Shown: piece by piece, positions 1 to 61,496 of the stretch | Position numbering within the stretch: position 1 is the stretch's first letter | How the letters are laid out: the number at the start of each line of letters is the position of its first letter | DNA from: a virus | Strand: one strand, 5' to 3' | Length of the DNA: 61,496 nt | UHGV virus genome: UHGV-0350099 | The notes under the pieces: generated by a model | What the model saw: the letters and a program-made list of their open reading frames with translations, nothing else | Database searches by the model: none | What the model was told of the DNA's origin: nothing | Program-made: the position numbers and the translations under genes

Positions 1-3000
1 GCGTCGTCTGCCAGTGCCGCGTCAACAAGTGCCGGGCAGGCCTCAGCCAGTGCCACCGCCGCCGGAAAATCGGCAGAAAGCGCCGCATCATCCGCTTCAA
101 CAGCCACAACGAAGGCTGGCGAAGCCACTGAACAGGCCAGCGCAGCAGCGAGGTCTGCTTCCGCAGCGAAGACATCCGAAACGAACGCGAAAGCGTCGGA
201 AACCCGTGCAGAATCCTCAAAAACGGCAGCCGCATCGTCCGCCAGTTCGGCAGCGTCATCGGCATCATCGGCGTCTGCTTCAAAAGATGAGGCGACCAGA
301 CAGGCGTCAGCAGCGAAGAGCAGCGCCACGACGGCATCCACGAAGGCGACAGAGGCAGCTGGCAGTGCGACGGCGGCAGCTCAGAGCAAAAGTACGGCGG
401 AATCCGCGGCAACGCGCGCCGAGACAGCAGCTAAACGGGCAGAGGATATTGCATCCGCCGTGGCGCTTGAGGATGCAAGTACGACGAAAAAGGGGATAGT
501 ACAGCTCAGCAGTGCGACCAACAGCACATCTGAAACGCTTGCCGCGACACCGAAGGCAGTTAAAGCAGCGAATGACAATGCGAATGGCAGGGTACCATCT
601 AACCGAAAAGTTAACGGGAAAGCACTGACTGCGGATATAACATTAACACCGAAAGATATTGGCACTTTAAATTCAGTAACGATCTCTTTCTCTGGCGGGG
701 CAGGGTGGTTCAAACTGGCAACGGTTACCATGCCACAAGCGAGTTCCATCGTTTACATCGCATTGATTGGTGGCGCTGGTTACAACGTCGGCTCCCCACA
801 TCAGGCAGGCATTTCAGAACTGGTTCTACGAGCAGGCAATGGAAACCCCAAAGGGATTACAGGTGCTTTGTGGAAGCGTACAGCTGTCGGATTAACGAAT
901 TTCGCCTGGATCAACACATCCGGCGATACATATGATATTTACGTTGAGATTGGCAATTATGCGACTAGTGTAAATATCCATTGGGATTGTACTGCAAATG
1001 CGACAGTTTCTATTTATACATCGCCAACATATTCAGCGAGTAAGCCTTCCAGCGTTACCGATGGTGTTGTTTATACGATGTATAGCACACATCAGAAACC
1101 GACGCCGTTAGATATTGGAGCACTGCCAACAACCGGAGGAACAGTTTCAGGTCCGTTGTCTGTTACAGGTGGATTAACTGGTTCATTGAATGGTAATGCA
1201 AGTACAGCCACGAAATTGCAGACGGCAAGATCTATCGGTGGAGTTGTTTTCGACGGTTCTGCAAATATTAACCTTCCAGGTGTAAACACTACGGGTAATC
1301 AGAACACCACTGGTAATGCTGCAACTGCTACAAAACTACAGACAGCGCGTACAATCAACGGTGTTAAGTTTGATGGTTCTGCGGACATAACGCTGACTCC
1401 TGCGAACCTTGACGTATACAGCAAAAGCGAAATAGACAATAAAAAAGGGATGAGAAAATACACTTTTTCAGCGCCTGCAAATGCAGTAAGCGGTAAGTGG
1501 TATCCTATAGTCTTTCGCCGATCTGGAGGCAGTACCGATGAATTAGCCTCACGAGTTGTGATAACTACTTATTCCTCAGCTGGCGGATACGCCATGAATA
1601 ATTGTGAATTTAATGGGTTTGTTATGCCTGGCGGTTGGTCTGATCGCGGTTCATATGCGGCTGGTTTTTTCTCAATATATTCTACTGCTGAGCGAGCTAT
1701 ACACTCGATTATTTCAAGTGTGAAAGATGACGATTTGTGTAGTGTATTTTACGTTGAAGCCAGAGCATTCCCTATCAAGATATTTGCTGAGGAGGGCTTG
1801 AACGTAATTGTTCCAACGGCTGATTATGCAGTTGGTCAAACCACTTATAAGTGGGGGGCAACTGATCCTTTATCAGAAAGTACGAATGCACAGATAATTT
1901 TGGACTTTAAAAATGGACGAGGTTATTACTGTTCACATCCATTTATTTCAAGTCTTTCAGGAAATGCTGCTACAGCAACGAAATTGCAGACTGCAAGAAC
2001 TATCGGCGGCGTGGCCTTCGATGGATCTGCGAACATAAATTTGCCTGGTGTAAACACGGCAGGTAATCAGAATACAACGGGCAACGCGGCTACTGCTACG
2101 AAGTTGCAAACAGCGAGAAACATCAATGGTGTTAAGTTTGATGGCTCAGGCGATATCAACATTAATACACTGGTATCTCGTGGCCAAGTTACGGCGTTAA
2201 GTGGCTCTACTCAGGGTACTGCTGGTATTCAAATGTATGAAGCATATAGCAATAATTACCCAACATCATTCGGCAATGTTCTGCATATGAAAGGGGCGAG
2301 TGCTGCTGGTGAGGGCGAGTTGCTTATTGGCTGGAGTGGTACAAGCGGTGCTCATGCTCCGGTTTATGTTCGTTCACGCCGTGATACTTCGACAGCGAAC
2401 TGGTCTGGCTGGGCGCAGATCTACACAACTGCTCATAAACCCACAGCGAAAGATGTTGGGGCCGCGCAAGCGTTTAGCGCGTCTTACAGCACAGGGGCTG
2501 GCAATTGGACTACCGCTGAATTTATCGCATGGCTGAAGGAGCGTGGTGCTTTCGAAGTGCCGTACTGGATGATGAAGGGTTCCTGGTCATATGCCGACAA
2601 TAAAATTATCACTGATACAGGTGTCGGCAATATTTGTCTTGCTGGTGCGGTTATCGAGGTTTTAGGTCACGAAGGCGCAATGACCATCCGAGTTACTACG
2701 CCTACAACGACAACCGGTGGTGGGATTGCCAGTGCTCAGTTCACCTATATTAATCACGGTAGCGCGTATGCCCCTGCCTGGCGCAGAGATTACAACACTG
2801 CTCTCAAACCTACTGCGGCTGATGTCGGTGCGCTGCCGATTTCTGGCGGGACAATGAATGGTGTGCTGACGCTGCAAAATGTGAGTCAGCCTCTCAAGAC
2901 GCCGGGTGGCGGCATTCTGGCAAATGATGGAAATTTATACATCAATAAGTCAGGATTTGCAGGCTGGATTGATGCGCTGTTTTTGAAGAACAGCGGCGGT

Positions 3001-4026
3001 ACTCTGACTGGAAACCTGCGTTTGTCTGCTGACAATGCCTCCATTGTCTGCGGTAACAATGGGGATATTGGCTTCATCAAAAAACAGGGCTACCCAGGCG
3101 CAATCGTGACTGGTTCGGCAACTAAGTTCATGATTATGCGTAGTAATGCGGCCACGAATATTTCGGCTGCAAATACGCTCACGGAAGTAATGTCCATCCA
3201 GCCAACCTCAAATCGTGCCGACTTCGTAGGTGAGGTGGTTTCGCATTCGGCAAATGCGTTACGCGCGGTTTACGGGAACTACGGCTTCTTTATTCGCAAT
3301 GATGGCGGCACAACTTACTTCCTGCTGACTGCTTCTGGCGATAAATATGGCAGCTGGAACACGTTACGCCCATTGTCCATAAACAACGCAAGCGGTGCAG
3401 TTTCAATGGGGAATGGCTTGAGCGTTGGGGGAGGGGTGAATGTCACGAGCGGAAATATCCGAATCCCGACGTCGAGCACATCGTGGATCGACATGAGGAA
3501 CAATGCCGCTCTGTCTAACAGTTCTGCGGTTGCCACTTCCTCTGCATCGGCCATTATTCGTCAGGAGCACGCCGATCGTCATTATTTTGTTGGTGGTTTA
3601 GGTAACTCTCAGTTCGGATTCTACATGATTAACAAGTCACGAACTGCGAACGGCACGGATGCGAACGCATACCTCCAGAATGATGGCACTTGGGTTTGTG
3701 GCGGTAATGGCAACTTTAATGACGTTTATATCCGCTCTGACCGTCGTAGCAAACGCAATATTCGCAAGATTGAACGGGCGCTCGACAAGCTGGATCGGAT
3801 CGAAGGTGTTCTCTACGAGATTCAGGTCTGTGACCGGTATGAGCAGTCTGGCGGCCTCATCGCTCAGGACGTCCAGAATGTTCAGCCTGAACTGGTAACG
3901 GTTGACCATAACGATCAGTCAGGAGAGCCTCGTCTGCGTCTTAACTACAACGGCGTTATCGGCATGTTGGTCGAGGCTGTCAAAGAGCTGCGCGAGGAAG
4001 TGCGCGAACTGAAGGCAAAAATGTAA
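1..4026 (+). CDS. Tail fibre protein, 5'-partial (frame 1 is open from base 1); C-terminal S74-type intramolecular chaperone domain
   Basis: No stop in frame 1 from 1 to 4026; Ala/Ser-rich N-region with KTSETNAKASE-like motifs; repeated GNAATATKLQTAR blocks; C-terminal SDRRSKRNIRKIE...LVEAVKELREEV resembles autoproteolytic chaperone domain. Confidence 0.8.
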   Translation, partial: ASSASAASTSAGQASASATAAGKSAESAASSASTATTKAGEATEQASAAARSASAAKTSETNAKASETRAESSKTAAASSASSAASSASSASASKDEATRQASAAKSSATTASTKATEAAGSATAAAQSKSTAESAATRAETAAKRAEDIASAVALEDASTTKKGIVQLSSATNSTSETLAATPKAVKAANDNANGRVPSNRKVNGKALTADITLTPKDIGTLNSVTISFSGGAGWFKLATVTMPQASSIVYIALIGGAGYNVGSPHQAGISELVLRAGNGNPKGITGALWKRTAVGLTNFAWINTSGDTYDIYVEIGNYATSVNIHWDCTANATVSIYTSPTYSASKPSSVTDGVVYTMYSTHQKPTPLDIGALPTTGGTVSGPLSVTGGLTGSLNGNASTATKLQTARSIGGVVFDGSANINLPGVNTTGNQNTTGNAATATKLQTARTINGVKFDGSADITLTPANLDVYSKSEIDNKKGMRKYTFSAPANAVSGKWYPIVFRRSGGSTDELASRVVITTYSSAGGYAMNNCEFNGFVMPGGWSDRGSYAAGFFSIYSTAERAIHSIISSVKDDDLCSVFYVEARAFPIKIFAEEGLNVIVPTADYAVGQTTYKWGATDPLSESTNAQIILDFKNGRGYYCSHPFISSLSGNAATATKLQTARTIGGVAFDGSANINLPGVNTAGNQNTTGNAATATKLQTARNINGVKFDGSGDININTLVSRGQVTALSGSTQGTAGIQMYEAYSNNYPTSFGNVLHMKGASAAGEGELLIGWSGTSGAHAPVYVRSRRDTSTANWSGWAQIYTTAHKPTAKDVGAAQAFSASYSTGAGNWTTAEFIAWLKERGAFEVPYWMMKGSWSYADNKIITDTGVGNICLAGAVIEVLGHEGAMTIRVTTPTTTTGGGIASAQFTYINHGSAYAPAWRRDYNTALKPTAADVGALPISGGTMNGVLTLQNVSQPLKTPGGGILANDGNLYINKSGFAGWIDALFLKNSGGTLTGNLRLSADNASIVCGNNGDIGFIKKQGYPGAIVTGSATKFMIMRSNAATNISAANTLTEVMSIQPTSNRADFVGEVVSHSANALRAVYGNYGFFIRNDGGTTYFLLTASGDKYGSWNTLRPLSINNASGAVSMGNGLSVGGGVNVTSGNIRIPTSSTSWIDMRNNAALSNSSAVATSSASAIIRQEHADRHYFVGGLGNSQFGFYMINKSRTANGTDANAYLQNDGTWVCGGNGNFNDVYIRSDRRSKRNIRKIERALDKLDRIEGVLYEIQVCDRYEQSGGLIAQDVQNVQPELVTVDHNDQSGEPRLRLNYNGVIGMLVEAVKELREEVRELKAKM

Positions 4027-4092
4027 TCAAGGTGAATGGTGAGGGGCCACCCTCACCAATTCAGGATATTCACATCAAAAAGGAGATTAGAT

Positions 4093-4875
4093 GTGCCAAT
4101 TGTCGGTGTTCCCGGTTGGATTGGGTCTTCGGCTGTCAGTGTGACAGGCCAGAGATGGATGAGTGCGGCTCGAACGGCGGTGCAACTGCCAGCGGCTGGT
4201 TCAATGTCTCAAATGGCCGGGCGATCTAAAGAAGTTCAGTACAGCATCGGTGCGAATCATAACTACAACAAAGACACACTGATCAACTATTTAAAATCCC
4301 AGGGGGCGACGCCAGTCGTTGTTACCATTACAGGGGATCTGGTGTCGTCCAGTAGCGGCGTGCCATGTTTAGATTTCCCGAGTTCACTTACCAACTCTTA
4401 TATCAGCCTTGTAATCAACGCAGGTGTGACTGTCTATGGACGCGGTGGCAATGGTGGTAGTAACGCTGCCGGTGCTGCTGGTGGTAACGCAATTAATAAT
4501 GGCATCGGTACACGCTTGCGTATTACGAATAATGGTGCAATCGCTGGAGGTGGTGGCGGCGGTGGCGGCGGTAACAGGGGTCGACTAGTATTTGGTGGTG
4601 GCGGTGGGTGCCCATTCGGTGCTGGTGGGTCTTCCTCTCATATGAGTTCCGGTGCAACTGCTGGTACTATTTCCACTCCTGGTAAGGGATCTGTTGGTGA
4701 GGGGTCTCTTAGTGCATATACAGGCGGTTCGGGTGGTAATGTCGGTGCTGCTGGAGGAAGATGTAATACTCAAGGTAACGGTACAGAATATAACGGCGGA
4801 GCAGCTGGTAAAGCTGTTACTGGTAATGCTCCAACTTGGACTAAAGTTGGAGCAATTTACGGCGCTCATGTGTAA
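4093..4875 (+). CDS. Glycine-rich protein, possible tail fibre tip/receptor-binding or fibre-associated protein
   Basis: ORF frame 1; start moved to GTG 4093 after RBS AAGGAG (4079-4085) because ATG 4036 lies inside a hairpin; long poly-Gly tracts; position directly after tail fibre. Confidence 0.4.
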   Translation: MPIVGVPGWIGSSAVSVTGQRWMSAARTAVQLPAAGSMSQMAGRSKEVQYSIGANHNYNKDTLINYLKSQGATPVVVTITGDLVSSSSGVPCLDFPSSLTNSYISLVINAGVTVYGRGGNGGSNAAGAAGGNAINNGIGTRLRITNNGAIAGGGGGGGGGNRGRLVFGGGGGCPFGAGGSSSHMSSGATAGTISTPGKGSVGEGSLSAYTGGSGGNVGAAGGRCNTQGNGTEYNGGAAGKAVTGNAPTWTKVGAIYGAHV

Positions 4876-4949
4876 GTACTTACCTACCAAGTGTGGGCGT
4901 TTTATGATATAAATCCGCCATCCCGATTTGACTTTTCACGGAGGAAAAC

Positions 4950-5273
4950 ATGTCGAACGAGATGGCGGGCGTTACAACAGAGCAAGTTGAGCGTATTGCC
5001 GCGATCGTTGCTCGGGAGGTTGTTGGCAAATTAGGTAAAGAGCTACGTGAAGAAATTGGCCAGGAGGTCAATGATCAGCTGAAAACCTACTTTGGTGATA
5101 TGACCCCGGCGCAACATAGTATTCAACACTCCAATCTGGACAAACTCCTTAACCGGTTAGATTCCATCTCAAGTGGGTTCTTTGGCGGCATTGTTTCTAA
5201 AATAACGTCGTTCATTATTACCGCACTGCTTTTGGGGTTAGCCGCGTATGGCGTAAAAAGTGGACTGCAATAA
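4950..5273 (+). CDS. Small protein with C-terminal transmembrane helix; possible holin
   Basis: 107 aa, single hydrophobic C-terminal segment ITSFIITALLLGLAAYGV; sits immediately upstream of putative endolysin and spanins. Confidence 0.3.
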   Translation: MSNEMAGVTTEQVERIAAIVAREVVGKLGKELREEIGQEVNDQLKTYFGDMTPAQHSIQHSNLDKLLNRLDSISSGFFGGIVSKITSFIITALLLGLAAYGVKSGLQ

Positions 5274-5286
5274 CAGGAGATCAAGG

Positions 5287-5979
5287 ATGAAAACTCCGAG
5301 AGGCATTCGTAATAACAACCCTGGCAACCTCGACAAAGGTTCGCCGTGGCAGGGGCTAATCGACAACCCTGCCGAACCGCGCTTTTGCACGTTTAAAGAC
5401 CCTGTTTGGGGGATTCGTGCGCTGGCGGTGACTCTAATTACCTACCACGACAAACGTCGCGCAAAAGACGGCTCAAGTATCGATACCATTCGTGAAGTTA
5501 TTGAACGTTGGGCACCGCCGAATGAAAACAATACTGACGCCTACATTAATGAGGTGTCTAAAGCCGTTGGTGTAACCGCAGACATGATTATCGATCTGCA
5601 TGATTACGACATTCTTCGACCTTTGGTTGAGGCAATCATTCGCCATGAGAATGGGCGAGGTCCGCTAAAAACGCTGAACACCTGGTATGCGGCAGAAGTT
5701 ATTGAGGAAGGTCTGCGTCGAGCTGGCGTTGTTAAGCCGGCGAAAACCGTGAAGGCTGTTCCTGTAACTAAAGAAACCGCAGGCGCAACTGTTACAGCAG
5801 GTATTGGTCTGGCGCAGCTGGCCGATGTTATGCCGCAGGTTTCCGCTGCTATGGATAAAGCACAAGGTCATATCTCTAGCGGGGATACAGTACGCATCAT
5901 CTTCGGTATTGCCACTATTGTTGTGGCAGGATTCATTGCCTGGTCGCAGGTAAGAAAACACCAGAAAGGGATGGTCTAA
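5287..5979 (+). CDS. Putative endolysin / cell-wall hydrolase (by context), C-terminal hydrophobic segment
   Basis: RBS AGGAG then ATG 5287; lies between putative holin and Rz/Rz1-like pair; no catalytic motif recognised with certainty. Confidence 0.4.
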   Translation: MKTPRGIRNNNPGNLDKGSPWQGLIDNPAEPRFCTFKDPVWGIRALAVTLITYHDKRRAKDGSSIDTIREVIERWAPPNENNTDAYINEVSKAVGVTADMIIDLHDYDILRPLVEAIIRHENGRGPLKTLNTWYAAEVIEEGLRRAGVVKPAKTVKAVPVTKETAGATVTAGIGLAQLADVMPQVSAAMDKAQGHISSGDTVRIIFGIATIVVAGFIAWSQVRKHQKGMV

Positions 5980-5980
5980 T

Positions 5981-6232
5981 ATGCTAGGCAGCCTGATGAC
6001 AAAGCTAAAAGTTGCTTTGATTACGCTGGCTGCCGTTCTTTTCGTTCTTGTCGGCGCTTACACGATGGGCGGGAATGCGGCGCGACGAGCAATGGAAGAG
6101 AAGGCAAAACAGGAAGACAGAAAACGACTTCAAAACACAGTGAAAGTGGTGAATGAGACGAACAGTGAAATACGTCAGAAAGATGCTTCTGCCATTCATC
6201 GTGAGCTGCATGATAAGTGGATGCGTCATTAA
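5981..6232 (+). CDS. i-spanin-like (Rz-like) protein
   Basis: N-terminal TM helix LITLAAVLFVLVGAY followed by charged coiled-coil-like region; next gene overlaps in another frame. Confidence 0.5.
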   Translation: MLGSLMTKLKVALITLAAVLFVLVGAYTMGGNAARRAMEEKAKQEDRKRLQNTVKVVNETNSEIRQKDASAIHRELHDKWMRH

Positions 6233-6368
6233 GCCACAAACCGCTAGCGTGTTGTTCTGCGATGGCGCTGAACCTATTTATATCAGCAATGACGATGTAA
6301 TGACCGAAGAAACCGAACGCCAAATCCTTTTTCACAATACGATGGGAGAGAGAGTTTGCGGTTGGTGA
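6153..6368 (+). CDS. o-spanin-like (Rz1-like) lipoprotein, overlapping the i-spanin gene
   Basis: Signal peptide with lipobox MISGC; starts inside 5981-6232 in a different frame, classic overlapped spanin architecture. Confidence 0.55.
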   Translation: MRRTVKYVRKMLLPFIVSCMISGCVIKPQTASVLFCDGAEPIYISNDDVMTEETERQILFHNTMGERVCGW

Positions 6369-6400
6369 TGTCGAAGTTCCCCTCAAATGAGGGGGACACA

Positions 6401-6922
6401 TTATTCTTCGAACAATTTTTCGATAGATTTTGTTGGATAGAACAAAGAACGATCGTTGTTACCAACCAGCTGGATAAAGCCCAAACTTTTATAAAACGCC
6501 CTGGCTTTATCGTTCAACGCCTCAACGAAAAGCCCATGAATGCCTACCGCAAGAGATGCATTGTACACAACACGCATTGCGTGAGTTACAAGCATTGAGC
6601 CAAGCCCCTGACCTTGAAGAGATTTGTCCAAAGCCAGTCTGCCTAAAGTGATACTTGGGACATTCCGATAAGGCACTTTCTTTTGCTGACTCTTTGAAGG
6701 TAAGGTTTCTTTCTCAAAGCAGCTGCCTGACAAAGTGTAATAACCTAATACCTTTGGTATTTCTTCTTTAGTGCAAAGCACATAAGCGCGAAGAATTTTT
6801 CCTTCATGCTGTCTTTTTAAGTGGTTGGTCAAAAATGCGTTTAGTGACTCTTCGCCGCAATCAAAACCGTTTAGATCATAATCGTTCTCTCCAGAGAAAA
6901 TCTCGATCGTCGTATTGCTCAC
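6401..6922 (-). CDS. GNAT-family acetyltransferase toxin (TacT-like)
   Basis: 173 aa; acetyl-CoA motif LGRLALDKSLQGQGLGSML; immediately downstream of a DUF1778-type small protein on same strand. Confidence 0.7.
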   Translation of the reverse strand: MSNTTIEIFSGENDYDLNGFDCGEESLNAFLTNHLKRQHEGKILRAYVLCTKEEIPKVLGYYTLSGSCFEKETLPSKSQQKKVPYRNVPSITLGRLALDKSLQGQGLGSMLVTHAMRVVYNASLAVGIHGLFVEALNDKARAFYKSLGFIQLVGNNDRSLFYPTKSIEKLFEE

Positions 6923-6929
6923 GAGTAAA

Positions 6930-7199
6930 TTACTCCATGCTTTTCAGACGATTGGCAGCTCGTTTCAGCTTGTCGTTCGGTGCCGGAGGATTGCTTATAG
7001 CATCCATAACCAGATTCCAGGACTCTTCACTTAGAACCAGTCTACGGTGTTGCTCTATCACCTTCACGGCACGTTCGGATGCACTGCTAACCATGAACTG
7101 GGTAATGCTCTGGTTAGACATTGCGGCAGCTTCCTCGATGATGCTTTTATCGTCATCGGTTAATCTCAAATCGATGCGCTGCTTTTTCAGTGCGGACAT
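6930..7199 (-). CDS. RHH/DUF1778-type antitoxin (TacA-like)
   Basis: 89 aa; RIDLRLTDDDKSIIEEAAAMSNQSITQFM pattern typical of DUF1778 antitoxins; 7-nt gap to GNAT gene. Confidence 0.7.
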   Translation of the reverse strand: MSALKKQRIDLRLTDDDKSIIEEAAAMSNQSITQFMVSSASERAVKVIEQHRRLVLSEESWNLVMDAISNPPAPNDKLKRAANRLKSME

Positions 7200-7209
7200 G
7201 TGTACCCCC

Positions 7210-7290
7210 TGATGGCCGGTGATGTAGGAAGGCCATCATTGCTCTCTATTTAAACTGAGTTTTCGACTCAAAGGTTATTTAACTGGGCTA
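7210..7290. promoter_or_regulatory. Inverted repeats upstream of the antitoxin gene (candidate autoregulatory operator)
   Basis: GATGGCC-N13-GGCCATC at 7210-7236 and perfect palindrome TGGGCTATAGCCCA near 7275-7290. Confidence 0.3.
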
Positions 7291-7467
7291 TAGCCCATTG
7301 CGTATGTGTCATCAAATTGTGTACGGCAATTTACCGTACTCGTAATATAGAGATGATTGTCACTTTTTTCAACAGACAAATGAAAACAGTTACTAGCAAT
7401 AGGCAATAACAACCTACTAAATAACCTTTACACCGCAGCCGTAGGCATTTAGGCTATATCACATATA

Positions 7468-7484
7468 AGAAAACAAGTTGTTTC
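7468..7484. promoter_or_regulatory. AAACAAGTTGTTT palindrome upstream of parA
   Basis: AGAAAACAAGTTGTTTC about 35 nt before parA start. Confidence 0.5.
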
Positions 7485-7518
7485 AGACGATAATTATATA
7501 CGCAAAGGGAACTCTCCA

Positions 7519-8187
7519 ATGACCAAGATCTTTGTGGTTGGCGGCACAAAGGGCGGGCCTGGCAAATCCACTGTTGCCCAGCAAATTGCCGTTTGCCTGA
7601 AAGTCAAAAAGAAGAAGAAGGTTTATATCACTGATATAGATATTCAGCGCACGACAACGAGCTGGTGTGAAGACCGTCGACAGAACGAAGACCTTGAGCT
7701 GATTCCTTTTGCATACGTTCAGGATGACATCATTAAGCACCTAAAATCGCTTCAGGGTAGAGCTGAGTATGTAGTGGTAGATGCTGGTGGCTTCGACTCC
7801 GAAATTCAGCGACAAGCGATGCTGATGGCTGACGTTATCATTATCCCGCTGCGTCCTAAGCGTCGTGATTTGAAATCTTTACGTGACATCGATCCTATTA
7901 TCGACAATGTTCGCAATGTAAACGATAAAGTGAAGGTCCGCGCGGTCATGAACCAGTGCCCGGCTTTGCCATCACAAGTGTCTCGCATTCTGGCGGCTAA
8001 AGAGATTGTTGAGACGTTTGGCATCGAGTCTGCGCCAGTCAATCTATATAACCGCAACGTCTATGATGATGCGGAAGAGTCTGGTCGTTCTATCTTTGAA
8101 ATGACCGGTAGCGAGCGCGACAAAAAGGCGGAAGCCGAGTTTGAAGAATTTGTAGATTATCTGTTGAGTCTGGAGGAAGAAGAATAA
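7519..8187 (+). CDS. parA: ParA/Soj-family partition ATPase (small, type Ib-like)
   Basis: Deviant Walker A GGTKGGPGKST at N-terminus; 222 aa without N-terminal HTH. Confidence 0.8.
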   Translation: MTKIFVVGGTKGGPGKSTVAQQIAVCLKVKKKKKVYITDIDIQRTTTSWCEDRRQNEDLELIPFAYVQDDIIKHLKSLQGRAEYVVVDAGGFDSEIQRQAMLMADVIIIPLRPKRRDLKSLRDIDPIIDNVRNVNDKVKVRAVMNQCPALPSQVSRILAAKEIVETFGIESAPVNLYNRNVYDDAEESGRSIFEMTGSERDKKAEAEFEEFVDYLLSLEEEE

Positions 8188-8546
8188 TGTCCATGAAAAT
8201 GGGTGACCTAGCAAAGCGCAAAGAGCCTGATGCACCGGCTAAGAACACAACTCCTTTGCGCCAACCAGTCAGACCACAGGGACGCCCGACTCGTGGCAAA
8301 GAGAAAATTAAAAGCCGCACGATGTCACTGGAAGACGAATACTTCGAACTGCTGGAGATGATGAAGTTCATCCCTCGCTTCGAGAAGTTCACCCGTTCTG
8401 ACGTGATTCGCGCAGCCATTTTCCATCTGGCAGAGAAGTCACCGCAGGAAATCGAGGACATCGTGAAACTTAACGAGGCGATCACTGCTGCCGATGTCAC
8501 GATGCGTACCGATGAAATTAAACGCGAGTTAATGAAGAAAGGTTGA
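8187..8546 (+). CDS. Small partition/centromere-binding protein partner (ParG/RHH-like)
   Basis: 119 aa; start overlaps parA stop (TAATG); basic N-terminus, C-terminal region compatible with ribbon-helix-helix. Confidence 0.45.
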   Translation: MSMKMGDLAKRKEPDAPAKNTTPLRQPVRPQGRPTRGKEKIKSRTMSLEDEYFELLEMMKFIPRFEKFTRSDVIRAAIFHLAEKSPQEIEDIVKLNEAITAADVTMRTDEIKRELMKKG

Positions 8547-8558
8547 TATAAATCTCTA

Positions 8559-8594
8559 AGGCTGGTCTGCATTGGACAGCCTTAGAAATATTTC
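8559..8594. terminator. Hairpin between convergent genes (bidirectional terminator candidate)
   Basis: TAAGGCTG-N12-CAGCCTTA inverted repeat between parB-like (+) and 8607-9680 (-). Confidence 0.35.
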
Positions 8595-8606
8595 GTTCTA
8601 TGAAAG

Positions 8607-9680
8607 CTATTCGTAGTTAAGCTCACCGAACAGACTGAACATCAAGTCACCATCCAAAATTTCAAAGGGCAACTCGACATACTCATCCTTATGTCTCGGA
8701 ATTGCGTTGCCGTCGTTAGGGGCATTCTTGGTATAACCTTTTACATGTTTACCGTTTTCTTTTGTATACGGCAGCACGACAATTCGACCGTGATTTTTTG
8801 AAATGATAGTTCCTTCTTTCCAGAGCGTATTGCCTCTTGAGGTGGTTTCGCTTTCGCTAGCAACTTTAACACTCCAACCTACCTGATTTTTGTCCTCAAA
8901 CCAGAAAACAAAGTTGCCAACAACCAGTACCTTTTGCCCATTCCTGAGAGCTTCATCCAGCATTCTTTTTACGCTGGCGAGTTGCAGTAACCGGTTAGCA
9001 CGCGGCAGAAGCATTGAGCGAATAGTCGCTTTTGTTTTTCCCCAATGTGCAGCGCCTGATAAACCAAAACCTCTGGCTATGCGTTCTTGGTAGCAGATCT
9101 TCGCTGTCTTAGCTTTGTTGTTATATGAACATTCCCAAGTGTTAGGAGCAACGAGTTGAAGTGAAACTTGGAATTTGGGAAGAAAAACAAAATGTAAGTA
9201 AGGCATCTCGCTTAGCACGTCAAAAAGGGGTTGACGCAAAGTTTCGTAATCTGGGTTAATTATTAACTCATTTAATGTCACTCGCGGATCGTTGGCGTGT
9301 GCCTTAATTGCTTCGTTGAGCATTATATGCTCTTCATCCATGAGACGTGATTTGGCTTTGAGTGCTTTGTCAACTTTCAAACGCAATGACTTCTTTTGAA
9401 ACATAGATAGAGGAAGTTTTTCAATGTCAAAGCTCACGTTTTTATTCAGCTCTAATGCCGCTTTTCTTGCTTCAGGATAGTTATCGTAGTCGTCATCAAA
9501 AGCGTGGTTTGGCATACCACGATCAACATATCGCCGATACCAAGCAAGGGTTCCATCATTACGGAGTTTCAGACAGAACATCGACCATTTATTCCGTTCA
9601 TATTTAGGCTGAGGCCAAAAAGCCAGTTCGGGAAGGCCATATCCTGGAAGTCTATTCATGCGCATGGTGACAATATCCAC
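8607..9680 (-). CDS. Hypothetical protein in AT-rich accessory segment
   Basis: 357-aa ORF on minus strand; lower GC than flanking replication genes; no motif recognised. Confidence 0.5.
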   Translation of the reverse strand: MDIVTMRMNRLPGYGLPELAFWPQPKYERNKWSMFCLKLRNDGTLAWYRRYVDRGMPNHAFDDDYDNYPEARKAALELNKNVSFDIEKLPLSMFQKKSLRLKVDKALKAKSRLMDEEHIMLNEAIKAHANDPRVTLNELIINPDYETLRQPLFDVLSEMPYLHFVFLPKFQVSLQLVAPNTWECSYNNKAKTAKICYQERIARGFGLSGAAHWGKTKATIRSMLLPRANRLLQLASVKRMLDEALRNGQKVLVVGNFVFWFEDKNQVGWSVKVASESETTSRGNTLWKEGTIISKNHGRIVVLPYTKENGKHVKGYTKNAPNDGNAIPRHKDEYVELPFEILDGDLMFSLFGELNYE

Positions 9681-9922
9681 GAGGCTAAAACACTGATTCT
9701 AACATGATCTCCCTTGATAAATCTGTCAATGACATAGCATCTGGGGTTGGAGTCAAATTATGTTGTTCTTGGTATCCATTAGGAGCCTGTTTCTGTATAT
9801 AAATAATAAGTAACTTATTAAATATATACGGAAGCAGGTCTTTTAAAAGACACCACCAGACCAACTCCCTTCCGTTTTCACTTCCAAAAACTGACACCAG
9901 TCGCTATCATCCGTTCATTGTG

Positions 9923-9944
9923 ATAAGTAAGTAGCTACCTACCA
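9923..9944. promoter_or_regulatory. Palindromic intergenic motif GATAAGTAAGTAGCTACCTACC
   Basis: Member of dispersed TAAGTA/TACTTA family. Confidence 0.4.
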
Positions 9945-9954
9945 GGTGAGACAC

Positions 9955-10695
9955 ATGAGCCAAATCTTTTTCGATACCATCGACAACGACCAGTACGACT
10001 TCATGACAGAGTGGAATACCGCTGTTATGGACAAGTGGGTCGCTGAAAACATTGGTTTGTCGCGCTGTAAAGATGAGGCTGAACTCTTCGAGACGAAGTG
10101 GTTTGATTACCGCGACATGCATCCTCTGATGGCCACCTGTCTATTTACGGAGGCATACAAACGTCAGTACTCAAATATCATGCTGACGCACGGTCGCGAA
10201 CACTTTGAAACAGCTCCGTTCACCACCGGGTTAAAACGCCTGCCTTATCAGGAGTTGTCGACTGCCAATAAAACGTCGCTATGGAAAGCACGCCAGTTTG
10301 CTGACCGCTATTGCTGCTCATACGACTACTTTATCTCCACCGTTCTTTCCGCAGCTGCACGACGACTGTGGGACAAGCTGCCGCGTCCGCAGCATTTGTG
10401 GCAGCCAGAACTGATTGAGATATTTGAAGAGAAATTAGCCAGACGCGCAACAACCCGTCTGGATGACTCTCTCGTTAGCTTTAAGCATATGGGAGACATG
10501 CAGTTCAACCCGATTCAGGAAAGCTATTTTGGGTGGATTCTGGAGCGTTTACGCACCATCCCCCGCAGCAAGCGCATACGCGCAATTTTCTCCGCTATCT
10601 GGTTAATGGAAATCGTTCCAGAGCGCCTTATTTCCGCCCACTTTCCAGAAGAACTGGAAGAAGCACGGCGGTTTATTGATCCCCTATCTAATTAA
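9955..10695 (+). CDS. Hypothetical protein
   Basis: ORF frame with ATG 9955 after palindromic intergenic motif; no motif recognised. Confidence 0.5.
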   Translation: MSQIFFDTIDNDQYDFMTEWNTAVMDKWVAENIGLSRCKDEAELFETKWFDYRDMHPLMATCLFTEAYKRQYSNIMLTHGREHFETAPFTTGLKRLPYQELSTANKTSLWKARQFADRYCCSYDYFISTVLSAAARRLWDKLPRPQHLWQPELIEIFEEKLARRATTRLDDSLVSFKHMGDMQFNPIQESYFGWILERLRTIPRSKRIRAIFSAIWLMEIVPERLISAHFPEELEEARRFIDPLSN

Positions 10696-10703
10696 CTAAT
10701 ACT

Positions 10704-10723
10704 AGAAAACAATTTGTTTAAAA
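10704..10723. promoter_or_regulatory. AAACAATTTGTTTAA palindrome upstream of helicase gene
   Basis: AGAAAACAATTTGTTTAAAA followed by AAAGGAAAGCACATG. Confidence 0.5.
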
Positions 10724-10738
10724 AACAAAGGAAAGCAC

Positions 10739-12079
10739 ATGACCGAACTTTGCCATACAGGACGCGGGCTGTCCGAAGAGTTTGATGAAGATTTCCAGAA
10801 CAGACTGACGGCATATTTTTGTCGTGATCACGAGTTTCTTACTCGTGCGGGAGATCTGGTTGTGCCTAGCCAATTTGCCAATGCGGCCAATGCCATATTG
10901 GTTAATATGGTTTCGGGCTATTACCGTATGTACAAGAGCGCGCCCTCTTCATCTGCGATTCTGGATATGCTTAAGCGTGCGAAACGCGATAAGACTATCC
11001 GTGAGGAACTATTCGCCGATGTTGTTGCTGCGTTTAAGCGCATCCTTGCAGAAAAATTGTCTGATACCTCGTACATGGTTGACCAGGTATCAACCTTCGC
11101 AAAAAGCGTAGCGTTTGATGATGCTCTGATTAAGGCTGCTGAACTGAAAGAGAAGGGCGACTTTCAGGGGGCGATGGCAATCATGGCCAAGGTTCAGCAG
11201 ATTGGATCGAACGAAGCGACCGGAATCTATGACTACTACACCTCCGCAAGTGAGCGATTGAAAGCGCGTGAATATGAGGCTTCAGAGGAGTATGTGCCAA
11301 ACAGCATTACAACTGGACTCCCTCTGCTCGATAGGTTGCTGTACCAAAAAGGCTGGGCGAAGCGTGAAATGGTGCTCTTCATGGGGTTCGCTAAATCCGG
11401 TAAATCGACCGCAATGGGTGAGTTTTCCATAAACGCAACGCTTGCTGGCTACAATGTTCTGTATCTCTCGCTGGAGGTTCACACCACCATTTTATCCGAC
11501 CGTTTTGATGCAAGATTGTCGGAGACAGAAATGTCCAAGCTGGTGGAACGGCGCGATGAGGTTCATCGTAAGTTGGCAGAGTTGGGAGCCACGAAGGGGA
11601 TTGGTAGTTTGTGGGTTGTTGAGCGTCCGTCAGGAAGTATGTCACCGGCAGATCTGGATCGTATGCTTAACAGCATGAAAGCCAATGGCATGGTGCCTGA
11701 CATGGTTGTTGTCGACTATGCAGATTTGATGCGTGCCAGTTATGACCTTCGTGATGATCGCGCCAACATACGTAGTATCTATACCGACTTACGTGCTCTT
11801 TATGACAAACACAACGTTGCTGGTATCACGGCATCGCAGACAAACCGTGAAGGTGGCGCGTCAGAAGTTGCCACAATGATGCACGCTGCCGACAACATCG
11901 AAAAAGTACGTATTGCTGACCTGGTAATAACGATCAACAAAACCGAAGAAGAAGAAGCGAAAGGAGAGGCTCGTCTCTACTTTGCTGGTTCACGTAACCA
12001 GCAGGGAGGGATCAGCATTCGCGTTAAACAAAACCTCGAACAAATGCGCTTCATTGAGCGAATCTTAGACGTTACCTAA
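10739..12079 (+). CDS. DnaB-family/RecA-fold replicative DNA helicase
   Basis: Walker A GFAKSGKST, Walker B VVVDYADLM; conserved start context AAAGGAAAGCACATG. Confidence 0.65.
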   Translation: MTELCHTGRGLSEEFDEDFQNRLTAYFCRDHEFLTRAGDLVVPSQFANAANAILVNMVSGYYRMYKSAPSSSAILDMLKRAKRDKTIREELFADVVAAFKRILAEKLSDTSYMVDQVSTFAKSVAFDDALIKAAELKEKGDFQGAMAIMAKVQQIGSNEATGIYDYYTSASERLKAREYEASEEYVPNSITTGLPLLDRLLYQKGWAKREMVLFMGFAKSGKSTAMGEFSINATLAGYNVLYLSLEVHTTILSDRFDARLSETEMSKLVERRDEVHRKLAELGATKGIGSLWVVERPSGSMSPADLDRMLNSMKANGMVPDMVVVDYADLMRASYDLRDDRANIRSIYTDLRALYDKHNVAGITASQTNREGGASEVATMMHAADNIEKVRIADLVITINKTEEEEAKGEARLYFAGSRNQQGGISIRVKQNLEQMRFIERILDVT

Positions 12080-12161
12080 AAAATAAGCGTGGAGAACACC
12101 TCCACGCTTGATTCATTGGTGAAACAACTTTTCTTTTGCCAAACCACAAAAGAAAAACACA

Positions 12162-13342
12162 TGAGCCTTTATGTTATATCAACATTTAGGTTGGTCACAA
12201 TATTGCCTGTTAAAAGTGGAATTATCGTGAGCGAGCTGAAAGAGCTAATTACCGAATTAGATTTTGAACAATGGTTGGACACTGAAGGTATCGTTTATCG
12301 ACGTGGAGGCGTGAGTGCTCGCGGTCGTGAAGTGAATATCAAGGAGTGTCCGGTATGCGGCAGCTCCAACTGGAAGGTATATTTCAATCTGACCAGTGGC
12401 GTCGGTAAATGCTTCGCTGGTGATCATCCCGAAGAGATTCAGTTCAATAAGCTGGTCTTCCTCAAGCACTACAGCGGCAAATCACGACGACAGTTCGAGG
12501 AATATGTGCAGAACGCCCTTCTTTCCCAGGGGTGGGCACCAAAGAAAGAAGAGATAGTGCTTGCAAGCACAGTCGAGTTAGAGGGACCACTTGCACTCCC
12601 TCGTCATTACGAACTTCCTATAGATGGCCGTCTTCCAGACTATCTGGTTGAACGAAACATATCGCCTGAAATGGCAAAGTATTTTGACCTACGATACTGC
12701 GTCGAAGGCAAGCACGCTTATGTAGATCCGTATACAGATCAGGTTAAAGGACAGATATTCGATATGCGAATACTGATACCGGTTTACGATCTGGATGGGG
12801 TAATGAAGACATTTCAGGGGCGAGACATTACCGGTACAGCTGAACGTCGCTACCTCTTTCCTATGCAGCTTCCAGCTTCAGGTAAGTTTCTCTACAACGG
12901 CCATAATGCGGTCGGCAAACAGACTGTAGTTGTCTGTGAGGGGGCGTTCGATGTTATGGGAGTTAAACGAGCTATTTTTGATGAAGAAACATTACGTGAT
13001 TACGTGGAACCGATAGGAACGTTCGGGATGCATCTATCTGGTAACACCACTCAGGATGCAGAAGATCAGTTGGGCGCGTTCCTGACGCTCAAGGCGCGTG
13101 GATTACGTAATGTGATCATGATGTGGGATAGTGAAAAGCAAGCTATACGCAACACTATGGCCGCAGCCAGGCGACTGACCAGTATTGGTCTTAATGTCAA
13201 AGTAGCATGTTTGGGCGAGGAAGGACTCGACCCAGGCGATGCAACGCCAGAACAAATTATCAAAGCCTATTATCGGGCAAAACCGTATACCAAACAGTTG
13301 GAGTTGCAAAGCAAGGTTTTGGGCATTAAGGCGCTATCGTAA
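12162..13342 (+). CDS. DNA primase (zinc finger + Toprim)
   Basis: CPVCGSSNW...KCFAGDH zinc-binding motif; Toprim-like VVCEGAFDVMG and MMWDSEK; start chosen at ATG 12162 after AAAAACAC. Confidence 0.7.
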
Positions 13343-13354
13343 CAAGTGCCGCTA

Positions 13355-13377
13355 AAATAAGTAGATGATTACTTATC
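13355..13377. promoter_or_regulatory. Palindromic intergenic motif AAATAAGTAGATGATTACTTATC
   Basis: Member of dispersed TAAGTA/TACTTA family. Confidence 0.45.
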
Positions 13378-13417
13378 TTTCTGTAAGAATACTTTCATCT
13401 GTTAGCTAGGAGTTGGT

Positions 13418-14194
13418 ATGAAAGACGAAATTCAGAAATTAGCCTGCGACATCATTGATAAAACTGGTTTAGAAATCAGCGAGAGCAATCGACTAGACAT
13501 CATTGAAAAAGCGGTAAAAACAGCAATGGATCATATCGCCACTCGTTTGGTCGAGATCCCGCTACCAGGGCTACCTTATCTGAAAGTTGAGTTACACGTA
13601 TGGGGTGAACCTTCTTGTTCACGGCGTTCTGCATTAGTTGTTTTTATTAGCAAAGAAAACCCGCTCAGTCTTAAAGTGCAGGTTGGTGCATGGATGGATG
13701 GAAAAGTGATCTACACAAATACCGTTTTTTGTCTTTCAAACGACGAAACTATTGAAGCGGCCATTCAAGAAGCAGTTCTAGCAATGCGCAGCAGCGGTTT
13801 GATGAAGAATAACTACGAAGAGTACTTGCGTTCGATAAGTGGTGAAAAGACATTATCTCTGAAAGCAGATTTCGTTACCCCGAAAAATCTGTTGGAAGTC
13901 TTGCTTAATAAAGGGGCTAATGATGCCGTAAATGTAATCAGAGAGAGTGAGTATGCGTCTCTTTGCGACATGTGCAAAAGCCAGTTGGATCTGGTGCATA
14001 TCGTTATTGATGCTGGGAAGGCATGTGATGGCGTAATGGCGGAATTTGCTTGGAAGGTGGTCAGGATTGCTAACGAATTACCGATGATAGAGCAAGAGGC
14101 CAAATCATACGCCACCAATCATGTCACAGAGCTTCTTGTCCCCTATCGCTTAGAAAGCAATCAGCGCAAGATGGTTAGCTGGGGAAGTTGGTAA
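13418..14194 (+). CDS. Hypothetical protein
   Basis: 258-aa ORF, plus strand, preceded by palindromic motif at 13355-13377. Confidence 0.5.
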   Translation: MKDEIQKLACDIIDKTGLEISESNRLDIIEKAVKTAMDHIATRLVEIPLPGLPYLKVELHVWGEPSCSRRSALVVFISKENPLSLKVQVGAWMDGKVIYTNTVFCLSNDETIEAAIQEAVLAMRSSGLMKNNYEEYLRSISGEKTLSLKADFVTPKNLLEVLLNKGANDAVNVIRESEYASLCDMCKSQLDLVHIVIDAGKACDGVMAEFAWKVVRIANELPMIEQEAKSYATNHVTELLVPYRLESNQRKMVSWGSW

Positions 14195-14249
14195 TCTCTC
14201 CGCGCGTCGTTTTTTACGCAAATAACGATAGGTAAGTACAAGATTATTT

Positions 14250-14732
14250 ATGGCGGTAGTTGTGAAAGCTGATTTGTCAAAAATCCCTTCTATTTCAGGA
14301 AATAACGGTTATTCACTTCGTTGTGAGGAAGTAAAGATAAACGGTGAGTCGGCATATTGCAGCTATTCCGTTTGCCAGCACACCATTCTTGCCTTCAAAG
14401 AAAACCGTCTTCCTCGAACTTCTTTCCAGTCGTGCGCAGCCGCTATTAAAGCAGGCAAATGCAAGGCGTTAAAAATGATGGTTGAAGAGATTCGTAAAGG
14501 AGAATCTCTGTATTTCGAAGATATGACCGCGCTCATTAAGGAGGTTGAAGAACGGAATAAACAAGCCAGAACTATAAAACGAAAACGTGACAGTGTAACG
14601 ATTAATAGCATGGTTAAGAAGAGCACCACATCACAAACAGCGATCACTGACGTGTATGCGGCGTTGCTTGAAGAAACAACAAAAGAAACACATGAGCAAA
14701 TCGATCAACATATGGAGGCAAAACAACAATGA
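14250..14732 (+). CDS. Hypothetical Cys-rich protein
   Basis: 160-aa ORF with several Cys in the N-terminal half; no recognised motif. Confidence 0.45.
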   Translation: MAVVVKADLSKIPSISGNNGYSLRCEEVKINGESAYCSYSVCQHTILAFKENRLPRTSFQSCAAAIKAGKCKALKMMVEEIRKGESLYFEDMTALIKEVEERNKQARTIKRKRDSVTINSMVKKSTTSQTAITDVYAALLEETTKETHEQIDQHMEAKQQ

Positions 14733-16051
14733 AAAAGTTGATCGCACTTAAGCATAAGCTGGACGAAATGAAAGCTATGGGAACCAATGCAAAAAAAGAG
14801 GCATTGGCCAACATGGATGACTTCGAGCAAAGCATGGTTTCATTGATGCTCAACCCTTTCATCCGTTTTGGGGTAAAGAAATACAAAGTGGCAGAGCCGC
14901 TTAGTGAGTCCATCCCAAGTGACGAAAAAGCCATTGATGTACTGAATAAGCTGGCCTCTCGCGAGCTAACGGGGAACGCAGCAATAGCTGCTGTTGAGTC
15001 TATCGTGGCGTCAATGTGCGCCGATGGGCAGGACGTGTTCCGTCGTTTCCTCTTAAAAGATCCGAAAGCTGGCGTTGGGATTAGCCTATGCAACAAGGTT
15101 TTTGAAAATCCCATTCCGAAATTTGAGGTGCAGCTGGCGTCACCGTATAAAGAAAAAGGCGACAAATACCCCTTCAAGCCAAATCCTAAAGCCAAATGGC
15201 CGATGATTGGCAGCCTTAAGCTCGATGGTTTGCGAGTAATTTGTGAGGTTATTGTTGACGAGGAAGAGGTGAACTTCCTTTCTCGTACTGGTAATCCAAT
15301 CACGTCTCTCGATCACCTAAAGCCAGCCATGCTCGAATTAGGCAAACTTTCAGGCCACAAACACATCTTCTTCGATGGTGAAGGAACAGCCGGTTCATTT
15401 AACCAGTCCGTATCTGCATTGCGCAAAAAGAACGTGCAGGCAATTGGCGCTATTTATCATGTTTTCGACTTCTTCCTACCGGAATGGCGGGCACAGGCTA
15501 AATCCAAAGAGTATGCAAAGACAGGTATGAAGCTGAAAGAGCGCCTGGCTATTCTCGTGGCGTTGTTCAAAAACGATCGCAGTGAAGACTACGCGCAAGA
15601 CATTCACCTACATCCGTTCTACATCATCCATAGCCACGAAGACTTCATCGAACGCTTCATGAAACGCCTGGACGATAACGAAGAAGGGGAGATGGGCAAA
15701 GATCCGAACTCTGTTTACGAGTTTAAACGTACCCGCAGCTGGTGGAAGTTAAAAGACGAAGATTCAGAAGATGGTGAAATTATCGACTTTGAGCCGGGCG
15801 ACCCGGACTCTGGTTTTGCCAACACACTTGGAAAAATTGTTATTCGTCTTGAAAACGGCGTCATCGTTCGTGCGAGCGGCATTAAGCATAAATATCTGGA
15901 CGAGATCTGGAACAACAAAGAGAAGTACCGTGGTCGTATTGTCGAGGTTCATTGTCACGAGAAAACACCGGACGGCAGCTTACGCCACCCACGACTGAAA
16001 TGGCCGCGTTGCTTACGCGATACCGAAGATCGAATCGGAGATAAAGAATGA
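14729..16051 (+). CDS. ATP-dependent DNA ligase
   Basis: Adenylation motif KLDGLR (SLKLDGLRVI); size 440 aa; start overlaps previous stop. Confidence 0.8.
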   Translation: MKKLIALKHKLDEMKAMGTNAKKEALANMDDFEQSMVSLMLNPFIRFGVKKYKVAEPLSESIPSDEKAIDVLNKLASRELTGNAAIAAVESIVASMCADGQDVFRRFLLKDPKAGVGISLCNKVFENPIPKFEVQLASPYKEKGDKYPFKPNPKAKWPMIGSLKLDGLRVICEVIVDEEEVNFLSRTGNPITSLDHLKPAMLELGKLSGHKHIFFDGEGTAGSFNQSVSALRKKNVQAIGAIYHVFDFFLPEWRAQAKSKEYAKTGMKLKERLAILVALFKNDRSEDYAQDIHLHPFYIIHSHEDFIERFMKRLDDNEEGEMGKDPNSVYEFKRTRSWWKLKDEDSEDGEIIDFEPGDPDSGFANTLGKIVIRLENGVIVRASGIKHKYLDEIWNNKEKYRGRIVEVHCHEKTPDGSLRHPRLKWPRCLRDTEDRIGDKE

Positions 16052-16263
16052 TCGTATTAAGTAAAAGGGAGAAAGAAACGCTTCATGAAATCAGTAAGTG
16101 GCCGGAGTTCCCTGAGTACTGGAAGCCTAAAACGCGAGCTAAGTTAGAGCGTTTAGGGTTGGTTGCAAACGTTTCTGAAACGTGGTGCTCGGCCAACTAC
16201 CAGTTAACTGATAAAGGGAAAGTATTGCTACAGCAATTAGTAGAATCAGGAGTGTTAAAATGA
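16048..16263 (+). CDS. Hypothetical small protein
   Basis: 71-aa ORF translationally coupled to ligase (overlapping stop/start). Confidence 0.4.
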   Translation: MIVLSKREKETLHEISKWPEFPEYWKPKTRAKLERLGLVANVSETWCSANYQLTDKGKVLLQQLVESGVLK

Positions 16264-16412
16264 TTCCATACATCTCATTAGCTTTTATGGGTGGCTTCCT
16301 TATCGGCTTCGGCATCTGTCGTGATTTAATTAAGCAGGAACTTAAAACCAAAACACTGTGCATCGGAAAGCGTGTGTATCGGGTAGTTCATGAAATAAAG
16401 GTTAGAAAATGA
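16260..16412 (+). CDS. Small membrane protein (50 aa)
   Basis: Unlisted short ORF MIPYISLAFMGGFLIGFGIC..., ATGA-coupled to both neighbours. Confidence 0.3.
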   Translation: MIPYISLAFMGGFLIGFGICRDLIKQELKTKTLCIGKRVYRVVHEIKVRK

Positions 16413-16699
16413 GCAATTTAACTTCTTGGGACTGGTGGTTGGCCACCTATTTCTTAGCGGCCGGAGTCGCATTCGCCTTTTACGTAGGTCAGTTAGTCGT
16501 AAAACTGTTGCTGATTAAATTTGCTAGTCATAAACGTATCGATGATGGTCTGTGGCGTCTTGGCACACTGGTGGAAACTCGCTACGGGCAACTTAAGGAG
16601 AACGAAACCATTACTATCCAGGCGAAACGATTCACTGCCACCATCACAAGAACACCTAGTCGTAGAGTGGCCTTGATCAAAAAAGTCACAACCGAATAA
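16409..16699 (+). CDS. Small membrane protein
   Basis: 96 aa with N-terminal hydrophobic helix WWLATYFLAAGVAFAFYVGQLVV. Confidence 0.4.
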   Translation: MSNLTSWDWWLATYFLAAGVAFAFYVGQLVVKLLLIKFASHKRIDDGLWRLGTLVETRYGQLKENETITIQAKRFTATITRTPSRRVALIKKVTTE

Positions 16700-16708
16700 A
16701 AACATCAT

Positions 16709-16730
16709 GATAAGTATTTACTTACTTATC
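16709..16730. promoter_or_regulatory. Palindromic intergenic motif GATAAGTATTTACTTACTTATC (dispersed family)
   Basis: Near-perfect palindrome of TAAGTA/TACTTA half-sites; one of about 15 similar intergenic sites. Confidence 0.5.
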
Positions 16731-16895
16731 TTTTATGTATAAGATGACTTTGTTTTCGTTGAGACGCGACTGTTTGAACTTAAATACAAGTGCAAACGAA
16801 GAAGTCTATCTGGCAGTAGCCTAATAAGCCAAACACCAGCGAGGTCAGTTTCCAGCCTCGTTACCGAAATGGGACACACTGAGCGAGTGTGATTG

Positions 16896-17015
16896 CAGAA
16901 CGCAGGAGGGAACATTCATGTTCCCTCCGATGAAGTAACAGAATGGGCGGTTGGTATATTTTCAACTCCATATGACTCCCGGATTCTTAGCCACTGACCG
17001 CCCATTCTGTTACGT
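16896..17015 (+). other. Two strong hairpins in tRNA leader region (candidate small structured RNAs)
   Basis: GGAGGGAACAT-TC-ATGTTCCCTCC (16896-16921) and AACAGAATGGGCGG ... CCGCCCATTCTGTT (16936-17015). Confidence 0.35.
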
Positions 17016-17087
17016 CATTTTGTTCAATTATGTCGTTTATACTGGGTTAAAAAGCGGCGACGTAGCCCGGCTGGTATGGTTAGCCAG

Positions 17088-17271
17088 CACACAACGTTGA
17101 GGCCATTACATTTTTATCAATTCTAAGGTTCTATTCACAGAGATACCGGCGAGCGTTGATATGTAACATGTTGGGCAAACATTCAATCGGAGTAGTGGCC
17201 TCAACGTTGTGAAGACAGGATTGTTGTGTAGGTTTAACCACTGTTGCCATTGGTGCCTGTTTTCACAACAA
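17088..17271 (+). ncRNA. Long hairpins with CACAACG...CGTTGTG stems (structured RNA family, unknown function)
   Basis: CACAACGTTGAGGCCAT (17088-17104) pairs with GTGGCCTCAACGTTGTG (17195-17211); TTGTTGTG/CACAACAA at 17221-17271. Confidence 0.35.
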
Positions 17272-17477
17272 ATGATTCCATACATCACATTGTATAAATT
17301 TCAAAGTAGGTGCTGTCCTCAGAAACATCATCTACTTAAAGATTTTGCCTTCTACTATTGAGCGAAGTCGAAAGCGTCTGGCACTAACGAAAAGTGCAAG
17401 TAGCGGTGCGTTTCCTGGCAGAAACTAAACCGTCGCGATTGGCACTGTTGAGTAATAAATACTGGCAGTGCTGAATT

Positions 17478-17552
17478 GATGGTGTAGCTCAGCGGTAGAG
17501 CAGTTGGCTGTTAACCAACTGGTCGGTGGTTCGAATCCACCCACCATCGCCA
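17478..17552 (+). tRNA. tRNA-Asn (anticodon GUU)
   Basis: Hand-folded cloverleaf: acceptor GATGGTG/CACCATC, D-stem GCTC/GAGC, anticodon loop CTGTTAA, T-loop GGTTCGAATCC, 3' CCA. Confidence 0.8.
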
Positions 17553-17557
17553 ATTTA

Positions 17558-17644
17558 GGGGAGTTAGTCCGTAGGGGCAGCGGGGTAGACTGTAAATCTA
17601 CTGTCATTGCGACTCGGGTGGTTCGACTCCATCACTCCCCACCA
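17558..17644 (+). tRNA. tRNA-Tyr (anticodon GUA), long variable arm
   Basis: Acceptor GGGGAGT/ACTCCCC, anticodon loop CTGTAAA, T-loop GGTTCGACTCC, CCA end; architecture like bacterial tRNA-Tyr. Confidence 0.7.
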
Positions 17645-17648
17645 AATT

Positions 17649-17724
17649 GCCGGTTTAGCTCAGTTGGTAGAGCGCCTGCCTTGTAAGCAGGATGTCAGCG
17701 GTTCGATCCCGTTAACCGGCACCA
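17649..17724 (+). tRNA. tRNA-Thr (anticodon UGU)
   Basis: Acceptor GCCGGTT/AACCGGC, D-stem GCTC/GAGC, anticodon arm CCTGC-CTTGTAA-GCAGG, T-loop GGTTCGATCC, CCA. Confidence 0.75.
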
Positions 17725-17732
17725 ACACAACA

Positions 17733-17944
17733 GGTAAGAGCATTGGGCGAATCGGCGATACTGACCCACAAGCCCGTAAATCGATAGAGTCAGACCAGTG
17801 CTCTTACCGTTGTGAGGAAGTGCAGCTCTTTGAAGCAACCAGAAGATAAGCATCTGGCTTCACAACACAACGATAAGATCATTACGGTTAATCGTCGTTC
17901 ATGTGCACAATGACTGGTCGAAAGGTAGTGATCTTACCGTTGTG
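17733..17944 (+). ncRNA. Three further long hairpins of the same family between tRNAs
   Basis: GGTAAGAGCATTGG/CCAGTGCTCTTACC (17733-17807); GTTGTGAGG/CTTCACAAC (17809-17857); CACAACGATAAGATC/GATCTTACCGTTGTG (17856-17944). Confidence 0.35.
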
Positions 17945-18044
17945 ATGAATGCACAGGCTGATGTGCCGCAACTACAGTAGTGCGCGCTTTGCGGGGCTTG
18001 CTACAACCCTGTGTCGGAGTTCAGCACCGACCATCACAATAGCT

Positions 18045-18131
18045 GGAGAGTAGGGAGCATGGTGCTCAAGCGGTCTTGAAATCCGTCCCATTGTGCAAAC
18101 GATGATGGTTCGATTCCATTACTCTCCGCCA
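18045..18131 (+). tRNA. tRNA-Ser(UGA)-like, long variable arm, possibly degenerate
   Basis: Acceptor GGAGAGT/ACTCTCC + CCA, anticodon loop CTTGAAA, T-loop GGTTCGATTCC; anticodon stem has a T-T mismatch and D-arm is atypical. Confidence 0.45.
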
Positions 18132-18133
18132 GA

Positions 18134-18211
18134 CACAGCGTTGAGCGGTTTGGCCTTTTAATCACCCAGATTAAGACTCCGCTAACATAAACCAGACCGC
18201 TCAACGCTGTG
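18134..18211 (+). ncRNA. 20-bp inverted repeat hairpin following tRNA-Ser-like
   Basis: CACAGCGTTGAGCGGTTTGG ... CCAGACCGCTCAACGCTGTG, same CAACG/CGTTG stem signature as upstream hairpins. Confidence 0.35.
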
Positions 18212-18287
18212 ATAGACAATTACGGCAGACGTTCTTAACCATAGCTTGCTAACATCCTAGCAACACTTTTTTTCAGCGCAAAATTCA

Positions 18288-18309
18288 AAGGGGCTTCGGC
18301 CCCTTTTTT
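18288..18309 (+). terminator. Rho-independent terminator after tRNA cluster
   Basis: GGGGC-TTCG-GCCCC followed by TTTTTT. Confidence 0.6.
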
Positions 18310-18352
18310 GCAACTGAAAGAGTCAAGTCTACGAACTTTGTAGGAAGAAATA

Positions 18353-18703
18353 ATGACCAGCAAAGATAACACACCACTAAAAGTCACCCCTGAACACATT
18401 GAACAACTCATTCAAAGTGAACATTATTTCACTGCATATGATGCCAGCCACGGGGATAACTTCATCTCCGTTTACAATTCAAAAACAGATATCGACAAAT
18501 GTCATGAGTCGTTAAAACTCTTAACGTTCTGCGTTATGGTTCTCAAAAATGGATATACCGTAACGGGAAAATCTGCGTGCGTAAGACCAGAAATCTTCAA
18601 CTTTGATGTTGGTCGCGAGTACGCTCGAAAAGATGCTATCGATCAAATCTGGCCCCTGGAAGGCTATCTCCTGAAGCAAAAGTGGCATGAGGCAAAGCAA
18701 TGA
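18353..18703 (+). CDS. Hypothetical protein
   Basis: 116-aa ORF; no motif recognised. Confidence 0.45.
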   Translation: MTSKDNTPLKVTPEHIEQLIQSEHYFTAYDASHGDNFISVYNSKTDIDKCHESLKLLTFCVMVLKNGYTVTGKSACVRPEIFNFDVGREYARKDAIDQIWPLEGYLLKQKWHEAKQ

Positions 18704-18945
18704 CGATCACTATCTACGGACGAGATAACTGCTCATACTGCAAACGTGCGGTCGAGCTGGCGAAGCAACTAAAGGGACATGGCTACGGTGATTATGAGTA
18801 CATCGACATCACCACTGCCGGTATCGACAAGGAAAAACTAAGTGAAATTGTTGGTAAACCGGTAGAGACTATCCCCCAAGTGCTGATCGATGGCCAACCG
18901 ATTGGCGGATACACAGAACTGGCTGCATACGTCAGCACCCTCTGA
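18700..18945 (+). CDS. Glutaredoxin/NrdH-like redoxin
   Basis: 81 aa; N-terminal TIYGRDNCSYCKRA with CxxC active site. Confidence 0.65.
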   Translation: MTITIYGRDNCSYCKRAVELAKQLKGHGYGDYEYIDITTAGIDKEKLSEIVGKPVETIPQVLIDGQPIGGYTELAAYVSTL

Positions 18946-18949
18946 TTTT

Positions 18950-18976
18950 AACGGCTCACAGGAGCCGTTTTTATTC
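18950..18976 (+). terminator. Rho-independent terminator
   Basis: ACGGCTC-ACAG-GAGCCGT followed by TTTTTATT. Confidence 0.55.
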
Positions 18977-19155
18977 CCACCAAACTCACTCCCGTTTCCC
19001 TTAAAATTCAAAAAACAACGTCAAAATGATTCCATACCTACTATGTATGGAATCATTGCTGAAAATGAGTTACTTTTACTCTTGATCCTATAAGAATCTA
19101 TGCCTAATATACTGTTTACTTATACAGTACATCGGCGTAACTCGGTGATTGTCAT

Positions 19156-20259
19156 ATGAAAAATAGCTTTGACAGAGCACGCGCTGCGGAGAACACCTCA
19201 AAAGAGGCGATTGAGTATCTCGAAAGAGCATCTCAAATGCAGGCCGTTATGATCTCGCAGGTTAGCAATGACATGAGATTCTCGGACGCATTCATGTTAT
19301 TCACTCGCTTATCTCTGCTGATAACCAGACGTCGGCCAGAGATCGCTGTTCATTGTATTTTGATACATGTTTTTCCGCACATTGCCGATGTAAAAGTAAG
19401 TGATATTAATAGGTTCATGGTGAACCAACTGGTCAACCCACTAATACTGGATGGCAAAATTGTTATGGGCCGCCGCGTTTTCTCTCTGATGAAGCAGTTC
19501 CTTAGCTGGTGCGCCTTCCAGGGGATGATAGACGTGTCACCGTTAAACGATATGTCACTTAACAAAGTTGCCGGTGGCGCAAAGCCCACGCCCCGCGAGC
19601 GGAAGCTGACTGACGCAGAGGTATGGGTGTTCTGGAATATATGGGACTACTTCAATGTGTGCGCTGGTACAAAATGGGCGGCCAGACTGTGTCTTGTATC
19701 AGCAAGACGACCTGACGAAGTACTGCGGGCTAAAAAAAGTGAGTTCAATCTTAAGCGTGGAGTTTGGAATCAAGGCAAGAGAAACAAGTCAGCACGTGAG
19801 CATTCGCTGCCTTTAAGCACATTAATGCGCACATGCATTGAAGAGTTGTTCGAATACGGTAAAGACAGCCAGTGGCTCGTGCCTTCGAATAAAAAAATCG
19901 GGAAAGACCTTCCTATGTCTAAAGTGGCAATAGCCCAGGCATTACGTCGTATTCTGGAACGACCAGAACTGATGGAGCTTGAGCCATTTACACCCCGAGA
20001 TTTGCGCCGTACTGCGCGTAGTTACTTCCCAGCATTAGGCATAAGCCAGGAGGTATCACGCAAAATCATGAACCACAGTCTTGAGGGGATAGATCGGGTC
20101 TACGACCGGCACGATTATATGGACGAGATGCGAGACGCCTTAGAAAGTTTCTCGACGTACATCGCATCAATCGTAGAGCAACCGGATTTAGACGAAATTG
20201 ACCACAAATTTAAGGGAGATCGTCTATCAACAGAGCTTATTCGTGTAAATTTTTCATAG
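19156..20259 (+). CDS. int: Tyrosine recombinase / phage integrase family protein
   Basis: 367 aa; C-terminal catalytic-domain pattern ARRPDEV...HSLPL...RDLRRTARS...HSLEGIDRVYDRHDY consistent with R-H-R-Y integrase fold. Confidence 0.7.
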   Translation: MKNSFDRARAAENTSKEAIEYLERASQMQAVMISQVSNDMRFSDAFMLFTRLSLLITRRRPEIAVHCILIHVFPHIADVKVSDINRFMVNQLVNPLILDGKIVMGRRVFSLMKQFLSWCAFQGMIDVSPLNDMSLNKVAGGAKPTPRERKLTDAEVWVFWNIWDYFNVCAGTKWAARLCLVSARRPDEVLRAKKSEFNLKRGVWNQGKRNKSAREHSLPLSTLMRTCIEELFEYGKDSQWLVPSNKKIGKDLPMSKVAIAQALRRILERPELMELEPFTPRDLRRTARSYFPALGISQEVSRKIMNHSLEGIDRVYDRHDYMDEMRDALESFSTYIASIVEQPDLDEIDHKFKGDRLSTELIRVNFS

Positions 20260-20640
20260 AGACTTTATGGCCTCAACAACCTTTTGTGATGCGCCTTTCT
20301 CTTTACCGAATCGCTCGTTATATGCAGCAAGAACCTGTTTTTCGTCCTCGTTAAGAGGAGCAGTGCCTTCTTTGTATAAAAATGCTGCGAGTTCGGGTTG
20401 GCGTTCTTCCAGCACCATCATCATAAGACGACTTGGCTCAATACCCAGCGCCAGCGCCAACGGACGAACCTTATCGATAGGCAAAGGAATTTTGCCACTT
20501 TTAATTAAAGAAAGGTTGTTGGCATTTTTGTAACCAATAAGTCTGGCTATTTGGGCCTGACTCATAGGTGAGGATTCAATCAACCCTGCGATAAAAGCAG
20601 CGTAGCGACTTTCTATAAATTCAATCTTGTTATCAGACAT
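20254..20640 (-). CDS. XRE-family HTH transcriptional regulator (candidate phage repressor)
   Basis: 128 aa; N-terminal HTH MSQAQIARLIGYKNANNLSLIKSGK; convergent with integrase; palindrome GGTAAGTGCTTACC in its upstream region. Confidence 0.6.
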   Translation of the reverse strand: MSDNKIEFIESRYAAFIAGLIESSPMSQAQIARLIGYKNANNLSLIKSGKIPLPIDKVRPLALALGIEPSRLMMMVLEERQPELAAFLYKEGTAPLNEDEKQVLAAYNERFGKEKGASQKVVEAIKSL

Positions 20641-20671
20641 GGTTACAACCTTTGCGCGTTCAATTCTCTCT

Positions 20672-20685
20672 GGTAAGTGCTTACC
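20672..20685. promoter_or_regulatory. Perfect palindrome GGTAAGTGCTTACC in repressor upstream region (candidate operator)
   Basis: Same core as dispersed GGTAAGT..ACTTA motifs found before many replication genes. Confidence 0.45.
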
Positions 20686-20891
20686 GATATTACATCAAAG
20701 GTTAGGGTTGTAAAGCTATTATCATTTTTTTCGATAGGCACTTAAAAGACCGGTTAAAGGCCATTGCACGGAGAAAAATTAGCCCAAAATAGGTAAGAAA
20801 ATCAACTTGCATATGATATGAATGTATTCAGTATTGATACAAATTTTAGTAGTATTCCTTACCATAGTATAAGTTAGAATGGATTGATTGA

Positions 20892-21104
20892 ATGAAAACC
20901 ACTATTTCCAGCCTAATCGCTCTTGAGATCGGACACGTACAGAAATTAGCTGATGAGTGTGTAGCTGACATCCTCACCGATCTACCGAATGAGCAGATTC
21001 AGGTTGGTGTGAATGACACAACTGGATTTATATTCGAACTTAACAACAAACGCTTCACGCTTCTCAATACCGGCTCCGGGTCTTTAGCCGTCAGAATCTG
21101 TTAA
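20892..21104 (+). CDS. Hypothetical small protein divergent from repressor
   Basis: 70-aa ORF on opposite strand across a 250-bp AT-rich intergenic region. Confidence 0.35.
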   Translation: MKTTISSLIALEIGHVQKLADECVADILTDLPNEQIQVGVNDTTGFIFELNNKRFTLLNTGSGSLAVRIC

Positions 21105-21202
21105 CCCCTCTTCTCCCTGCGCGAATGGCTTAGTTCCCTGTTCGCGCAGTGCTACATTAAACACACTAGTAAATAATTTGTTTTCATAACAAAGGATTAG
21201 CC

Positions 21203-23311
21203 ATGTCTAAAAAACGTTCCATCAAAGAGGTTCAGGACTTCCGTGACAGTGTAAAACGAGTAGTCGCTCTCCTTTCAGGTAAAAACATCCCTGTTGCAGA
21301 ACGAGGGGACGACGCTTATGTACGCTATAACGATGATGGAGAGCCAATTCTCGTAAACATCCCATCAATCCCGGATAACGCAACACCGGCATTGATGAAT
21401 GCTGTGCGCGGATTTCTCGATCATGAGGTTGCTCACATTTTGTTTACCGATATTCGTGTGTCCAACAAAATGAGAGAAAAAGGACGCGTTCCTTCCTGGT
21501 CGCTATGGAATGCCTTAGAAGACGTGTTCATCGAGCGAAAAATGGGTCAGGTCTTTAACGGAACAAGACGTAATCTGATGGCAACTCAGCGCCTTATAAT
21601 CGAAAAAGTCTTTAAACCAAAGGCTTCAGAGGCTATTGCTTATTGTGGCAAAGATCAGCGCGCGCTTTTTCTAAACTTCTTTCTCTGTCCGGTTGTAAGA
21701 GCCTGGGATGGCCAAGCACCGTTCGTAGATTTCATGGATGAATATTGGCCTGTCATTGAGAAACCAATTTCATTATTAAAAGAACATGGTATCGATGTGG
21801 CCGTGCGTAACATGTCTTGCACCGAGGATTGTGTAAAGGTGGCTGCGACCATAGCTAAGATCCTCAAAGACACTGAAAGTGAAAGCAAAGGTAAGGAGTC
21901 AGCTCCGGGAAAAACTTCCGATCCTTCAGACGCTGACCAGACGGATGCCTCTGGAGAAAACAATGAAGACAACGAAGATCATGAGACACCCTCATCGTTA
22001 GATAATCACAAATCTATTAAATCAGAGTCACATAGTAAGCACAAACATGATAATAACGACAGTGATGATTCAGATAATCCTGAATCATCAGAAACAATAT
22101 TCGATGATACAGAAAATGATAAAGCGGTATCAGATTCTGATGCTTCTGATAACGCGGCGTCAGAATCATTAACCGCTGACCACGAAAAAAGAAAAACGAC
22201 AGAAGACGGCTCTTCAGACATTCCAACTCCGTCAAAAATGAGTCTGGAAGAGGCTTTAGAGGAGTTGGATAGCATGGAAGATGAAGTCGGAGGCATGACA
22301 GAAGATGCGCTATCCGAAACGATTAAAAGCGAGTTAACAGAAAGCTCGAAAAGCGAATACAGGCCATACAATCGCTCATACGACTTCATCGGCTCGATTG
22401 ATCAGGCAGAAGCCCATATCAAACGGCTTATTAAAACATTCTCCGATATTGATTTAGGTGGATATCCAATCAGCCGTTATCGCATCGTTCCTGAAGGCAA
22501 CCAACTCTTCGACAAATATATTGAAAAGCACCTTTCGTCAGGTGTTTCGTCGACGCTGGCAAAAGACCTGGAACGTGCAATAGCAAGCAGAAACAGAGTT
22601 CAGTTTATACCTGGCCAGCGTCGGGGGCGCATTCATGGTTCAAGTATCTACAGATTAACAATGAATGATGATCGCGTGTTTCGTAAAAAAGAAGAATCTA
22701 AAGCCGTTAACGCCTGTGTTCAACAAGTGATTGATTTATCGGGTTCAATGAGTGGCGAAACGATAAAACTAGCTCTTGCAAGTGCATATACCATCGCCGA
22801 TGCACTTGATCGAATAAATGTTCCCAACATTATCACCGGCTTCACTACATTTGGCAGTCATATGGCAGCAGGAGAACTTAAGGCTATCAAATATGAGTTC
22901 TCTCGCTTTGAATCTTTAATGCTACCTATCATCAAAAATTGGAATGAAAAAGCAAATTCTCGCGAAGTTCGCTCACGTATGGGGTGCGTAGGCTACACAT
23001 TCCCACTTCTTAATAACGTGGATGGTGAAAGCATAGCCAGCCTTGCATCGTTATTTTCCGGTCGCTTGGAGGACAGGAAGATCATGCTTGTTCTGAGCGA
23101 TGGCGCGCCGTGGGCTGTTGGGAGAGGTTTTGACGCCCATTTGCGTTCGGTTACGAAGCAAATTGAAACGCAGACTGACATTGATTTGATGGCAATTGGC
23201 ATCATGACTGATGCACCGGAGAGATTTTACGCAAATCATGCCCTGGTAACTAGTGTTGATAGTCTTGGTTCATCTGTAGTTACTGAACTATCTCGTATCA
23301 TTTTGAAGTAA
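21203..23311 (+). CDS. vWA-domain protein, CobT-like, with long acidic low-complexity linker
   Basis: 702 aa; MIDAS-like DLSGSMSG motif near C-terminal domain; Asp/Ser/Glu-rich linker around 21900-22300. Confidence 0.65.
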   Translation: MSKKRSIKEVQDFRDSVKRVVALLSGKNIPVAERGDDAYVRYNDDGEPILVNIPSIPDNATPALMNAVRGFLDHEVAHILFTDIRVSNKMREKGRVPSWSLWNALEDVFIERKMGQVFNGTRRNLMATQRLIIEKVFKPKASEAIAYCGKDQRALFLNFFLCPVVRAWDGQAPFVDFMDEYWPVIEKPISLLKEHGIDVAVRNMSCTEDCVKVAATIAKILKDTESESKGKESAPGKTSDPSDADQTDASGENNEDNEDHETPSSLDNHKSIKSESHSKHKHDNNDSDDSDNPESSETIFDDTENDKAVSDSDASDNAASESLTADHEKRKTTEDGSSDIPTPSKMSLEEALEELDSMEDEVGGMTEDALSETIKSELTESSKSEYRPYNRSYDFIGSIDQAEAHIKRLIKTFSDIDLGGYPISRYRIVPEGNQLFDKYIEKHLSSGVSSTLAKDLERAIASRNRVQFIPGQRRGRIHGSSIYRLTMNDDRVFRKKEESKAVNACVQQVIDLSGSMSGETIKLALASAYTIADALDRINVPNIITGFTTFGSHMAAGELKAIKYEFSRFESLMLPIIKNWNEKANSREVRSRMGCVGYTFPLLNNVDGESIASLASLFSGRLEDRKIMLVLSDGAPWAVGRGFDAHLRSVTKQIETQTDIDLMAIGIMTDAPERFYANHALVTSVDSLGSSVVTELSRIILK

Positions 23312-23327
23312 TTAAAACAGCCTTAAT

Positions 23328-23349
23328 GATAAGTAACTACTTACCATAG
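23328..23349. promoter_or_regulatory. Palindromic intergenic motif GATAAGTAACTACTTACCATAG
   Basis: Member of dispersed TAAGTA/TACTTA motif family. Confidence 0.45.
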
Positions 23350-23406
23350 TTAATGGTATATTTATATAAGAACTTGAACGCTCATTAGAGAACAAAGGAA
23401 AAGCGC

Positions 23407-24642
23407 ATGACTACTACTGCACTGCAAAATGATAAAAATCCTTCTGATTACCTTGTTTGCAAGTGGTGCGGCAAATCATTTCACTATTTTAAGTCCCATG
23501 TAGCCAATGGTAATTGCGAGGGCATTCCTGAGTCAGTAAAAGATGCCGATCCTGACACCGTACTGAAAATGTACACAACGCAGTTTCCAGATGAACCAAC
23601 GCTATCGAAAAAGGCACTTGATGCAATTCAAGCTAAACGTGCCGAGCAAAAAAGCGAAATGGCGAAATCTTCTGGCTTGACCAGTAGCCCAGGCTACACA
23701 GGCACAGTTGAGTACAAGACAGATCTGGTCGCAGCTCACGAACTGCTAAACGTAACGGTGGAAGAACTCGGAACAAAACGTGGGACGCCGCTCATGGTTA
23801 GCGTCAACGTCAATACGCCGTATCCAGAGTTCGTTCCAGAAGTGAAGAAGGGCTACGTATATGGCGACTTCGAACTGATCAAAGATATTTTCATGATGCT
23901 TGAACTTGGCATACCTGGCTATTTGTGGGGTCATGCAGGAACAGGCAAATCGTCATTGCCTACACAGCTATGTGCTTTGCTCAATCGTCCGTTGATCCGT
24001 GCCCAACATACAGCATCAATGGAAGAGGCACATGTTACGGGGCAAATTCTGGCGCGTGATGGCTCTACGTATTTCGAGCCTGGCTTGCTTGCGCTCGCAA
24101 TGAAGCATGGCTGGGTTTACCTCGCGGATGAATACGACTTTGCGTTTCCACAAATTCTTGGCGTGTATCAGCCAGTGCTGGAAGGTGAGGCGTTGGTCAT
24201 CAAAGAGGCAACTCCAGAATGGCGTCGCATTACTCCGCATGAACGGTTTGCTTTCATTGGCACTGGCAACACAAACGGTTCTGGTGATGAAACCGGCTTG
24301 TACCAGGGTACAAACATCCAGAACGCCGCGAACTTTTCACGTTTTGGCATCGTTTCGAATGTGAAATACATGAGCAAAGAGGCAGAGATCAACATGTTGA
24401 TAAATGCCGGCATCGTGGATGAGTACGCTGAAAAGATGGTTAAGTTTGCCGGTATCGTTCGCGATGGATATGAAGAACACCTTATCAGCCAGCCAATTGG
24501 GCCTCGTGAGCTTTTGTTGTCGGCCAAGATTGGAATGATGCGAGGCGACTTTGTGGCAGGTATTGAGCGTTCTTTCATTAACAAACTCCCTTCAGCTTCT
24601 GCGCAAGCGGCTCGTGAAGTTGTTCAAAAAATATTTGGTTAA
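23407..24642 (+). CDS. AAA+ ATPase, MoxR/CobS-like
   Basis: Walker A GHAGTGKSSL, Walker B-like VYLADEYDF; adjacent to vWA partner. Confidence 0.7.
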   Translation: MTTTALQNDKNPSDYLVCKWCGKSFHYFKSHVANGNCEGIPESVKDADPDTVLKMYTTQFPDEPTLSKKALDAIQAKRAEQKSEMAKSSGLTSSPGYTGTVEYKTDLVAAHELLNVTVEELGTKRGTPLMVSVNVNTPYPEFVPEVKKGYVYGDFELIKDIFMMLELGIPGYLWGHAGTGKSSLPTQLCALLNRPLIRAQHTASMEEAHVTGQILARDGSTYFEPGLLALAMKHGWVYLADEYDFAFPQILGVYQPVLEGEALVIKEATPEWRRITPHERFAFIGTGNTNGSGDETGLYQGTNIQNAANFSRFGIVSNVKYMSKEAEINMLINAGIVDEYAEKMVKFAGIVRDGYEEHLISQPIGPRELLLSAKIGMMRGDFVAGIERSFINKLPSASAQAAREVVQKIFG

Positions 24643-24822
24643 TCGTGCGTAAAGGATGTTTCGGCTCTCTTATCGCTGCTTCTGAAACTGGCAAGGCTTG
24701 TCTGGGGTGTCCAGACAAGCCCGATTGTCACCAATCAGCAAAAGAAGTTGCGATTTCGATGTATGGGAAGTTCGTAGGCTTCCCCAATGACAAAATCAAA
24801 AAAACCAGAAAGGTAAAAACAC

Positions 24823-27800
24823 ATGAAGGCACTGATGGTTCGAACTGACTTCTCACTTGGGGAGTCGGCTCTAAAAGCAGAAAACGCGGTGAAGATTGCC
24901 AGAGAAGCTGGCTACACCGCTGTAATTTCAGCAGATAGCATGAATATTGCGAGCGTTATTCCACTACAACGTGCCGCTGGTGACGACATGGCGGTTATTT
25001 GTGGTGTGAAACTAAACATTGTTGATGATCCCACATACGAGCACCGGGCTAAACTTGCTAAAGAATCTATGAGATGTATGGAATCATTAGAGCGGGGACG
25101 TAACTACTCGTTTACCGCTCTAATTAAAAATGAGCAAGGATATCGCGACATCTGCGAACTAATGACGGTGGCCAACACACGAGAACAGTTCTACTTTGTA
25201 CCGCGTCTCTCGCTCGAACAGTTGGTTTCTACATATGCCAAAGGCAACATCATCCTGCTTACTTCCGACATCGGTAGCGTGTTCCAACGCAACGATTTTG
25301 CAAAAATCATAAGCACACTGATTACAGCGGGTGGAAAAGACAACTTCTATAGTGTGGTTTATCCGCACCCTACCCCATTCTACGACCAGATTAACGTCCG
25401 AGCGATGAAAGTAGCCAGCGCACTGAAAATAGAGCCAGTAGCGTTCTATCCCGCTTATTACGAATCGATCGACGATGCAGACATTAAAGACATTGCGCAC
25501 ATGGTTACGAACAACATAAAAATCGACCAGCCGCATCGTCTGCGTATCCCCCACCAGCGAGATAACGCCATCAATGGTCGTCGCCATCTCCTTGAGGCGC
25601 TTAAAGCCTTCTCCGTTCGCATGGATGTGCCGGTAACAGCTGCAATGGCCTCAACAACGCAGGACTCCATTATCGATGCCTGCACATGGCGCTGGCATGA
25701 ATTGCCACCAGCACTGCCCAAGATGGCAGACGACGAACCTGCAACGCTGATGAAACTGGCTGTTGCAGGGCTGCGTAAACGTCTTACCACAAAAGAGTTT
25801 GGATACACACCACCTGCTTCTGAGAACAGGGTTTATGTTGAGCGGCTAAAGTACGAAATGAACACGCTGACTCGCCTGGGATTTTGTGGTTACTTCCTGA
25901 TGGTACGCGATCTGATGAATCACAGCCGTGAAACTGGCATTCCTGTCGGGCCTGGTCGTGGTTCCTCTGCCGGTTCTCTGGTGGCGTGGTGCATAGGCAT
26001 AACCAACGTCGACCCAATCCGTCACGGTCTTCTGTTTGAGCGTTTCATCAACCCTGAGCGTCTCGACTTGCCGGATGCGGACTTGGACTTCAGCCAGGCA
26101 CGTCGCCATGAGGTGATCGAGTATCTGAATGAACGCTACGGCGAAGATTACGTTGCAGGCATTCCGAACTTCACCTATCTGGGCGCGGCATCTGCACTAC
26201 GTGACACCGCTCGTATTTATGGTGTGGAGTCCGCAGATATGGCGGTATCAAAAGAACTGAAGAACGTCGAGGATGATAGCCTTCCATTGGAAGAGCTGCG
26301 CGAACAACTGGCAAGTCTCGACAAATACGCAACAAAATATCCTGATGCATTCAATGCAGCCTGCAAGTTACAAAGCCTTATGCGTGGCTTTGGTAGACAT
26401 GCGGCAGGGATGATTGTAGCAGGTGTTCCTCTGACAGAACGTACACCGGTTGAGCGCCGTGGTGACGCGCGTTGTATCGCATTTGACAAGCGTTACTGCG
26501 AGGCTATGGGCCTAATTAAGCTGGACGTGCTTGGCCTGGCAACTCTCGATTTGCTCGATAGTGCAAAACGCTACATAAAAGAGAACACAGGTGAAGATAT
26601 CAATCTTGATGCCATTTCTCTTGAAGATCGCAAGGTGCTGGATGGTTTTGCTGCAGGGTATACACAGGGCGTATTCCAGCTGGAGTCCGGCCCCATGCGC
26701 AAGCTGCTTAAAGATCTAGGCGGTGGCATTGAGCCAATGAGCTTTAAAACCGTTGTCGCCACGACCGCACTCTTCCGACCTGGCCCGATCCAATCCGGCA
26801 TGTTGGACGACTATGTTTCTGTCGCCAAAGGCTTTATGACGCCGGAATCATTACACCCCGTTCTTGATGAACTTACCGCGGAAACAAATGGCGTGATTCT
26901 CTATCAGGAACAGACGATGAACGCGACTCGATTGCTTGCCGGCTTCACAATGGCTGAAGCTGACGGTGTGCGTTCCGCAATCGGTAAGAAGAACATGGAA
27001 AAAATGAAGAGCATGGGCGAGAAGTTCATCGTTCAGGCTCAAGCTGGCTGGATAGACGTTGAGCTGGAAGATGGCACTACACAGCGCATTCACCGTGCGG
27101 AACATTTTAAATGCGAAGACGGAACTCTGAAAACTGTCGAAGAGGCACTTGAGCACGGCGCAAAACTACCTATAAACGCAGTACGCGTTACAGCGTCACA
27201 TCCAGGGCTATCAGAGATGAAAGCGAAGGAGATCTGGACCGCATTCGAAAAAAATGGTGCCTACCAGTTCAATAAATCACACTCCGTTGCTTATTCTTTA
27301 ATCAGTTATCAGTCTATGTGGCTAAAGACGCACTACCCTGCTGAGTTCTTCGCAGCTGCGCTCACCATTCTGGGCGAGGATAAGCATCAGGGGCTGGTGA
27401 AGGATGCGCTGACCTATGGCATTCGCGTATTGCCACCAGACGTTAATGTGTCATCTAACCGAATTGAGATCCGCACACTCGAAGACGGCAGTCAGGCACT
27501 GTATGCGCCATTCTCTGCTGTGAAAGGCTGTTCTGAAAATGGTTGTCAGGCAATTATGCGTGCGCGTGAGAAAGTTGGTGGCAAATTCGAGTCAGTGGCA
27601 CAATTCGATGAAGCGGTCGAGAAGCGTGCATGTAACAGTCGTGTACGCGAGTCGCTTCATAAAGTAGGGGCTTTTGCGTCAATTGAGCCAGGCAGTCTGC
27701 CAGCAACTGATCCTGAACGACTGCGCGACCAGGCTGAGCTGATGGGCAATCTCATCATTGACGCTGTTAAAGCATCACGTCCGTTCGAAATGAATCCTAA

Positions 27801-28341
27801 GCGTTCTGCCGAAATCAACGTACTCATGACACGTATGGCGGCTGAAATGGGCTTGGGTGAGGAGTTGATACGCCCGACTATTGGTATTAAACCCAAAATC
27901 ATGATCATTCTGGACAATGCGAACGGCAATGACGCTCGTACCGGCTACTTCATGGAGAACGGATACGACGACTTTAAGGCAAAACTACTGACAGTTGGAG
28001 ATCTGCGCATGGGCGATCTTTATGTCACGGGTGTTTGTAAGAAGGTTAAGGACAAAGAGAAAGACTATACCAAAGACGAGATAGGCCAGTTCACAGACTT
28101 TATGCGGGAAGAAATTAATCTTGTACGACCAACCTACATTTTGACGTGTGGTAGTCGTTCAACCGCACTATTTAACAATAAGAGTAAACCATCAGATCTG
28201 ATTGGTCGTAAGGAGTACTTCCCAGAGCTTGATGCAACCGTCTTCTACGGATTTAACCCGAATATCCTGTACTTCCGACCGGAAGAAGGAGAGCGACTGG
28301 AGGCCATTCTGGCTGATATCGCGGAGACAATAAATAAGTAA
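24823..28341 (+). CDS. dnaE: DNA polymerase III alpha-subunit-like (DnaE-family, C-family polymerase)
   Basis: 1172 aa; N-terminal PHP-like region; core GFCGYFLMVRDLM...GPGRGSSAGSLVAWCIGITNVDP...PDADLDF. Confidence 0.9.
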   Translation: MKALMVRTDFSLGESALKAENAVKIAREAGYTAVISADSMNIASVIPLQRAAGDDMAVICGVKLNIVDDPTYEHRAKLAKESMRCMESLERGRNYSFTALIKNEQGYRDICELMTVANTREQFYFVPRLSLEQLVSTYAKGNIILLTSDIGSVFQRNDFAKIISTLITAGGKDNFYSVVYPHPTPFYDQINVRAMKVASALKIEPVAFYPAYYESIDDADIKDIAHMVTNNIKIDQPHRLRIPHQRDNAINGRRHLLEALKAFSVRMDVPVTAAMASTTQDSIIDACTWRWHELPPALPKMADDEPATLMKLAVAGLRKRLTTKEFGYTPPASENRVYVERLKYEMNTLTRLGFCGYFLMVRDLMNHSRETGIPVGPGRGSSAGSLVAWCIGITNVDPIRHGLLFERFINPERLDLPDADLDFSQARRHEVIEYLNERYGEDYVAGIPNFTYLGAASALRDTARIYGVESADMAVSKELKNVEDDSLPLEELREQLASLDKYATKYPDAFNAACKLQSLMRGFGRHAAGMIVAGVPLTERTPVERRGDARCIAFDKRYCEAMGLIKLDVLGLATLDLLDSAKRYIKENTGEDINLDAISLEDRKVLDGFAAGYTQGVFQLESGPMRKLLKDLGGGIEPMSFKTVVATTALFRPGPIQSGMLDDYVSVAKGFMTPESLHPVLDELTAETNGVILYQEQTMNATRLLAGFTMAEADGVRSAIGKKNMEKMKSMGEKFIVQAQAGWIDVELEDGTTQRIHRAEHFKCEDGTLKTVEEALEHGAKLPINAVRVTASHPGLSEMKAKEIWTAFEKNGAYQFNKSHSVAYSLISYQSMWLKTHYPAEFFAAALTILGEDKHQGLVKDALTYGIRVLPPDVNVSSNRIEIRTLEDGSQALYAPFSAVKGCSENGCQAIMRAREKVGGKFESVAQFDEAVEKRACNSRVRESLHKVGAFASIEPGSLPATDPERLRDQAELMGNLIIDAVKASRPFEMNPKRSAEINVLMTRMAAEMGLGEELIRPTIGIKPKIMIILDNANGNDARTGYFMENGYDDFKAKLLTVGDLRMGDLYVTGVCKKVKDKEKDYTKDEIGQFTDFMREEINLVRPTYILTCGSRSTALFNNKSKPSDLIGRKEYFPELDATVFYGFNPNILYFRPEEGERLEAILADIAETINK

Positions 28342-28347
28342 TAAAGA

Positions 28348-28372
28348 AAACCCGCCTGTTGGCGGGTTTATA
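28348..28372. terminator. Bidirectional rho-independent terminator between dnaE (+) and cspA (-)
   Basis: AAAACCCGCC-TGTT-GGCGGGTTTAT, A-tract and T-tract on either side. Confidence 0.65.
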
Positions 28373-28644
28373 AAGAATTATGGCGCTTGTTGAGGAAGTC
28401 ACTCCTCTTACGCACTTTGTTTTGCCATGCCGGCAGTTAGCTTCTGCCTTTGACTATTCATGCGGCAACCCCGCATTTCGCCACAATGGGCAATTCACTT
28501 TTATGGAATAAACTGGCCGTTGTGTCGATTTAATTAGCATGGCCTTACCATGCTAATTTATTCAACTTGTACAATCCTACAAATCTATCCACTCAGGCTT
28601 ACACCGTCTTCGTTATTGTAGAAATGAGGATCATCAGCGTTGAA

Positions 28645-28860
28645 TCAGCTTAGAGCAACGACATTTGCTGCTGCTGGGCCTTTAGCACCATTCTCGATAG
28701 AGAATTCGACCTGCTGGCCTTCTTCCAAAGTGCGGAAATTATTACTCTGAATTGCCGAAAAATGTACAAAAACATCTTTACTGCCATCAGCAGGAGAAAT
28801 AAAGCCAAAGCCTTTATCAGAGTTAAACCATTTTACTAAACCAGTCATTTTATTAGACAT
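28645..28860 (-). CDS. cspA: Cold-shock protein, CspA family
   Basis: [38 protein letters not shown]... with RNP motifs KGFGFI and VFVHF; start trimmed to MSNK. Confidence 0.9.
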
Positions 28861-29075
28861 AGATATTACCTTCTTAATTTTGTGAGCCACATAGTGCGGC
28901 GAGAATTTGATCTGTATAGATTGGGACTTACTTAGGCACTTAAGGAGGAGACTCACGAAGAAGGGAAATCAGAAGATAACACTGAACTGAGACTGCTTTA
29001 CTAAAACTGCTTACATAAGGTCTGTCTTGCAAACCAACGATGCTATTAACGCATACCCCTTCTTTTCATGCAACC
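28861..29075 (-). promoter_or_regulatory. cspA-type promoter and long 5' UTR
   Basis: On minus strand reads TTGCAT -35-like, TTAAT -10-like and a cold-box-like TGCAAGACAGACC; about 180-nt leader as in enterobacterial cspA (recalled from memory). Confidence 0.5.
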
Positions 29076-29189
29076 TTTATTTTTCAAAGATAACTAATTT
29101 TTGTCACCATTGGTTTAGTAAACGTTAACGAACCAGACGATGCCAGACACCTTTACAGAGAACAGATGCCCGCCAATTGGCGGGCATCA

Positions 29190-29753
29190 TTATGCGCATT
29201 TCGCAATATCTTTGCGGCGTTTAATCAGTTTCTCCGCAATTTGCTCTATTTCGTTGAAATCTTTCGAGACGCTGTTTCGAAGCGCCAGATTCCATTTACT
29301 CAAAGTTCGGGCATTTTGGACAATTTGATCGCCCTCTTTAAGTCGTCCGTTATTCATGAGCCATTCAGCCACATCAGCCCAATCCCAGAGAGGAGACTGG
29401 CCTTTTATGCGTTGTACAGGGCAAGGGAAGTCGCCGCTTCCGCGCTTACCGTCTTTGAGCAACGCCACTGCCTGGCGAGACAGGTCTGTCAGTTCCGCGA
29501 TATCGCTTAAGCCCACAAGAGCCGAGTCGACGGATTCAACAATTGCACCGATACCGGCTGATTCAATATTGTCGACCGCAGATGCGATAGCTGCATCAAG
29601 TGATTGTGCTTCGCGGTCAAATTCTACATAGACGGAGTTTCCATATGCGCAAATTAGCGCATCGTCACAGCCGTTTTGGTACAGCGCGTCTTCCAGTCCT
29701 TCCGTCTCATACGATACGCCTGAGAGCGTCAGAGTGAAGTTATAAAGCGCCAT
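29190..29753 (-). CDS. Putative DNA-binding protein with HicB-like N-terminal fold (antitoxin-like)
   Basis: Start taken at MALYNFTLTL; N-terminal YxFTLTL...YVEF pattern and a C-terminal HTH-like segment; assignment is weak. Confidence 0.3.
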   Translation of the reverse strand: MALYNFTLTLSGVSYETEGLEDALYQNGCDDALICAYGNSVYVEFDREAQSLDAAIASAVDNIESAGIGAIVESVDSALVGLSDIAELTDLSRQAVALLKDGKRGSGDFPCPVQRIKGQSPLWDWADVAEWLMNNGRLKEGDQIVQNARTLSKWNLALRNSVSKDFNEIEQIAEKLIKRRKDIAKCA

Positions 29754-29813
29754 AGTTTTCCTTTGAAGATAGTTGGACAGTTTCTGCAAAAGGCGGCTAA
29801 TGCCGCCTTGAAA

Positions 29814-30038
29814 TCATTTACAACGATCAACCATTCGTTTGATCTGTTTGGCATGGTTTTCGGGATTACCCGGAGTCGACCATACGCTCATTTGGTGAGT
29901 TTTGTGTTCACCTTCTGGATTACCGCATCGCAGTCTGCAAAAACAATGTGCAGCACCACCAGCTGCTACCCAGATCCAGCCTTTACTTAATGCATAGTCA
30001 ATGGCTGCTTGAATATGCTTATTCGGATGTTGCTTCAT
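29814..30038 (-). CDS. Small Cys/His-containing protein upstream of the HicB-like gene
   Basis: 74 aa, HCFCRLRC...H..H motif; first gene of a two-gene minus-strand cassette. Confidence 0.35.
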   Translation of the reverse strand: MKQHPNKHIQAAIDYALSKGWIWVAAGGAAHCFCRLRCGNPEGEHKTHQMSVWSTPGNPENHAKQIKRMVDRCK

Positions 30039-30292
30039 TCGCCTCCGATAATAGTATTCTATTCACAGTGTTGACATCTGTCAACGGCGACTGAATTTCA
30101 TCCGTTCATGCCACACCCCCATCCATCTCATGTATGTGACCTAAAGATGGTCAGCACAGCTTACCAAAATAAGACAACTAATTATCTTCGGTGATCTCAA
30201 TATTTTCCCCTGAACAAAGTTGACATGACGCCATAAACCCGTTCTCTGTTTGATATAATTGATACAGATTTTATAAGTAGGAACCTATTAGA

Positions 30293-30724
30293 GTGAACAC
30301 TGATATTTTTTCTAAAATCATGGCCGATCTGGAGTTCGACCGCGACAACCTTGAGGAAGTATGGCGTAAACAGCCACGGCTTTTAATGGAGTATGGGTCA
30401 AAACTAGCGCAGGCAGATCGAGATGTCGCAGAGGCAAAACTTAACCTTGAAGCTGTTGAAGCAAAGCTATACGACACAGAGCGTAAGAACTTGAGTATGA
30501 ACGGCATTAAGTTTAACGAGTCTGTACTGGACGCTAAGGTTAAAACAAACCCACAGTATCTGTCTAAACGGCAGAAGTTGGATGAAGCACGGCACATCGC
30601 AGACATATACAAACATGCTGTCGCCGCCTTTTCGCATCGCCGAGACATGATCGTTCAGGCGTCAAAGATGGCCATCGTTGAATTAGAGCGATTAGGCTCT
30701 GAACGCTTTATTACTCCCCGTTGA
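30293..30724 (+). CDS. Hypothetical protein
   Basis: 143-aa ORF with GTG start; coiled-coil-like composition. Confidence 0.45.
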   Translation: MNTDIFSKIMADLEFDRDNLEEVWRKQPRLLMEYGSKLAQADRDVAEAKLNLEAVEAKLYDTERKNLSMNGIKFNESVLDAKVKTNPQYLSKRQKLDEARHIADIYKHAVAAFSHRRDMIVQASKMAIVELERLGSERFITPR

Positions 30725-30729
30725 TTTTT

Positions 30730-30758
30730 GATAGATAATAAGTAAGTACTGATCTATC
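30730..30758. promoter_or_regulatory. Palindromic intergenic motif GATAGATAATAAGTAAGTACTGATCTATC
   Basis: Member of dispersed TAAGTA/TACTTA family, upstream of SSB-like gene. Confidence 0.45.
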
Positions 30759-30841
30759 ATTTAACAGCTCGAAAGAGCCACGAATGAACGAAAGCCCAAC
30801 GCGCATAGCGCCATCGGCCAAATCACAACAAGGAGAAACAC

Positions 30842-31870
30842 ATGTCTAAGACATTACTTGATTTGCTTAACAAAACTCGTGAAGACATTGCCGCCAAACG
30901 TGGCAACAACGTTGATCTGACTCGCTTAAAAGACGGCGTCAACTATATCCGCATCTTCCCGAATAAAGACGACCCAAACGGTAAGTTCTTCCAGACTTTC
31001 GGTATGCACTACGTTAAGTATCAGAACGAGGAAGGTAAAGAAGCAACCAACGCTTATATTTGTGAGCAACATACTCACGGTCGCGCTTGTCAGCTATGCG
31101 AAATGGTTATGGAAGGTCGCGCTCGTCACAAGGGTAACAAAGCAATGGAAGAACGCATCGGTCAAATGCGTGCCACTCCTCGCTACCTGGTCAACGGCAT
31201 TCTTTCTGCTCGTGAGGATTTCGCAGATGCTGAGAAATGCCAGTTAATCGAGCTGCCGTCTACTGTATTCGATGATATCTGCAAAGCAATCACCGAAGAC
31301 ATCGCTGATGATATCGGCAATCCACTGAGCAAAGAGGAAGGCTACGCATTCCTGATTAAACGTACTGGCTCTGGTCGCGATACCAAATATGACGTCTCGC
31401 CTAAGCGTAAAGTCTACAAAGGCGATATCGAAGATAAATTCTGGAACACCCAGCATGATCTGATCGCATACGCAAATCAGGCTGATGAAACTCGTCTTCT
31501 GTCGACAGTTCGCACTATGGGTCGTCTGATTGGCATCGCTGCACCAACTGCCGCAGCATCTGCACCAGCAATTTCCTCAACCGCGAAAACATCGGCTGCG
31601 GCACTACCTGGATTTGGCTCTGTCACTGGTCATACGGAGGGTGCGACTGCTGTAGCAACCGCTCACACCCCAGCTTCTGAACCAACCAGTCTGGTTGATG
31701 AAGAAATCCTCCGTGCCGTTGAAACTGAATTTAAACCAGAAGCAAGTTCCGCTGCCGTTGCCGTATCAGTCAAAGAGTCTGAAGCAGTCGCAGCGACATC
31801 TGTAGCAGCCGCATCTGCGACGGAAGATGAAGGTCTGGATGACCTACTGAGAGAGCTGGACTCTCTGTAA
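30842..31870 (+). CDS. Single-stranded DNA-binding protein (gp32-like)
   Basis: Zn-binding-like CEQHTHGRACQLCE; Ala/Ser-rich linker and acidic C-terminal tail DEGLDDLLRELDSL. Confidence 0.55.
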   Translation: MSKTLLDLLNKTREDIAAKRGNNVDLTRLKDGVNYIRIFPNKDDPNGKFFQTFGMHYVKYQNEEGKEATNAYICEQHTHGRACQLCEMVMEGRARHKGNKAMEERIGQMRATPRYLVNGILSAREDFADAEKCQLIELPSTVFDDICKAITEDIADDIGNPLSKEEGYAFLIKRTGSGRDTKYDVSPKRKVYKGDIEDKFWNTQHDLIAYANQADETRLLSTVRTMGRLIGIAAPTAAASAPAISSTAKTSAAALPGFGSVTGHTEGATAVATAHTPASEPTSLVDEEILRAVETEFKPEASSAAVAVSVKESEAVAATSVAAASATEDEGLDDLLRELDSL

Positions 31871-31886
31871 TCCCATTACGTGACCA

Positions 31887-31915
31887 GTAAGGCGTCTACG
31901 GACGCCTTACTTTTT
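31887..31915 (+). terminator. Rho-independent terminator (AGGCGTCC/GGACGCCT family)
   Basis: GTAAGGCGTC-TACG-GACGCCTTAC followed by TTTTT. Confidence 0.65.
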
Positions 31916-31930
31916 GGAAGGAATGTACCG

Positions 31931-32875
31931 GTGAATTATCTCTTCGTAGATGGCAATAGCCTGGGTTATTACCACCAACAATCTGACAAATTGCACAACG
32001 GCGAAATGGAAGTACAGGCTGCTTTCGGCTTTGTTAAGAACGTCCGTCGTTATGCCTCCATCCTCCATGCCCGACCTATGATTCTTTGGGATGGATTTAG
32101 TGACAAGCGTCGCGACTTTTACCCGGACTACAAAGCAAATCGCGACGACGATCCTGATATGAAAAAGATGAAGGAAGGCTTTGCTGTCCAGAAGCCATAC
32201 ATCCTCAAAATGATGACCGCGCTTGGTGTTAACCAAATCATTGCAAAAGATGCAGAAGCGGATGATCTGGCCGGGCTGCTGGTATCCCGCATGGCACCGC
32301 AGCCAACCGTTGAACACATCTATCTGTTAACAGGCGATAGCGACTGGCTTCAGTTAGTTCGTGAAAACGTAAGCTGGGTAAGCCTGCGTGAAGACGCCAA
32401 AAACAAGCAGGTTAATTTTGAGCAATTTGCGGAGCTGACAGGATTCGCCACGCCTCGCGCATTTTTGGAAGCAAAAGCATTACAAGGCGATAACTCGGAC
32501 AACATTAGCGGTGTTGGAGGCATTGGTGCTGGCGGTGCGAAAGAGCTGCTGCATGAATGGGGAAGTGTCGCAACGATGGTACGCGGCATCAACGACGGCT
32601 CAATCGTGGTTAATAAAGGGCGTCATAAGACCGCCTTCAACAAACTAGCGAAGAATGCCTTCAACGAGAAAACAGGCTGTCGAATGCTCGAAGCGTTCAA
32701 GAGAAACATCACGCTAATGAACCTGATTGAGACGAAGTTTCCGCCTACCGAAATCGAAACAATCAAAGGCAATCGTGACGTGAAAGCATTCGAGCAACTG
32801 TGCTACGAGCTGAATTTCCGTTCGTTCCTTGAAGACCTTGAAGTGTTTGTTCTTCCATTCGAAAGGTATTGCTAA
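31931..32875 (+). CDS. 5'-3' exonuclease / flap endonuclease (Pol I 5' nuclease-like, phage RNase H type)
   Basis: LFVDGNSLGYY, AEADDLAG, LLTGDSDWLQLV and H3TH GDNSDNISGVGGIG motifs; start GTG 31931 after RBS GGAAGGA, since the longer ORF start lies inside the terminator. Confidence 0.8.
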   Translation: MNYLFVDGNSLGYYHQQSDKLHNGEMEVQAAFGFVKNVRRYASILHARPMILWDGFSDKRRDFYPDYKANRDDDPDMKKMKEGFAVQKPYILKMMTALGVNQIIAKDAEADDLAGLLVSRMAPQPTVEHIYLLTGDSDWLQLVRENVSWVSLREDAKNKQVNFEQFAELTGFATPRAFLEAKALQGDNSDNISGVGGIGAGGAKELLHEWGSVATMVRGINDGSIVVNKGRHKTAFNKLAKNAFNEKTGCRMLEAFKRNITLMNLIETKFPPTEIETIKGNRDVKAFEQLCYELNFRSFLEDLEVFVLPFERYC

Positions 32876-33141
32876 TGCTTAAATCGATTATCAATGGCGC
32901 TACAACCACCCCTGCCCAACTGGCAAAAGAGATTGTCTTTTATCACGGTGAGTACGCTGTCATCGCACTGCCGTCAATTCTAGGCGCTGCCGGAATGAAA
33001 GCGACAGATCGCGAGTTTGGATTAGTCAGCGAGCAGGTCGTAAAAATCCTCGCTCGTGTATCCAGACTCCTTAACCACGATGCGATTGTATTCGATGAAT
33101 CCGCCGCTTTAAAACGAATCAACGAAACAAAAGGAGCCTGA
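32875..33141 (+). CDS. Hypothetical small protein
   Basis: 88-aa ORF, TAATG-coupled to exonuclease gene. Confidence 0.4.
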   Translation: MLKSIINGATTTPAQLAKEIVFYHGEYAVIALPSILGAAGMKATDREFGLVSEQVVKILARVSRLLNHDAIVFDESAALKRINETKGA

Positions 33142-33143
33142 TC

Positions 33144-35483
33144 ATGGCAAAAGGAAAATCCGCACTGGCACTTGCTCTGAAAAAGAAAATCGGTAGCAAC
33201 GACGAAATTCAGAAAGTAACTCATTGGATTGATACAGGCTTTCCACCGTTAAACAAAGCTATTTCTGGTCGTTACGATGGCGGCTTCCCATGTGGTCGTA
33301 TCGTCGAAGTATTCGGTCCACCAAGCGCGGGGAAATGTGTTACCGCAGACACCATGCTGCTGACGGAGCGTGGAATGGTAACAGTGAAAGAGTTGTTTGA
33401 GATTGAAGGGTACAAAGCGACATGCACTACTCGCGATGTAGAGCATAACGTTGGACTCATCAATGAAAATGGCGTGATAGAGAAGACCTCACACCTGACA
33501 TGGAACAACCGTCGCAAATTCAAGCGTATTAAGCTGGCATCAGGCGGTTATATCGAGGCTACGTTCCGTCACCCAATCCGTGTGGTTGACGACTTAGGTA
33601 ATGTCGTCTGGCGACATGCTGAAAAAATCAGTGTAGGCGACACGATTCCTTCAATGGTTGGCACACATCAATTCGGCGATCAGCACCTGGATGCCAATAT
33701 CGCAAAACTGATGGGCTATTTAATTGCTGACGGATACGTGGCCTCTGAAAATTCAGTGAATTTTTCTAACACAGATCCTTTCATCAAGGATGAGTACTAC
33801 CGCCTCATTTCGCTGGTATCAGACAAGATGCCAGTTGCGAGAAAACATAACGGCTCGGAAGACCATGTGCTGTTTAGCAAAGAGGTGCGTTCGCTGCTTT
33901 TTAAAGAATATGGTCTGGAGTATGAGAAAGCTGCTGGCAAGCAGGTTCCGTTGAGTGTGCGTCGCGCCAATAGCGAGGCTCAAATTGCATTCCTTCGCGG
34001 CTACTTTGAGCTGGAATGCCACGTCAATGATGGTCGCTGCATTGAGGTTGTGAGCGCGAGTGGGCTGCTGCTACAGCAAATTCGCCTCATGCTCCTGAAT
34101 CTGGGGATTACGTCAACTATCTCTGAAAAACACGTCGCGGGTTATGAAAATACATATTACCGGCTGTCATTCAGTGGCTCTAATTACGACCTTTTTCTGT
34201 CAACGATTGGTTTCGAATCTCCGGCACGTTTATCAGTGGCAACCAAACGGGACATTGGTTTTGACCGCACTTACTCAGGCTATGTTCCGCACATCAGCGG
34301 CTTAGTGAAATCACTCTACGAGTCGCTCACCAAGACCACCCGTGAAGACTACGCTCTGGTAGACCACGTTATTGGCCGCGGCGATCGTGTCGGAATAGAC
34401 AAACTGCGAGAAATCTATGTCTCCTTCATTGGCAGAAAGAATCGTTTTAACGAGCATCTGTTTGCACAACTGGCAGCGGTAATTGGCTCTAACTTGTTCT
34501 ACGACGAAGTCGTGGCTATTGAGGAAGGTGAAGCACCAACGTTCGACGTAGCGATGCCGGAAACACACTCTTTCTGGTCTAACGGGATTATCAGCCACAA
34601 CACATTCCTTGCAACAGCAGCGATGATCTCCGCTCAAAAACAAGATGGTCTGGCGGTATTCCTCGATCATGAAAACAGTTTTGACGTTGGCCTGGCTGTA
34701 GCCAATGGCCTGAACGCAGATGAGGATGACGGTCAGTGGGTATACAAGCAGCCAGATACCTTCGAAGACTCTGTAGAGTTGATCGGCACAATACTTAAAT
34801 TGGTTCGTGATGAAGAGCTTATCCCCGAATCAGCACCTATCTGTATCGTGGCTGACTCTCTTGCGTCTATGGTTCCGAACTCCAAAGCCGAGAAGTTCGA
34901 AAAGATGGCTGAAGGCACAGCCAAAGACAAAGATCAGCTAAACATGAACGACAATACGGCACTGGCTCGTGCGACGAGTGCGAACTTCCCTACTCTGGCT
35001 TTGTGGGCACGCAAATACAACGCCTGCATCATCTTCTTGAATCAGGTTCGCACAAAAATCGGTGTAATGTTTGGCGACCCTACTACGTCGCCAGGTGGAG
35101 ATTCACCGAAGTTTTACGCTTCTGTGCGTATCCGTCTTGGTGCATCGGTGATGAAGGATGGTAAAGAGAAGATCGGCCAGGACGTAGGCGCAGAATGCAT
35201 CAAAAACAAAGTTGCACCACCGTATGGCAAATGCACCTGGAAATTCTACTTCGATCCTACTCGTGGCCTCGACGTTATCGAATCGCTCGTCGAGTACATG
35301 CTGGAAGAAGGATACCTGCCAAAGAACGCCAGCGGGCGAGTTGAAATTGGTGACAAGAAATACACCAAATCGCAGATCGTCGAGATGTATCGGGAGAAGC
35401 CACTGGCTGAAATCATTGCGGCTTTGCAGGCAATCGACGACCGAAGAGCAAAAGACAACCCCACCGAGTCAGTAGAAGAGTAA
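33144..35483 (+). CDS. recA: RecA-like recombinase interrupted by an intein
   Basis: Exteins: GRIVEVFGPPSAGK|...|TFLATAAM, AVFLDHENSFD, CIVADSLASMVP, IFLNQVRTKIGVMFGDPTTSPGGDSPKFYASVRIRLG match RecA core motifs. Confidence 0.85.
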   Translation: MAKGKSALALALKKKIGSNDEIQKVTHWIDTGFPPLNKAISGRYDGGFPCGRIVEVFGPPSAGKCVTADTMLLTERGMVTVKELFEIEGYKATCTTRDVEHNVGLINENGVIEKTSHLTWNNRRKFKRIKLASGGYIEATFRHPIRVVDDLGNVVWRHAEKISVGDTIPSMVGTHQFGDQHLDANIAKLMGYLIADGYVASENSVNFSNTDPFIKDEYYRLISLVSDKMPVARKHNGSEDHVLFSKEVRSLLFKEYGLEYEKAAGKQVPLSVRRANSEAQIAFLRGYFELECHVNDGRCIEVVSASGLLLQQIRLMLLNLGITSTISEKHVAGYENTYYRLSFSGSNYDLFLSTIGFESPARLSVATKRDIGFDRTYSGYVPHISGLVKSLYESLTKTTREDYALVDHVIGRGDRVGIDKLREIYVSFIGRKNRFNEHLFAQLAAVIGSNLFYDEVVAIEEGEAPTFDVAMPETHSFWSNGIISHNTFLATAAMISAQKQDGLAVFLDHENSFDVGLAVANGLNADEDDGQWVYKQPDTFEDSVELIGTILKLVRDEELIPESAPICIVADSLASMVPNSKAEKFEKMAEGTAKDKDQLNMNDNTALARATSANFPTLALWARKYNACIIFLNQVRTKIGVMFGDPTTSPGGDSPKFYASVRIRLGASVMKDGKEKIGQDVGAECIKNKVAPPYGKCTWKFYFDPTRGLDVIESLVEYMLEEGYLPKNASGRVEIGDKKYTKSQIVEMYREKPLAEIIAALQAIDDRRAKDNPTESVEE
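33336..34601 (+). mobile_element. Intein (422 aa) with LAGLIDADG homing endonuclease, inserted in the RecA P-loop
   Basis: Begins with Cys right after GPPSAGK, ends HN followed by Thr; LAGLIDADG-like LMGYLIADGYV and FLRGYFELECHV. Confidence 0.8.
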
Positions 35484-35487
35484 ACAC

Positions 35488-35513
35488 AAGGCGTCCACAG
35501 GACGCCTTTTTAT
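35488..35513 (+). terminator. Rho-independent terminator (AGGCGTCC/GGACGCCT family)
   Basis: AAGGCGTCC-ACA-GGACGCCTT followed by TTTATCT. Confidence 0.6.
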
Positions 35514-35524
35514 CTCTTGAAAAT

Positions 35525-35544
35525 ATATAAGTACTTACTTATAT
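35525..35544. promoter_or_regulatory. Palindromic intergenic motif ATATAAGTACTTACTTATAT
   Basis: Member of dispersed TAAGTA/TACTTA family. Confidence 0.45.
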
Positions 35545-35573
35545 TTTCGCATAACAACCACATAGGAAAACAC

Positions 35574-35774
35574 ATGATCAAAATCTATCTATTGGCAGTA
35601 GCCACAGGCCTTTCAGTGGCTCTCATCTACGGTTTACTGGTTCCGTCGCTGATTTCTACCAAGAGTGATTTAGCCGTCATGTTTGGAGTTATCGTTGGTT
35701 TTGGTGCTCCTGTAATCGGTCTTATTGCTGGTCGTAAGTTTATCAACTCATTAATCAAAGCAAAGGGGAAATAA
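35574..35774 (+). CDS. Small membrane protein (two predicted TM helices)
   Basis: Start at ATG 35574 after GGAAAACAC; hydrophobic segments LLAVATGLSVALIYGLLV and VMFGVIVGFGAPVIGLIAG. Confidence 0.4.
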   Translation: MIKIYLLAVATGLSVALIYGLLVPSLISTKSDLAVMFGVIVGFGAPVIGLIAGRKFINSLIKAKGK

Positions 35775-35777
35775 GTA

Positions 35778-36608
35778 ATGAAGAAAGGTTTACTTGCAGT
35801 TGCTCTGGCGGCTATTTGCACAATGGGTCTTACTGGCTGTGATCGCGTGGAGCCTGGATACGTTGGCATCAAAGTAAACAAATTAGGTGAAGACAAAGGG
35901 ATTGGTGAAGTGGTTGGCGTTGGTCGCCAATGGACAGGTCTTAACACCGAACTTTACGTATTCCCGACCTTCAAACAAATGAAGACCTACGACGAGCCGT
36001 TCACATTCCAGATGAGTGACGGTACTGCTATTGGTCACAAAATTGGCGTTGCGTATCTGGTTAATCGTGACAAGGTAACGACGGTGTTCCAGACCTATCG
36101 CAAAGGCGTAGACGATATCACCGAATCAGATCTGCGTCAGAAAATTGCCGACTCTCTAAACCGTTTGGCCAGCCGTATGACCACTGACTCATTTATCGAC
36201 GGTGGTAAGGCACAATTGCTGGACAACGCACTGAAAGATATTCAGAAAGAGATGTCTCCGGTTGGTATTGAGGTACTGAGCCTGTCATGGGTTGGAAAGC
36301 CTGATTACCCAAAAACTGTCATTGAATCTATTAACGCCAAAGTAACGGCTAACCAGCGTACTCTGCAACGTCAGCAGGAAGTTGAACAACGTAAAGCTGA
36401 GGCGAATATGCTACGTGAACAGGCTAATGGTGAAGCTGATGCTATCCGTGCTCGTGCGCAAGCAGAAGCAGACGCCATTCGTCTGCGCGGTGAAGCTCTG
36501 CGTCAAAACCCGAACGTTATGGAACTGGAAGCCATCAATAAATGGAATGGCCAGTTACCGCAGTACATGACTCAAGGGGCTAACACTCCTTTCATTACAG
36601 TGAAATAA
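35778..36608 (+). CDS. SPFH/band-7 (prohibitin/stomatin-like) domain lipoprotein
   Basis: Signal peptide with lipobox LTGC; SPFH-like core followed by Ala/Glu/Arg-rich coiled coil (EADAIRARAQAEADAIRLRGEA). Confidence 0.65.
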   Translation: MKKGLLAVALAAICTMGLTGCDRVEPGYVGIKVNKLGEDKGIGEVVGVGRQWTGLNTELYVFPTFKQMKTYDEPFTFQMSDGTAIGHKIGVAYLVNRDKVTTVFQTYRKGVDDITESDLRQKIADSLNRLASRMTTDSFIDGGKAQLLDNALKDIQKEMSPVGIEVLSLSWVGKPDYPKTVIESINAKVTANQRTLQRQQEVEQRKAEANMLREQANGEADAIRARAQAEADAIRLRGEALRQNPNVMELEAINKWNGQLPQYMTQGANTPFITVK

Positions 36609-36625
36609 CTCCCCTAAAAAGTTCA

Positions 36626-36649
36626 GGCGTCCAGTTGGACGCCTTTTTT
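36626..36649 (+). terminator. Rho-independent terminator (AGGCGTCC/GGACGCCT family)
   Basis: GGCGTCC-AGTT-GGACGCC followed by TTTTTTA. Confidence 0.65.
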
Positions 36650-36666
36650 ATCGCAATTATCTTATT

Positions 36667-36687
36667 AAGAAAACAATTTGTTTAAAA
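36667..36687. promoter_or_regulatory. AAACAATTTGTTTAA palindrome upstream of 36700 gene
   Basis: AAGAAAACAATTTGTTTAAAA followed by GGATAAGAAAACATG. Confidence 0.5.
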
Positions 36688-36699
36688 GGATAAGAAAAC

Positions 36700-37125
36700 A
36701 TGACAGCTATTAAGAAACTCTACGATGCCGCAAACGTGGCTCTGGATGTTATTGATGATGAAGTAGCAAAAGGCTTTCCTGAACCTGATTGGGCGCATCA
36801 GCTACGAAACGCTATCGCAGAAATGACCCCACCAGATCCAACCCCCGACGAGACAGACTGGCAGCGATTCATCCGTATGTACGCTCAGGAAATAGGTCCA
36901 ACGCCAACGGCAGAGCAGGCAATGCTGCTGAAATACTTCAAAGAGGCGGGAGAGGATTTACCAATTGATGACTCAGCATATTGGTTCCACTGCGCATGGC
37001 GTAAGTATGACGTGATATTCACACAAGGCATGGGAAGCAAAGATATGGTTGTGTGGCATCTACTCCATATAGACACAGCCGTTGACAGAGTTATTGAACA
37101 GTTTTTCCCTAAACAAGAAGATTGA
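36700..37125 (+). CDS. Hypothetical protein
   Basis: 141-aa ORF preceded by AAACAATTTGTTTAA motif. Confidence 0.5.
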   Translation: MTAIKKLYDAANVALDVIDDEVAKGFPEPDWAHQLRNAIAEMTPPDPTPDETDWQRFIRMYAQEIGPTPTAEQAMLLKYFKEAGEDLPIDDSAYWFHCAWRKYDVIFTQGMGSKDMVVWHLLHIDTAVDRVIEQFFPKQED

Positions 37126-37180
37126 TCGCCTATTCATAACTAACAAAATAAGTAAACACTAACCACAAAAGGAAAAACAC

Positions 37181-37456
37181 ATGAGAGTTTTAGTTCGAAT
37201 CGTTACCAGCACTGTCTATGACGTGTTTCCGCTTTTTATGGTCAAAGCCGATGGCCTTAACGACGAAGAAACTGACGCGCTGATCCAGCGTATTCTCGTT
37301 GAATATACAGGTCATGACGCTGATTCAGTGATGGTTGATGATGATGGTGTTTGTTGGCATAACGGCAACTGTTGGTACGTAGAAGAGACTCAACAAATCA
37401 GTGATGAAGATGCCGAACATCTTGAGCGTATTTTAAGCATCAGCACTTTTGAGTGA
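37181..37456 (+). CDS. Hypothetical acidic protein
   Basis: 91-aa ORF with conserved AAAGGAAAAACACATG start context. Confidence 0.5.
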   Translation: MRVLVRIVTSTVYDVFPLFMVKADGLNDEETDALIQRILVEYTGHDADSVMVDDDGVCWHNGNCWYVEETQQISDEDAEHLERILSISTFE

Positions 37457-37473
37457 GTTTACAGTAAAATTTA

Positions 37474-37495
37474 TATAAGTTAGTATCTACCTATC
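37474..37495. promoter_or_regulatory. Palindromic intergenic motif TATAAGTTAGTATCTACCTATC
   Basis: Member of dispersed motif family. Confidence 0.4.
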
Positions 37496-37675
37496 ATGAA
37501 GATTTTTATTGAATACTTGTTACTCATCGTTTCAATAGCTTTTGTCATCGACTGCATTTTCACTGGTGTCATTCGTAAAGTCTTTTCCCCGGTGCACGAC
37601 GTAGTCATAAACGCTTTGGCTATCGTGCTCGTATTTAATTCAGCATTTGATGTAATCAAAGAGGTGGCAGCATGA
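37496..37675 (+). CDS. Small membrane protein (about 59 aa)
   Basis: Unlisted short ORF MKIFIEYLLLIVSIAFVIDC...; ATGA-coupled to next gene; preceded by palindromic motif. Confidence 0.3.
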   Translation: MKIFIEYLLLIVSIAFVIDCIFTGVIRKVFSPVHDVVINALAIVLVFNSAFDVIKEVAA

Positions 37676-38007
37676 AGGCCATCCCATTCGCGCTGTTGTT
37701 CCTTTCTTCGATCGTTGTGGCCGACACCACTGTTTATCAGTGTGAAATGTCTGTAGCCGACGTTAAGAATGGCGCTCTTACCGACGTCATAAAAGCACCA
37801 TATGGAGCGATGGTCGTAGACAGCGGCGACCAGTTCTATGTTGTGCGTGACGATCGAGTGTTGTCATCCCCATATCTCACAAATCGTAATGGCAAATTAA
37901 CCGGCGTCGGAGAAGACCACTTCGTATACAACAAATACAAGGGCTTCTATGGCGTTCACGCTTCTCAGCAAAGCTACCTTTTCGATGACTGCAAGGAGGT
38001 TGGATAA
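37672..38007 (+). CDS. Secreted protein (signal peptide)
   Basis: N-terminal MKAIPFALLFLSSIVVA signal-like sequence; 111 aa. Confidence 0.45.
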   Translation: MKAIPFALLFLSSIVVADTTVYQCEMSVADVKNGALTDVIKAPYGAMVVDSGDQFYVVRDDRVLSSPYLTNRNGKLTGVGEDHFVYNKYKGFYGVHASQQSYLFDDCKEVG

Positions 38008-38219
38008 TGGCATTAACACTGGCAGGTCTGGAAATCGAGAAAACAAGCGGCTACTGGCGTGCTAAGGGTTTCAAGCAGCCTGGCATTCTTGAGCGTCTGG
38101 AACGTGAAGATGGGTATATCGTCCACCAGCGGCGTGAATGGCGTATGTACGATCCAGAAACAGGAAAACTGACTACAAAAGCCGGAACACTTTGGGGTCT
38201 GTTGAAGAAAATACACTAA
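38007..38219 (+). CDS. Hypothetical small protein
   Basis: 70-aa ORF, ATGG-coupled to previous gene. Confidence 0.4.
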   Translation: MALTLAGLEIEKTSGYWRAKGFKQPGILERLEREDGYIVHQRREWRMYDPETGKLTTKAGTLWGLLKKIH

Positions 38220-38224
38220 TAGCA

Positions 38225-38708
38225 CCAACCACTGCGGTGAGTAGTCTGCTCACCGCATTCGTATCCAGCTCATTATCCACTGTAGTCAGTAACAAAACCT
38301 TCCTACATATCTGCTAACCACTGTAGCGAGTAGACAGCCTTTCATTCGCATCAAACAACCACTATGGTGAGTATTGGAGTGAGATGTCCAGCGGGTATCC
38401 ACTATGGTGAGTAAGCCTTTGCTGTTTTCAGTGGATATCCACTCGCCACAGTGGATACGCTCAAAGATGAGGGCGACAACAACCACTATAGACAGTAAAT
38501 TTTCCAAGATACCCAGTGACCACTAACCTCGCAGCCCTTGTTTCATCAGTGTTAGTGATCACTAACATTTAATTCAGTATTTGCATTCTACTGCCTACAG
38601 TGGTTATCAACAGATAACGATACTCACTATAGTGGATAGCGAATTACAGATATAAGTAAGGCTCACTACAGTGGATAGTGAGCCTTACTACTAACTACAG
38701 TGGTTGGG
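38225..38708. repeat. Iteron-like repeat array downstream of repA (incA-like copy-control candidate)
   Basis: About 11 copies of CCACTRTRG(N)GAGTA / CTACAGTGGWTA at roughly 40-bp spacing, both orientations; core CACTATAGTG is palindromic. Confidence 0.6.
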
Positions 38709-39764
38709 CTATTTGCGAGTCTTTGCCTTGCGCAACTCTTCGAGAAGCGCCAGTTCTTCTTTACTCAACATGACCATTTTGCCTTCTTTTTCGTCAGGCA
38801 CAACGTCGATAATGTCATCTTGATTCTCATCTGGGAGGCTATATTCCGTCTCATCATTATCGATTTTTGTTGATATTTGTGCCTGGCGTAACTTTGGCCG
38901 CCTATAGTGGATGACGAAGTAGACCGAGTTTCCGCGCTTAACTTCCGTGTAATCGAGATATCCTATCTCTCGCAGCTGTTCCATAGCCTTTCTTACCGTC
39001 GCATTCTGAGTAATAGTGCGACTTGTCAGATTAAGTCTGGCGCGTAAACGGGCTAGTGATATTGGTGCCGGATCAGGCGGCAAACTTTCAATAAAAGTAT
39101 AAAGCGCCTGAGCGGATTCTTTTCTTGAGAGTTCGTTTATAGCCCGGAGTTGCAGAAGAACCTTTTTGTCGAACTGGTAGAGTTCGAAAATCTTGGGATC
39201 TGCTTTCAGTTCGACCGTATCGTGCTTGACACTATATTTTGCCGTTTGCACAAGATGCGTTACGTAAAACTCATCAGAGCCTTTGCTACGGAACGAGATG
39301 GTATTTGTGGCAATACGGCTTAGCGAACTGTCCAGGCGTTTGCGTAACTTCGCTGATGACCTGGCGGTCGGAATGCCACACAGCCTTACAAACTCAACGA
39401 ACGGCAACGTGACAGTATCGCCAACGACCTTGTGTTTGGCAAACGCGTGGATTATTCCCACCCACGTTTTAAAGTCGTTATCCATATCAAGCCGAAGGCC
39501 AGAGATCCTTATGTCTTCGTACCCTTCGGCTTTTGCCAGAGACAGCTGTTTGAGTTCAGCAGAGGCATCCATAGAGACCATTTGCCCCTTTCTTCCTCTG
39601 GATGTCGATTTCAGCGTCGGAACGAAGAGGCCCAGACGCATCAAAGCAACAGGCTGAACAGTGTTATTAGTGTTAGGAACCAACGTAACAACTTCGCCTG
39701 TCTTTTTATCTGTTTCTGAAAATGCTTCAACGATCGCTATGTTTTTATTGCCGTTTTCGCTCAT
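38709..39764 (-). CDS. repA: Iteron-type plasmid replication initiator RepA (P1 RepA / RepFIB-like)
   Basis: 351 aa flanked by iteron arrays; [47 protein letters not shown] segments recalled as matching P1-type RepA (no search run). Confidence 0.8.
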
Positions 39765-39804
39765 TCCAAATGTCTCTTGTTATTCGACGGCTTTGGTGGC
39801 CTTT

Positions 39805-39930
39805 GCTGATTACAGTGGATAGTAGCACTCATCACAGCGGTTATCCTACCGTCTATAGTGGTTTTTCTCCTCTCTATAGTGGTTGCTTTGCTCCCTATAG
39901 TGGATTATTCGCTCTCTATAGTGGATATCG
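39805..39930. repeat. Origin iterons (6 direct repeats, about 21-bp spacing)
   Basis: YTCTATAGTGGWT cores at 39811, 39833, 39853, 39875, 39896, 39917. Confidence 0.7.
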
Positions 39931-39964
39931 ATCATGTCTGAAGGCAGATGGCACAACGGTTTGA

Positions 39965-40050
39965 GGTGGGCGGGGATCTTATTGGGTCTTTATGGGTCTC
40001 TTTGGTTCTCTTTGTGATCTGAATTACTGGATCGGGCCTGTGGATAAAAA
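39965..40050. promoter_or_regulatory. Degenerate GATC-heptamer region plus DnaA-box-like TGTGGATAA
   Basis: GGGATCTTATT/GGGTCTTTAT/GGGTCTCTTT/GTGATCT repeats; TGTGGATAA at 40039-40047. Confidence 0.45.
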
Positions 40051-40204
40051 TCAGAGGATTTCAAGAACAGGTAACTCTACTCTTCTGTGGATATTTAAGG
40101 ACATAAGAATCATGACTAAGAGTAGAGTTTAAAATATATCTATGTATATCAGTATGTTAATGAAGAATTAAGTCATTAAGTTATCCATAAAAGACAATGT
40201 GCTC

Positions 40205-40310
40205 TACTCTCTACAGTGGATATATACAGCTCTCCAGAGTGGTTGTTTTACTCTTCATAGCGGTTATTCAGCTCTCTACAGAGGTTTCTTTGCTCTCCAT
40301 AGTGGATGGC
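40205..40310. repeat. Second iteron set (5 repeats), part of duplicated origin module
   Basis: CTCTACAGTGG, CTCCAGAGTGG, CTTCATAGCGG, CTCTACAGAGG, CTCCATAGTGG at 21-22-bp spacing. Confidence 0.6.
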
Positions 40311-40344
40311 AACACCCTTTCAGACCAGTAACCGCAACGGCTAG

Positions 40345-40420
40345 AGGCGATCGGGGATCTCTTTGGATCTTCTATTTGATCTTACTTGGGATCTCTTATT
40401 TGGATCTATCCAGTGGATAA
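40345..40420. promoter_or_regulatory. Cluster of six GATC sites at 11-13-bp spacing plus DnaA-box-like CAGTGGATAA
   Basis: CGATCGGGGATCTCTTTGGATCTTCTATTTGATCTTACTTGGGATCTCTTATTTGGATCTATCCAGTGGATAA. Confidence 0.55.
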
Positions 40421-40507
40421 CTGGGATAAGTAAAACAGGCAAATGCAGATTAAGGTATGCCTAATGAGTTATCGTAGCATCGGCCAATAACTACTGAAAA
40501 AACGATT

Positions 40508-41152
40508 ATGGATCTAAAACGCACGCGCTGGGTTCGTCGTCTTGAGGACGGCTCCTACACTATCGAATCAAATTCCAACCTGAATAAGCAGAAGTTACTT
40601 TGTGATATCTGCGGTATAGCGGCGAAGTGCCCGATCTACGAAACCAGAATTAAACTTGATAAGGCTGGTGTGAACTTTCATTTGAATAGTTGTATCAGGT
40701 ACGTTCCATTGCTCGCATTTCGTAAACCGATCATCGGATTGGATGCGCCCTACTTCAACACACTCCGTTCAGGAGTAACGTGGCGAGATCGTTTATCACC
40801 AGACAAACTGATTTGCCTTGTATCCGCAGATACAGGAAAAATCATTCGTTTTGGGAAAGTAGACAAGGTTTACTCAGGCCCAGTTGACGAGATGTTGCGG
40901 AAACACAGCCGGTTTAATCACCTCTGCATGGGTGGTGAGAAAATCGAGAAGGTTGAAGAAGTGATCCGCAAATCCTACGGACACTTCCTGACCAAAGATA
41001 GCCTGCTCACCGCAATCTACATCAGACATGTAAAACGTGAGTTCGACCTCGAATACCACAGCGAAGAAGAGCTTAACCTTGTTGACCCACGTCCAAAAGC
41101 TGGCGTCATAAGCATAAACGCAGCGCGTAAAAAGCCCACTGACGCGCTGTAA
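40508..41152 (+). CDS. Hypothetical protein
   Basis: 214-aa ORF next to origin region; no motif recognised. Confidence 0.5.
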   Translation: MDLKRTRWVRRLEDGSYTIESNSNLNKQKLLCDICGIAAKCPIYETRIKLDKAGVNFHLNSCIRYVPLLAFRKPIIGLDAPYFNTLRSGVTWRDRLSPDKLICLVSADTGKIIRFGKVDKVYSGPVDEMLRKHSRFNHLCMGGEKIEKVEEVIRKSYGHFLTKDSLLTAIYIRHVKREFDLEYHSEEELNLVDPRPKAGVISINAARKKPTDAL

Positions 41153-41276
41153 CCCTCCAGATCGTATATTGGCGTAGATAGAATCTACGCCCCCTCAAAA
41201 TAGCTCTCATAGCGTTCTACAGTGATCCTGTCTTATTTTTAGTCATACAGACAAGCAAAGTTGCGTCACAACAAAT

Positions 41277-41294
41277 AGGTATATACTTACTTAT
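41277..41294. promoter_or_regulatory. Palindromic intergenic motif AGGTATATACTTACTTAT
   Basis: Member of dispersed TAAGTA/TACTTA family, upstream of sbcD-like gene. Confidence 0.4.
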
Positions 41295-41406
41295 AAATTT
41301 TGTATATTAAGACGCTCGTTTCATTCCTAACATACCGTTATGCATAGTTGTTTACCTTCTCATTGCTCTTAAAATTTGTATCAAAATAACCACAAAGGAA
41401 AAACAC

Positions 41407-42492
41407 ATGACTTTGCCATACGGCGTCATTTCTGACTGCCACTACCACAAATGGGATGCGTTCTCCACGACGAACGCAGAGGGGCTTAACTCCAGACTTG
41501 AAATACAGTTGGAAGCAACGAAAGAAGCAGCCATCGCCATGAAGAAGGCCGGTTGTAAGTACATGTTGGTTGCCGGTGACACATTTCACGTCCGAGGAAC
41601 TGTGTCCCCTTCTGTTTTGCATTACGTAACTGAAACGTACAAGTGGATTATCAACGAGCTTGATCTGACAGTAGTAATGCTGGCCGGTAATCACGATCTT
41701 GAAACCAACGATTCAGTATATAGCGCCAACGCAGCAGCATCGCTGAGTTCTATCGGCGTGGTAATCGTATGTGGCAAGCGCCCACACTCAATAAAAATTG
41801 GTGATGTGACTGTCCACCTGATTAGCTGGCGTAACAATCATGCGGAGCTTATCAGCGATCTGAAAGCATTACGTAAGAGCGTAGAAGGTGATAATCATGA
41901 CGTTGTTATCCATACATCCATTAACAAAGCCATTCCAACAATGCCTGACGTCGGTATCGATGCGCAGGAGTTAAAGGATATCGGCTTTCGTCTCGTGCTT
42001 AGTGGGCATTACCACAACCACAAAGAGGTCATTCCTGGAGTTATCAGTGTCGGTGCACTGACTCATCAAAATTGGGGAGATGTTGGATCTCTGGCTGGCT
42101 ACATGATCGTAAACCCGGACGGCAGTTTCAGTCACTACGAAACCAGTGCGCCTAAATTCATTAACCTGGAAGATGATGTTGCTGATGACCAAATTCGCGG
42201 CAACTACGTGCGTTTCCGCGCCGTAATTGAGAACGATGAAGAAGGCATTAAGTACCAGAACATCCTCAAAACAATGGGTGCAAAAGGTGTCGTGTGCAAC
42301 TTCATCCGTAAGTCATCAATGATGGAAGGGACAGCCAGCACAACTGAAACCAGCAAAATCGATAGCCTGGGAGAGTCGGTATCTGCTTATTGCAAGATTG
42401 TCCACGATACTGACGGCGGATTTGATCTGAGCAAGTTGGATATTTTGTGTCAGGAAATCCTCACCGAAGCGGAGAGTTCGGAGGCTGTGTGA
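41407..42492 (+). CDS. sbcD: SbcD/Mre11-family nuclease (metallophosphatase)
   Basis: Phosphoesterase motifs SDCHYH, AGDTFH, GNHD, SGHYHN. Confidence 0.8.
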   Translation: MTLPYGVISDCHYHKWDAFSTTNAEGLNSRLEIQLEATKEAAIAMKKAGCKYMLVAGDTFHVRGTVSPSVLHYVTETYKWIINELDLTVVMLAGNHDLETNDSVYSANAAASLSSIGVVIVCGKRPHSIKIGDVTVHLISWRNNHAELISDLKALRKSVEGDNHDVVIHTSINKAIPTMPDVGIDAQELKDIGFRLVLSGHYHNHKEVIPGVISVGALTHQNWGDVGSLAGYMIVNPDGSFSHYETSAPKFINLEDDVADDQIRGNYVRFRAVIENDEEGIKYQNILKTMGAKGVVCNFIRKSSMMEGTASTTETSKIDSLGESVSAYCKIVHDTDGGFDLSKLDILCQEILTEAESSEAV

Positions 42493-42533
42493 GGCAAAGT
42501 CGTTATGGGAGCTTTCGAGACTTTGCCATCACG

Positions 42534-42725
42534 ATGAAAAGACTTGAACGAGGCCAGACGGTGATGTTTCACAAGCCCTACCCGCCACAAGGAAATCCCG
42601 TAGCGTTTTATCTTGGAAGGTTAACCAGAAAAGGCGTATTGAGGCGCAGATCCTTCCCGGCGCATACGGAGTTCAGATTGAAAGAAGGTCAAAAGCTAAC
42701 ACACGGTATCAAAGGTGTTATATGA
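42534..42725 (+). CDS. Small basic protein between sbcD and sbcC
   Basis: About 63 aa from ATG 42534; ATGA-coupled to sbcC start; preceded by hairpin GGCAAAGTC...GACTTTGCC. Confidence 0.3.
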   Translation: MKRLERGQTVMFHKPYPPQGNPVAFYLGRLTRKGVLRRRSFPAHTEFRLKEGQKLTHGIKGVI

Positions 42726-44638
42726 AGTTTTTAAAGCTCCAGGTTGAGAATTTTATGGCTATCGCCAGCGCGGAGGTCGAGTTAGATCAGCGTGGTTTAG
42801 TGCTCATTCAGGGTGTTAATAGTGATGATAGTTCCGCATCAAGTAATGGCTCTGGAAAGTCAACGCTAATGAATAGCCTGATGTGGTGTCTTTATGGCGA
42901 AACAGCTCATGGTGTGAAGGGTGACGATGTGTTGTCTACCGACCATGAAAAGAACTGTCGTGTTGCAGTAACCATCGAGGATGAAGGCAAGAGATATGCG
43001 ATCATTCGTCACCGTAAACACAAAGAGTTCAAAAATCGGCTTATCGTTCGTGGTGAAGACGGCGATATGACGAAAGGCAAAGATGCGCTGACGCAGGAGT
43101 TCGTCGAGCGTCTGATCGGTGCATCTAAAGAGGTTTTCATGGCTTCCATCTATGCGAGCCAAGAAGCTATGCCAGATTTACCTGGAATGTCCGACAAAAA
43201 CCTCAAAACCATCGTAGAAGAAGCCGCTGGCGTTGACAGACTGACACGCGCCTACGCTATTGCTCGTGAGCGAGCTAATGCAGCTGCCGCACGTATGGAT
43301 GTGGTTAAAACCAAATTGGAGTCGACAATCTCGACCATTGAGGCAACACAGTCAGAAATTGAGTCAGCGAAAGCCTCCTCTGAATCATGGGAGCAAGAGC
43401 GTTCTAAACGTTATGACGATGCCCTGGCTGGGCTGGCCAGTGCCGAAGTTGAGTTAACGGAAGTTGAACTTGAGATCCGCACTCTTCCCGAACAGATACG
43501 TGATACCGAGAAGGCAATCGAAAGTGAGCGCAAAAAGTTAGCCTCAAAAGAAGAACATGACGCCAAGTTGCTCAAAGTTCGTGGTGCGATAACTGATATT
43601 CGGGCAAGCATCAAAGCTACAGAAAATAGTCAGGCTGATGCAATGAACCGCGCGCGTAATTTTAAGACCAAAGCAGAAGAGGTTGGTACTAAAGTGGGAT
43701 CACCATGCCCTACTTGTGGCAAAGCCTACTGCGAAGAAGATCTATCAACGGTGAAGGAGAATTTCATTGAACAAGCACGTCAGGAAATTGGTCAGGCGAA
43801 GACACTTGCAGAGGCAATGGCTAAACACAAAACGAATCTTGAGAAAGCGTTAAGCATTGAGTCTGCCCTTGTTAAAACGACACCTGATGTAACGGCTATC
43901 ATTGCCCGGATTGAAGAGCTTACGAAACAACTCTCATCTTTGCGTCATCGTGAGAAGGAGGTTGTTGCTATTGAGTCTCTTGTGACTCGTGCTCGTACTG
44001 AGGTCGATCGTATATCAAAAGAGATTAATCCGTTTATTGCTCTTATCGCCAGACACGAAGATAACCTGGTATCCAGTAAGTCTACCTTCAAGTCCTTAAA
44101 AGATGAGTTGAAGGCTATTCAGGAACAAACGTTGCTATTGGAAAAAGCTCGTCAGGTCTACTCTCCTGCCGGGGTGCGTTCTCATATTTTGACGTCTGTT
44201 ACGCCTTTCCTGAATACACGCACTGCCGAGTATCTCAATACGTTGTCTGACGGGAATATTACTGCTGAGTGGTCGACGATGGATGTCACTAAAAAAGGTG
44301 AGTATCGCGACAAATTCAACATTAGTGTGCAGAAGAAAGGTTCAAGTAAGTCGTTCCAGACCCTCTCTGGTGGTGAGAAGCGGAAGGTTCGCATTGCGTG
44401 TTCTTTGGCATTGCAGGATCTGGTTAGTAACCGGGCGAGTAAAAACATCGATTTGTTTATCGGCGACGAAATTGACGATGCACTCGATACAGCCGGTCTT
44501 GAACGCCTCATGGGTATTCTGGAGTCCAAAGCTCGCGAGCGAGGTACTGTGCTGATTATCTCCCATAAAGAGATGAAGTCATGGTTCCGGGAAACTATTA
44601 CGCTGGAAGTTAAAGAGGGGCGCAGCTATGTCGTTTAA
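42722..44638 (+). CDS. sbcC: SbcC/Rad50-family ATPase
   Basis: Walker A NGSGKST, central coiled coil with zinc hook CPTCG, signature LSGGEKRKV, Walker B LFIGDEIDDALD. Confidence 0.8.
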   Translation: MKFLKLQVENFMAIASAEVELDQRGLVLIQGVNSDDSSASSNGSGKSTLMNSLMWCLYGETAHGVKGDDVLSTDHEKNCRVAVTIEDEGKRYAIIRHRKHKEFKNRLIVRGEDGDMTKGKDALTQEFVERLIGASKEVFMASIYASQEAMPDLPGMSDKNLKTIVEEAAGVDRLTRAYAIARERANAAAARMDVVKTKLESTISTIEATQSEIESAKASSESWEQERSKRYDDALAGLASAEVELTEVELEIRTLPEQIRDTEKAIESERKKLASKEEHDAKLLKVRGAITDIRASIKATENSQADAMNRARNFKTKAEEVGTKVGSPCPTCGKAYCEEDLSTVKENFIEQARQEIGQAKTLAEAMAKHKTNLEKALSIESALVKTTPDVTAIIARIEELTKQLSSLRHREKEVVAIESLVTRARTEVDRISKEINPFIALIARHEDNLVSSKSTFKSLKDELKAIQEQTLLLEKARQVYSPAGVRSHILTSVTPFLNTRTAEYLNTLSDGNITAEWSTMDVTKKGEYRDKFNISVQKKGSSKSFQTLSGGEKRKVRIACSLALQDLVSNRASKNIDLFIGDEIDDALDTAGLERLMGILESKARERGTVLIISHKEMKSWFRETITLEVKEGRSYVV

Positions 44639-45371
44639 ATTAAGCCGCTCGCAGTTTTTGCAGGTATTTGCAGTGATGCAGTCGATAAAACTGATCAATG
44701 GGCATACTTCCAATGGTGCGGCTCCACGTATTCTGTGGGGCAGCAACAATATTGACGGAGTACAATTCGCCGCGTTGCTTGGTCTAATATCCGAGACGCC
44801 ATTGATGCAAAGTTTGAAATCACTACCACCTGGATGTATTGCGCCGATCCTGATTAATCCTTTTGTTGAGGGGGGATATCTTCCCAACGTCGGGCCTGGG
44901 TTTATTGCATCCCATGAAACTGAAGATCTTAACATTAATAGCGAAGGGTTCTTTGGGGGAATGGGTGCGCATCACTGTATGGCTTTCACGAACCTTATTC
45001 GACTTGCCAATAAGCGGGTGGATAGTTTGGCATCGCCAGGTGATGCTTTTACTGGTTTCCTTATCCAAAGGAGGGATAAAAAGTACAGTGCGGACAAACT
45101 ACAGTTTGTTGGTAAGTATGGAGAAATGGTAGAAATCGAACTTCAGCTCCCTCATGTTTTAGCAAACGATAGTGCAGACAGTCGGAGGCTATTGGGCATC
45201 ATGCGTCATTTCATAGCAAGTGGTGTTAAACATGCCGCAGATAAACGTGTCACGCAGGAAAATGAGTATTCAGACTTTGCAAACTATCCCCAACCAACGT
45301 TGCAAACGGCAATAGTAGCCAATTCGTTGGAGGCGAGATTATTGGAAAACCCTATATGGGGAACATGGTAA
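44628..45371 (+). CDS. Hypothetical protein
   Basis: 247-aa ORF overlapping sbcC end; no motif recognised. Confidence 0.5.
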   Translation: MSFKLSRSQFLQVFAVMQSIKLINGHTSNGAAPRILWGSNNIDGVQFAALLGLISETPLMQSLKSLPPGCIAPILINPFVEGGYLPNVGPGFIASHETEDLNINSEGFFGGMGAHHCMAFTNLIRLANKRVDSLASPGDAFTGFLIQRRDKKYSADKLQFVGKYGEMVEIELQLPHVLANDSADSRRLLGIMRHFIASGVKHAADKRVTQENEYSDFANYPQPTLQTAIVANSLEARLLENPIWGTW

Positions 45372-45380
45372 GGAGACTAT

Positions 45381-45950
45381 ATGAGTAAAAAAATCAGCGT
45401 AGTTGGTGTTGATCCCTCAATGAGCAACTTTGGGCTTGCTGTGGGCACTTTAGACCTTGAGACGGACGAACTTGAGATTCACGGCCTTACTCTTGTTGAG
45501 ACTAAAGCGGGGAGTAACAAAAAGACCGTTCGTGTGAACAGTGACGATCTGCGCCGCGCCAGTGAAATATGGCGTGTTGCGAAGCCAATCATTGATAAGG
45601 CAAATATGGTTTTTTGTGAGCTACCGGTTGGGAGCCAAAACTCTCGTTCGCAGACGTCTTACGGTATTTGTATCGGTGTACTTGCGTGTGTGGATAAGCC
45701 ATTGATCCAGGTTACTCCAAACGAAATCAAGCATTTTGTCGGCAATAAACTTACTACATCGAAAGAAGAGATTATCCAGTGGGCTACGAAAAAACACCCT
45801 AAAGCACCGTGGCTGCGTCGTAAGCAATCTGGACAGGATGTTCTCGTGAACAAAAACGAACATTTGGCTGATGCGGTGGCTGCCATCCATACCGGTATGC
45901 AAACAGATCAGTTCCGCCAGGTGCGCGATGTTCTTAAGTCTCTCATTTGA
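45381..45950 (+). CDS. RuvC-like Holliday junction resolvase (RNase H fold)
   Basis: VVGVDPSMSNFGLAVG N-terminus, acidic residues in CELPVG, C-terminal HLADAVAAIHTG resembling RuvC catalytic end. Confidence 0.5.
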   Translation: MSKKISVVGVDPSMSNFGLAVGTLDLETDELEIHGLTLVETKAGSNKKTVRVNSDDLRRASEIWRVAKPIIDKANMVFCELPVGSQNSRSQTSYGICIGVLACVDKPLIQVTPNEIKHFVGNKLTTSKEEIIQWATKKHPKAPWLRRKQSGQDVLVNKNEHLADAVAAIHTGMQTDQFRQVRDVLKSLI

Positions 45951-45957
45951 TTTCATT

Positions 45958-45978
45958 GATAGGTAAGTGCTTATCTAT
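45958..45978. promoter_or_regulatory. Palindromic intergenic motif GATAGGTAAGTGCTTATCTAT
   Basis: Shares GGTAAGTGCTTA core with the palindrome upstream of the XRE repressor. Confidence 0.5.
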
Positions 45979-45984
45979 TAACAT

Positions 45985-46015
45985 GGGCCACTATATTTAG
46001 TGGCCCTCTTTATTT
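45985..46015 (+). terminator. Rho-independent terminator
   Basis: GGGCCACT-ATATTT-AGTGGCCC followed by TCTTTATTT. Confidence 0.55.
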
Positions 46016-46023
46016 GGTGATAC

Positions 46024-48339
46024 ATGATAAGCATCGTAAAACGTAACGGCCAAACAGAGCCGTTATCCGAAGAAAAATACAACCGCGTCGTAATGTATGG
46101 CGTAGAAGGCATTCGTGGTGTAAGCGCATCCGCTGTAGCAATGGGAGCTGCGGCCAGCATTTTTGATGGGATTACCACCAGCCAGTTGCATGAGGCTTTG
46201 GTTAAATCTGCCGCTGATTTGATCTCACCAGAAGCACCAAATTACTCACAGGTGGCTGCCCGCCTGAACATTTTTAAAATCCGCAAAGATGCCTTCGGTC
46301 GTTACGACTATCCGAACTTCTACCAACACATTGTCAAGAACGTTAACAAGGGCGTTTATGACAAGGATTTGCTGACACATTATTCGTTTGAAGAGATCGA
46401 AGAACTCGGCAATTACATTAAGCCGAAACGTGACGATCTTTTTGGCTATGCAGCTACGGTGCAGTTGCAAAGCAAATACCTCGTTCAAAACCGTGTTACT
46501 GGTGAGATTCATGAGGGGCCGCAACATATCTATATGCTGGTAGGCATGTGTCTGTTCCAGAATTGGGAAGACGACTGCGCTGGCAAAACACGTATGGAGA
46601 TGGTCAAAGGTTTCTATGACGTTACAAGTACGTTCAAACTGTCTCTGCCCACACCAATCATGGCCGGCGTCCGTACTCCAACCCGTCAGTTCTCCAGTTG
46701 TGTGCTGATTGAGTCTGGCGATAGTCTGAAAGGGATTAGTGCAGCTTCAGCCGCAATTATCGACTACGTTTCACGTCGTGCTGGAATTGGTATTGGTTTT
46801 GGCCGTATCCGTGCGCTGGGCAGCGAGATCCGCAATGGTGAAGCCACCCATACTGGAGTTATTCCATTCCTGAAGCATTTCCAGACGGCTGTTAAATCTT
46901 GTTCGCAAGGTGGTGTTCGTGGTGGCGCAGCAACAGCGTTTTACCCGATCTGGCATCTTGAAGTTGAAAGTCTGCTGGTGGTGAAAAATAACCGTGGTAT
47001 TGATGAAAACCGCGTTCGCCATCTTGATTACGGCGTCATGAGTAACCGTCTAATGTACCGTCGACTCGTCAGAAGCGAGAACATCACTCTGTTCAGCCCG
47101 CATGATGTGCCTGATATGTACGAAGCCTTCTTCACAGACCAGGAGCTGTTTGAAAAGCTGTACCATAAATACGAAGCCGATGATTCAATTCGCAAGAAGT
47201 CAGTACCTGCCATTGAGCTGTTCTCATCTCTGATGCAGGAACGAGCGTCCACGGGCCGAATTTATATTGCGAACGTCGATCATATTAATGAGCATGGCGC
47301 TTTCATTCCTGCTCTTGCACCTGTTCGCCAGTCAAACCTGTGTATGGAGATCACCCTACCCACCCGTCCACTGGCATTTACCGACGACCCGAACGGTGAG
47401 ATCGCGCTATGCACTTTATCCGCTTTTAACCTCGGAGCCATCCGTTCACTGGAGTCTCTTAAAGAGGTGGCGTTCTATGCCGTTGCTGCACTGGATTCGT
47501 TACTGGATTATCAAGACTATCCGATGGAGGCAGCCGAAGTGCCTGCCAAAGCTCGTCGTAGCTTGGGAATTGGTGTAACCAACTTTGCTTATTACCTGGC
47601 AAAGAATGGCGTTCGTTATTCTGATACCGCTGGCAATAAACTGGTGCATGAAACGTTCGAAGCTATCCAGTATTACCTTCTTGATGCCAGCTGCCGACTT
47701 GCTGAAGCAAAAGGTGAGTGTGACTGGTTTGAGCAGACCAAATACGCAATTGGTCAGTTGCCGATCGACCATTACCGTTCTTCATTAGACGAAAGTGGCG
47801 AAACCAACTTTGAGTTAAAGATGCCGTGGGAAGAACTGCGTGAACGTATTGCAAAATACGGCCTTCGCAACTCCACACTGACGGCACAAATGCCATGCGA
47901 GACTTCCAGCCAGATCACTAATTCCACCAACGGCATCGAACCGCCTCGTGGCCCGGTGTCGGTGAAATCTTCTAAGGACGGCATCGTTAAGATGGTCGTG
48001 CCTGAGTTTGAAAAACTGAAGGAACAGTATGAATACCTGTGGGATATGCCGGACAACCGCGGCTATCTGACAAAGGTGGCGATCATCCAGAAGTTCTTTG
48101 ACCAGGCTATTTCAGCCAATACCAACTATGACCCTTCTCGCTTTGAAGGCGATAAAGTCCCAATGATGACGCTACTGTCAGATTTGCTTCTCGCCTACAA
48201 GATGGGAGTTAAAACGCTTTACTACCACAACACCAGAGATGGGGCAGGAAAGCGTGATGACGACGAACCGCAGAATCCACTGACGCAAGCTGTAGCCGTC
48301 GAGCCAGAAGATGAGTGCGACGGAGCCTGCAAAATCTGA
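46024..48339 (+). CDS. nrdA: Ribonucleoside-diphosphate reductase alpha subunit (class I)
   Basis: 771 aa; N-terminal ATP-cone-like VVKRNGQTEPL; active-site NLCMEI; C-terminal Cys pair ECDGACKI. Confidence 0.9.
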   Translation: MISIVKRNGQTEPLSEEKYNRVVMYGVEGIRGVSASAVAMGAAASIFDGITTSQLHEALVKSAADLISPEAPNYSQVAARLNIFKIRKDAFGRYDYPNFYQHIVKNVNKGVYDKDLLTHYSFEEIEELGNYIKPKRDDLFGYAATVQLQSKYLVQNRVTGEIHEGPQHIYMLVGMCLFQNWEDDCAGKTRMEMVKGFYDVTSTFKLSLPTPIMAGVRTPTRQFSSCVLIESGDSLKGISAASAAIIDYVSRRAGIGIGFGRIRALGSEIRNGEATHTGVIPFLKHFQTAVKSCSQGGVRGGAATAFYPIWHLEVESLLVVKNNRGIDENRVRHLDYGVMSNRLMYRRLVRSENITLFSPHDVPDMYEAFFTDQELFEKLYHKYEADDSIRKKSVPAIELFSSLMQERASTGRIYIANVDHINEHGAFIPALAPVRQSNLCMEITLPTRPLAFTDDPNGEIALCTLSAFNLGAIRSLESLKEVAFYAVAALDSLLDYQDYPMEAAEVPAKARRSLGIGVTNFAYYLAKNGVRYSDTAGNKLVHETFEAIQYYLLDASCRLAEAKGECDWFEQTKYAIGQLPIDHYRSSLDESGETNFELKMPWEELRERIAKYGLRNSTLTAQMPCETSSQITNSTNGIEPPRGPVSVKSSKDGIVKMVVPEFEKLKEQYEYLWDMPDNRGYLTKVAIIQKFFDQAISANTNYDPSRFEGDKVPMMTLLSDLLLAYKMGVKTLYYHNTRDGAGKRDDDEPQNPLTQAVAVEPEDECDGACKI

Positions 48340-48382
48340 CATATGGTGGGGTATAACCCCACCTTCTCTTTGATTTGTAAGC

Positions 48383-48418
48383 CTTGTTTAAACAAATAAG
48401 ATAACAACTTGTTTAAAC
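48383..48418. promoter_or_regulatory. Two adjacent AAACAA/TTGTTT palindromes upstream of nrdB
   Basis: TTGTTTAAACAA and AACAACTTGTTTAAAC followed by AAAGGAAAAACACATG. Confidence 0.5.
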
Positions 48419-48444
48419 ACATCAAAAAGCAAAAGGAAAAACAC

Positions 48445-49587
48445 ATGTCATATTCAACGTTCCGTTTGGGTGCTAATGATGCAACCAAAGAGCCTATGTT
48501 CCTCGGACAATCTGTCAACGTGGCACGTTACGATCAGCAAAAATACCGTGATTTTGAAAAGTTGATTGAACGTCAATTGTCTTTCTTCTGGCGGCCGGAA
48601 GAAGTTGATATTTCGAGCGATCGTATCGACTTCAACACGAAGCTGCGGGACCACGAACGTCACATTTTTCTGAGCAATCTCCGTTATCAAACGTTACTCG
48701 ACTCAGTTCAGGGACGTAGCCCAAATGCAACGCTGCTGCCGCTTATCTCTATTCCTGAACTGGAAACGTGGGTTGAAACATGGTCTTTCTCTGAGACTAT
48801 CCATAGCCGCAGCTACACCCACATTATTCGTGGCATGGTGGACGATCCGAGCATTGTTTTTGACGGTATTGTTACGGATGAAGAAATCATCAACCGAGCG
48901 ATCAGTATCTCTGCTGAATATGACAGGCTTTATGGGATGACCTGCGAGCGCCAGTCGTTAGGTGAGAAAGAGTTTGAACGTCTGTACGTAAATGAATATG
49001 GCTGGGAGCCATACCCTTTGCATCGTCAGCTTTTCCGCACGTTGGTGTCCATTAATGCGCTTGAGGCGATCCGTTTCTATGTAAGTTTTGCATGTACGTT
49101 TGCCTTTGGCGAACGGAAGTTGCTTGAGGGTAACACCAAAATTATGCGCTTTATTGCCCGTGATGAAGCTCTGCATTGCGAAGGAACTGAACGCATGATC
49201 CGCTTCATGCGTACCGGTCGCGAAGGTTTATTGTGGAAAGAGATTGCTGCTGATGAAGAAAACGTCATTTACGACACCATGAAATCAGTCGCCGAACAAG
49301 AAATGAACTGGGCAGACTATCTCTTCAAAGACGGTTCGATGATTGGTTTAAACGCGGATATTCTGAAGACCTATGTAAAATACCGAACCAATCTGGCTAT
49401 GAATCGTCTTGGCCTGAAGGCTTTATTTCCAGAAGTTACCACTGATCCGCTGGTCTGGATGAACAAGTGGTTGTTAACCGACACACTGCAAATTGCACCA
49501 CAAGAGGCAGAGCAAAGCACATATCTGGTAGGTCAGATCGATTCTACCGTGGATAAGGCTTCTCTAAGCCAGTTTGCTGACCTGTAA
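48445..49587 (+). CDS. nrdB: Ribonucleoside-diphosphate reductase beta subunit (class I)
   Basis: Di-iron ligand pattern [13 protein letters not shown] and RDEALH; start at ATG 48445 in conserved start context. Confidence 0.9.
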
Positions 49588-49664
49588 ACCGATACAAAGC
49601 ATTATGTGGCCTGGCAACGCTGGTCCACAATGGATCACAAGAATTAAGAAGGAACAAAACTAGC

Positions 49665-50534
49665 ATGAACTTTACCAAACTGACTGACCACCTGAAACTT
49701 GCCACCGATCGACTCATTGGATTTAAGCCAGAACCATATGAGTTGCATGAAGGTCATGGTGTAGCTACTGAAAGTATTTACAAGATGGTCGATCAGTTTC
49801 ATGAACTCTTCCAGCATCCGAGACGCGTTATGCCGACACCAGAGCTGCTTCGTCTCCGTGCAAGCCTGATTCATGAAGAAGCTGTAGTGGAAGGTATTCC
49901 AGCCGCAATGAATGGGGATATTGAGCAACTGCTGGATGCAATGGCCGACTTTTTATACGTTGGTGTTGGTACGATGGTCGCCATCAAAGGTGGTATTTCT
50001 ACCGGCATGACCTATTACACGCAGGAACAGAGCATTGATCGCTTTATGCAGACAATTTTTGTGCCCGGTAACACTGTTTTCGATGATATGGCAATGCCAT
50101 TTCAGGAAGCTCGTGAGGCGTCATGTATGCTCGAAGAGCTGGCAGATAAACTTGAGAACAAGACTGTTAAGGATTCTGAGCTGATTCAGGAACTGCGCCG
50201 TGTCATGAACAAAATCTATGTGGCGTGCATGATGACCTATCGACTGGCTGATTTCCTCGGTATCAATGTAGTCGAGCTGGTTGGCGAAATTCATCGGTCT
50301 AACATGACAAAATTATGGCCTGCTGATGTTGAGGAACGTCGCCAGGCTGTGGCCAACTGCAAATACGACTCTTCAGACCTGGGATTTCGCCATGCTGATG
50401 GTACCGATAAGATGATCGGTTTTCGAATTTCCGATGGAAAGATTCTGAAGTCTCCAACCTATAGTGATGTCGATTTATCCTCCTTTGTTGAGCAAGCTAA
50501 AGCCTCAGCAATGTACGGAATGATCAAAAAATAG
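49665..50534 (+). CDS. Putative all-alpha NTP pyrophosphohydrolase (MazG/dimeric dUTPase-like)
   Basis: Glu/Asp-rich helical motif HEEAVVEGIPAAMNGDIEQLLDAMADF; context among nucleotide metabolism genes; weak. Confidence 0.4.
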   Translation: MNFTKLTDHLKLATDRLIGFKPEPYELHEGHGVATESIYKMVDQFHELFQHPRRVMPTPELLRLRASLIHEEAVVEGIPAAMNGDIEQLLDAMADFLYVGVGTMVAIKGGISTGMTYYTQEQSIDRFMQTIFVPGNTVFDDMAMPFQEAREASCMLEELADKLENKTVKDSELIQELRRVMNKIYVACMMTYRLADFLGINVVELVGEIHRSNMTKLWPADVEERRQAVANCKYDSSDLGFRHADGTDKMIGFRISDGKILKSPTYSDVDLSSFVEQAKASAMYGMIKK

Positions 50535-50536
50535 TT

Positions 50537-50557
50537 GTAGGTAGTTATCTATCTATG
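50537..50557. promoter_or_regulatory. Palindromic intergenic motif GTAGGTAGTTATCTATCTATG
   Basis: Member of dispersed motif family. Confidence 0.4.
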
Positions 50558-50603
50558 TATATTGTGTTGGCGCGTTAAATTCCTGAAACAACTATTCGTT
50601 TTT

Positions 50604-50628
50604 GGTGGCCTATGGCCACCATTTTTTT
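50604..50628 (+). terminator. Rho-independent terminator
   Basis: GGTGGCC-TAT-GGCCACC followed by ATTTTTTT. Confidence 0.65.
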
Positions 50629-50673
50629 ATCTATCTGGCCTTGTTCTCTCAATAAATGTAAACTCACGTAATG

Positions 50674-50691
50674 AATAAGTGGTTACTTATC
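50674..50691. promoter_or_regulatory. Palindromic intergenic motif AATAAGTGGTTACTTATC
   Basis: Member of dispersed motif family, directly upstream of thyA. Confidence 0.45.
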
Positions 50692-50705
50692 TTTGTGAGG
50701 TTTTT

Positions 50706-51809
50706 GTGTCACTCCTTTTGAATCGTGAGCATACGAACGGTCAGGTAACAAACGCATCGTATGCAAAAGTTATTGAGACGGTGCTTAAAAGCGGCGTGCA
50801 GGCTGATGATCGCACAGGCACTGGTACTTTAAGCACCTGCTACGTTCCCTCTTACTACATGCTTACTGGTGGGACTGTGCCGCTTATTTCTGGAAAGGCG
50901 GTAAATCTTAAGCCACTGCTTGTCGAACTTGAGTGGTATCTGAAAGGCACGGGCAACATCCAATTTCTCAAGGATAACGGCGTTAAGATTTGGGATGCAT
51001 GGGCCGATGAGAATGGCGATTTGGGGCCGGTTTACGGTAAGCAGTGGCGTCGATGGGAAGATACCCGCATCGTGAGCCATAGTGAATATCTGAGCAAGAT
51101 CGATACTTTCCGTGAACGCGGGTACAAAGTCGAGGGATACCTGGGTATCAGTGAAGATCGCGTAGTGCTGTCCCGTGAAATCGATCAGCTACAGCGTATT
51201 GTCGATACACTGCGCACGAACCCTACCGATCGTCGCATCATGCTTAACGCATGGAACGTAGGCGAGCTTGAGGATATGAAACTGCCACCTTGCCACTTTG
51301 TCTTCTCTTTGTGGAGTCGTGAGCTGGATTTTGAAACCCGTTTAACGATGGCAACTGACATTGGTCTTCAACACAGTCGCCTCGGTTACGAGTCTATCTA
51401 CACCAAGATGCTATACGATCTGGAGATGGACGGCAGTGTTACTGAAGCTGAACTGGATGAACTTGGAATCCCCAAACGCATCCTCAACTCCTGCCTCGTA
51501 CAGCGTAGCGTAGACACTTTTGTTGGTATGCCATTCAATATTGCTGGCTATGGCATTCTCACTCATTTTCTCGCGAAGATTACGGGTCACATGGCCGGTG
51601 CATTTGTGCATTTTGGCTTTGACGTGCATTTGTACAACAACCACATGGAAGGTGTGTGTGAGCTAATGAAACGACAGGCTCCAGAGCATTCAGATCCGGT
51701 CGTTATTTTCCCTCATGAATGGTCAGAGTTGGATGATTTCAAATGGGACGAGGTTTTAATTCTTGGCTATGACCCTCTACCGTGGATCAAGGTTCCAGTG
51801 GCGGTGTGA
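50706..51809 (+). CDS. thyA: Thymidylate synthase (ThyA family) with two insertions
   Basis: DDRTGTGTLS, IWDAWADENGDLGPVYGKQWRRW, RRIMLNAWNVGEL, LPPCH, GMPFNIAGY, C-terminal GYDPLPWIKVPVAV; start at GTG 50706 is tentative. Confidence 0.85.
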   Translation: MSLLLNREHTNGQVTNASYAKVIETVLKSGVQADDRTGTGTLSTCYVPSYYMLTGGTVPLISGKAVNLKPLLVELEWYLKGTGNIQFLKDNGVKIWDAWADENGDLGPVYGKQWRRWEDTRIVSHSEYLSKIDTFRERGYKVEGYLGISEDRVVLSREIDQLQRIVDTLRTNPTDRRIMLNAWNVGELEDMKLPPCHFVFSLWSRELDFETRLTMATDIGLQHSRLGYESIYTKMLYDLEMDGSVTEAELDELGIPKRILNSCLVQRSVDTFVGMPFNIAGYGILTHFLAKITGHMAGAFVHFGFDVHLYNNHMEGVCELMKRQAPEHSDPVVIFPHEWSELDDFKWDEVLILGYDPLPWIKVPVAV

Positions 51810-51810
51810 T

Positions 51811-52224
51811 ATGGCAAGAGGTATGTATGTCTTATGCGAAATTGAAGGTGTGCTGGCAAATGCCAGCCATCGTAAATCAGTATCTGACGCGGATGCAGGC
51901 CAGCTCATTGCCGGTGATGAACTCATTTTCCCCACCAGCCGTATGTTGCGTGGTTTTGCTCGCTCAGGGGCTGAAGTGGTGCTTATCAGTAGCCGCTCTG
52001 AAACTCTTGAAGCGCCAACTAAACGATGGCTGAAAGATTTTGGCGTTGATTATGACTGGCTTCATCTCGTACCGAATGGCACCAGTTATGAGAAGCATAT
52101 TAAGCGCACATTAGCGGAGCATAAAGGCGATCTGCTTATCGCTGCGCTGGTGCACGATCCTCGACTCCGTGCCGCTTTAGCCGACTCTCACCATCGACCG
52201 GTCATCTATGAGGTGAGCAAATGA
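51811..52224 (+). CDS. Hypothetical protein
   Basis: ATG 51811 overlaps thyA stop (TGATATG); 137 aa; no confident motif. Confidence 0.45.
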   Translation: MARGMYVLCEIEGVLANASHRKSVSDADAGQLIAGDELIFPTSRMLRGFARSGAEVVLISSRSETLEAPTKRWLKDFGVDYDWLHLVPNGTSYEKHIKRTLAEHKGDLLIAALVHDPRLRAALADSHHRPVIYEVSK

Positions 52225-52697
52225 AGATGATCGCTGCTGTTGGCCGTAACTATGAGATCGGCATAGCGAATGAACTCCCCTGGCGTTGTTCTACCGATCT
52301 GAAGCTATTTAAGAGACTCACCAAAAACGCCACTGTCGTTATGGGGCGTAAAACGATGGAAAGTCTCAAACGCCCTCTTCCAGAGCGTCATAACCTCGTT
52401 TTGACGCGCTCTCATGGCTTTGTACCAAATGGATTCTACCCTGCTGGTGTGGATGATGTGTTGCGATTACCAGAGCCTGTGTGGGTGATTGGCGGGGAAC
52501 AAATTTACTCGCTATTCATGCCGCATGTTGAAGAGATTTGGCTCTCCCACATCGGCGTTGATGTACCAAACGCCGATGCATTCTTCCCGGCAAGCATGAT
52601 GCGTAACTTAGGCTTTGTGCCTGTTGAAACAGCTTATACCCAACGAGCCAGCGAGGAAGAGCCTGGCTTTTCGCAGATCGTATACAGAAGGTCGTAA
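52221..52697 (+). CDS. Dihydrofolate reductase
   Basis: MIAAVGRNYEIGIANELPWRCSTDLKLFKRLTKNATVVMGRKTMESL matches DHFR N-terminal signature. Confidence 0.9.
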   Translation: MKMIAAVGRNYEIGIANELPWRCSTDLKLFKRLTKNATVVMGRKTMESLKRPLPERHNLVLTRSHGFVPNGFYPAGVDDVLRLPEPVWVIGGEQIYSLFMPHVEEIWLSHIGVDVPNADAFFPASMMRNLGFVPVETAYTQRASEEEPGFSQIVYRRS

Positions 52698-53341
52698 TGG
52701 ATTACCGGATTGGGATCACTGGTGCTCAGGGCAGTGGGAAAACAACCCTGGCTAAATATATCGACAAACATTACGGAATCCCTTACGTGGATGCTGGTGT
52801 CGGAAGTTTGATGAGCCGCCTCGGTGTTCGAGTAGGTGATTCTATGCCTCTATATGAGCGGCTTCAGATTCAAATGGAAATAGCAAAGCATATAGAGCTA
52901 CTTACGCGTGGAGTTGAAGGCTTTGTTATCGATCGCACACCTGCTGATGTTATGGCCTACACGTTGGATTTGGTCGGCCATACAAATGAAGATCGGTGTA
53001 TTGAGTTAGCCCTCGATATCGAAAAGTTTTGCCACAAAACTGCTATTTCAAACTTTAACGCCATTGCTGGCTTACGCCCGGGAGTCGCTCTCTCAGAGCG
53101 AGATTACTTGCGGTCACAACGAGCATCATTAGACCGTCTGTATGTCGCTCGTATTGATGCGTTGATGTGCGGGGAACTGACAAAAATTCACCTGCATCCG
53201 CAAAGGGGAGATCTGCAAACCTTCGTCGTTTCCAACCGGTATCGCACAGTTGAAGCAAGAGCCAGATCAGTGATGAGAATGCTAGATAACGCTGTAGAAA
53301 AGATAGAAAACCGGTTCTGTGGCCGAGTGACCGTTCATTAG
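52697..53341 (+). CDS. P-loop kinase, possibly deoxynucleoside monophosphate kinase
   Basis: N-terminal GITGAQGSGKTTLAKY Walker A; context; function inferred. Confidence 0.4.
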   Translation: MDYRIGITGAQGSGKTTLAKYIDKHYGIPYVDAGVGSLMSRLGVRVGDSMPLYERLQIQMEIAKHIELLTRGVEGFVIDRTPADVMAYTLDLVGHTNEDRCIELALDIEKFCHKTAISNFNAIAGLRPGVALSERDYLRSQRASLDRLYVARIDALMCGELTKIHLHPQRGDLQTFVVSNRYRTVEARARSVMRMLDNAVEKIENRFCGRVTVH

Positions 53342-53402
53342 AAATTGTTCGCCTCTTCGACATTGCGACAATAAAACTCTCAAAATGGGTTAAGGATAAA
53401 AA

Positions 53403-53822
53403 ATGTTTAGTGAAATGTTGCTTGAAGATGAACTGGATCGGAAAACAACAGAGGCTTTGATTCGTGTAGCGGACGAACATTCCCGGTCGCTTATGAGCGA
53501 TCGAGAGGCTCGTCTGGCTATTCGTGCCATATTCGAAACTGCGCAGGGGCTTGTTGGTACACAAGTGGGTGAAGCCATTAACATCGCCATGTCTCAGTTC
53601 AGTGAAGGCAGTAAAAAGCCTCTGTTTCCTATGCATTTGATGCTGGCTGGTGGCACGGTGCTTTATATCTCTGTTTGTCTGGATAGCAACCAAATCAATA
53701 TTCTCAACACTGTGTCAGGTAAGTGGAAAGATCCGATTGTCTGTGAAACCAGTGAAGAAACTTTGAAAAAAGCGGCTCAATTTGTACGTAGCGCACTACT
53801 TAAGGGCGCTAAGAAGTTGTAA
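53403..53822 (+). CDS. Hypothetical protein
   Basis: 139-aa ORF; no motif recognised. Confidence 0.45.
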   Translation: MFSEMLLEDELDRKTTEALIRVADEHSRSLMSDREARLAIRAIFETAQGLVGTQVGEAINIAMSQFSEGSKKPLFPMHLMLAGGTVLYISVCLDSNQINILNTVSGKWKDPIVCETSEETLKKAAQFVRSALLKGAKKL

Positions 53823-53831
53823 GGAGTTCTG

Positions 53832-54389
53832 ATGACAACGATTGTTGCAGGCATCGATATCGAGTCTACGGGACTGGATTTCCTTGCTGGTCATAAAATT
53901 ATTGAAATCGCAATTACCCGCTATGAACTGGAGACACAGAGACATATTGATAGTCTGGAGATGCGTTTTAACCCTCGCAGAAACATAGATCCGAAAGCTC
54001 AAGCCGTTCATGGCATTTCATTGGAACAGCTCGCAGCTGAACCTTTGTTGTCAAATCATGCCAGCGAAATTGGCGCTTATATGGGGGCATGTAGTGTGTG
54101 GGTTGCTCATAACGGCGAAGCATTTGATATACCATTTATTCGACACGAGTTTTCAGGGTATGGAGTAAGACTGCCAGAAGTTCCTGTTATAGATACTATG
54201 TTATCGGGATTGTGGGCCACAGAAGACGGTAAACGTCCCCGCCTTGAAGAGTTGGCCTTCTCTCTTGGCTTTATATACGATCATGCCAAAGCACATAGTG
54301 CCTTATATGACACAAACTTAATGATGCAATGCTTCTTTAAGGCACGTAATAAGTACGGATTTTTTAAATTACCCTCTGAAATTGTGTAA
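53832..54389 (+). CDS. DnaQ-like 3'-5' exonuclease (DEDDh family, epsilon-like)
   Basis: Exo I GIDIESTG, Exo II VAHNGEAFDIPF, Exo III HSALYDTN. Confidence 0.7.
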   Translation: MTTIVAGIDIESTGLDFLAGHKIIEIAITRYELETQRHIDSLEMRFNPRRNIDPKAQAVHGISLEQLAAEPLLSNHASEIGAYMGACSVWVAHNGEAFDIPFIRHEFSGYGVRLPEVPVIDTMLSGLWATEDGKRPRLEELAFSLGFIYDHAKAHSALYDTNLMMQCFFKARNKYGFFKLPSEIV

Positions 54390-54394
54390 AACAA

Positions 54395-54433
54395 AAGCCT
54401 ACTTTAAAAAGTTTAAAGTAGGCTTTCTTTTAA
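54395..54433 (+). terminator. Rho-independent terminator (long AT-rich stem)
   Basis: AAGCCTACTTTAAA-AAG-TTTAAAGTAGGCTT followed by TCTTTT. Confidence 0.55.
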
Positions 54434-54547
54434 AGAACAGTCGCCTTTCAATCATTTCCTGCCTGTATTTAATACTTTTCCGCCTGATAGGTTTAGTCAA
54501 AATGTAGCCATCGAAACGCAAATGTAACCAAACAGAAGGAGACTTAC

Positions 54548-55357
54548 ATGAGTTCGGTTGAAAATGTAATGACAAATGATGATCTGGACGAGCTGACAGC
54601 CATGTTGCAATCACTTGATGAACCAGTAAAAAAAGCTGCACAGGTTGAAAATACTGATGATATTGACGATCTGCTGCTCGGCCTAGATGCTGGCGTAGCC
54701 ATGAGTTCTGATGATGTTGCCGAAGAACTGTTCAATGAAGAAAAAGCAGGTGATTTCAGCTCTGCTTTAAATGAGTTGGAGTTAGCGCATGAGCCTATAA
54801 ACGTAATTAACGTTGAAAGTGTTGAAGCTGCCGAAAACGAGCCAGAACAATTGGGATTTATTGAGGTTGAAGAGTGTGTTGAGGTTAATGATGAATTAAA
54901 AGTTCAACAGTCAAATGATAGCAATACAAATAAAAAAGCTCGTACTGCAAGAGGTCCTCGTTTTACTTTAAGTGATAAAGATGATTCGTTTTTCAATAAA
55001 GCGGGCTTAGAAAAAGATATTTTCTTAGACGCTTACGATAACGCGCCTGTCAAAGCAAAGGATAAGATATTAAACCTTCTTAATTGGTTTAGCGGAGGTC
55101 CAGATATTAGTGTTTACACGGTAATTTCCATGAGACACCTTCTCACAGAAAAGAAGGCTACAAGTAATAGTATTAAGATTGCTTTAATGAGCAATCCAGA
55201 AAAACCGTATCCGCTTAACACTGCGTCAACTCAGGCTGGGCAAATGATGGCTGTATTTCCAGCGACAGGAATTGCCGTTAGAGACGGTGGAAATCTAACA
55301 TTGAACGAAGAATCACCGATCGTTAAGAAGTTTGTCGCGGAGTACACTATTGGATGA
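54548..55357 (+). CDS. Hypothetical acidic protein (AT-rich gene)
   Basis: 269-aa ORF, Asp/Glu-rich N-terminal half; lower GC than neighbours. Confidence 0.45.
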   Translation: MSSVENVMTNDDLDELTAMLQSLDEPVKKAAQVENTDDIDDLLLGLDAGVAMSSDDVAEELFNEEKAGDFSSALNELELAHEPINVINVESVEAAENEPEQLGFIEVEECVEVNDELKVQQSNDSNTNKKARTARGPRFTLSDKDDSFFNKAGLEKDIFLDAYDNAPVKAKDKILNLLNWFSGGPDISVYTVISMRHLLTEKKATSNSIKIALMSNPEKPYPLNTASTQAGQMMAVFPATGIAVRDGGNLTLNEESPIVKKFVAEYTIG

Positions 55358-55432
55358 CGTTCCCCTACTGAAAATAAAGCCCATAGAGAGCTTTATAGTG
55401 CTGGGTAAGCCAATCACATACCCAGCACCACA

Positions 55433-55480
55433 AAAACGCGCCAGAGAGCTTCTCGTTTGCATTTCTGGCGCGTTTTATTT
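55433..55480 (+). terminator. Rho-independent terminator (12-bp stem)
   Basis: AAACGCGCCAGA ... TCTGGCGCGTTT followed by TATTTGATT. Confidence 0.55.
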
Positions 55481-55509
55481 GATTGCCAGACATAAAATCA
55501 AATGCAAAA

Positions 55510-55530
55510 ATAGGTATTTACTTACCTATC
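55510..55530. promoter_or_regulatory. Palindromic intergenic motif ATAGGTATTTACTTACCTATC
   Basis: Member of dispersed motif family, upstream of methyltransferase gene. Confidence 0.45.
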
Positions 55531-55540
55531 GAGAAAGAAG

Positions 55541-56134
55541 ATGATTGCAGCCGAAAAAATCAAACAGCGAAAGCGCGACAACTCTCTTCGTGACCTCTGG
55601 AGAACACCTGACTGGCTGTTTTCTGCCATTCAACGTTATCTTGGAGTGACATTTGATGTTGACGTTGCCTGCAACAAGGACAATGCAAAGCTGCCTAATT
55701 TCATAGGCGTTGAGCGTGATGCTTTGAAATCTGAATGGGGACAGCCAGGTACAATTGCCTTCCTCAATCCACCCTACTCCAAAATCTCCCCCTGGATTGA
55801 TGCAGCTATACGTGAGCAGGCTCGCGGAGTTACAACAGTGATGCTAATTCCTCAATCCCTAGATACAAAGTGGTATGAGCGTGCAACAGAGTGTGCGAAT
55901 GAGACGATTATTCTGTCTGGTGGCCGCGTAGCGTTTGTCGAGCCTGACGTCAATCTGGGTCAGGTAGAAGTAAACATCAACCCCGGTGGCAGTATGCTCG
56001 TTGTTTTTCGAGGATTCTGTCAGGACGCTGGGCACTCTATAAGCAAGATCCCTTTGGACGTCATGAAAAGTCTGGGAGGGTATGATCCTGCGAATGTGGT
56101 CAGAAAAAAAAGACCATCAAAGAAGGCTGCTTAG
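55541..56134 (+). CDS. DNA N6-adenine methyltransferase (phage Dam-like)
   Basis: Motif IV AFLNPPYSKI (NPPY); 197 aa typical of small phage N6A methyltransferases. Confidence 0.6.
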   Translation: MIAAEKIKQRKRDNSLRDLWRTPDWLFSAIQRYLGVTFDVDVACNKDNAKLPNFIGVERDALKSEWGQPGTIAFLNPPYSKISPWIDAAIREQARGVTTVMLIPQSLDTKWYERATECANETIILSGGRVAFVEPDVNLGQVEVNINPGGSMLVVFRGFCQDAGHSISKIPLDVMKSLGGYDPANVVRKKRPSKKAA

Positions 56135-56320
56135 TTTGTTCTGGCGTCTGTAATTAGCCTGCTTCTGTATATATAAATAACTACATATTAATTATTAATA
56201 TACGGAAACAGGCTGTTTTGTATCAGAGACTCCAGACCTGAACATCACTACAGAATCCACTAGAACCCCTTCCCAGACGCTTTAAAATCGATTTTATGAA
56301 CCACTTTAAGGAAAACTAAC

Positions 56321-56551
56321 ATGCCATACCCGACCAATGTTGTTGCGCTCGTAGAGAGCGATTTTCTGGCTAAGGCTCGTGAAATGATGAAAGACCGCGA
56401 GCAGGCTTTCAACTTGTACGAATGGGCAATTAAGTGCTTGCATCTTGGGGAACATCGCGAACTTGTTGAACAGCTTTTAGGTGAGTTGATCAACGAGGTG
56501 TTTGCCTTGAATGTTCAACTACATGGTCGAGAAAATAATCAATCGAAATGA
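56321..56551 (+). CDS. Hypothetical small protein
   Basis: 76-aa ORF. Confidence 0.4.
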   Translation: MPYPTNVVALVESDFLAKAREMMKDREQAFNLYEWAIKCLHLGEHRELVEQLLGELINEVFALNVQLHGRENNQSK

Positions 56552-57135
56552 TAGATAAGTACAAACTATTCATAAAATGAATTGTAAGTGCTAAGATCTG
56601 ATAGTTTCCAGTCGTAGACTGGAGACTCGACCTGATGGGTGGGGGTAAGCGTCACTGGCGTCAGGTTTAAAAAAGCTCACTACCAGCGTAGAACCGGTGC
56701 CGTTTAGGTGTCGGGGAAGGGGGAACCAAAGTGAGCGGAGACAAGGGTCACTTTATGATTGTCGAGTCTGGGGTGTTTCGAGAGGTTGAATCCAGTACTC
56801 CCCTTCATAAAGTGTGGGAAGATCTCGGTTCTGGGGTGCTGTCATCCATAACTTCCCAAGTCTAAGCTGGCAGTAGACTTAGGCCATAACTTTTCAGGTT
56901 ATGAAACGACCAGGTTGGTGAGGGATTTTTATACTCACCTCCCTGGGAGAGTATTACCTGAAAAGACAACCTCTCACTTCGTTCGAGGTGAACTTCACTC
57001 ACTTCGTTCGTTCAGTTCAGGTTTATAAAAACCTGTTCTGGGAAGTAATTTGTTTATTTTAATAATTATTAACACGCACGCGTGTGCGCACGCGCGAGGA
57101 AAAAAATCGGCGCGGCGCTTGATTCAGGAGTTTAT
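56552..57135. other. About 580-bp non-coding region with direct repeats and a GC-rich double palindrome
   Basis: No ORF of 60 aa or more; CACTCACTTCGTTCG tandem repeat near 56985-57015; CACGCGTG/GTGCGCAC palindromes at 57073-57098. Confidence 0.4.
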
Positions 57136-57729
57136 ATGACGACGAAGACACCAGCCCGATCGCAAGACAAAACTCGCAAAAAAGCCAAAAACAAAAATTC
57201 TCCCCGCACCAATTCCACAACGCCTGTCGTAGAGTTCAATCCCCAGCTTAAAACCGTGAAAATCTTCAGTGATGGCTCTTGCCTTAAAAATCCGGGTGGC
57301 CCGGGCGGTTACGGTATAGTTCTCCAGTATCGTGGTGAGGAACGCGAGTTCTCAGATGGTTTTCATAGCACCACCAATAACCGCATGGAGATGATGGGGG
57401 CACTTATCGGGCTGGAGCGTTTGAAATATCCATGCAACGTTATTTTGCACTCTGATAGCCAGTATCTGAAAAACGGCATGACACAGTGGATGAAATGGTG
57501 GAAACGCAATGGATGGGTGACTTCTGACAAAAAACCGGTAAAGAATGTTGATCTGTGGAAGCGTCTGGATGAGGCTGCAAGTCGACATAATGTTCGCTGG
57601 AAGTGGGTTAAAGGTCACGCCGGGCATCGTGAAAATGAAATATGTGATCGACTCGCGAAGATCGCAGCTTTTTCCGCAGCAGATATGCCTCACAAGAAAG
57701 ATATTGGTTTTGTTTACAACAAGCAGTAA
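57136..57729 (+). CDS. rnhA: Ribonuclease HI with basic N-terminal extension
   Basis: [57 protein letters not shown]; start at ATG 57136 after RBS AGGAG. Confidence 0.9.
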
Positions 57730-57747
57730 GTAAGTGTTTACCTATCA
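57727..57747. promoter_or_regulatory. Palindromic intergenic motif GTAAGTAAGTGTTTACCTATC
   Basis: Member of dispersed motif family. Confidence 0.4.
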
Positions 57748-57874
57748 TTTTAAATCATGTATCTTATCGGCGTCAGGATGACAATGTGTCGGTAAGACAC
57801 AGTTCCAGGATGGAACGAGAAAGGCGGCTGGCAATCGCCAGCCGCAACTCTTTCTGACACTGGATGGAGTCCAC

Positions 57875-58369
57875 ATGGCACGTCAAACCTATTTCACTTC
57901 TGCAACTAAACGTCCTCGTTCACTACGTCAAATTTTGGCCGAATTATTTAGCGGTCGTGTTCTGTCACGTCTTGATGAACTAGAGACTGCCGTTCGGTTG
58001 CTGAATGAACGTTTAGATAAGCAAGCGTCAGTTGTTGCGAACGTGGGGGCGATTGTTACCTCTGGTTCTTCACGCGAAGCGAAAAGTACACGGCCTTTAG
58101 TGAAGGAGAAAAACAACAAGGACAGTTCGAATGGAAAATTTTCAAAGAAAGAGGCTGAAACCAATGGCCTACGTTCTCATTATAGTTTCACTGGCGACGG
58201 TAGCCGTTCCAGCCGGCCAGAGCCTTTTGATGCCGGGTTCATCCATCACCACACCTCCGTCGACGACAATTACCACCACTCCAGTAGAGCGTCCTGTCAC
58301 TCTGGATGGGATGACGGTGGATGCGATACCTCAAGTTCATCCAGTTACTCAGGATCATGCTGTGACTAA
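57875..58369 (+). CDS. Hypothetical Ser-rich protein
   Basis: 164-aa ORF; low-complexity C-terminus. Confidence 0.4.
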   Translation: MARQTYFTSATKRPRSLRQILAELFSGRVLSRLDELETAVRLLNERLDKQASVVANVGAIVTSGSSREAKSTRPLVKEKNNKDSSNGKFSKKEAETNGLRSHYSFTGDGSRSSRPEPFDAGFIHHHTSVDDNYHHSSRASCHSGWDDGGCDTSSSSSYSGSCCD

Positions 58370-58378
58370 GGCGGTTGT

Positions 58379-58576
58379 ATGAACTGGTTTTCAAATCACT
58401 TTGGAAAAACTTGGCTGGCGATTCTGGCTTTCATAGCTCTCATGGCCGCCGGTTGGGTATCGAACATTGTAAAACTCGTTTGCTCTGGTGATCTCCAGTT
58501 TCAGGCTGGTATGACCTTGGCTCGTGTTGTTGGGATTTTTGTTTTTCCAGTCGGTTCGGTACTTGGTTATTTCTGA
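58379..58576 (+). CDS. Small membrane protein
   Basis: 65 aa with two hydrophobic segments. Confidence 0.35.
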   Translation: MNWFSNHFGKTWLAILAFIALMAAGWVSNIVKLVCSGDLQFQAGMTLARVVGIFVFPVGSVLGYF

Positions 58577-58628
58577 CGGTTGTTAGTGCATATGCATTGC
58601 CCGTCTTTTCGTAAGCAATTCATGTAAC

Positions 58629-58651
58629 TAGAAAACAACTTGTTTTAACAA
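58629..58651. promoter_or_regulatory. AAACAACTTGTTTT palindrome upstream of TerB-like gene
   Basis: TAGAAAACAACTTGTTTTAACAA followed by AAAGGAAAGCACATG. Confidence 0.5.
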
Positions 58652-58669
58652 ATAACAAAAGGAAAGCAC

Positions 58670-59095
58670 ATGTTAGGTTTATTCAAAAAGAAAACTCGTA
58701 AAGCTGTTATCGAGGTCAAAAAAATGGAGAACCGAGATGCGGTTGAAGCCACCGTGTGGGGCGCGTACATGATCTCCTATGCCGATGGCACATGCGACGC
58801 AAAGGAAATTTCCATTCTTGAGAAAACAATTGCAGCTCTGCCTGCGTTTTCTCCGTTTGCTGGTGAGATTGCCCAAATGAGCGCCAATATCCGTGCTCAA
58901 TACGAAGCCTCACCGCGCCGCGCTAATGCCCAGGCTTTACGTGAGCTGGCTGATGTGGCCGGGACTAATGATGCAGTAGATGTACTGTGTCTGTGCCTTG
59001 ATATTGCCGACCAAGACGGTATTGGCGAACAAGAAGAGCTGGCCCTGAAAAAGATCGCACAGGCGCTCCAGTTGTCACTGGATGCTTATCTCTAA
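58670..59095 (+). CDS. TerB-like domain protein
   Basis: 141 aa; pattern AYMISYADGTCDAKEISILEK...CLDIADQDGIGEQEE resembles TerB/tellurite-resistance-like fold; weak. Confidence 0.35.
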   Translation: MLGLFKKKTRKAVIEVKKMENRDAVEATVWGAYMISYADGTCDAKEISILEKTIAALPAFSPFAGEIAQMSANIRAQYEASPRRANAQALRELADVAGTNDAVDVLCLCLDIADQDGIGEQEELALKKIAQALQLSLDAYL

Positions 59096-59255
59096 TGCTT
59101 GAGAGATTCCGGCTTGTGACCGTCATTGCTCTTCTGGTGATGGCGGTGTTGGTGGATTTTACGGGAAAGATGATGTCTGTCATTTCTGATGGCGTCCTCA
59201 TTGGTCTGGCGATCTACTTCGCTTATCCGCTAGTCCGTAAAGCAACGTGTTAATG

Positions 59256-59285
59256 ACAAGGGCCAAATGGCCCTTGTGTTTCGTT
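59256..59285 (+). terminator. Rho-independent terminator
   Basis: ACAAGGGCC-AAAT-GGCCCTTGT followed by GTTTCGTT. Confidence 0.5.
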
Positions 59286-59357
59286 GACCGAAATAGAGAG
59301 TTTGCACCTTTACGTTTAGCTTGCTCCCCTTTTATGCCACATCACAATAAAGCCAAT

Positions 59358-59378
59358 AAGAAAACAACTTGTTTAAGC
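59358..59378. promoter_or_regulatory. AAACAACTTGTTTAA palindrome upstream of 59393 gene
   Basis: AAGAAAACAACTTGTTTAAGC followed by AGGAAAAACACATG. Confidence 0.5.
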
Positions 59379-59392
59379 ATTAGGAAAAACAC

Positions 59393-59962
59393 ATGTGCAA
59401 GAAATGCAAAGCGATAGCTGATGAACAAAACGCCTTATTCGAAGAAATGGATGCTAATGAACTGGTCAAAATGTTAGCCATTCTTCGAGGAATAGAAGAC
59501 GTTTCCATATTTGAGAGAGTGGTTACAGCACTTAATTTTGAGTCCACCTTTGAAGAGCCAACTCAGGTTGTAGCTTTAGCACATCATTTCGGTGTTCATT
59601 ATCTTGCTGAAAAAGAGCGCGCTGATAAGTTGCAGGCGACTTTGGATATGGTGAGCGAGACTCAACGAACTGATGACACTAACAAGAGTGAGGCGATTAT
59701 TGCCAGCAAAGATCGTGAAATTGCTGGGCTTAAATCCTCTCTAACGATGTTGATGTCTGCGTTCAATCTTATGTCTTCTCAGGCGGGTTATAAAATGCCA
59801 TCACTAAACAGCGATGATCCGATGGCCGTTCGTCAGCTTTTGGGAGCAATGGCCGACCAACTCGACGACACAAAGAGTCGGCTTGAAGACATGATGCGTG
59901 AGTTAAGCCATCGACATAACCTCGCAACACAGCCACACAAAGCCTTTCAAAGCTCTAATTGA
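59393..59962 (+). CDS. Hypothetical protein
   Basis: 189-aa ORF with conserved start context. Confidence 0.45.
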   Translation: MCKKCKAIADEQNALFEEMDANELVKMLAILRGIEDVSIFERVVTALNFESTFEEPTQVVALAHHFGVHYLAEKERADKLQATLDMVSETQRTDDTNKSEAIIASKDREIAGLKSSLTMLMSAFNLMSSQAGYKMPSLNSDDPMAVRQLLGAMADQLDDTKSRLEDMMRELSHRHNLATQPHKAFQSSN

Positions 59963-60244
59963 TCTGATATGGCCGCATGATCGGCCATATTGTGTTGATA
60001 AAAAACAAGGATGAAAAATGGCATACGGTACAGGGATTTACAACAATAAAGGAATTAACGTTACTGGCTTCCTTACTCCTATTTTTTTTCTTGATCGATT
60101 TACTGCGTCATCAGGCTCTAAGACGTACTCCAATCCGCCACCGGGTAAATCGCTACATGCCGTGTGGTCATTGATGCCTCTTAACAACGACAACTACATT
60201 AATTTACCTGTTCCAACAGTTACTATTAATGGAAATACGGTTAG

Positions 60245-60916
60245 TTGGTCAAATTTATATACGGGGCTTGGTTCTTACATATACACATACTGGGGATAAT
60301 TATGTTCGGGATGTCAATTACTCAATCAGATGGAAGTTTGTGGATGAGTCCAGAATTTACTCCGCAAAATCTGATTAATAAAGGGACAATGTCTACATCT
60401 AAAGGTTCTGTTTTTCAAACATCAATCCCATCAAACAAATCATGCTTTTTCTTCATAAAAAGCAGTAATAAGGCGAACATGATGTTTATTCATGAGCATA
60501 GTAACGGATACAATGCTCTCAGATTGCATCAGGTAAATGGTAGCCCCGGAACAATAACAGTTTATGCTTTTTCTGATATGGTGTTACCACATTCTGGCTA
60601 TGGCATTGCCATGTATAACAGCGCAGGCGCAATGGTGTATCACGGTGAGATGATGCCCCTTGATGCGAAACTTATCACTATTTCTGACCCTCAATTTACA
60701 ATAGATATGGGGTATCCATGTGCGGTAATGCCTGCTATGGTTGGGGTATATAACTATAGACGAACCGATTACGACAGACCTGTCTATGTAACTATGACCG
60801 GTGCAACTGGAAACCAAGTATATAACGGTCAATGGTATTCCGGTAATGTCACATGGGATATTAAGAAGATTTATACAAACAAAATCCTGGTTATAAATAC
60901 CTCAAAGTATGATTAG
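60245..60916 (+). CDS. Hypothetical protein (AT-rich gene); true start may be internal ATG
   Basis: 223-aa ORF in low-GC segment; overlapping 60018-60299 ORF may be alternative/upstream gene. Confidence 0.35.
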   Translation: MVKFIYGAWFLHIHILGIIMFGMSITQSDGSLWMSPEFTPQNLINKGTMSTSKGSVFQTSIPSNKSCFFFIKSSNKANMMFIHEHSNGYNALRLHQVNGSPGTITVYAFSDMVLPHSGYGIAMYNSAGAMVYHGEMMPLDAKLITISDPQFTIDMGYPCAVMPAMVGVYNYRRTDYDRPVYVTMTGATGNQVYNGQWYSGNVTWDIKKIYTNKILVINTSKYD

Positions 60917-61019
60917 CAAATACCTTTATTTAAAGGATTGCCTGTTAATTTCTATTTAGCACCTTTTCATTTTTGAAATAATTGCACCATTAAACAAATC
61001 TTTTCTTAATGGTGCAATT

Positions 61020-61496
61020 ATGAATACAGCTCTTTCCATCATCGACGATGCCAACTCAAACACTGCTATCGATTATCGTCAGGAAATGAACGTCATCCAC
61101 GAAATTGTGGCCGAGTGCGAGAAAGAGATCGCCTTCATGTATCAGGTTCACGACTTCGTTTATGGAGACGAACGCCACAACATGATTAATCGCCTGCTGC
61201 AACTGAACCACCGACCAGATGAAGAACGCTCACGTTTGAATCGAGCTTGGCTGGATAAAGTCGATCTGGAATGGGTGAAACAGAATATTTGGGCCGAGTA
61301 CTGGAGGAAGGTCACGGATATGACTAACGTTCTGCTGATCATGCCAGCTTCCCGTCGTGACGAGTGGTATGAGCAATTTATCGAGGGCAAGCAGGAAGTC
61401 ATCAAAACTGACAGAACCGGCTATCAGATGAAGGTTAAAGAGTTCGTTGGTGTACCTGAGTTCAAAGTGGATACAGACATCCCTACGATGGCTTGA
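61020..61496 (+). CDS. Hypothetical protein
   Basis: 158-aa ORF ending with TGA at window end. Confidence 0.45.
   Translation: MNTALSIIDDANSNTAIDYRQEMNVIHEIVAECEKEIAFMYQVHDFVYGDERHNMINRLLQLNHRPDEERSRLNRAWLDKVDLEWVKQNIWAEYWRKVTDMTNVLLIMPASRRDEWYEQFIEGKQEVIKTDRTGYQMKVKEFVGVPEFKVDTDIPTMA

What the first reader, a model, noticed from the sequence alone, without database searches (positions are those of the whole stretch)
38225..40430. Iteron-type plasmid replicon (RepA flanked by iterons, GATC heptamers, DnaA-like boxes) inside a phage DNA-metabolism module
A minus-strand RepA-like gene (38709-39764) has about 11 iterons upstream (two sets at 21-22-bp spacing) with GATC-heptamer clusters and TGTGGATAA-like boxes, and a second iteron cluster downstream at about 40-bp spacing. 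This is the layout of a P1-type oriR/repA/incA replicon. Together with ParA and a TA pair it argues the element is maintained as a plasmid prophage, although most genes look like a lytic phage replication module.
Basis: partly seen in the sequence, partly recalled or inferred. Interest (0 to 1): 0.8.

Follow-up and report, generated by a model that had tools for sequence, protein, structure and literature searches.

The report
Known phage-plasmid iteron replicon, doubled origin
This stretch is the plasmid-style replication unit (RepA initiator plus its repeated binding sites) that lets an already described SSU5-type E. coli phage, Cyrano/pLF82, persist as a low-copy plasmid; it is a known replicon type, and its only unusual feature is that the origin module is present twice in tandem.

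Summary
Twenty-four iteron sites (consensus TACTCTCTAYAGTGGWTAK) lie at 38225-40309: 12 downstream of repA, one weak site inside it, and 6 + 5 upstream at 21-23 bp spacing. The rest of the 61.5 kb has one weak match. The window's densest GATC cluster and DnaA boxes lie where P1 oriR has them.

The 351-aa protein is a Rep_3 initiator, 60% identical to F RepFIB Rep and 49% to P1 RepA. The DnaA-box/GATC/spacer part of the origin aligns with P1 oriR and the F RepFIB origin.

It is not new. The region is 100% identical to phage Cyrano (= pLF82), an SSU5-family phage-plasmid with a measured copy number of 5.5 and observed virions. PlasmidFinder already lists IncFIB(pLF82-PhagePlasmid).

What I did not find described is that the origin module (DnaA box, GATC repeats, spacer, five or six iterons) occurs twice in tandem. 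P1, F and a sister replicon have it once. The doubling recurs in 48 of 78 related species-level loci, including ordinary large plasmids. In all 48 only the repA-distal copy keeps an unbroken GATC run. I infer the distal copy is the origin and the proximal copy mainly the repA operator. This is untested.

The parts
38225..38707 (.). Downstream (incA-like) control cluster of 12 iterons. Minus-orientation sites: 38225, 38273, 38314, 38355, 38395, 38479. Plus-orientation sites: 38420, 38440, 38589, 38621, 38660, 38689. Each site is 19 nt.
   Evidence: Weight-matrix scan and pattern statistics. The cluster is conserved in pMT1-, pHCM2-, Enterobacter-, E. coli- and Citrobacter-type relatives, with 12-15 copies that vary by whole-unit indels. 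The orientation pattern matches P1 incA.
38500..38570 (.). Conserved non-iteron block inside the downstream cluster. It holds the palindrome GTTAGTGATCACTAAC and a second GGTTAGTGGTCAC copy. Its function is unknown; it may be half-iteron sites.
   Evidence: Alignment A3: GGCTGCGAGGTTAGTGGTCACTGGGT is nearly invariant (one substitution each in the E. coli and Citrobacter rows), even in the roughly 68%-identical Citrobacter plasmid.
38709..39764 (-). repA, a 351-aa Rep_3 (WH1+WH2) replication initiator
   Evidence: ORF. Pfam Rep3_N and Rep3_C. 100% identical to Cyrano RepA, 91% to SSU5 RepA, 47.5% to P1/P7 RepA. 60% to F RepFIB Rep and 49% to P1 RepA.
38896..38914 (+). Weak iteron-like site inside repA, covering codons I-H-Y-R-R
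   Evidence: Score 11.9, and conserved in relatives. It uses TAT and the Arg codon AGG (rare in E. coli; own knowledge), where F RepFIB has TAC-CGG for the same residues. Functional significance is unproven.
39804..39928 (+). Proximal iteron array of 6 sites at 21-22 bp spacing, next to the repA start. Inferred to be the repA operator/promoter region.
   Evidence: It is 85-92% identical in four of the five relatives and 65% in Citrobacter. The position corresponds to P1 incC, where PrepA lies inside the iterons.
39929..40047 (-). Rest of the proximal origin-like unit: GC-rich spacer (39929-39974), partly decayed GATC repeats (39975-40033; 3 GATC plus GGTCT/GGTTCT), and a perfect DnaA box TTATCCACA (40039-40047)
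   Evidence: The GATC-like stretch is the best conserved segment of the whole intergenic region, at 92-93% against the pMT1, pHCM2 and Enterobacter relatives (85% E. coli 1919D62, 70% Citrobacter). The same GATC,GATC,GAAC,GACC,GATC pattern recurs in Rahnella and Erwinia, with a similar decay of the middle repeats in Cedecea.
40048..40204 (.). Inter-unit spacer. It holds DnaA-like boxes at 40086-40094 (-) and 40181-40189 (+), an AT-rich core, and a promoter-like TTAACA-16-TATATT on the minus strand (40160-40133) pointing toward repA.
   Evidence: 40123-40182 is the least stable 60-mer of the whole window (nearest-neighbour dG -62.4 against a mean of -82.5). The promoter scan scores 10 of 12. 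The segment 40095-40204 is poorly conserved, at 45-63%.
40205..40309 (+). Distal iteron array of 5 sites at 21-23 bp spacing. Inferred to be the origin iterons.
   Evidence: 81-88% identical in relatives.
40310..40430 (-). Rest of the distal origin unit: GC-rich spacer (40310-40348), six GATC repeats resembling oriC 13-mers (40349-40406), the DnaA box TTATCCACT (40412-40420), and a degenerate second box (40421-40429)
   Evidence: It is the densest GATC cluster in the window. It aligns with the P1 oriR DnaA boxes and Dam sites and with the F RepFIB origin. TTATCCACT is identical to one of the two 9-mers in the annotated P1 DnaA site. The segment is also retained in SSU5-like plasmids that carry a different Rep and different iterons.

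Best explanation
This is the plasmid-maintenance replicon of an SSU5-family phage-plasmid. The element is identical or nearly identical to Cyrano/pLF82, replicon type IncFIB(pLF82-PhagePlasmid). It should work like the RepFIB and P1 oriR-repA-incA replicons.

Proposed mechanism (inferred by homology unless stated):
- RepA monomers bind the directly repeated 19-bp iterons, which are spaced two helical turns apart.
- With host DnaA bound at the flanking DnaA box(es), they open the adjacent Dam-methylatable GATC repeat region and recruit the replisome.
- RepA bound at the repA-proximal iterons represses its own promoter.
- The 12 iterons downstream of repA titrate RepA and pair with ('handcuff') the origin iterons, which holds copy number low. 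The measured value for Cyrano is 5.5 per chromosome.
- GATC hemimethylation and SeqA sequestration probably limit re-initiation.

Feature specific to this lineage: the origin module is tandemly duplicated. My best guess, at about 50% confidence, is a division of labour. The distal copy (40205-40430), which has an intact run of six GATC, would be the firing origin. The proximal copy (39804-40047), which has a decayed GATC run, would serve mainly as the repA operator and an extra pairing or titration target.

What is shown here: sequence anatomy, homology, conservation, and co-variation of iterons with Rep. What is inferred: binding, DNA opening, autorepression, handcuffing, and which copy fires.
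For: - Initiator homology.
- Iteron number, phasing and exclusivity to this locus.
- GATC cluster and DnaA boxes.
- Base-level alignment of the DnaA/GATC/spacer block with annotated P1 oriR and with the F RepFIB origin.
- Orientation pattern like P1 incA.
- Co-variation of iterons with Rep. P1, F-FIB, the Klebsiella-type replicon, the Pantoea single-unit type (five 21-spaced GTTCACTGTAATCAGTA repeats visible in the maps, not scored by the pLF82 matrix) and the pLF82 type each have their own repeat sequence at the same position in a conserved origin backbone.
- Element identity and plasmid state: and PMC9928086.
- PlasmidFinder type name in use: PMC12838234.
- SSU5 group typed IncFIB: PMC7969092.
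- Handcuffing and control role of the downstream iterons in FIB replicons: PMC11983097.
- For the distal-origin sub-claim. In 48 of 78 related loci the unbroken GATC run (4-7 sites) always belongs to the distal unit and never to the proximal one. In Phytobacter, Franconibacter and Tolumonas the proximal unit has decayed to bare iterons while the distal unit stays complete. Replicon-swapped SSU5-like plasmids keep exactly the distal GATC/DnaA block.
Against: - No experiment was done here on binding, DNA opening or autonomous replication of this fragment.
- No convincing sigma-70 promoter for repA was found inside the proximal iterons. The best match is TCGATA-16-AATAAT, 9 of 12.
- Against the distal-origin sub-claim in this element: the distal DnaA box has one mismatch, while the proximal box is perfect.
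- The proximal GATC-like segment is the most conserved piece (93%). It shows no neutral decay, so it must still do something.
- In P1 and F the origin is the unit directly next to rep.
- The F-FIB precedent shows that an intact-looking FIB replicon can be poorly active because of weak Rep translation (PMC11983097).
Confidence: 0.88

Rival explanations
1. The replicon family is the same, but the roles of the two units are reversed. The repA-proximal unit (39804-40047) is the firing origin, as in P1 and F. The distal unit (40205-40430) is an additional negative-control or RepA/DnaA/SeqA sink that pairs with the origin, comparable to incA or to the extra upstream iterons of RK2 oriV.
For: The proximal unit sits where the single origin sits in P1 and F. 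It has the only perfect DnaA box in the locus. Its right end is the closest match to the F RepFIB DnaA-box segment (CTGGATCGGGCCT-TGGATA). It is the best conserved part.
Against: Its central GATC repeats are lost in every one of 48 double-unit relatives. In some lineages the proximal unit has lost the DnaA box and GATC repeats altogether while the distal unit stays intact. The sister single-unit replicons keep a full GATC run.
Confidence: 0.3
2. Both units are functional origins used under different conditions. For example, the Dam-rich distal origin would be subject to SeqA sequestration in the plasmid state. The Dam-poor proximal origin would escape sequestration, for use during induction or in hosts with different methylation.
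For: Both units keep DnaA box, repeat region, spacer and phased iterons under purifying selection. The element encodes its own Dam-family methyltransferase (PF05869, 2.5e-38).
Against: There is no direct evidence. Some lineages have lost the proximal DnaA and GATC parts. The element carries a full phage-type replication set (DnaB-like helicase and Pol III alpha confirmed by Pfam, primase annotated in Cyrano) that more plausibly serves lytic replication.
Confidence: 0.15
3. The replicon is a captured, now inactive relic, or the repeats bind some other protein such as a partition centromere. In this view the episome is maintained by the phage replication genes.
For: The locus is embedded among phage recombination and replication genes. 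ParA is about 30 kb away. F carries a crippled FIB replicon (PMC11983097).
Against: The ORF is intact and conserved (91% to SSU5). All three iteron clusters are conserved across genera. Iterons co-vary with Rep, not with the partition genes. The low, controlled copy number of 5.5 is typical of iteron control. Related replicons are the only recognisable replicon on ordinary Pantoea plasmids.
Confidence: 0.03

Closest known systems
Replicon of Escherichia phage Cyrano / pLF82 and its SSU5, pHCM2 and pMT1 relatives (PlasmidFinder IncFIB(pLF82-PhagePlasmid), IncFIB(pHCM2))
   Same: The finding region (queried as 38100-40550) is 100% identical to Cyrano OV696614.1, and RepA is 100% identical. It is 83% identical to SSU5 and pHCM2, with the same three iteron clusters and the same tandem double unit.
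   Different: Nothing differs in the replicon itself. The window differs from the Cyrano record in the tail-fibre and partition part, so it comes from a close pLF82-like relative or variant.
RepFIB replicon of F / P307 (IncFIB)
   Same: Rep is 60% identical over almost the full length, including the C-terminal tail. There are five origin iterons at 21-23 bp spacing, five GATC at 11-13 bp spacing, tandem DnaA boxes, and control iterons downstream of rep, mostly inverted. The iteron cores share CTACAG. The handcuffing model, with downstream iterons as the controlling set, is described in PMC11983097.
   Different: F has one origin unit and this element has two in tandem. The iteron sequence differs. 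RepA here has 18 extra N-terminal residues. The replicon sits inside a phage genome.
Bacteriophage P1 plasmid replicon oriR (incC)-repA-incA (IncY)
   Same: The order is the same: DnaA boxes, Dam/GATC repeats, GC spacer, 5 iterons at 21 bp, repA, then a downstream iteron cluster with 30-41 bp spacing and mixed orientation. RepA is 49% identical. The origin backbone can be aligned. Both maintain a prophage as a low-copy plasmid.
   Different: P1 iterons (GATGTGTGCTGGAGGGAAA) are unrelated in sequence. P1 has a single origin unit. In P1 parAB lies directly downstream of incA, while here ParA is about 30 kb away. P1 RepA (286 aa) lacks the N- and C-terminal extensions.
Klebsiella-type SSU5-like replicon (typed IncFIB in Klebsiella, L007) and the E. 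coli variant typed rep_cluster_488 (L008)
   Same: It sits at the same genomic slot between the cra-like gene and the ASCH-like gene. Rep is about 51% identical. The distal GATC/DnaA block is conserved at about 82%.
   Different: It has different iterons (ACCGCTGACAGCATA) and only one origin unit. The annotated Rep is over-extended through the iterons.
Multi-cluster iteron origins (RK2 oriV with 5+3+1 iterons; R6K alpha, beta and gamma origins). This is an analogy from my own knowledge only.
   Same: More than one iteron cluster lies upstream of or around the initiator gene, and the extra clusters modulate copy number or act at a distance.
   Different: Here the second cluster is a complete paralogous origin module with its own DnaA box and GATC repeats, not just extra iterons. 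There is no sequence relationship.

Membership tests
P1/RepFIB-type iteron replicon (Rep_3 initiator) | Rep_3 family initiator with WH1 and WH2 domains, homologous to P1 RepA and RepFIB Rep | tested here: met
   Pfam Rep3_N 1.3e-10 and Rep3_C 1.3e-4. 60% identity to F RepFIB Rep, E 5e-143. 49% identity to P1 RepA, E 5e-93.
P1/RepFIB-type iteron replicon (Rep_3 initiator) | Array of about 5 directly repeated iterons, phased at about 21 bp, upstream of rep | tested here: met
   6 sites at 39804-39928 and 5 sites at 40205-40309, spaced 21-23 bp. 16 perfect core matches, all in the locus.
P1/RepFIB-type iteron replicon (Rep_3 initiator) | DnaA box(es) and a run of GATC-containing repeats, separated from the iterons by a GC-rich spacer | tested here: met
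   Six GATC at 40349-40406 and boxes at 40412-40420 and 40039-40047. The block aligns with annotated P1 oriR and with the F RepFIB origin.
P1/RepFIB-type iteron replicon (Rep_3 initiator) | Second iteron cluster downstream of rep (incA-type control locus) | tested here: met
   12 sites at 38225-38707 with mixed orientation, as in P1 incA.
P1/RepFIB-type iteron replicon (Rep_3 initiator) | Initiator binds the iterons specifically | not testable with these tools
   Only indirect support is available. The iteron sequence changes together with Rep across five related replicon types, while the origin backbone stays conserved.
P1/RepFIB-type iteron replicon (Rep_3 initiator) | The fragment supports autonomous, copy-controlled replication | not testable with these tools
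   Indirect support. Cyrano, which has an identical replicon, is maintained at 5.5 copies per chromosome (PMC9928086). 461 PLSDB plasmid records match this region, 158 of them over at least 80% of its length.
SSU5-supergroup phage-plasmid | SSU5-like phage backbone (tail, lysis, DNA-metabolism genes) together with plasmid replication and partition genes on one extrachromosomal element | tested here: met
   100% identity of the replicon region to Cyrano and 83% to SSU5. Annotation shows tail fibre, holin, ParA, helicase, primase, Pol III alpha, RecA and SbcCD. Pfam confirms ParA, DnaB_C, Pol III alpha and RecA. The plasmid state and virions come from PMC9928086.
IncFIB(pLF82-PhagePlasmid) PlasmidFinder replicon type | repA matching the pLF82 reference | tested here: met
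   RepA is 100% identical to that of Cyrano = pLF82. The type name is in use (PMC12838234). PlasmidFinder itself was not run.

The most novel reading that the evidence does not exclude
The tandem duplication of the whole origin module (DnaA box, GATC repeats, spacer, phased iterons) may be an ancient, selectively maintained design of one RepFIB sub-lineage. The two jobs done by a single iteron array in P1 and F would have been split between two paralogous copies. The distal copy would be the Dam-regulated firing origin. The proximal copy would be the repA operator and pairing partner, with a conserved, Dam-poor relic of the unwinding repeats. I found no description of this in the accessible literature. 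It would be a natural experiment in how iteron replicons separate initiation from autoregulation.
Probability: 0.4. Interest if true: 0.4.

Novelty: already known. Interest (0 to 1): 0.2.

Why it matters
The finding correctly identifies how a clinically widespread group of E. coli, Salmonella and Yersinia phage-plasmids stays in the cell. That group includes pLF82/Cyrano, SSU5, pHCM2 and pMT1, some of which carry resistance genes. However, this is established knowledge, and the replicon is already a PlasmidFinder type.

The practical value is a base-resolution map of the iterons, DnaA boxes and GATC repeats. Such a map can guide curing or incompatibility cassettes. For FIB replicons the downstream iterons are the effective curing determinant (PMC11983097).

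The conserved doubled origin is a modest, testable curiosity for plasmid replication specialists.

A side benefit is an annotation correction. In the two related loci examined (Klebsiella pneumoniae and E. coli plasmids), Rep genes are annotated with a false N-terminus translated from the iterons.

Tried and rejected
- PDB sequence search with RepA gave no hit at E <= 1. No structure prediction was run, because 49-60% identity to P1 and F initiators already settles the family.
- NCBIfam gave no hit for RepA, the ASCH-like protein or the Cra-like protein.
- An Rfam scan of 37900-40600 at E <= 1 found nothing, so there is no sign of a known antisense-RNA control system.
- The oriC 13-mer consensus GATCTNTTNTTTT is not enriched window-wide: 25 matches against 31 expected. 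Two of the matches lie in the distal GATC run. I therefore do not claim true 13-mers.
- GC skew shows no switch at the locus. Skew follows transcription direction and says nothing about which unit fires.
- The promoter scan found no strong repA promoter in the proximal iterons. The best-scoring site lies in the poorly conserved inter-unit spacer.
- The AT-rich minimum-stability segment at 40123-40182 looked like an unwinding-element candidate. Its AT-richness is not conserved in relatives, so I do not rely on it.
- The centromere, other-protein and assembly-artefact explanations were rejected (see rival explanations and observation check).
- Several papers could not be opened. These were a 2026 preprint on phage-plasmid heteroresistance that mentions RepA 41 times, the RepFIB paper PMC204830, and two further PMC ids (PMC108724 and PMC107557), which I believed from memory to be pMT1 sequence papers. 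I therefore cannot exclude that the double iteron set upstream of repA was described there.
Full report
**1. What is there**

The minus-strand ORF at 38709-39764 encodes a 351-aa protein. It matches Pfam Rep3_N (1.3e-10) and Rep3_C (1.3e-4), the two winged-helix domains of iteron-plasmid initiators.

The repeat finder showed a repeated motif on both sides of the gene. I built a weight matrix from only ten of the upstream copies and scanned the whole 61,496-base window.
- The scan returned 24 sites scoring at least 11.9 bits, all between 38225 and 40309.
- It returned a single weak site (9.0 bits, at 25316) everywhere else.
- The consensus is TACTCTCTAYAGTGGWTAK.
- An independent pattern search (CTNNNYAYAGTGGWT) gave 16 perfect matches, all in the locus. 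With up to 2 mismatches it gave 53 matches against 22.5 +/- 4.4 expected, and 0 of 100 shuffles reached 53.

The sites fall into groups:
- Twelve lie downstream of repA at 38225-38707. Six are in each orientation, with spacing mostly 39-41 bp and some 20-32 bp.
- One weak site lies inside repA at 38896.
- Six lie next to the repA start at 39804-39928, spaced 22,21,21,21,21 bp.
- Five lie further upstream at 40205-40309, spaced 23,21,21,21 bp.

The six GATC at 40349-40406 form the densest GATC cluster in the window. A perfect DnaA box, TTATCCACA, is at 40039-40047. One-mismatch boxes are at 40086, 40181 and 40412.

**2. Where the sequence comes from**

The region 38100-40550 is 100% identical to Escherichia phage Cyrano (OV696614.1), where the ORF is annotated RepA. 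It is 83% identical to Salmonella phage SSU5.

In PLSDB, 461 plasmids match. Sixty-seven are at least 99% identical, and pHCM2 of S. Typhi is 83% identical. MOB-suite types the fetched pLF82-type relatives (pG8786, pHCM2, Enterobacter, E. coli 1919D62, Citrobacter) as IncFIB.

Cyrano is the former plasmid pLF82 of the adherent-invasive E. coli strain LF82. It is described as an SSU5-like phage-plasmid. Its copy number was measured as 5.5 per chromosome with repA primers, and siphovirus particles were attributed to it (PMC9928086). 'IncFIB(pLF82-PhagePlasmid)' is a PlasmidFinder replicon name in routine use (PMC12838234). The SSU5 supergroup is reported as predominantly IncFIB (PMC7969092).

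The window is not collinear with the Cyrano record in the tail-fibre and partition part. The best PLSDB match there is 99.4% over 91% of the query. The window therefore comes from a close pLF82-like relative.

- ParA at 7519-8187 and a GNAT toxin at 6401-6922.
- HicAB, integrase, repressor, helicase, primase and Pol III alpha.
- UvsY, gp32-like SSB, RecA, SbcCD and ribonucleotide reductase flanking the replicon.

**3. Homology to the model replicons**

RepA is 60% identical to the RepFIB initiator of plasmid F over nearly its full length (E 5e-143). It is 49% identical to P1 RepA (E 5e-93; 47.5% by tblastn).

The curated P1 record gives the reference layout:
- tandem DnaA boxes, then five Dam sites, then a spacer;
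- five incC iterons at 21 bp with PrepA inside them;
- repA;
- nine incA iterons at 30-41 bp spacing.

I mapped the F RepFIB origin in the same way. It has five iterons at 23,21,21,21 bp, five GATC at 11-13 bp, and tandem DnaA boxes, present once.

A multiple alignment shows that the DnaA-box/GATC-repeat/'GATCCCCGATCG...GCCG' spacer block is recognisably homologous in P1 oriR, F RepFIB, a Klebsiella-type SSU5-like plasmid, and both upstream units of the window. The iterons that follow the block are different in each replicon. The repeats thus change together with the Rep protein inside a conserved origin backbone. This co-variation is the best available indirect evidence that they are RepA binding sites.

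The downstream cluster copies the P1 incA orientation logic. Sites nearest repA point the same way as the origin iterons, and distal ones are inverted. In relatives the downstream cluster varies between 12 and 15 copies by whole-unit insertions and deletions. From my own knowledge, such copy-number variation is usual for control iterons.

**4. The one non-textbook feature: a tandemly doubled origin module**

Read in the repA direction, the intergenic region runs as follows:
- Distal unit: DnaA box(es) at 40429-40412; six GATC repeats at 40406-40349; GC spacer; five iterons at 40309-40205.
- A 157-bp spacer.
- Proximal unit: DnaA box at 40047-40039; GATC-like repeats at 40033-39975; GC spacer; six iterons at 39928-39804.
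- The repA start at 39764.

The two units are paralogous, with a period of about 375-380 bp (repeat families D1, D9, D10 and D15; alignment). The proximal unit has lost the GATC in its three central repeats, which now read GGTCT, GGTCT and GGTTCT.

P1 and F have a single unit. SSU5-like plasmids that carry a different Rep at the same genomic slot also have a single unit. These are Klebsiella L007 and E. coli L008, with Rep about 51% identical and iterons ACCGCTGACAGCATA. They nevertheless keep the distal GATC/DnaA block.

The doubled structure is not a recent accident.
- It is present in at least 335 PLSDB plasmids that cover at least 80% of the 706-bp intergenic query.
- It is present in pMT1-type, pHCM2, Enterobacter, E. 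coli and Citrobacter relatives down to 68% DNA identity.
- It is present in a 206-kb Pantoea agglomerans plasmid whose 5.2-kb neighbourhood shows no phage genes.

A species-level survey of 80 RepA-relative loci at 62-91% identity gave the following:
- 48 loci have the unbroken GATC run (4-7 sites) more than 380 bp upstream of rep. By matrix score, 43 of them have one iteron array beside that run and a further array nearer rep, and all 48 have iteron sites in between.
- 28 loci have the single-unit P1/F geometry.
- 2 have no GATC cluster, and 2 have too little upstream sequence.

In none of the 48 does the proximal unit keep four or more uninterrupted GATC repeats. In Rahnella and Erwinia the proximal unit shows the same GATC,GATC,GAAC,GACC,GATC pattern as the window, and Cedecea shows a similar decay of the middle repeats. 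In Phytobacter, Franconibacter and Tolumonas the proximal unit has been reduced to irregular iterons, with no DnaA box or GATC, while the distal unit is complete.

Within the SSU5/pHCM2/pMT1 group both units are conserved. Iterons are 85-92% identical (65-81% in Citrobacter), and the proximal GATC-like stretch is 92-93% identical against pMT1, pHCM2 and Enterobacter. The spacer between the units is only 45-63% identical.

**5. How it most likely works**

By homology with P1 and RepFIB, I propose the following (mechanistic background: P1 record; FIB handcuffing model, PMC11983097; Dam/SeqA control of iteron replicons, PMC6090056).
- RepA monomers occupy the phased origin iterons.
- With DnaA they open the adjacent GATC repeat region.
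- RepA at the repA-proximal iterons autoregulates transcription.
- The downstream cluster titrates RepA and handcuffs the origin, which sets the low copy number.

For the doubled module I favour a division of labour at about even odds. The distal copy would be the Dam-regulated firing origin. The proximal copy would be the operator plus an extra pairing target. Three observations support this:
- The distal copy is the one that always stays complete.
- The distal copy is the part retained when the Rep/iteron cassette is swapped.
- The proximal copy can lose its DnaA and GATC parts.

Three observations count against it:
- In this element the perfect DnaA box is the proximal one.
- The proximal repeat relic is under strong constraint.
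- The proximal position is where the origin lies in P1 and F.

None of the functional steps was tested here.

**6. Comparison, novelty and verdict**

The finding is a correct reading of a known object. It is a RepFIB/P1-type iteron replicon, identical to that of the published phage-plasmid Cyrano/pLF82 and typed by standard tools. I rate it 'already known' with low interest.

The tandem origin duplication, with its conserved asymmetry in Dam sites, is the only aspect I could not find described. Searches of the held literature for iterons in pHCM2, pMT1 or SSU5 returned nothing relevant. It is a variant of a known design, not a new kind of system.

**7. Dead ends**

- The PDB sequence search found nothing.
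- NCBIfam found nothing.
- Rfam found nothing.
- oriC-type 13-mers are not enriched.
- GC skew is uninformative.
- No convincing repA promoter was found.
- The strikingly unstable AT-rich 60-mer at 40123-40182 is lineage-specific and not conserved.

Noticed in passing
L007:1752-2969 and L008:1773-2987 (Klebsiella pneumoniae and E. coli SSU5-like plasmids): The annotated 405-aa 'RepB family' initiator is over-extended at its N-terminus through the five origin iterons. The false N-terminus reads MLSAV...MLSAV...MLPTV...MLSAV, which is a translation of the repeat TATGCTGTCAGCGGT. The real start is probably the internal MSTKKKK.
   Followed up: partly
window 38007-40507 compared with L007 and L008: Among SSU5-like phage-plasmids the Rep-plus-iteron cassette is exchanged at a fixed slot between the cra-like gene and the ASCH-like gene. 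The GATC-repeat/DnaA-box end of the origin is retained (about 82% identity) across the exchange.
   Followed up: partly
window 38896-38914: An iteron-like site lies inside repA, over codons Ile-His-Tyr-Arg-Arg. It uses TAT and AGG (a rare Arg codon in E. coli, from my own knowledge), and AGA in Citrobacter. F RepFIB encodes the same residues with TAC-CGG and has no iteron match. This may be a 25th RepA site or may be chance.
   Followed up: partly
window 38500-38570: A conserved non-iteron block sits in the middle of the downstream iteron cluster. It contains a perfect 16-bp palindrome, GTTAGTGATCACTAAC, centred on a GATC, and a second copy, GGTTAGTGGTCAC. It may be half-iteron (RepA dimer) sites or another protein's site.
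   Followed up: no
window 40095-40204: The spacer between the two origin units contains the least thermodynamically stable 60-mer of the whole 61.5-kb window (40123-40182). It also holds the best promoter-like match in the locus, TTAACA-16-TATATT on the minus strand, pointing toward repA. The segment is poorly conserved in relatives.
   Followed up: partly
window 33144-35483 (+): The RecA homologue (779 aa) is interrupted by an intein with a LAGLIDADG homing-endonuclease domain. Pfam hits are RecA 3.3e-36, LAGLIDADG_3 2.8e-17 and Intein_splicing 2e-11.
   Followed up: partly
window 55541-56134 (+): The element encodes its own Dam-family N6-adenine methyltransferase (PF05869, 2.5e-38). This could bear on methylation of the GATC repeats at the origin. 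Its specificity was not examined.
   Followed up: no
window 17478-18131 (+): ARAGORN finds four tRNA genes here (Asn-GTT, Tyr-GTA, Thr-TGT, Ser-TGA). The corresponding stretch of the Cyrano record annotates only three (Asn, Thr, Ser).
   Followed up: no
window 1-14000 compared with OV696614.1: The window is not collinear with the Cyrano record in the tail-fibre, toxin-antitoxin and partition region (coordinate offsets of +136 to +551). No PLSDB plasmid matches it completely there; the best is 99.4% over 91%. This is probably tail-fibre and host-range module variation between pLF82-like elements.
   Followed up: partly
window 38709-38890 (RepA residues about 294-351): RepA has an acidic C-terminal tail followed by a short helical tail. 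P1 RepA lacks it, but F RepFIB Rep and the relatives share it. It gives a weak Pfam hit to T4_y05I_C (E 0.005, below threshold). Its function is unknown.
   Followed up: no

Follow-up and report, generated by a model that had tools for sequence, protein, structure and literature searches.

The origin region of P1 consists of tandem DnaA boxes, five GATC heptamers, a GC-rich spacer and five iterons overlapping the repA promoter, followed by repA and by downstream iterons in both orientations. Adenine methylation reportedly controls replication of the P1 plasmid, and the pColV-K30 REPI replicon is said to be under the same control. The P1 origin is opened by DnaA together with RepA (PMC5043065). 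In RepFIB replicons, iterons flank rep on both sides, those upstream belonging to the origin and those downstream to control; these replicons also have a DnaA site, and their Rep protein is autoregulated via iteron binding (PMC11983097). The locus described here lies in a virus genome of 61,496 nucleotides (UHGV-0350099), analysed as a whole and referred to as the window, and carries two units of iterons, heptamers and DnaA boxes in tandem beside one repA gene.

The replicon and its tandem origin units

Across the 2.2-kb origin region the window was 100% identical to phage Cyrano and also to many independent complete plasmids, and near-identity to a sequenced SSU5-group phage held over the replicon and its flanks. 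Identity to pMT1, pHCM2 and SSU5 was about 81–83% (83% to phage SSU5 and pHCM2 over replicon and flanks), approximately 80% identity of the origin region was retained in Yersinia, Salmonella, Enterobacter and Citrobacter, and the flanking genes (ASCH-like, SbcCD-like) were shared with SSU5-group relatives. These matches identify the window as an SSU5-like phage-plasmid of E. coli, of the pMT1/pHCM2 type.

The repA gene (38709..39764, minus strand) encodes a predicted iteron-binding initiator of 351 amino acids belonging to the RepFIB family, with Pfam matches to Rep3_N (1.3e-10) and Rep3_C, representing the Rep3 domains WH1 and WH2. Homology to RepFIB RepA was evident: the product, which is labelled RepA in public records, was 62–63% identical to classical RepFIB RepA (tblastn, annotated proteins) and 91–92% identical to RepA of pMT1/pHCM2, and close relatives were typed as IncFIB (MOB-suite). 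Iteron cores were present on both sides of repA as in RepFIB, 11 upstream and 10 downstream. In the remaining 59 kb, a loose core pattern gave 12 further matches, none of them arrayed at 21-bp intervals. One of these stray matches fell inside repA, at 38904. The downstream array (38275..38705, both strands) has minus-strand cores at 38275, 38316, 38357, 38397 and 38481 and plus-strand cores at 38448, 38597, 38629, 38668 and 38697, 10/10 matching A[CT]AGTGG[AT]T, and is the counterpart of P1 incA and RepFIB repeats E–K, the copy-number control elements, which would give it a role of that kind. Replication by RepA and iteron-borne incompatibility are predictions that follow from RepFIB membership, itself assigned from sequence.

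The original prediction was of two consecutive units, each carrying iterons, then GATC-type heptamers, then a DnaA-box-like site, and every one of these elements was recovered in place. Unit 1 (39803–40052) adjoins repA. Its iteron array (39803..39931, plus strand), identified by Tandem Repeats Finder and by core pattern, contains six direct 21-bp repeats with cores at 39812, 39834, 39855, 39876, 39897 and 39918 (period 21–22 bp) and is the predicted repA operator and RepA-binding array. It is followed by a GC-rich spacer (39932..39968, plus strand; GC 0.50–0.53) that aligns with the unit 2 spacer (CAACGG..GAGG), and by six heptamers (39969..40035, plus strand; Tandem Repeats Finder and alignment) at spacings of 10, 10, 10, 11 and 14 bp. 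GATC occurs in these heptamers only at 39975, 40016 and 40030, the three inner heptamers reading GGGTCT, GGGTCT and GGTTCT; an additional GATC lies at 39930, at the edge of the last iteron. Five of the six iterons fit the canonical core given above and three of the six heptamers have GATC, in agreement with the proposal that the repA-proximal unit combines the best iterons with degenerate heptamers. The unit ends in a single DnaA box (40039..40047, minus strand) with 0 mismatches, reading TGTGGATAA on the plus strand and TTATCCACA on the minus strand, the equivalent of which in pMT1/pHCM2 is TGTGTATAA, still fitting TTATNCACA. With GATC in 3/6 heptamers and no second box, unit 1 falls short of the canonical P1 oriR-type core, and we class it as a core homologue that is a non-canonical member.

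Unit 2 (40203–40432) is distal to repA. It begins with five direct 21-bp repeats (40203..40312, plus strand; Tandem Repeats Finder and core pattern) with cores at 40213, 40236, 40257, 40278 and 40299; the three deviant cores are AGAGTGGTT, ATAGCGGTT and ACAGAGGTT, and the CCAGnG variant of iteron 2 is common to pMT1, Rahnella and Pantoea. A GC-rich spacer (40313..40344, plus strand; aligned with that of unit 1) leads to CGATCG and five GATC heptamers (40345..40408, plus strand), the predicted Dam/SeqA target and unwinding region. The six intact GATC sites and the divergent iterons (2/5 canonical) expected of this unit were confirmed, but the GATC sites (40349, 40356, 40366, 40378, 40390 and 40403) are spaced by 7, 10, 12, 12 and 13 bp and not by the proposed 11–13 bp. 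Six GATC in 64 bp is the maximum density in the window (background 4.2 per kb; Poisson probability of the cluster about 4e-7 per position), and all six sites were invariant in 5 lineages. The unit closes with tandem DnaA boxes (40412..40429, minus strand), on the plus strand AGTGGATAA (40412–40420; 8/9, one mismatch) and then CTGGGATAA (two mismatches); relatives have TGTGAATAA and a second box at this position, like single-module origins. Unit 2 thus has five iterons, a spacer, five heptamers with CGATCG and two boxes in the order of a P1 oriR-type core, and its GATC clusters suggest an origin that is dependent on Dam and sequestered by SeqA.

The inter-unit spacer (40053..40202) is AT-rich in the window's lineage (GC 0.22–0.33) and was 63% identical between the window and other lineages. 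DnaA-box-like sites occur in it at 40086 (TGTGGATAT) and 40181 (TTATCCATA), the latter within a conserved AGTTATCCA block immediately to the left of unit 2. The spacer was rejected as an unwinding element, its AT-richness being lineage-specific and the segment neutral. On visual inspection, the same segment is far poorer in A and T in the pMT1 group.

A candidate repA promoter, the extended −10 element TGCTACTAT (39819..39827, minus strand), is located between proximal iterons 1 and 2. TGnTAnTAT was present between these iterons in 51/60 clade loci and was absent from the matching distal site in the 5 loci inspected there, and it probably represents the repA promoter. A two-hexamer promoter scan did not pick up this element. 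Its top match, TTAACA-16-TATATT (40160..40133), falls within the neutral inter-unit spacer and lacks conservation; another match, TCGATA-16-AATAAT (39931..39904), inside unit 1, is not conserved in pMT1 (by eye). Both were dropped as main repA promoter because the extended −10 is conserved and they are not.

The two units are collinear, with 21-bp iterons, a GC-rich spacer, heptamers 10–13 bp apart and a DnaA box in both, and their repeat arrays were recovered independently by Tandem Repeats Finder. Pairwise alignment identified them as homologous (local score 73 against 18.8 ± 2.7 for dinucleotide shuffles, z = 19.8), also when the non-iteron portion was taken alone (z = 9.5). Past the DnaA boxes, the spacer that follows unit 1 showed no homology to the flank that follows unit 2 (z = −0.3 in the window, 1.5 in pMT1), and how far the duplicated segment first extended can no longer be recovered. 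Mis-assembly had been named as a possible source of the doubled arrangement. Both units were found in 93/93 plasmids with this replicon type from complete E. coli genomes, were identical in Cyrano and dozens of independent complete plasmids, and were kept at approximately 80% identity in the four other genera named above; the probability that an assembly artefact or a strain-specific rearrangement produced the doubled origin is negligible. No supporting point for such an artefact was found, and the identity to Cyrano and the plasmids already refutes it.

Distribution, age and conservation of the two units

Single and double modules both exist among related elements, and the double state marks one clade. 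A single module was found in 36 outgroup loci, comprising classical RepFIB, IncFIB(K), large Pantoea plasmids and SSU5-like plasmids of Klebsiella, Shigella and Cronobacter. Two cores were present in 48 loci and the distal core alone in 11, and all 59 formed one clade on the RepA tree, with pMT1/pHCM2/SSU5, Rahnella, Pantoea, Erwinia, Buttiauxella and Xenorhabdus as members of the double sub-clade. The layout is not tied to a lytic phase, since it recurs in Rahnella and Pantoea plasmids that are not phages. Judging from its occurrence in replicons with RepA only 62–77% identical to that of the window, the duplication is ancient and not recent. Positional characters were shared across genera (proximal iterons 1–2, ACAGTGGATAnTAnCACTCA..AGCGGTT; distal iteron 2, CCAGnG), and this positional orthology points to a single old duplication. 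We relied on these characters because a neighbour-joining tree of the ~120-nt cores was too noisy to serve as proof of proximal/distal orthology.

Under the core model, unit 2 of the window scored 92 bits and unit 1 44 bits. Distal cores scored 58–96 bits, single origins 62–97 and proximal cores 17–62, the proximal core being the lower-scoring of the pair in 47/48 double loci; the distal unit was canonical in almost every lineage. The 11 lineages without a proximal core had not lost the proximal iterons, and their distal module was complete; it can thus be the sole origin. The reverse was seen in one Buttiauxella MAG (L065), where the distal unit has decayed and the proximal unit is kept; the proximal unit is therefore evidently able to act as an origin.

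Loss of GATC from the proximal unit was position-specific. For heptamers 1–5, GATC was present in 44/0/18/45/45 of 47 distinct proximal sequences, in 47/46/47/43/47 of 47 distal sequences and in 36/34/35/36/32 of 36 single origins. Proximal heptamer 2 was thus non-GATC in 47/47, and heptamers 1, 4 and 5 retained GATC in 94–96%. The replacements at heptamer 2 differed (GGTC, GAAC, GGCC, GACC), which suggests repeated or selected loss and not drift. The second DnaA box was missing from the proximal unit in most lineages.

Conservation was assessed in the window's own lineage with 5 sequences, amounting to about 3 independent lineages, in which the proportion of invariant columns was.81 for unit 1 iterons,.82 for unit 1 heptamers,.83 for unit 2 iterons and.77 for unit 2 heptamers, against a neutral reference of.53 (repA 4-fold sites; unit 1 heptamers, P = 5e-7) and.53 for the inter-unit spacer. 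Purifying selection on both units is shown by this sequence comparison. The original prediction had spoken of complementary decay; the divergence was asymmetric in the direction that it stated, but neither the proximal heptamers nor the distal iterons are decaying, as both are conserved, and at 83% invariant columns the deviant distal iterons are not eroding. The GGGTCT and GGTTCT variants of unit 1 were also found in Rahnella, with RepA only 76–78% identical. Recent recombination was rejected as the source of unit 1 conservation, there being no identical tract; synonymous-codon identity was mildly higher at the repA 5′ end (0.76 versus 0.56–0.66). A 46-aa ORF (39992–40132; start ATG here, GTG in pMT1) overlaps the unit 1 heptamers and was likewise rejected as the cause of their conservation; its C-terminal half lies in neutrally evolving DNA and its frame is broken in Rahnella and Pantoea (by eye).

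Roles of the two copies

The proposal of duplication followed by subfunctionalisation holds for its first part, a tandem duplication of a complete module, and subfunctionalisation is the best reading of the rest, with a conserved promoter-like element in the proximal copy only and a full canonical core in the distal copy only. The explanation that we lean towards, with confidence only a little better than even, is that a RepFIB-family, P1-oriR-like iteron origin was duplicated once and its jobs were split between the copies. The ancestral module would have comprised five RepA iterons, a GC-rich spacer, five GATC heptamers, tandem DnaA boxes and the repA promoter, with a single tandem duplication at the base of one RepFIB sub-clade. 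The distal copy, having kept the whole canonical core, is the predicted principal origin, where binding of RepA to the iterons and of DnaA to the flanking boxes would open up the Dam-methylated heptamers, a run that SeqA would sequester once the origin has fired. The proximal copy carries the best iterons around the conserved extended −10, and RepA bound there may autorepress repA; its array could also handcuff by pairing with those of the distal unit and downstream of repA. Its core, conserved and poor in methylation sites, most likely acts either as an auxiliary origin of reduced strength or as a control element bound by RepA and DnaA. By analogy with the described replicons we infer which unit fires and the parts played by Dam, SeqA, DnaA and autorepression. 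Against this division of labour, a conserved proximal core with three GATC and a perfect DnaA box may still fire, the distal unit has decayed in L065, the first distal DnaA box in the window matches at 8/9 positions where the proximal box is perfect, and the promoter was called from a motif and not from a mapped transcription start.

The possibility that both units are active origins under different control draws on the purifying selection on the proximal core, the clade-wide retention of its DnaA box and of GATC at heptamers 1, 4 and 5, the differing substitutions at heptamer 2, and L065, in which the proximal unit stands alone. Unit 2 would then be Dam-dependent and SeqA-sequestered, and the methylation-poor unit 1 would fire when methylation or sequestration differ (host, growth state or life-cycle phase), or the loss of GATC near the promoter would uncouple repA expression from sequestration. 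The complete absence of the proximal core in 11 lineages and the same layout in non-phage Rahnella and Pantoea plasmids speak against it, and we consider it rather unlikely. Also tentative, and of no greater probability, is the suggestion that the duplicate separates two functions that a single P1/RepFIB-type origin combines, with the distal origin sequestered after firing via its complete hemimethylated GATC set and proximal GATC loss freeing repA expression and RepA/DnaA loading from sequestration or leaving a methylation-insensitive second start. If true, this would be a case of cis-regulatory duplication–degeneration–complementation with convergent, selected loss of methylation sites, including in Y. 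pestis pMT1 and S. Typhi pHCM2.

Roles could also be reversed, with unit 1 as the real origin and unit 2 as a control or incompatibility locus titrating RepA, DnaA and SeqA, or as an unused spare. The origin adjoins repA in 36/36 single-module relatives, the iterons closest to the canonical core are those of unit 1, which also holds the window's one perfect DnaA box, and L065 retained the proximal unit and lost the distal one. This is nevertheless improbable: the distal core is canonical in 47/48 double loci and the sole core in 11 lineages, a titration locus needs no intact GATC run, spacer and tandem boxes conserved like those of true origins, and a control array is already present downstream of repA. 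Complementary decay taken literally would make the proximal heptamer and DnaA segment a functionless relic drifting to loss, with only the proximal iterons of importance. Such a relic is very unlikely in view of the invariance of its heptamers (82% versus 53%) next to an exactly neutral spacer, the restriction of GATC loss to heptamers 2 and 3, and the identical variants in Rahnella, even though complete core loss in 11 lineages, proximal scores always under those of canonical cores and the disappearance of the second DnaA box from most lineages would fit it. The split of functions between a distal origin and a proximal regulatory copy remains our preferred reading.

Comparison with described origins

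Y. pestis pMT1 and S. Typhi pHCM2 are maintained by this replicon, and so are the SSU5-like phage-plasmids common in E. coli, Enterobacter and Citrobacter and many plasmids of Pantoea, Erwinia and Rahnella. We found no description of a duplicated origin for pMT1, pHCM2, SSU5 or the Pantoea plasmids; the original pMT1 papers were outside the literature searched, and a prior description is possible. A two-core origin bears on the design of minimal replicons, curing cassettes and incompatibility determinants and on annotation by automated origin finders. Single core, double core, loss of the proximal core and one reciprocal case provide a natural series for the parts of a P1-type origin, and the loss of Dam sites at set positions in one of the paralogues, which may be convergent, offers a direct test of how initiator expression is tied to methylation and sequestration.

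Unit 2 matches the P1 layout element for element. P1, however, has one core where the window has two in tandem; its iterons are 19 bp long and unrelated in sequence to those of the window, the RepA of which is closer to RepFIB, and unit 1 departs from the P1 pattern in having GATC in only 3/6 heptamers and a single DnaA box. The likeness to RepFIB (F / P307 / pColV-K30 REPI, pO157) includes RepA, at the 62–63% identity given above, and a homologous origin core (loci L014 and L016). Classical RepFIB differs in its single module of about five iterons, five GATC heptamers and DnaA boxes, without a second core, and in iterons of the ACAGCTTAT type. Single-origin SSU5-like phage-plasmids (Klebsiella pR48_3 type; Shigella/E. 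coli rep_cluster_488 type) share the backbone and flanking genes with the window, and the right half of unit 2 has its orthologue in their heptamer/DnaA core together with the flank to its right (..GGATAAGTAAAACAGGCA..), at 70–79% identity, with homology from about 40319 rightward; they have another rep and iteron cassette (ACCGCTGACAGCATAC iterons) and one module only. The double origin is therefore not needed for the phage-plasmid lifestyle. R6K (alpha/beta/gamma), F (ori-1/ori-2) and RK2 (split oriV clusters) likewise combine several origins or clusters with one initiator and looping or handcuffing, but these are not tandem paralogues of one complete core, and we know of no asymmetric, position-specific loss of Dam sites in them. 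The components described here are all well known, and the conserved tandem two-core origin refines iteron-plasmid biology and is not a new kind of system.

Layout of the replicon and identity of the element

The repA gene (38709-39764, minus strand) encodes a polypeptide of 351 amino acids with Rep3_N and Rep3_C domains, and two collinear units lie on its upstream side. Unit 1, the proximal module adjoining repA (39803-40052), consists of an array of six 21-bp iterons whose cores lie at 39812-39918, a GC-rich spacer, six heptamers spaced by 10-14 bp, of which only three contain GATC (39975, 40016 and 40030) and the others read GGGTCT, GGGTCT and GGTTCT, and a perfect DnaA box, TGTGGATAA, at 40039. 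Beyond an AT-rich inter-unit spacer of 150 bp, unit 2, the distal module (40203-40432), carries an array of five iterons (core positions 40213-40299), followed by a spacer, six GATC sites (40349-40403) and finally AGTGGATAA and CTGGGATAA. Ten further iterons, in both orientations, were found downstream of repA (38275-38705). All four arrays were also recovered independently by Tandem Repeats Finder.

Cores matching A[CT]AGTGG[AT]T made up 5/6 of those in unit 1, 2/5 in unit 2 and 10/10 in the downstream array. The original prediction of better iterons but degenerate heptamers in the proximal unit, and of more divergent iterons with six intact GATC sites in the distal one, was borne out. Nowhere in the 61.5-kb window are GATC sites packed more densely than in unit 2 (Poisson probability about 4e-7 per position). 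All 21 arrayed iterons are within the replicon; a scan of the whole window with a loose core pattern gave 12 scattered matches elsewhere and one inside repA, none of them forming a 21-bp array. A lone canonical core, ATAGTGGAT (context GCCTATAGTGGATGA), sits inside the coding sequence of repA, at its 3' end (38904-38912, plus strand).

The 2.2-kb replicon is 100% identical to that of Escherichia phage Cyrano and of many ~107-kb plasmids of E. coli and E. albertii, and it shares about 83% identity with Salmonella Typhi pHCM2 and phage SSU5; for Yersinia pestis pMT1, the figure is about 81% over just the origin region. Based on these similarities, the window is identified from its sequence as an SSU5-like phage-plasmid. 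Its RepA shares 62-63% identity with classical RepFIB RepA. Mis-assembly as the source of the double module was ruled out by the identical replicon in Cyrano and the many plasmids; both units were present in 93/93 E. coli complete-genome plasmids with this replicon. The window also encodes a RecA homolog of 779 amino acids (33144-35483, plus strand; Pfam matches RecA, Intein_splicing and LAGLIDADG_3), split by an intein that bears a LAGLIDADG homing-endonuclease domain, and four clustered tRNA genes (17478-18131, plus strand: Asn-GTT, Tyr-GTA, Thr-TGT and Ser-TGA). The cspA thermoregulator 5' UTR (Rfam RF01766) is matched over its full length at 28620-29038 (minus strand; 187.6 bits), which implies a cold-shock-type cspA homolog on the phage-plasmid.

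Homology of the units and age of the duplication

Pairwise alignment of units 1 and 2 gave a score of 73, compared with 18.8 +/- 2.7 for dinucleotide shuffles (z = 19.8), confirming the homology that the original prediction had assumed; the non-iteron part aligned alone gave z = 9.5. We compared the origin regions found in 17 annotated plasmids and at 80 loci of GTDB species representatives, and scored cores (spacer, heptamers and DnaA boxes) with an nhmmer model built from these elements. Both single and double modules occur among the relatives: 36 loci have one core beside repA (62-97 bits), 48 have two (proximal 17-62 bits, distal 58-96 bits) and 11 have only the distal core, behind the proximal iteron array (40-80 bits). 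One module abutting repA was found in classical RepFIB, a Salmonella FIB plasmid, Klebsiella IncFIB(K), large Pantoea plasmids and Kosakonia, and also in other SSU5-like plasmids of Klebsiella, Shigella/E. coli, K. michiganensis and Cronobacter. This module has the layout of P1 oriR: five iterons and a GC-rich spacer are followed by five GATC heptamers, in many cases joined by an additional CGATCG, and by tandem DnaA boxes.

In a neighbour-joining RepA tree, the 59 double and distal-only loci form one clade inside the RepFIB family, including pMT1/pHCM2/SSU5/Cyrano, Kluyvera, Buttiauxella, Rahnella, Pantoea, Erwinia, Cedecea, Phytobacter, Franconibacter, Scandinavium, Tolumonas and Xenorhabdus; two single-core Photorhabdus loci also branch beside its Xenorhabdus members. 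Positional characters are shared across genera, namely ACAGTGGATAnTAnCACTCA..AGCGGTT at proximal iterons 1-2 and CCAGnG replacing CTATAG in distal iteron 2. The simplest reading of these sequences is one ancient tandem duplication, and we regard the evolutionary statements on the duplicated origin as very probable.

SSU5-like backbones differ in the rep and iteron cassette (window 40319-40507 compared with 2490-2669 and 2500-2690 of two relatives' loci, L004 and L005). In the window, TAGTGG iterons accompany a double origin; in the Klebsiella and Shigella types, the origin is single and the iterons are of the ACCGCTGACAGCATAC kind. The heptamer/DnaA core and right flank (..GGATAAGTAAAACAGGCA..) are common to both cassette types (70-79% identity), and the conserved core looks like the right-hand junction of a replicon-cassette exchange.

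Asymmetry of the copies and selection

The original prediction had also proposed complementary decay of the two units. The proximal core was indeed outscored by the distal in 47/48 double loci, but its GATC loss is position-specific, unlike free decay. Counted on distinct sequences, GATC at heptamers H1 to H5 was retained in 36, 34, 35, 36 and 32 of 36 single origins, in 11, 11, 11, 10 and 11 of 11 distal-only cores, and in 47, 46, 47, 43 and 47 of 47 distal units of doubles; in the 47 proximal units the counts were 44, 0, 18, 45 and 45. Proximal H1, H4 and H5 thus nearly always keep GATC, whereas H2 reads GGGTCT, GGAACT, GGGCCT or TGACCT according to lineage. In 11 lineages the proximal core is wholly gone and the proximal iterons and a complete distal module remain, so the distal module can be the sole origin; several of these (L036, L037, L060 and L061) have a DnaA box on the left of the distal module. 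The reverse outcome was seen in only one of the 48 doubles, a Buttiauxella MAG (L065; DASXXQ010000321.1, 1-470 nt upstream of rep), with an intact proximal unit (five iterons, four GATC, TGTGGATAA) and a distal unit cut down to one iteron and three GATC sites. Going by these sequences, either copy could evidently serve as origin after the duplication.

Selection was assessed in an alignment of the window, pMT1, pHCM2, an Enterobacter plasmid and E. coli CT29, five sequences representing about three independent lineages, with repA four-fold degenerate sites (53% invariant) as the neutral reference. Invariant columns amounted to 53% in the inter-unit spacer (P = 0.47), 81% in unit 1 iterons (P = 3.5e-11), 82% in unit 1 heptamers (P = 5e-7), 83% in unit 2 iterons (P = 4e-11) and 77% in unit 2 heptamers (P = 7e-5). 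The unit 1 non-GATC heptamers are nearly invariant, the sole exception being one base in CT29 (GGTTCT for the second GGGTCT); GGGTCT and GGTTCT are also present in Rahnella, with a RepA about 77% identical. Recent recombination could mimic such conservation, but no tract was seen in synonymous codon identity along repA. A further GATC at 39930, at the outer margin of the final proximal iteron inside ATATCGATC (39926-39933), is kept in four of the five aligned lineages and is possibly an extra methylation-sensitive contact where the array meets the spacer.

Possible roles and relation to known replicons

Proximal iterons 1 and 2 flank TGCTACTAT (39827..39819, repA strand), which conforms to TGnTAnnnT, an extended -10 form, and is a promoter-like candidate for repA by its motif. 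TGnTAnTAT occurs at this position in 51/60 clade loci, lineages without the proximal core included, and an extended -10 was absent from the equivalent distal position in 5/5 loci checked. Occupation of iterons 1 and 2 by RepA would mask this element, in line with the autoregulation of RepFIB Rep (PMC11983097). The best sigma-70-like match of the region, TTAACA-16-TATATT (10/12; 40133-40160, minus strand), lies in the neutrally evolving inter-unit spacer, points through unit 1 to repA and is not conserved in the pMT1 group; it could drive lineage-specific read-through transcription across unit 1.

P1 is opened by DnaA plus RepA (PMC5043065). By analogy with P1 oriR and RepFIB, RepA monomers would occupy one face of the helix along the 21-bp iterons, and DnaA on the flanking boxes would, with RepA, open the T-rich run of heptamers. 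Function would require the GATC sites of these heptamers to be Dam-methylated, and the hemimethylated state would be sequestered; P1 and pColV-K30 REPI are reportedly methylation-dependent, according to the titles of published studies, and the other steps follow P1 as generally known. The elements of such a machine are complete in unit 2, and unit 1 offers the operator together with one DnaA box and six heptamers, of which only 1, 5 and 6 are methylatable. We therefore lean slightly towards a division of labour in which unit 2 would be the principal origin and unit 1 the repA operator. Unit 1 would probably also handcuff with the distal and downstream arrays, and its core, conserved and methylation-poor, would act as either a weak auxiliary origin or a control element.

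All parts are of the kind seen in P1/RepFIB iteron replicons, and the replicon is routinely assigned to a type, IncFIB of pHCM2/pMT1. The origin region was annotated in none of the public records inspected, and no description of the duplicated core was found in the literature, although the original pMT1 and pHCM2 sequence papers may mention two repeat sets. What appears new relative to these systems, as judged from sequence comparison, is an anciently tandem-duplicated origin core whose promoter-proximal paralog has lost methylation sites at specific positions, an arrangement present in a large, medically relevant plasmid clade.

What the first reader, a model, noticed from the sequence alone, without database searches (positions are those of the whole stretch)
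55541..56134. Dam-like N6-adenine methyltransferase encoded together with a GATC-heptamer origin
The origin module contains clustered GATC sites (40345-40410), and P1-type origins are known to depend on adenine methylation. The element encodes its own NPPY-motif N6A methyltransferase, which could make origin function or anti-restriction independent of host Dam. Its sequence specificity is unknown.
Basis: inference. Interest (0 to 1): 0.55.

Follow-up and report, generated by a model that had tools for sequence, protein, structure and literature searches.

The report
Phage Dam-type methylase, silent in lysogeny
The gene is a real, already-annotated phage adenine methyltransferase on an SSU5-like phage-plasmid whose replication origin is a true copy of the phage P1 GATC-rich origin, but the evidence says the origin runs on the host's own methylase and the phage enzyme belongs to the switched-off lytic gene set, so this is an ordinary feature.

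Summary
Both observations are real. ORF 55541-56134 (+, 197 aa, NPPY at residues 76-79) belongs to the T1/HP1/VT2 "phage Dam" family: PF05869 at 2.5e-38, and TIGR01712 at 113.9 bits against a cutoff of 97. The six GATC at 40349-40406 are the only strong GATC cluster in the window. They align base-for-base with the annotated Dam sites and DnaA boxes of P1 oriR, and RepA is 47.5% identical to P1 RepA.

The window is an SSU5/pHCM2-like phage-plasmid, 98.6% identical over 34 kb to phage Cyrano (pLF82). GATC specificity is likely, about 0.75. Four characterised family members, only 31-38% identical to each other, all methylate GATC, and this protein is 25-39% identical to them.

The proposed coupling to the origin is not supported:
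- In published LF82 RNA-seq the gene (CYRAN_79) sits at the detection floor, while repA is more than 20-fold higher and the plasmid is kept at 5.5 copies.
- Yersinia pestis pMT1 keeps the same six-GATC origin but has no homologue of the gene.
- The gene lies behind its own terminator and an operator-like palindrome, within the repressed DNA-metabolism block.

The most likely role is methylation of progeny DNA during lytic growth. The gene is already annotated in hundreds of records, so interest is low.

The parts
55541..56134 (+). Orphan phage N6-adenine DNA methyltransferase gene (197 aa; CYRAN_79 in phage Cyrano; PGAP protein WP_000559568.1)
   Evidence: ORF. PF05869 at 2.5e-38 and TIGR01712 at 113.9 bits against a 97.05 cutoff. 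PHROG 111 'DNA methyltransferase' at 2e-65 and PADLOC 'orphan methyltransferase'. AlphaFold2 model with mean pLDDT 84.6; best PDB fold matches are N6-adenine methyltransferases.
55766..55777 (+). Codons of catalytic motif IV, NPPY (residues 76-79)
   Evidence: Invariant in the alignment with the T1, HP1 and VT2-Sa Dam enzymes and in the 22-member family alignment.
55433..55480 (+). Intrinsic-terminator hairpin plus U-tract that ends the upstream unit (ORF 54548-55357)
   Evidence: RNA fold -26.2 kcal/mol, z = -5.3, none of 200 shuffles as stable. Conserved in SSU5 and pJN2-26, with a G-C to A-T compensatory change in pJN2-26.
55483..55511 (+). Sigma-70-like promoter candidate, TTGCCA-17-(TG)AAAAAT
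   Evidence: Consensus scan, 9 of 12 matches, with a TG extension. This is a consensus match only.
55510..55529 (+). Operator-like 20-bp palindrome, ATAGGTA-N6-TACCTAT, overlapping the -10 element and start region of the methylase gene
   Evidence: Conserved in SSU5 and pJN2-26. Nine sites at 2 or fewer mismatches in the window against 0.06 expected. All are intergenic and lie upstream of + strand units.
40345..40410 (.). GATC-heptamer block of the P1-type origin (six GATC)
   Evidence: Aligns with P1 oriR's annotated 'Dam methylation sites 1-5'. Conserved across family members that carry different iterons.
40411..40429 (.). Two tandem DnaA-box-like 9-mers (AGTGGATAA, CTGGGATAA)
   Evidence: Aligns with the annotated DnaA binding site of P1 oriR.
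40207..40312 (.). Five iterons at 21-bp spacing (origin module B)
   Evidence: the repeat finder families D1-D3.
39806..40048 (.). repA-proximal duplicate of the origin module (iterons, spacer, heptamer block with GATC decayed to GGTC/GTTC, and DnaA box TGTGGATAA)
   Evidence: Repeats D1, D7, D8 and D11. The same decayed copy is present in SSU5 and pMT1.
38709..39764 (-). repA, a Rep3-type initiator of the P1 RepA/RepFIB kind
   Evidence: Pfam Rep3_N and Rep3_C. 47.5% identity to P1 and P7 RepA, E 1e-71. The near-identical plasmid pRM9131-1 is typed IncFIB.
38300..38706 (.). incA-like iteron array downstream of repA
   Evidence: Repeat families D2-D6. Same position as the nine incA iterons of P1.

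Best explanation
The ORF encodes a small orphan DNA N6-adenine methyltransferase of the T1/HP1/VT2-Sa 'phage Dam' family (PF05869). It most likely methylates GATC. It is a core gene of SSU5-like phage-plasmids and belongs to their lytic DNA-metabolism block. Its neighbours are ribonucleotide reductase, ThyX, DHFR, a 3'-5' exonuclease and RNase HI.

In the plasmid-prophage state the gene is switched off. The P1-type origin, with its six GATC, is then methylated by host Dam, exactly as in P1. After induction the gene is expressed from its own promoter. Inferred step: it then keeps the roughly 450 GATC per genome copy methylated while phage DNA replicates faster than the scarce host Dam can follow. 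Packaged DNA would therefore leave fully methylated. That would protect it from methylation-sensitive GATC restriction, and it would arrive in the next cell with an already methylated origin.

Shown here: family membership, intact catalytic motif, homology of the origin to P1 oriR, silence in lysogeny, conservation and synteny, and independence of the origin from the gene in pMT1. Inferred: GATC specificity, lytic timing, and the benefit of methylating progeny DNA.
For: Family: PF05869 and TIGR01712 score above their curated cutoffs. All residues invariant among the T1, HP1 and VT2-Sa enzymes are present. The fold is that of a SAM-dependent adenine methyltransferase. No nuclease partner was found next to it.

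Specificity: M.EcoVT2Dam and M.EcoT1Dam are GATC enzymes (PMC6602927 and PMC4996451). M.Btr190III, 35% identical to T1 Dam, methylates GATC with some off-target activity. M.Phi93DAM of a Lactococcus phage was shown to methylate GATC by SMRT sequencing and DpnI/DpnII digestion (PMC4190342). The T1, HP1, VT2-Sa and Phi93 enzymes all hit PF05869 and are only 31-38% identical to each other. The window protein is 25-39% identical to them.

Lysogenic silence: the window is 98.6% identical to Cyrano over 34 kb, and the methylase gene is CYRAN_79. In the LF82 RNA-seq table S1 of PMC9928086 its log2(5+FPKM) values in LB are 2.82 and 2.32, where 2.32 is the floor. Its normalised value is 6.0, against an element median of 9.8, RepA at 133 and the repressor at 96. 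The plasmid is kept at 5.5 copies per cell.

Context: the gene has its own terminator, promoter-like site and palindrome, and the palindrome is shared with 8 other intergenic sites ahead of + strand units, including the replication and nucleotide-metabolism genes.

Core gene: 685 plasmid records carry it at 80% identity or more, with the same flanking genes.

Origin without the gene: pMT1 has the same duplicated origin with six GATC but no homologue (best tblastn E 0.5).

Precedent: P1 dmt serves pac-site methylation in the lytic cycle (review PMC12707154). Orphan phage methylases are typically silent in lysogens (same review).
Against: Nobody has measured the specificity of this protein, and its Pfam score (132 bits) is well below those of the characterised GATC enzymes T1, HP1 and VT2-Sa (218-251 bits). 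It is therefore a divergent subfamily.

No expression data after induction were available, so lytic timing is inferred from position and from silence in lysogeny.

All known hosts are Dam+ Enterobacteriaceae, so the benefit of extra GATC methylation is unproven.

No pac-like GATC cluster exists anywhere in the Cyrano genome, so the specific P1 packaging role does not transfer.

pMT1 carries an unrelated PF01555 methylase of unknown specificity, so it is not a perfectly clean natural knockout.
Confidence: 0.6

Rival explanations
1. The element's own methylase methylates the six GATC of the P1-type origin, so that plasmid replication and maintenance do not depend on host Dam.
For: The origin is a true P1 oriR homologue with conserved GATC sites. 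It is the only GATC cluster in the whole element. Two unrelated phage-plasmid lineages with this origin type each carry an adenine methylase, of different families: SSU5-like elements carry PF05869, and the P1-like JK004 carries a D12-class plus C5 fusion.
Against: The gene is at the RNA-seq floor in the lysogen, while repA is more than 20-fold higher and the plasmid is stably kept at 5.5 copies. pMT1 retains the identical origin architecture without the gene. All hosts listed are Enterobacteriaceae, which are Dam+ by established knowledge. By my own recollection of Abeles and Austin 1987 (only the title is visible), P1-origin plasmids cannot be established in dam- hosts even though P1 encodes dmt. 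PF05869 enzymes are common in phages that lack such origins (1979 phage records), so co-occurrence is weak evidence.
Confidence: 0.08
2. The enzyme is not GATC-specific. It has a different or relaxed specificity and serves as a broad anti-restriction ('Trojan horse') methylase expressed on exit from the cell.
For: It is a divergent branch of the family: 25-39% identity to characterised enzymes and a lower HMM score. M.Btr190III of this family already shows marked off-target activity. Promiscuous prophage methylases exist, are silent in lysogens and are toxic if expressed (Hia5, M.EcoGII). The protein has no separate target-recognition domain (197 aa).
Against: Every characterised PF05869 enzyme found here targets GATC, across Gram-negative and Gram-positive phages that are as divergent from each other as this protein is from them. 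Hia5 belongs to a different, DPPY, classical-Dam-related family.
Confidence: 0.17
3. On induction, a burst of the methylase rapidly remethylates the origin's GATC block and cancels SeqA sequestration of hemimethylated oriR. This would convert the copy-controlled plasmid origin into a rapidly re-firing lytic origin.
For: The origin's GATC block is the only GATC cluster in the element, and it is conserved even where the iterons and Rep type differ. No separate lytic origin or second initiator is annotated in Cyrano. By established knowledge, P1 oriR is sequestered by SeqA when hemimethylated (Brendler, Abeles and Austin; my own recollection).
Against: This is purely inferential. The element encodes T4-like recombination proteins (UvsW, UvsY, a gp32-like SSB and RecA), which suggests recombination-dependent lytic replication that needs no origin re-firing. 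Iteron handcuffing, not only sequestration, limits P1-type origins.
Confidence: 0.08
4. The methylase has a regulatory, epigenetic role in the lysis-lysogeny decision, as reported for the Dam of Stx phage 933W.
For: Its closest characterised relatives are the Stx-phage and lambdoid Dam enzymes (39% identity). By my own knowledge, Murphy, Ritchie and Waldor 2008 reported that Dam is required for stable 933W lysogeny.
Against: The gene is silent in lysogeny. No GATC lies in its own promoter or palindrome region. The 20-bp palindrome motif contains no GATC.
Confidence: 0.05

Closest known systems
M.EcoVT2Dam, the Dam of Stx phages VT2-Sakai and 933W (PF05869)
   Same: Same Pfam family. 39% identity over 145 residues (E 3e-31). 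NPPY motif, small size (175 vs 197 aa), orphan, encoded among early and replication genes of a temperate enterobacterial phage. Known to target GATC.
   Different: The window protein has a 3-residue insertion before the conserved N(P/S)xGS segment and a different basic C-terminal tail. It resides on a plasmid-prophage rather than an integrated lambdoid prophage. Its specificity is untested.
M.EcoT1Dam (phage T1), HP1 Dam (Haemophilus phage HP1) and M.Phi93DAM (Lactococcus phage phi93)
   Same: All hit PF05869. T1 and Phi93 are reported as GATC enzymes; HP1 as a GATC enzyme is my own recollection. Identity to the window protein is 25-31%, comparable to their mutual 31-38%.
   Different: T1 and phi93 are virulent phages. 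T1 Dam has a 40-residue N-terminal extension, and Phi93DAM is truncated at the C-terminus.
Phage P1: oriR plus the Dmt methyltransferase
   Same: P1 is also a plasmid-prophage. Its RepA is 47.5% identical. The origin layout is the same: incA-like iterons, repA, five iterons, spacer, GATC heptamers, two DnaA boxes. The GATC/DnaA block aligns directly. P1 also encodes a GATC-methylating enzyme used in the lytic cycle.
   Different: P1 Dmt is a large fusion. A D12-class plus C5 domain architecture was verified here for the Dmt-like protein of the P1-like phage JK004, and it is not PF05869. P1 has a GATC-rich pac site, whereas Cyrano has no second GATC cluster. The window's origin module is tandemly duplicated, with one decayed copy.
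Yersinia pestis pMT1 (pFra) and Salmonella Typhi pHCM2
   Same: Same replicon: RepA, the duplicated origin with six GATC, and the adjacent 214-aa ORF. pHCM2 (NC_003385) also carries the methylase at 86% identity.
   Different: pMT1 lacks the whole 46-61 kb DNA-metabolism block, including the methylase. It carries an unrelated PF01555 methylase instead.
E. coli Dam, T4 Dam and Hia5 (classical D12-class, DPPY enzymes)
   Same: Same chemistry (m6A), and for Dam and T4 Dam the same GATC target.
   Different: A different family. The window protein has no PF02086 hit, has NPPY rather than DPPY, and has no separate target-recognition domain. Hia5-type non-specific enzymes are related to classical Dam, not to PF05869.

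Membership tests
PF05869 / TIGR01712 phage N6-adenine methyltransferase (T1/HP1/VT2 'phage Dam') | Profile HMM score above the curated cutoff | tested here: met
   Pfam 131.8 bits against a cutoff of 28.1; TIGR01712 113.9 bits against 97.05.
PF05869 / TIGR01712 phage N6-adenine methyltransferase (T1/HP1/VT2 'phage Dam') | Catalytic motif IV NPPY and the family-invariant residues | tested here: met
   N76-P77-P78-Y79-S80, plus D18, W20, T22, P23, D41, N48, W66, R129, F132 and N147, are all conserved with the T1, HP1 and VT2-Sa enzymes.
PF05869 / TIGR01712 phage N6-adenine methyltransferase (T1/HP1/VT2 'phage Dam') | SAM-dependent methyltransferase (Rossmann-like) fold | tested here: met
   AlphaFold2 mean pLDDT 84.6, pTM 0.82. 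Top Foldseek PDB hits are M.TaqI, CAPAM, KsgA, CamA and M.BseCI (E about 1e-3, TM 0.45-0.5). The resemblance is remote, and no solved structure of this family was found by sequence.
PF05869 / TIGR01712 phage N6-adenine methyltransferase (T1/HP1/VT2 'phage Dam') | Orphan: no cognate restriction endonuclease adjacent | tested here: met
   The neighbours are a DEDDh exonuclease, two small proteins of unknown function (PHROGs 5235 and 5343, no defence-system hits) and RNase HI.
PF05869 / TIGR01712 phage N6-adenine methyltransferase (T1/HP1/VT2 'phage Dam') | m6A methylation of GATC | not testable with these tools
   Inferred only from four or five characterised relatives at 25-39% identity.
Classical Dam (D12 class, PF02086: E. 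coli Dam, T4 Dam, P1 Dmt) | PF02086 domain with a DPPY motif and a separate target-recognition domain | tested here: not met
   No PF02086 hit. The motif is NPPY, and the 197-aa single domain has no extra domain. It is 'Dam-like' in expected function only.
P1-type oriR (RepFIB/P1 RepA iteron origin with Dam-site heptamers) | Initiator homologous to P1 RepA | tested here: met
   47.5% identity over 254 residues, E 1e-71, to P1 and P7 RepA. Rep3 WH1 and WH2 domains.
P1-type oriR (RepFIB/P1 RepA iteron origin with Dam-site heptamers) | Order: repA, five iterons at about 21-bp phasing, G+C-rich spacer, GATC heptamers, tandem DnaA boxes; plus an incA-like iteron array beyond repA | tested here: met
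   Direct alignment with the annotated P1 features.
P1-type oriR (RepFIB/P1 RepA iteron origin with Dam-site heptamers) | Initiation requires Dam methylation of the heptamers, and SeqA sequesters the hemimethylated origin | not testable with these tools
   Known for P1: the titles of Abeles and Austin 1987 and Abeles et al. 1993 appear, and the details are my own knowledge. Here only conservation of the GATC sites supports it.
SSU5-like phage-plasmids (pHCM2 / pLF82-Cyrano group) | Near-identity to a known member and a shared gene order | tested here: met
   98.6% identity over 34 kb to Cyrano. 99% identity to E. coli non-mobilizable plasmids of about 105-125 kb, one of which (pRM9131-1) is typed IncFIB. 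SSU5 homologues at 81-91% identity.

The most novel reading that the evidence does not exclude
The methylase and the origin's six-GATC block form a lytic switch. Induction-time overproduction of the enzyme would erase the hemimethylated, SeqA-sequestered state of the P1-type oriR, turning a stringently copy-controlled plasmid origin into a runaway lytic origin. Analogous pairings (P1-like phages with Dmt, SSU5-like elements with a PF05869 enzyme) would then have arisen by convergence.
Probability: 0.08. Interest if true: 0.55.

Novelty: already known. Interest (0 to 1): 0.2.

Why it matters
That could widen its host range to Dam-negative bacteria. The evidence points the other way: the origin uses host Dam and the phage enzyme is a lytic-cycle function, as in P1.

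Three practical points remain:
- The specificity of the SSU5-branch enzyme has never been measured, although the gene sits on more than 680 sequenced clinical Enterobacteriaceae plasmids.
- These plasmids should be unable to replicate in Dam-negative hosts if the P1 rule holds.
- The conserved palindrome found upstream of the gene gives a handle on the still-undescribed lytic regulon of this widespread plasmid group.

Tried and rejected
1. Hia5-type non-specific methylases as relatives. Rejected: the Hia5 paper shows they are DPPY enzymes related to classical Dam, not PF05869.
2. Sequence search of the PDB found no hit. The fold search gave only remote methyltransferase matches, so no DNA-contact residues could be transferred to predict specificity.
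3. A P1-like packaging role through a GATC-rich pac site. Rejected: the whole Cyrano genome has no second GATC cluster.
4. GATC avoidance or enrichment as a clue to methylation or restriction pressure. Uninformative: observed/expected 0.85, like most other 4-bp palindromes.
5. Literature searches for a measured specificity, or any study of the SSU5/pHCM2 methylase or its link to the origin, found nothing. The Klebsiella p2 plasmid paper does not mention it.
6. The Abeles and Austin P1 papers, the Murphy 2013 review and a 2026 preprint on phage-plasmid copy number could not be opened. P1 methylation dependence therefore rests on cited titles, the annotated P1 record and my own knowledge.
7. An Rfam scan of 55000-57500 found nothing credible.
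8. The simple terminator scan missed the hairpin upstream of the gene because of its long loop. Direct folding found it.

Full report
**What the window is.** The region around the finding is 99% identical to non-mobilizable E. coli plasmids of about 105-125 kb; one of them, pRM9131-1, is typed IncFIB. It is 98.6% identical over 34 kb (window 27268-61494) to Escherichia phage Cyrano, the pLF82 phage-plasmid of E. coli LF82. It is related at 81-91% to Salmonella phage SSU5. The window is therefore an SSU5/pHCM2-like phage-plasmid.

**The observation.**
- The ORF at 55541-56134 (+) is exactly as described: 197 aa, with FLNPPYS at residues 74-80.
- It hits Pfam PF05869 'DNA N-6-adenine-methyltransferase (Dam)' at E 2.5e-38. 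It passes the curated cutoff of the NCBIfam equivalog TIGR01712 'phage N-6-adenine-methyltransferase', at 113.9 bits against 97.05.
- PGAP already names the identical protein (WP_000559568.1) this way in the public records.
- PHROGs and PADLOC call it a DNA methyltransferase and an orphan methyltransferase, and none of its neighbours looks like a nuclease partner.
- An AlphaFold2 model built on a 22-sequence alignment is confident (pLDDT 84.6, pTM 0.82). Its best PDB fold matches are N6-adenine methyltransferases such as M.TaqI, CAPAM, KsgA, CamA and M.BseCI. The matches are remote (TM 0.45-0.5), and no solved structure matches by sequence.

**The GATC cluster.** Six GATC lie at 40349-40406. 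No other 100-bp stretch of the window has more than three. In the full 108-kb Cyrano genome this is the single strong cluster, and random placement reached six in 60 bp in 0.2% of trials.

**The origin is a true P1 oriR homologue.**
- The initiator gene (38709-39764, minus strand) has Rep3 WH1 and WH2 domains. It is 47.5% identical to RepA of P1 and P7, E 1e-71.
- Reading away from repA, the layout is five iterons at 21-bp phasing, a G+C-rich spacer, the GATC heptamers and two tandem DnaA boxes. A further iteron array lies beyond the other end of repA.
- This is the P1 layout of incA, repA, incC iterons, Dam sites and DnaA boxes.
- The window's GATC/DnaA block aligns directly with the P1 stretch annotated 'Dam methylation site 1-5' and 'DnaA'.
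- The same block is conserved in SSU5, pMT1, pJN2-26 and PhiR41_1, and in the otherwise unrelated P1-like Cronobacter phage JK004. These elements use three different iteron sequences.

That P1 oriR needs Dam methylation is established knowledge. The titles of Abeles and Austin 1987 and Abeles et al. 1993 appear, but the papers themselves could not be opened.

**Likely specificity.**
- PF05869 enzymes with measured specificity found here are M.EcoVT2Dam (GATC; PMC6602927) and M.EcoT1Dam (GATC; PMC4996451).
- M.Btr190III, 35% identical to T1 Dam, methylates GATC with off-target activity.
- M.Phi93DAM of a Lactococcus phage was shown to methylate GATC by SMRT sequencing and DpnI/DpnII digestion (PMC4190342).
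- HP1 Dam is also a GATC enzyme, by my own knowledge.
- I confirmed that the T1, HP1, VT2-Sa and Phi93 proteins all hit PF05869. They are only 31-38% identical to one another, and the window protein is 39, 31, 25 and 30% identical to VT2-Sa, HP1, T1 and Phi93 respectively.
- All residues invariant among them are present in the window protein.
- A family that keeps GATC across that much divergence and host range makes GATC the best guess, which I put at about 0.75.
- The window protein scores far lower against the Pfam model (132 bits) than T1, HP1 and VT2-Sa (218-251 bits) and is a distinct branch, so a changed or relaxed specificity is not excluded.
- Hia5-type non-specific enzymes are not relevant precedents, because they are DPPY enzymes related to classical Dam.

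**Is the enzyme coupled to the origin?** Four lines of evidence say no, at least for plasmid maintenance.

1. Expression.
   - The gene is CYRAN_79 in Cyrano.
   - In the LF82 RNA-seq table (S1 Table of PMC9928086) its log2(5+FPKM) values in LB are 2.82 and 2.32. The value 2.32 is the floor, meaning zero reads.
   - Its normalised value is 6.0, against an element median of 9.8, RepA at 133 and the putative repressor at 96. It stays among the lowest genes in all ten samples.
   - The same paper measures 5.5 plasmid copies per cell, and shows induction by ciprofloxacin.
   - The origin therefore works while the gene is off.

2. A natural deletion.
   - Y. pestis pMT1 has the same RepA, the same duplicated origin with six intact GATC and the same adjacent ORF.
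   - A tblastn of the methylase against positions 1-100,000 of the 100,990-bp pMT1 record finds nothing better than E 0.5. pMT1 lacks the whole 46-61 kb block of the window.
   - Caveat: pMT1 has an unrelated PF01555 methylase of unknown specificity.

3. Gene context.
   - The gene lies 15 kb from the origin, inside a same-strand block of DNA-metabolism genes. The block includes SbcCD, NrdAB, MazG, ThyX, PNK, DHFR, a DEDDh exonuclease and RNase HI.
   - This synteny is conserved in about 740 plasmid records.
   - A strong terminator hairpin ends the upstream unit (-26.2 kcal/mol, z = -5.3).
   - It is followed by a promoter-like TTGCCA-17-TGnAAAAAT and a 20-bp palindrome, ATAGGTA-N6-TACCTAT.
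   - All three features are conserved in SSU5 and pJN2-26, and the terminator stem carries a compensatory change.
   - The palindrome recurs at eight other intergenic sites ahead of + strand units, including the helicase/primase, SbcD, NrdA and ThyX units. That makes nine sites, against 0.06 expected by chance.
   - It looks like the operator or promoter signature of a regulon that is silent in the lysogen.

4. The P1 precedent. P1 also encodes a GATC methylase (Dmt), whose documented role is pac-site methylation during lytic growth.

- The origin is the only GATC cluster in the element.
- Two unrelated phage-plasmid lineages with this origin type each carry an adenine methylase of a different family. 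SSU5-like elements carry PF05869, and the P1-like JK004 carries a C5 plus D12-class fusion.
- This is suggestive but weak, because PF05869 genes alone occur in 1979 of 50,697 phage records.

**Best explanation.** This is an orphan, probably GATC-specific, T1/HP1/VT2-type phage Dam enzyme of the repressed lytic DNA-metabolism regulon. It would methylate progeny DNA when phage replication outruns host Dam. Virion DNA would then leave fully methylated, protected against methylation-sensitive GATC restriction and carrying a pre-methylated oriR. Family membership, origin homology, lysogenic silence, conservation and the pMT1 counter-example are shown. Specificity, lytic timing and benefit are inferred. 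The P1 packaging role does not transfer, because there is no pac-like GATC cluster.

**Novelty.** The gene is annotated as a phage N6-adenine methyltransferase in SSU5, Cyrano, pHCM2 and hundreds of plasmid records. The replicon is typed IncFIB where typing was shown (pRM9131-1 and pMT-1), and its P1-like nature follows from plain homology. No paper in the searchable library measures the enzyme's specificity or links it to the origin. The finding is a correct reading of two known features joined by a hypothesis that the available data mostly contradict, so interest is low. The by-products described in the notes are more novel than the finding itself: the palindrome regulon, the duplicated origin with a GATC-decayed copy, and a strongly expressed small unit downstream of the gene.

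Noticed in passing
window 55510-55529; also 9923, 13357, 16710, 37475, 41275, 45959, 50537, 57726 (3-mismatch sites at 4868, 30738, 35523): A 20-bp palindrome, ATARGTA-N6-TACYTAT, recurs at 9 intergenic sites (0.06 expected by chance). The sites lie just upstream of + strand units, including the helicase/primase, SbcD, NrdA, ThyX and methylase units. It is conserved in SSU5 and pJN2-26 upstream of the methylase. It is probably the operator or promoter signature of the silent lytic DNA-metabolism regulon of SSU5-like phage-plasmids. The pattern was derived from the methylase site, so that site's perfect match is by construction.
   Followed up: partly
window 39806-40048 versus 40207-40429: The origin module (five iterons, spacer, heptamers, DnaA box) is tandemly duplicated about 380 bp apart. 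In the repA-proximal copy three of the six GATC have decayed to GGTC or GTTC. The same decayed copy is conserved in SSU5 and Y. pestis pMT1, whereas pJN2-26, PhiR41_1, JK004 and P1 have a single module. Which copy fires is unknown. The decayed copy might act as a methylation-independent control locus.
   Followed up: partly
window 56552-57081 (44-aa ORF at 56731-56865, CYRAN_81): The large intergenic gap downstream of the methylase holds a tiny ORF that is 12-fold above background in the LF82 lysogen (117 against a median of 9.8), while its neighbours are silent. It could be a moron or a small RNA. Rfam gave no hit.
   Followed up: partly
L012/L013 (Y. pestis pMT1, NC_004838), record positions 66648-67325: pMT1 shares window regions 13964-46011 but lacks the 46-61 kb nucleotide-metabolism block, including the methylase. 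It carries instead an unrelated PF01555 (DPPY) 'DNA methylase' next to ArdA and ParB-like genes, typical of a conjugative-plasmid leading region.
   Followed up: partly
L021:26653-29160 (Cronobacter phage JK004) and L009:2480-2600: JK004 shares only the roughly 100-bp GATC/DnaA-box block with the window at DNA level. Its RepA is 47% identical to the window's, and it encodes a fused C5-cytosine plus D12-class adenine methylase resembling P1 Dmt. Two of its heptamers read GTAC instead of GATC.
   Followed up: partly
window 40508-41152: The 214-aa ORF immediately next to the origin (annotated as ASCH-domain in Cyrano; no Pfam or NCBIfam hit here) is conserved in 838 plasmid records, including 63 Yersinia pMT1-type plasmids. 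It travels with the replicon even where the lytic genes are lost.
   Followed up: no
window 55433-55480: The hairpin terminator upstream of the methylase has an A-run on its 5' side and a U-run on its 3' side, so it is possibly bidirectional. It shows a G-C to A-T compensatory change in Klebsiella phage pJN2-26.
   Followed up: yes
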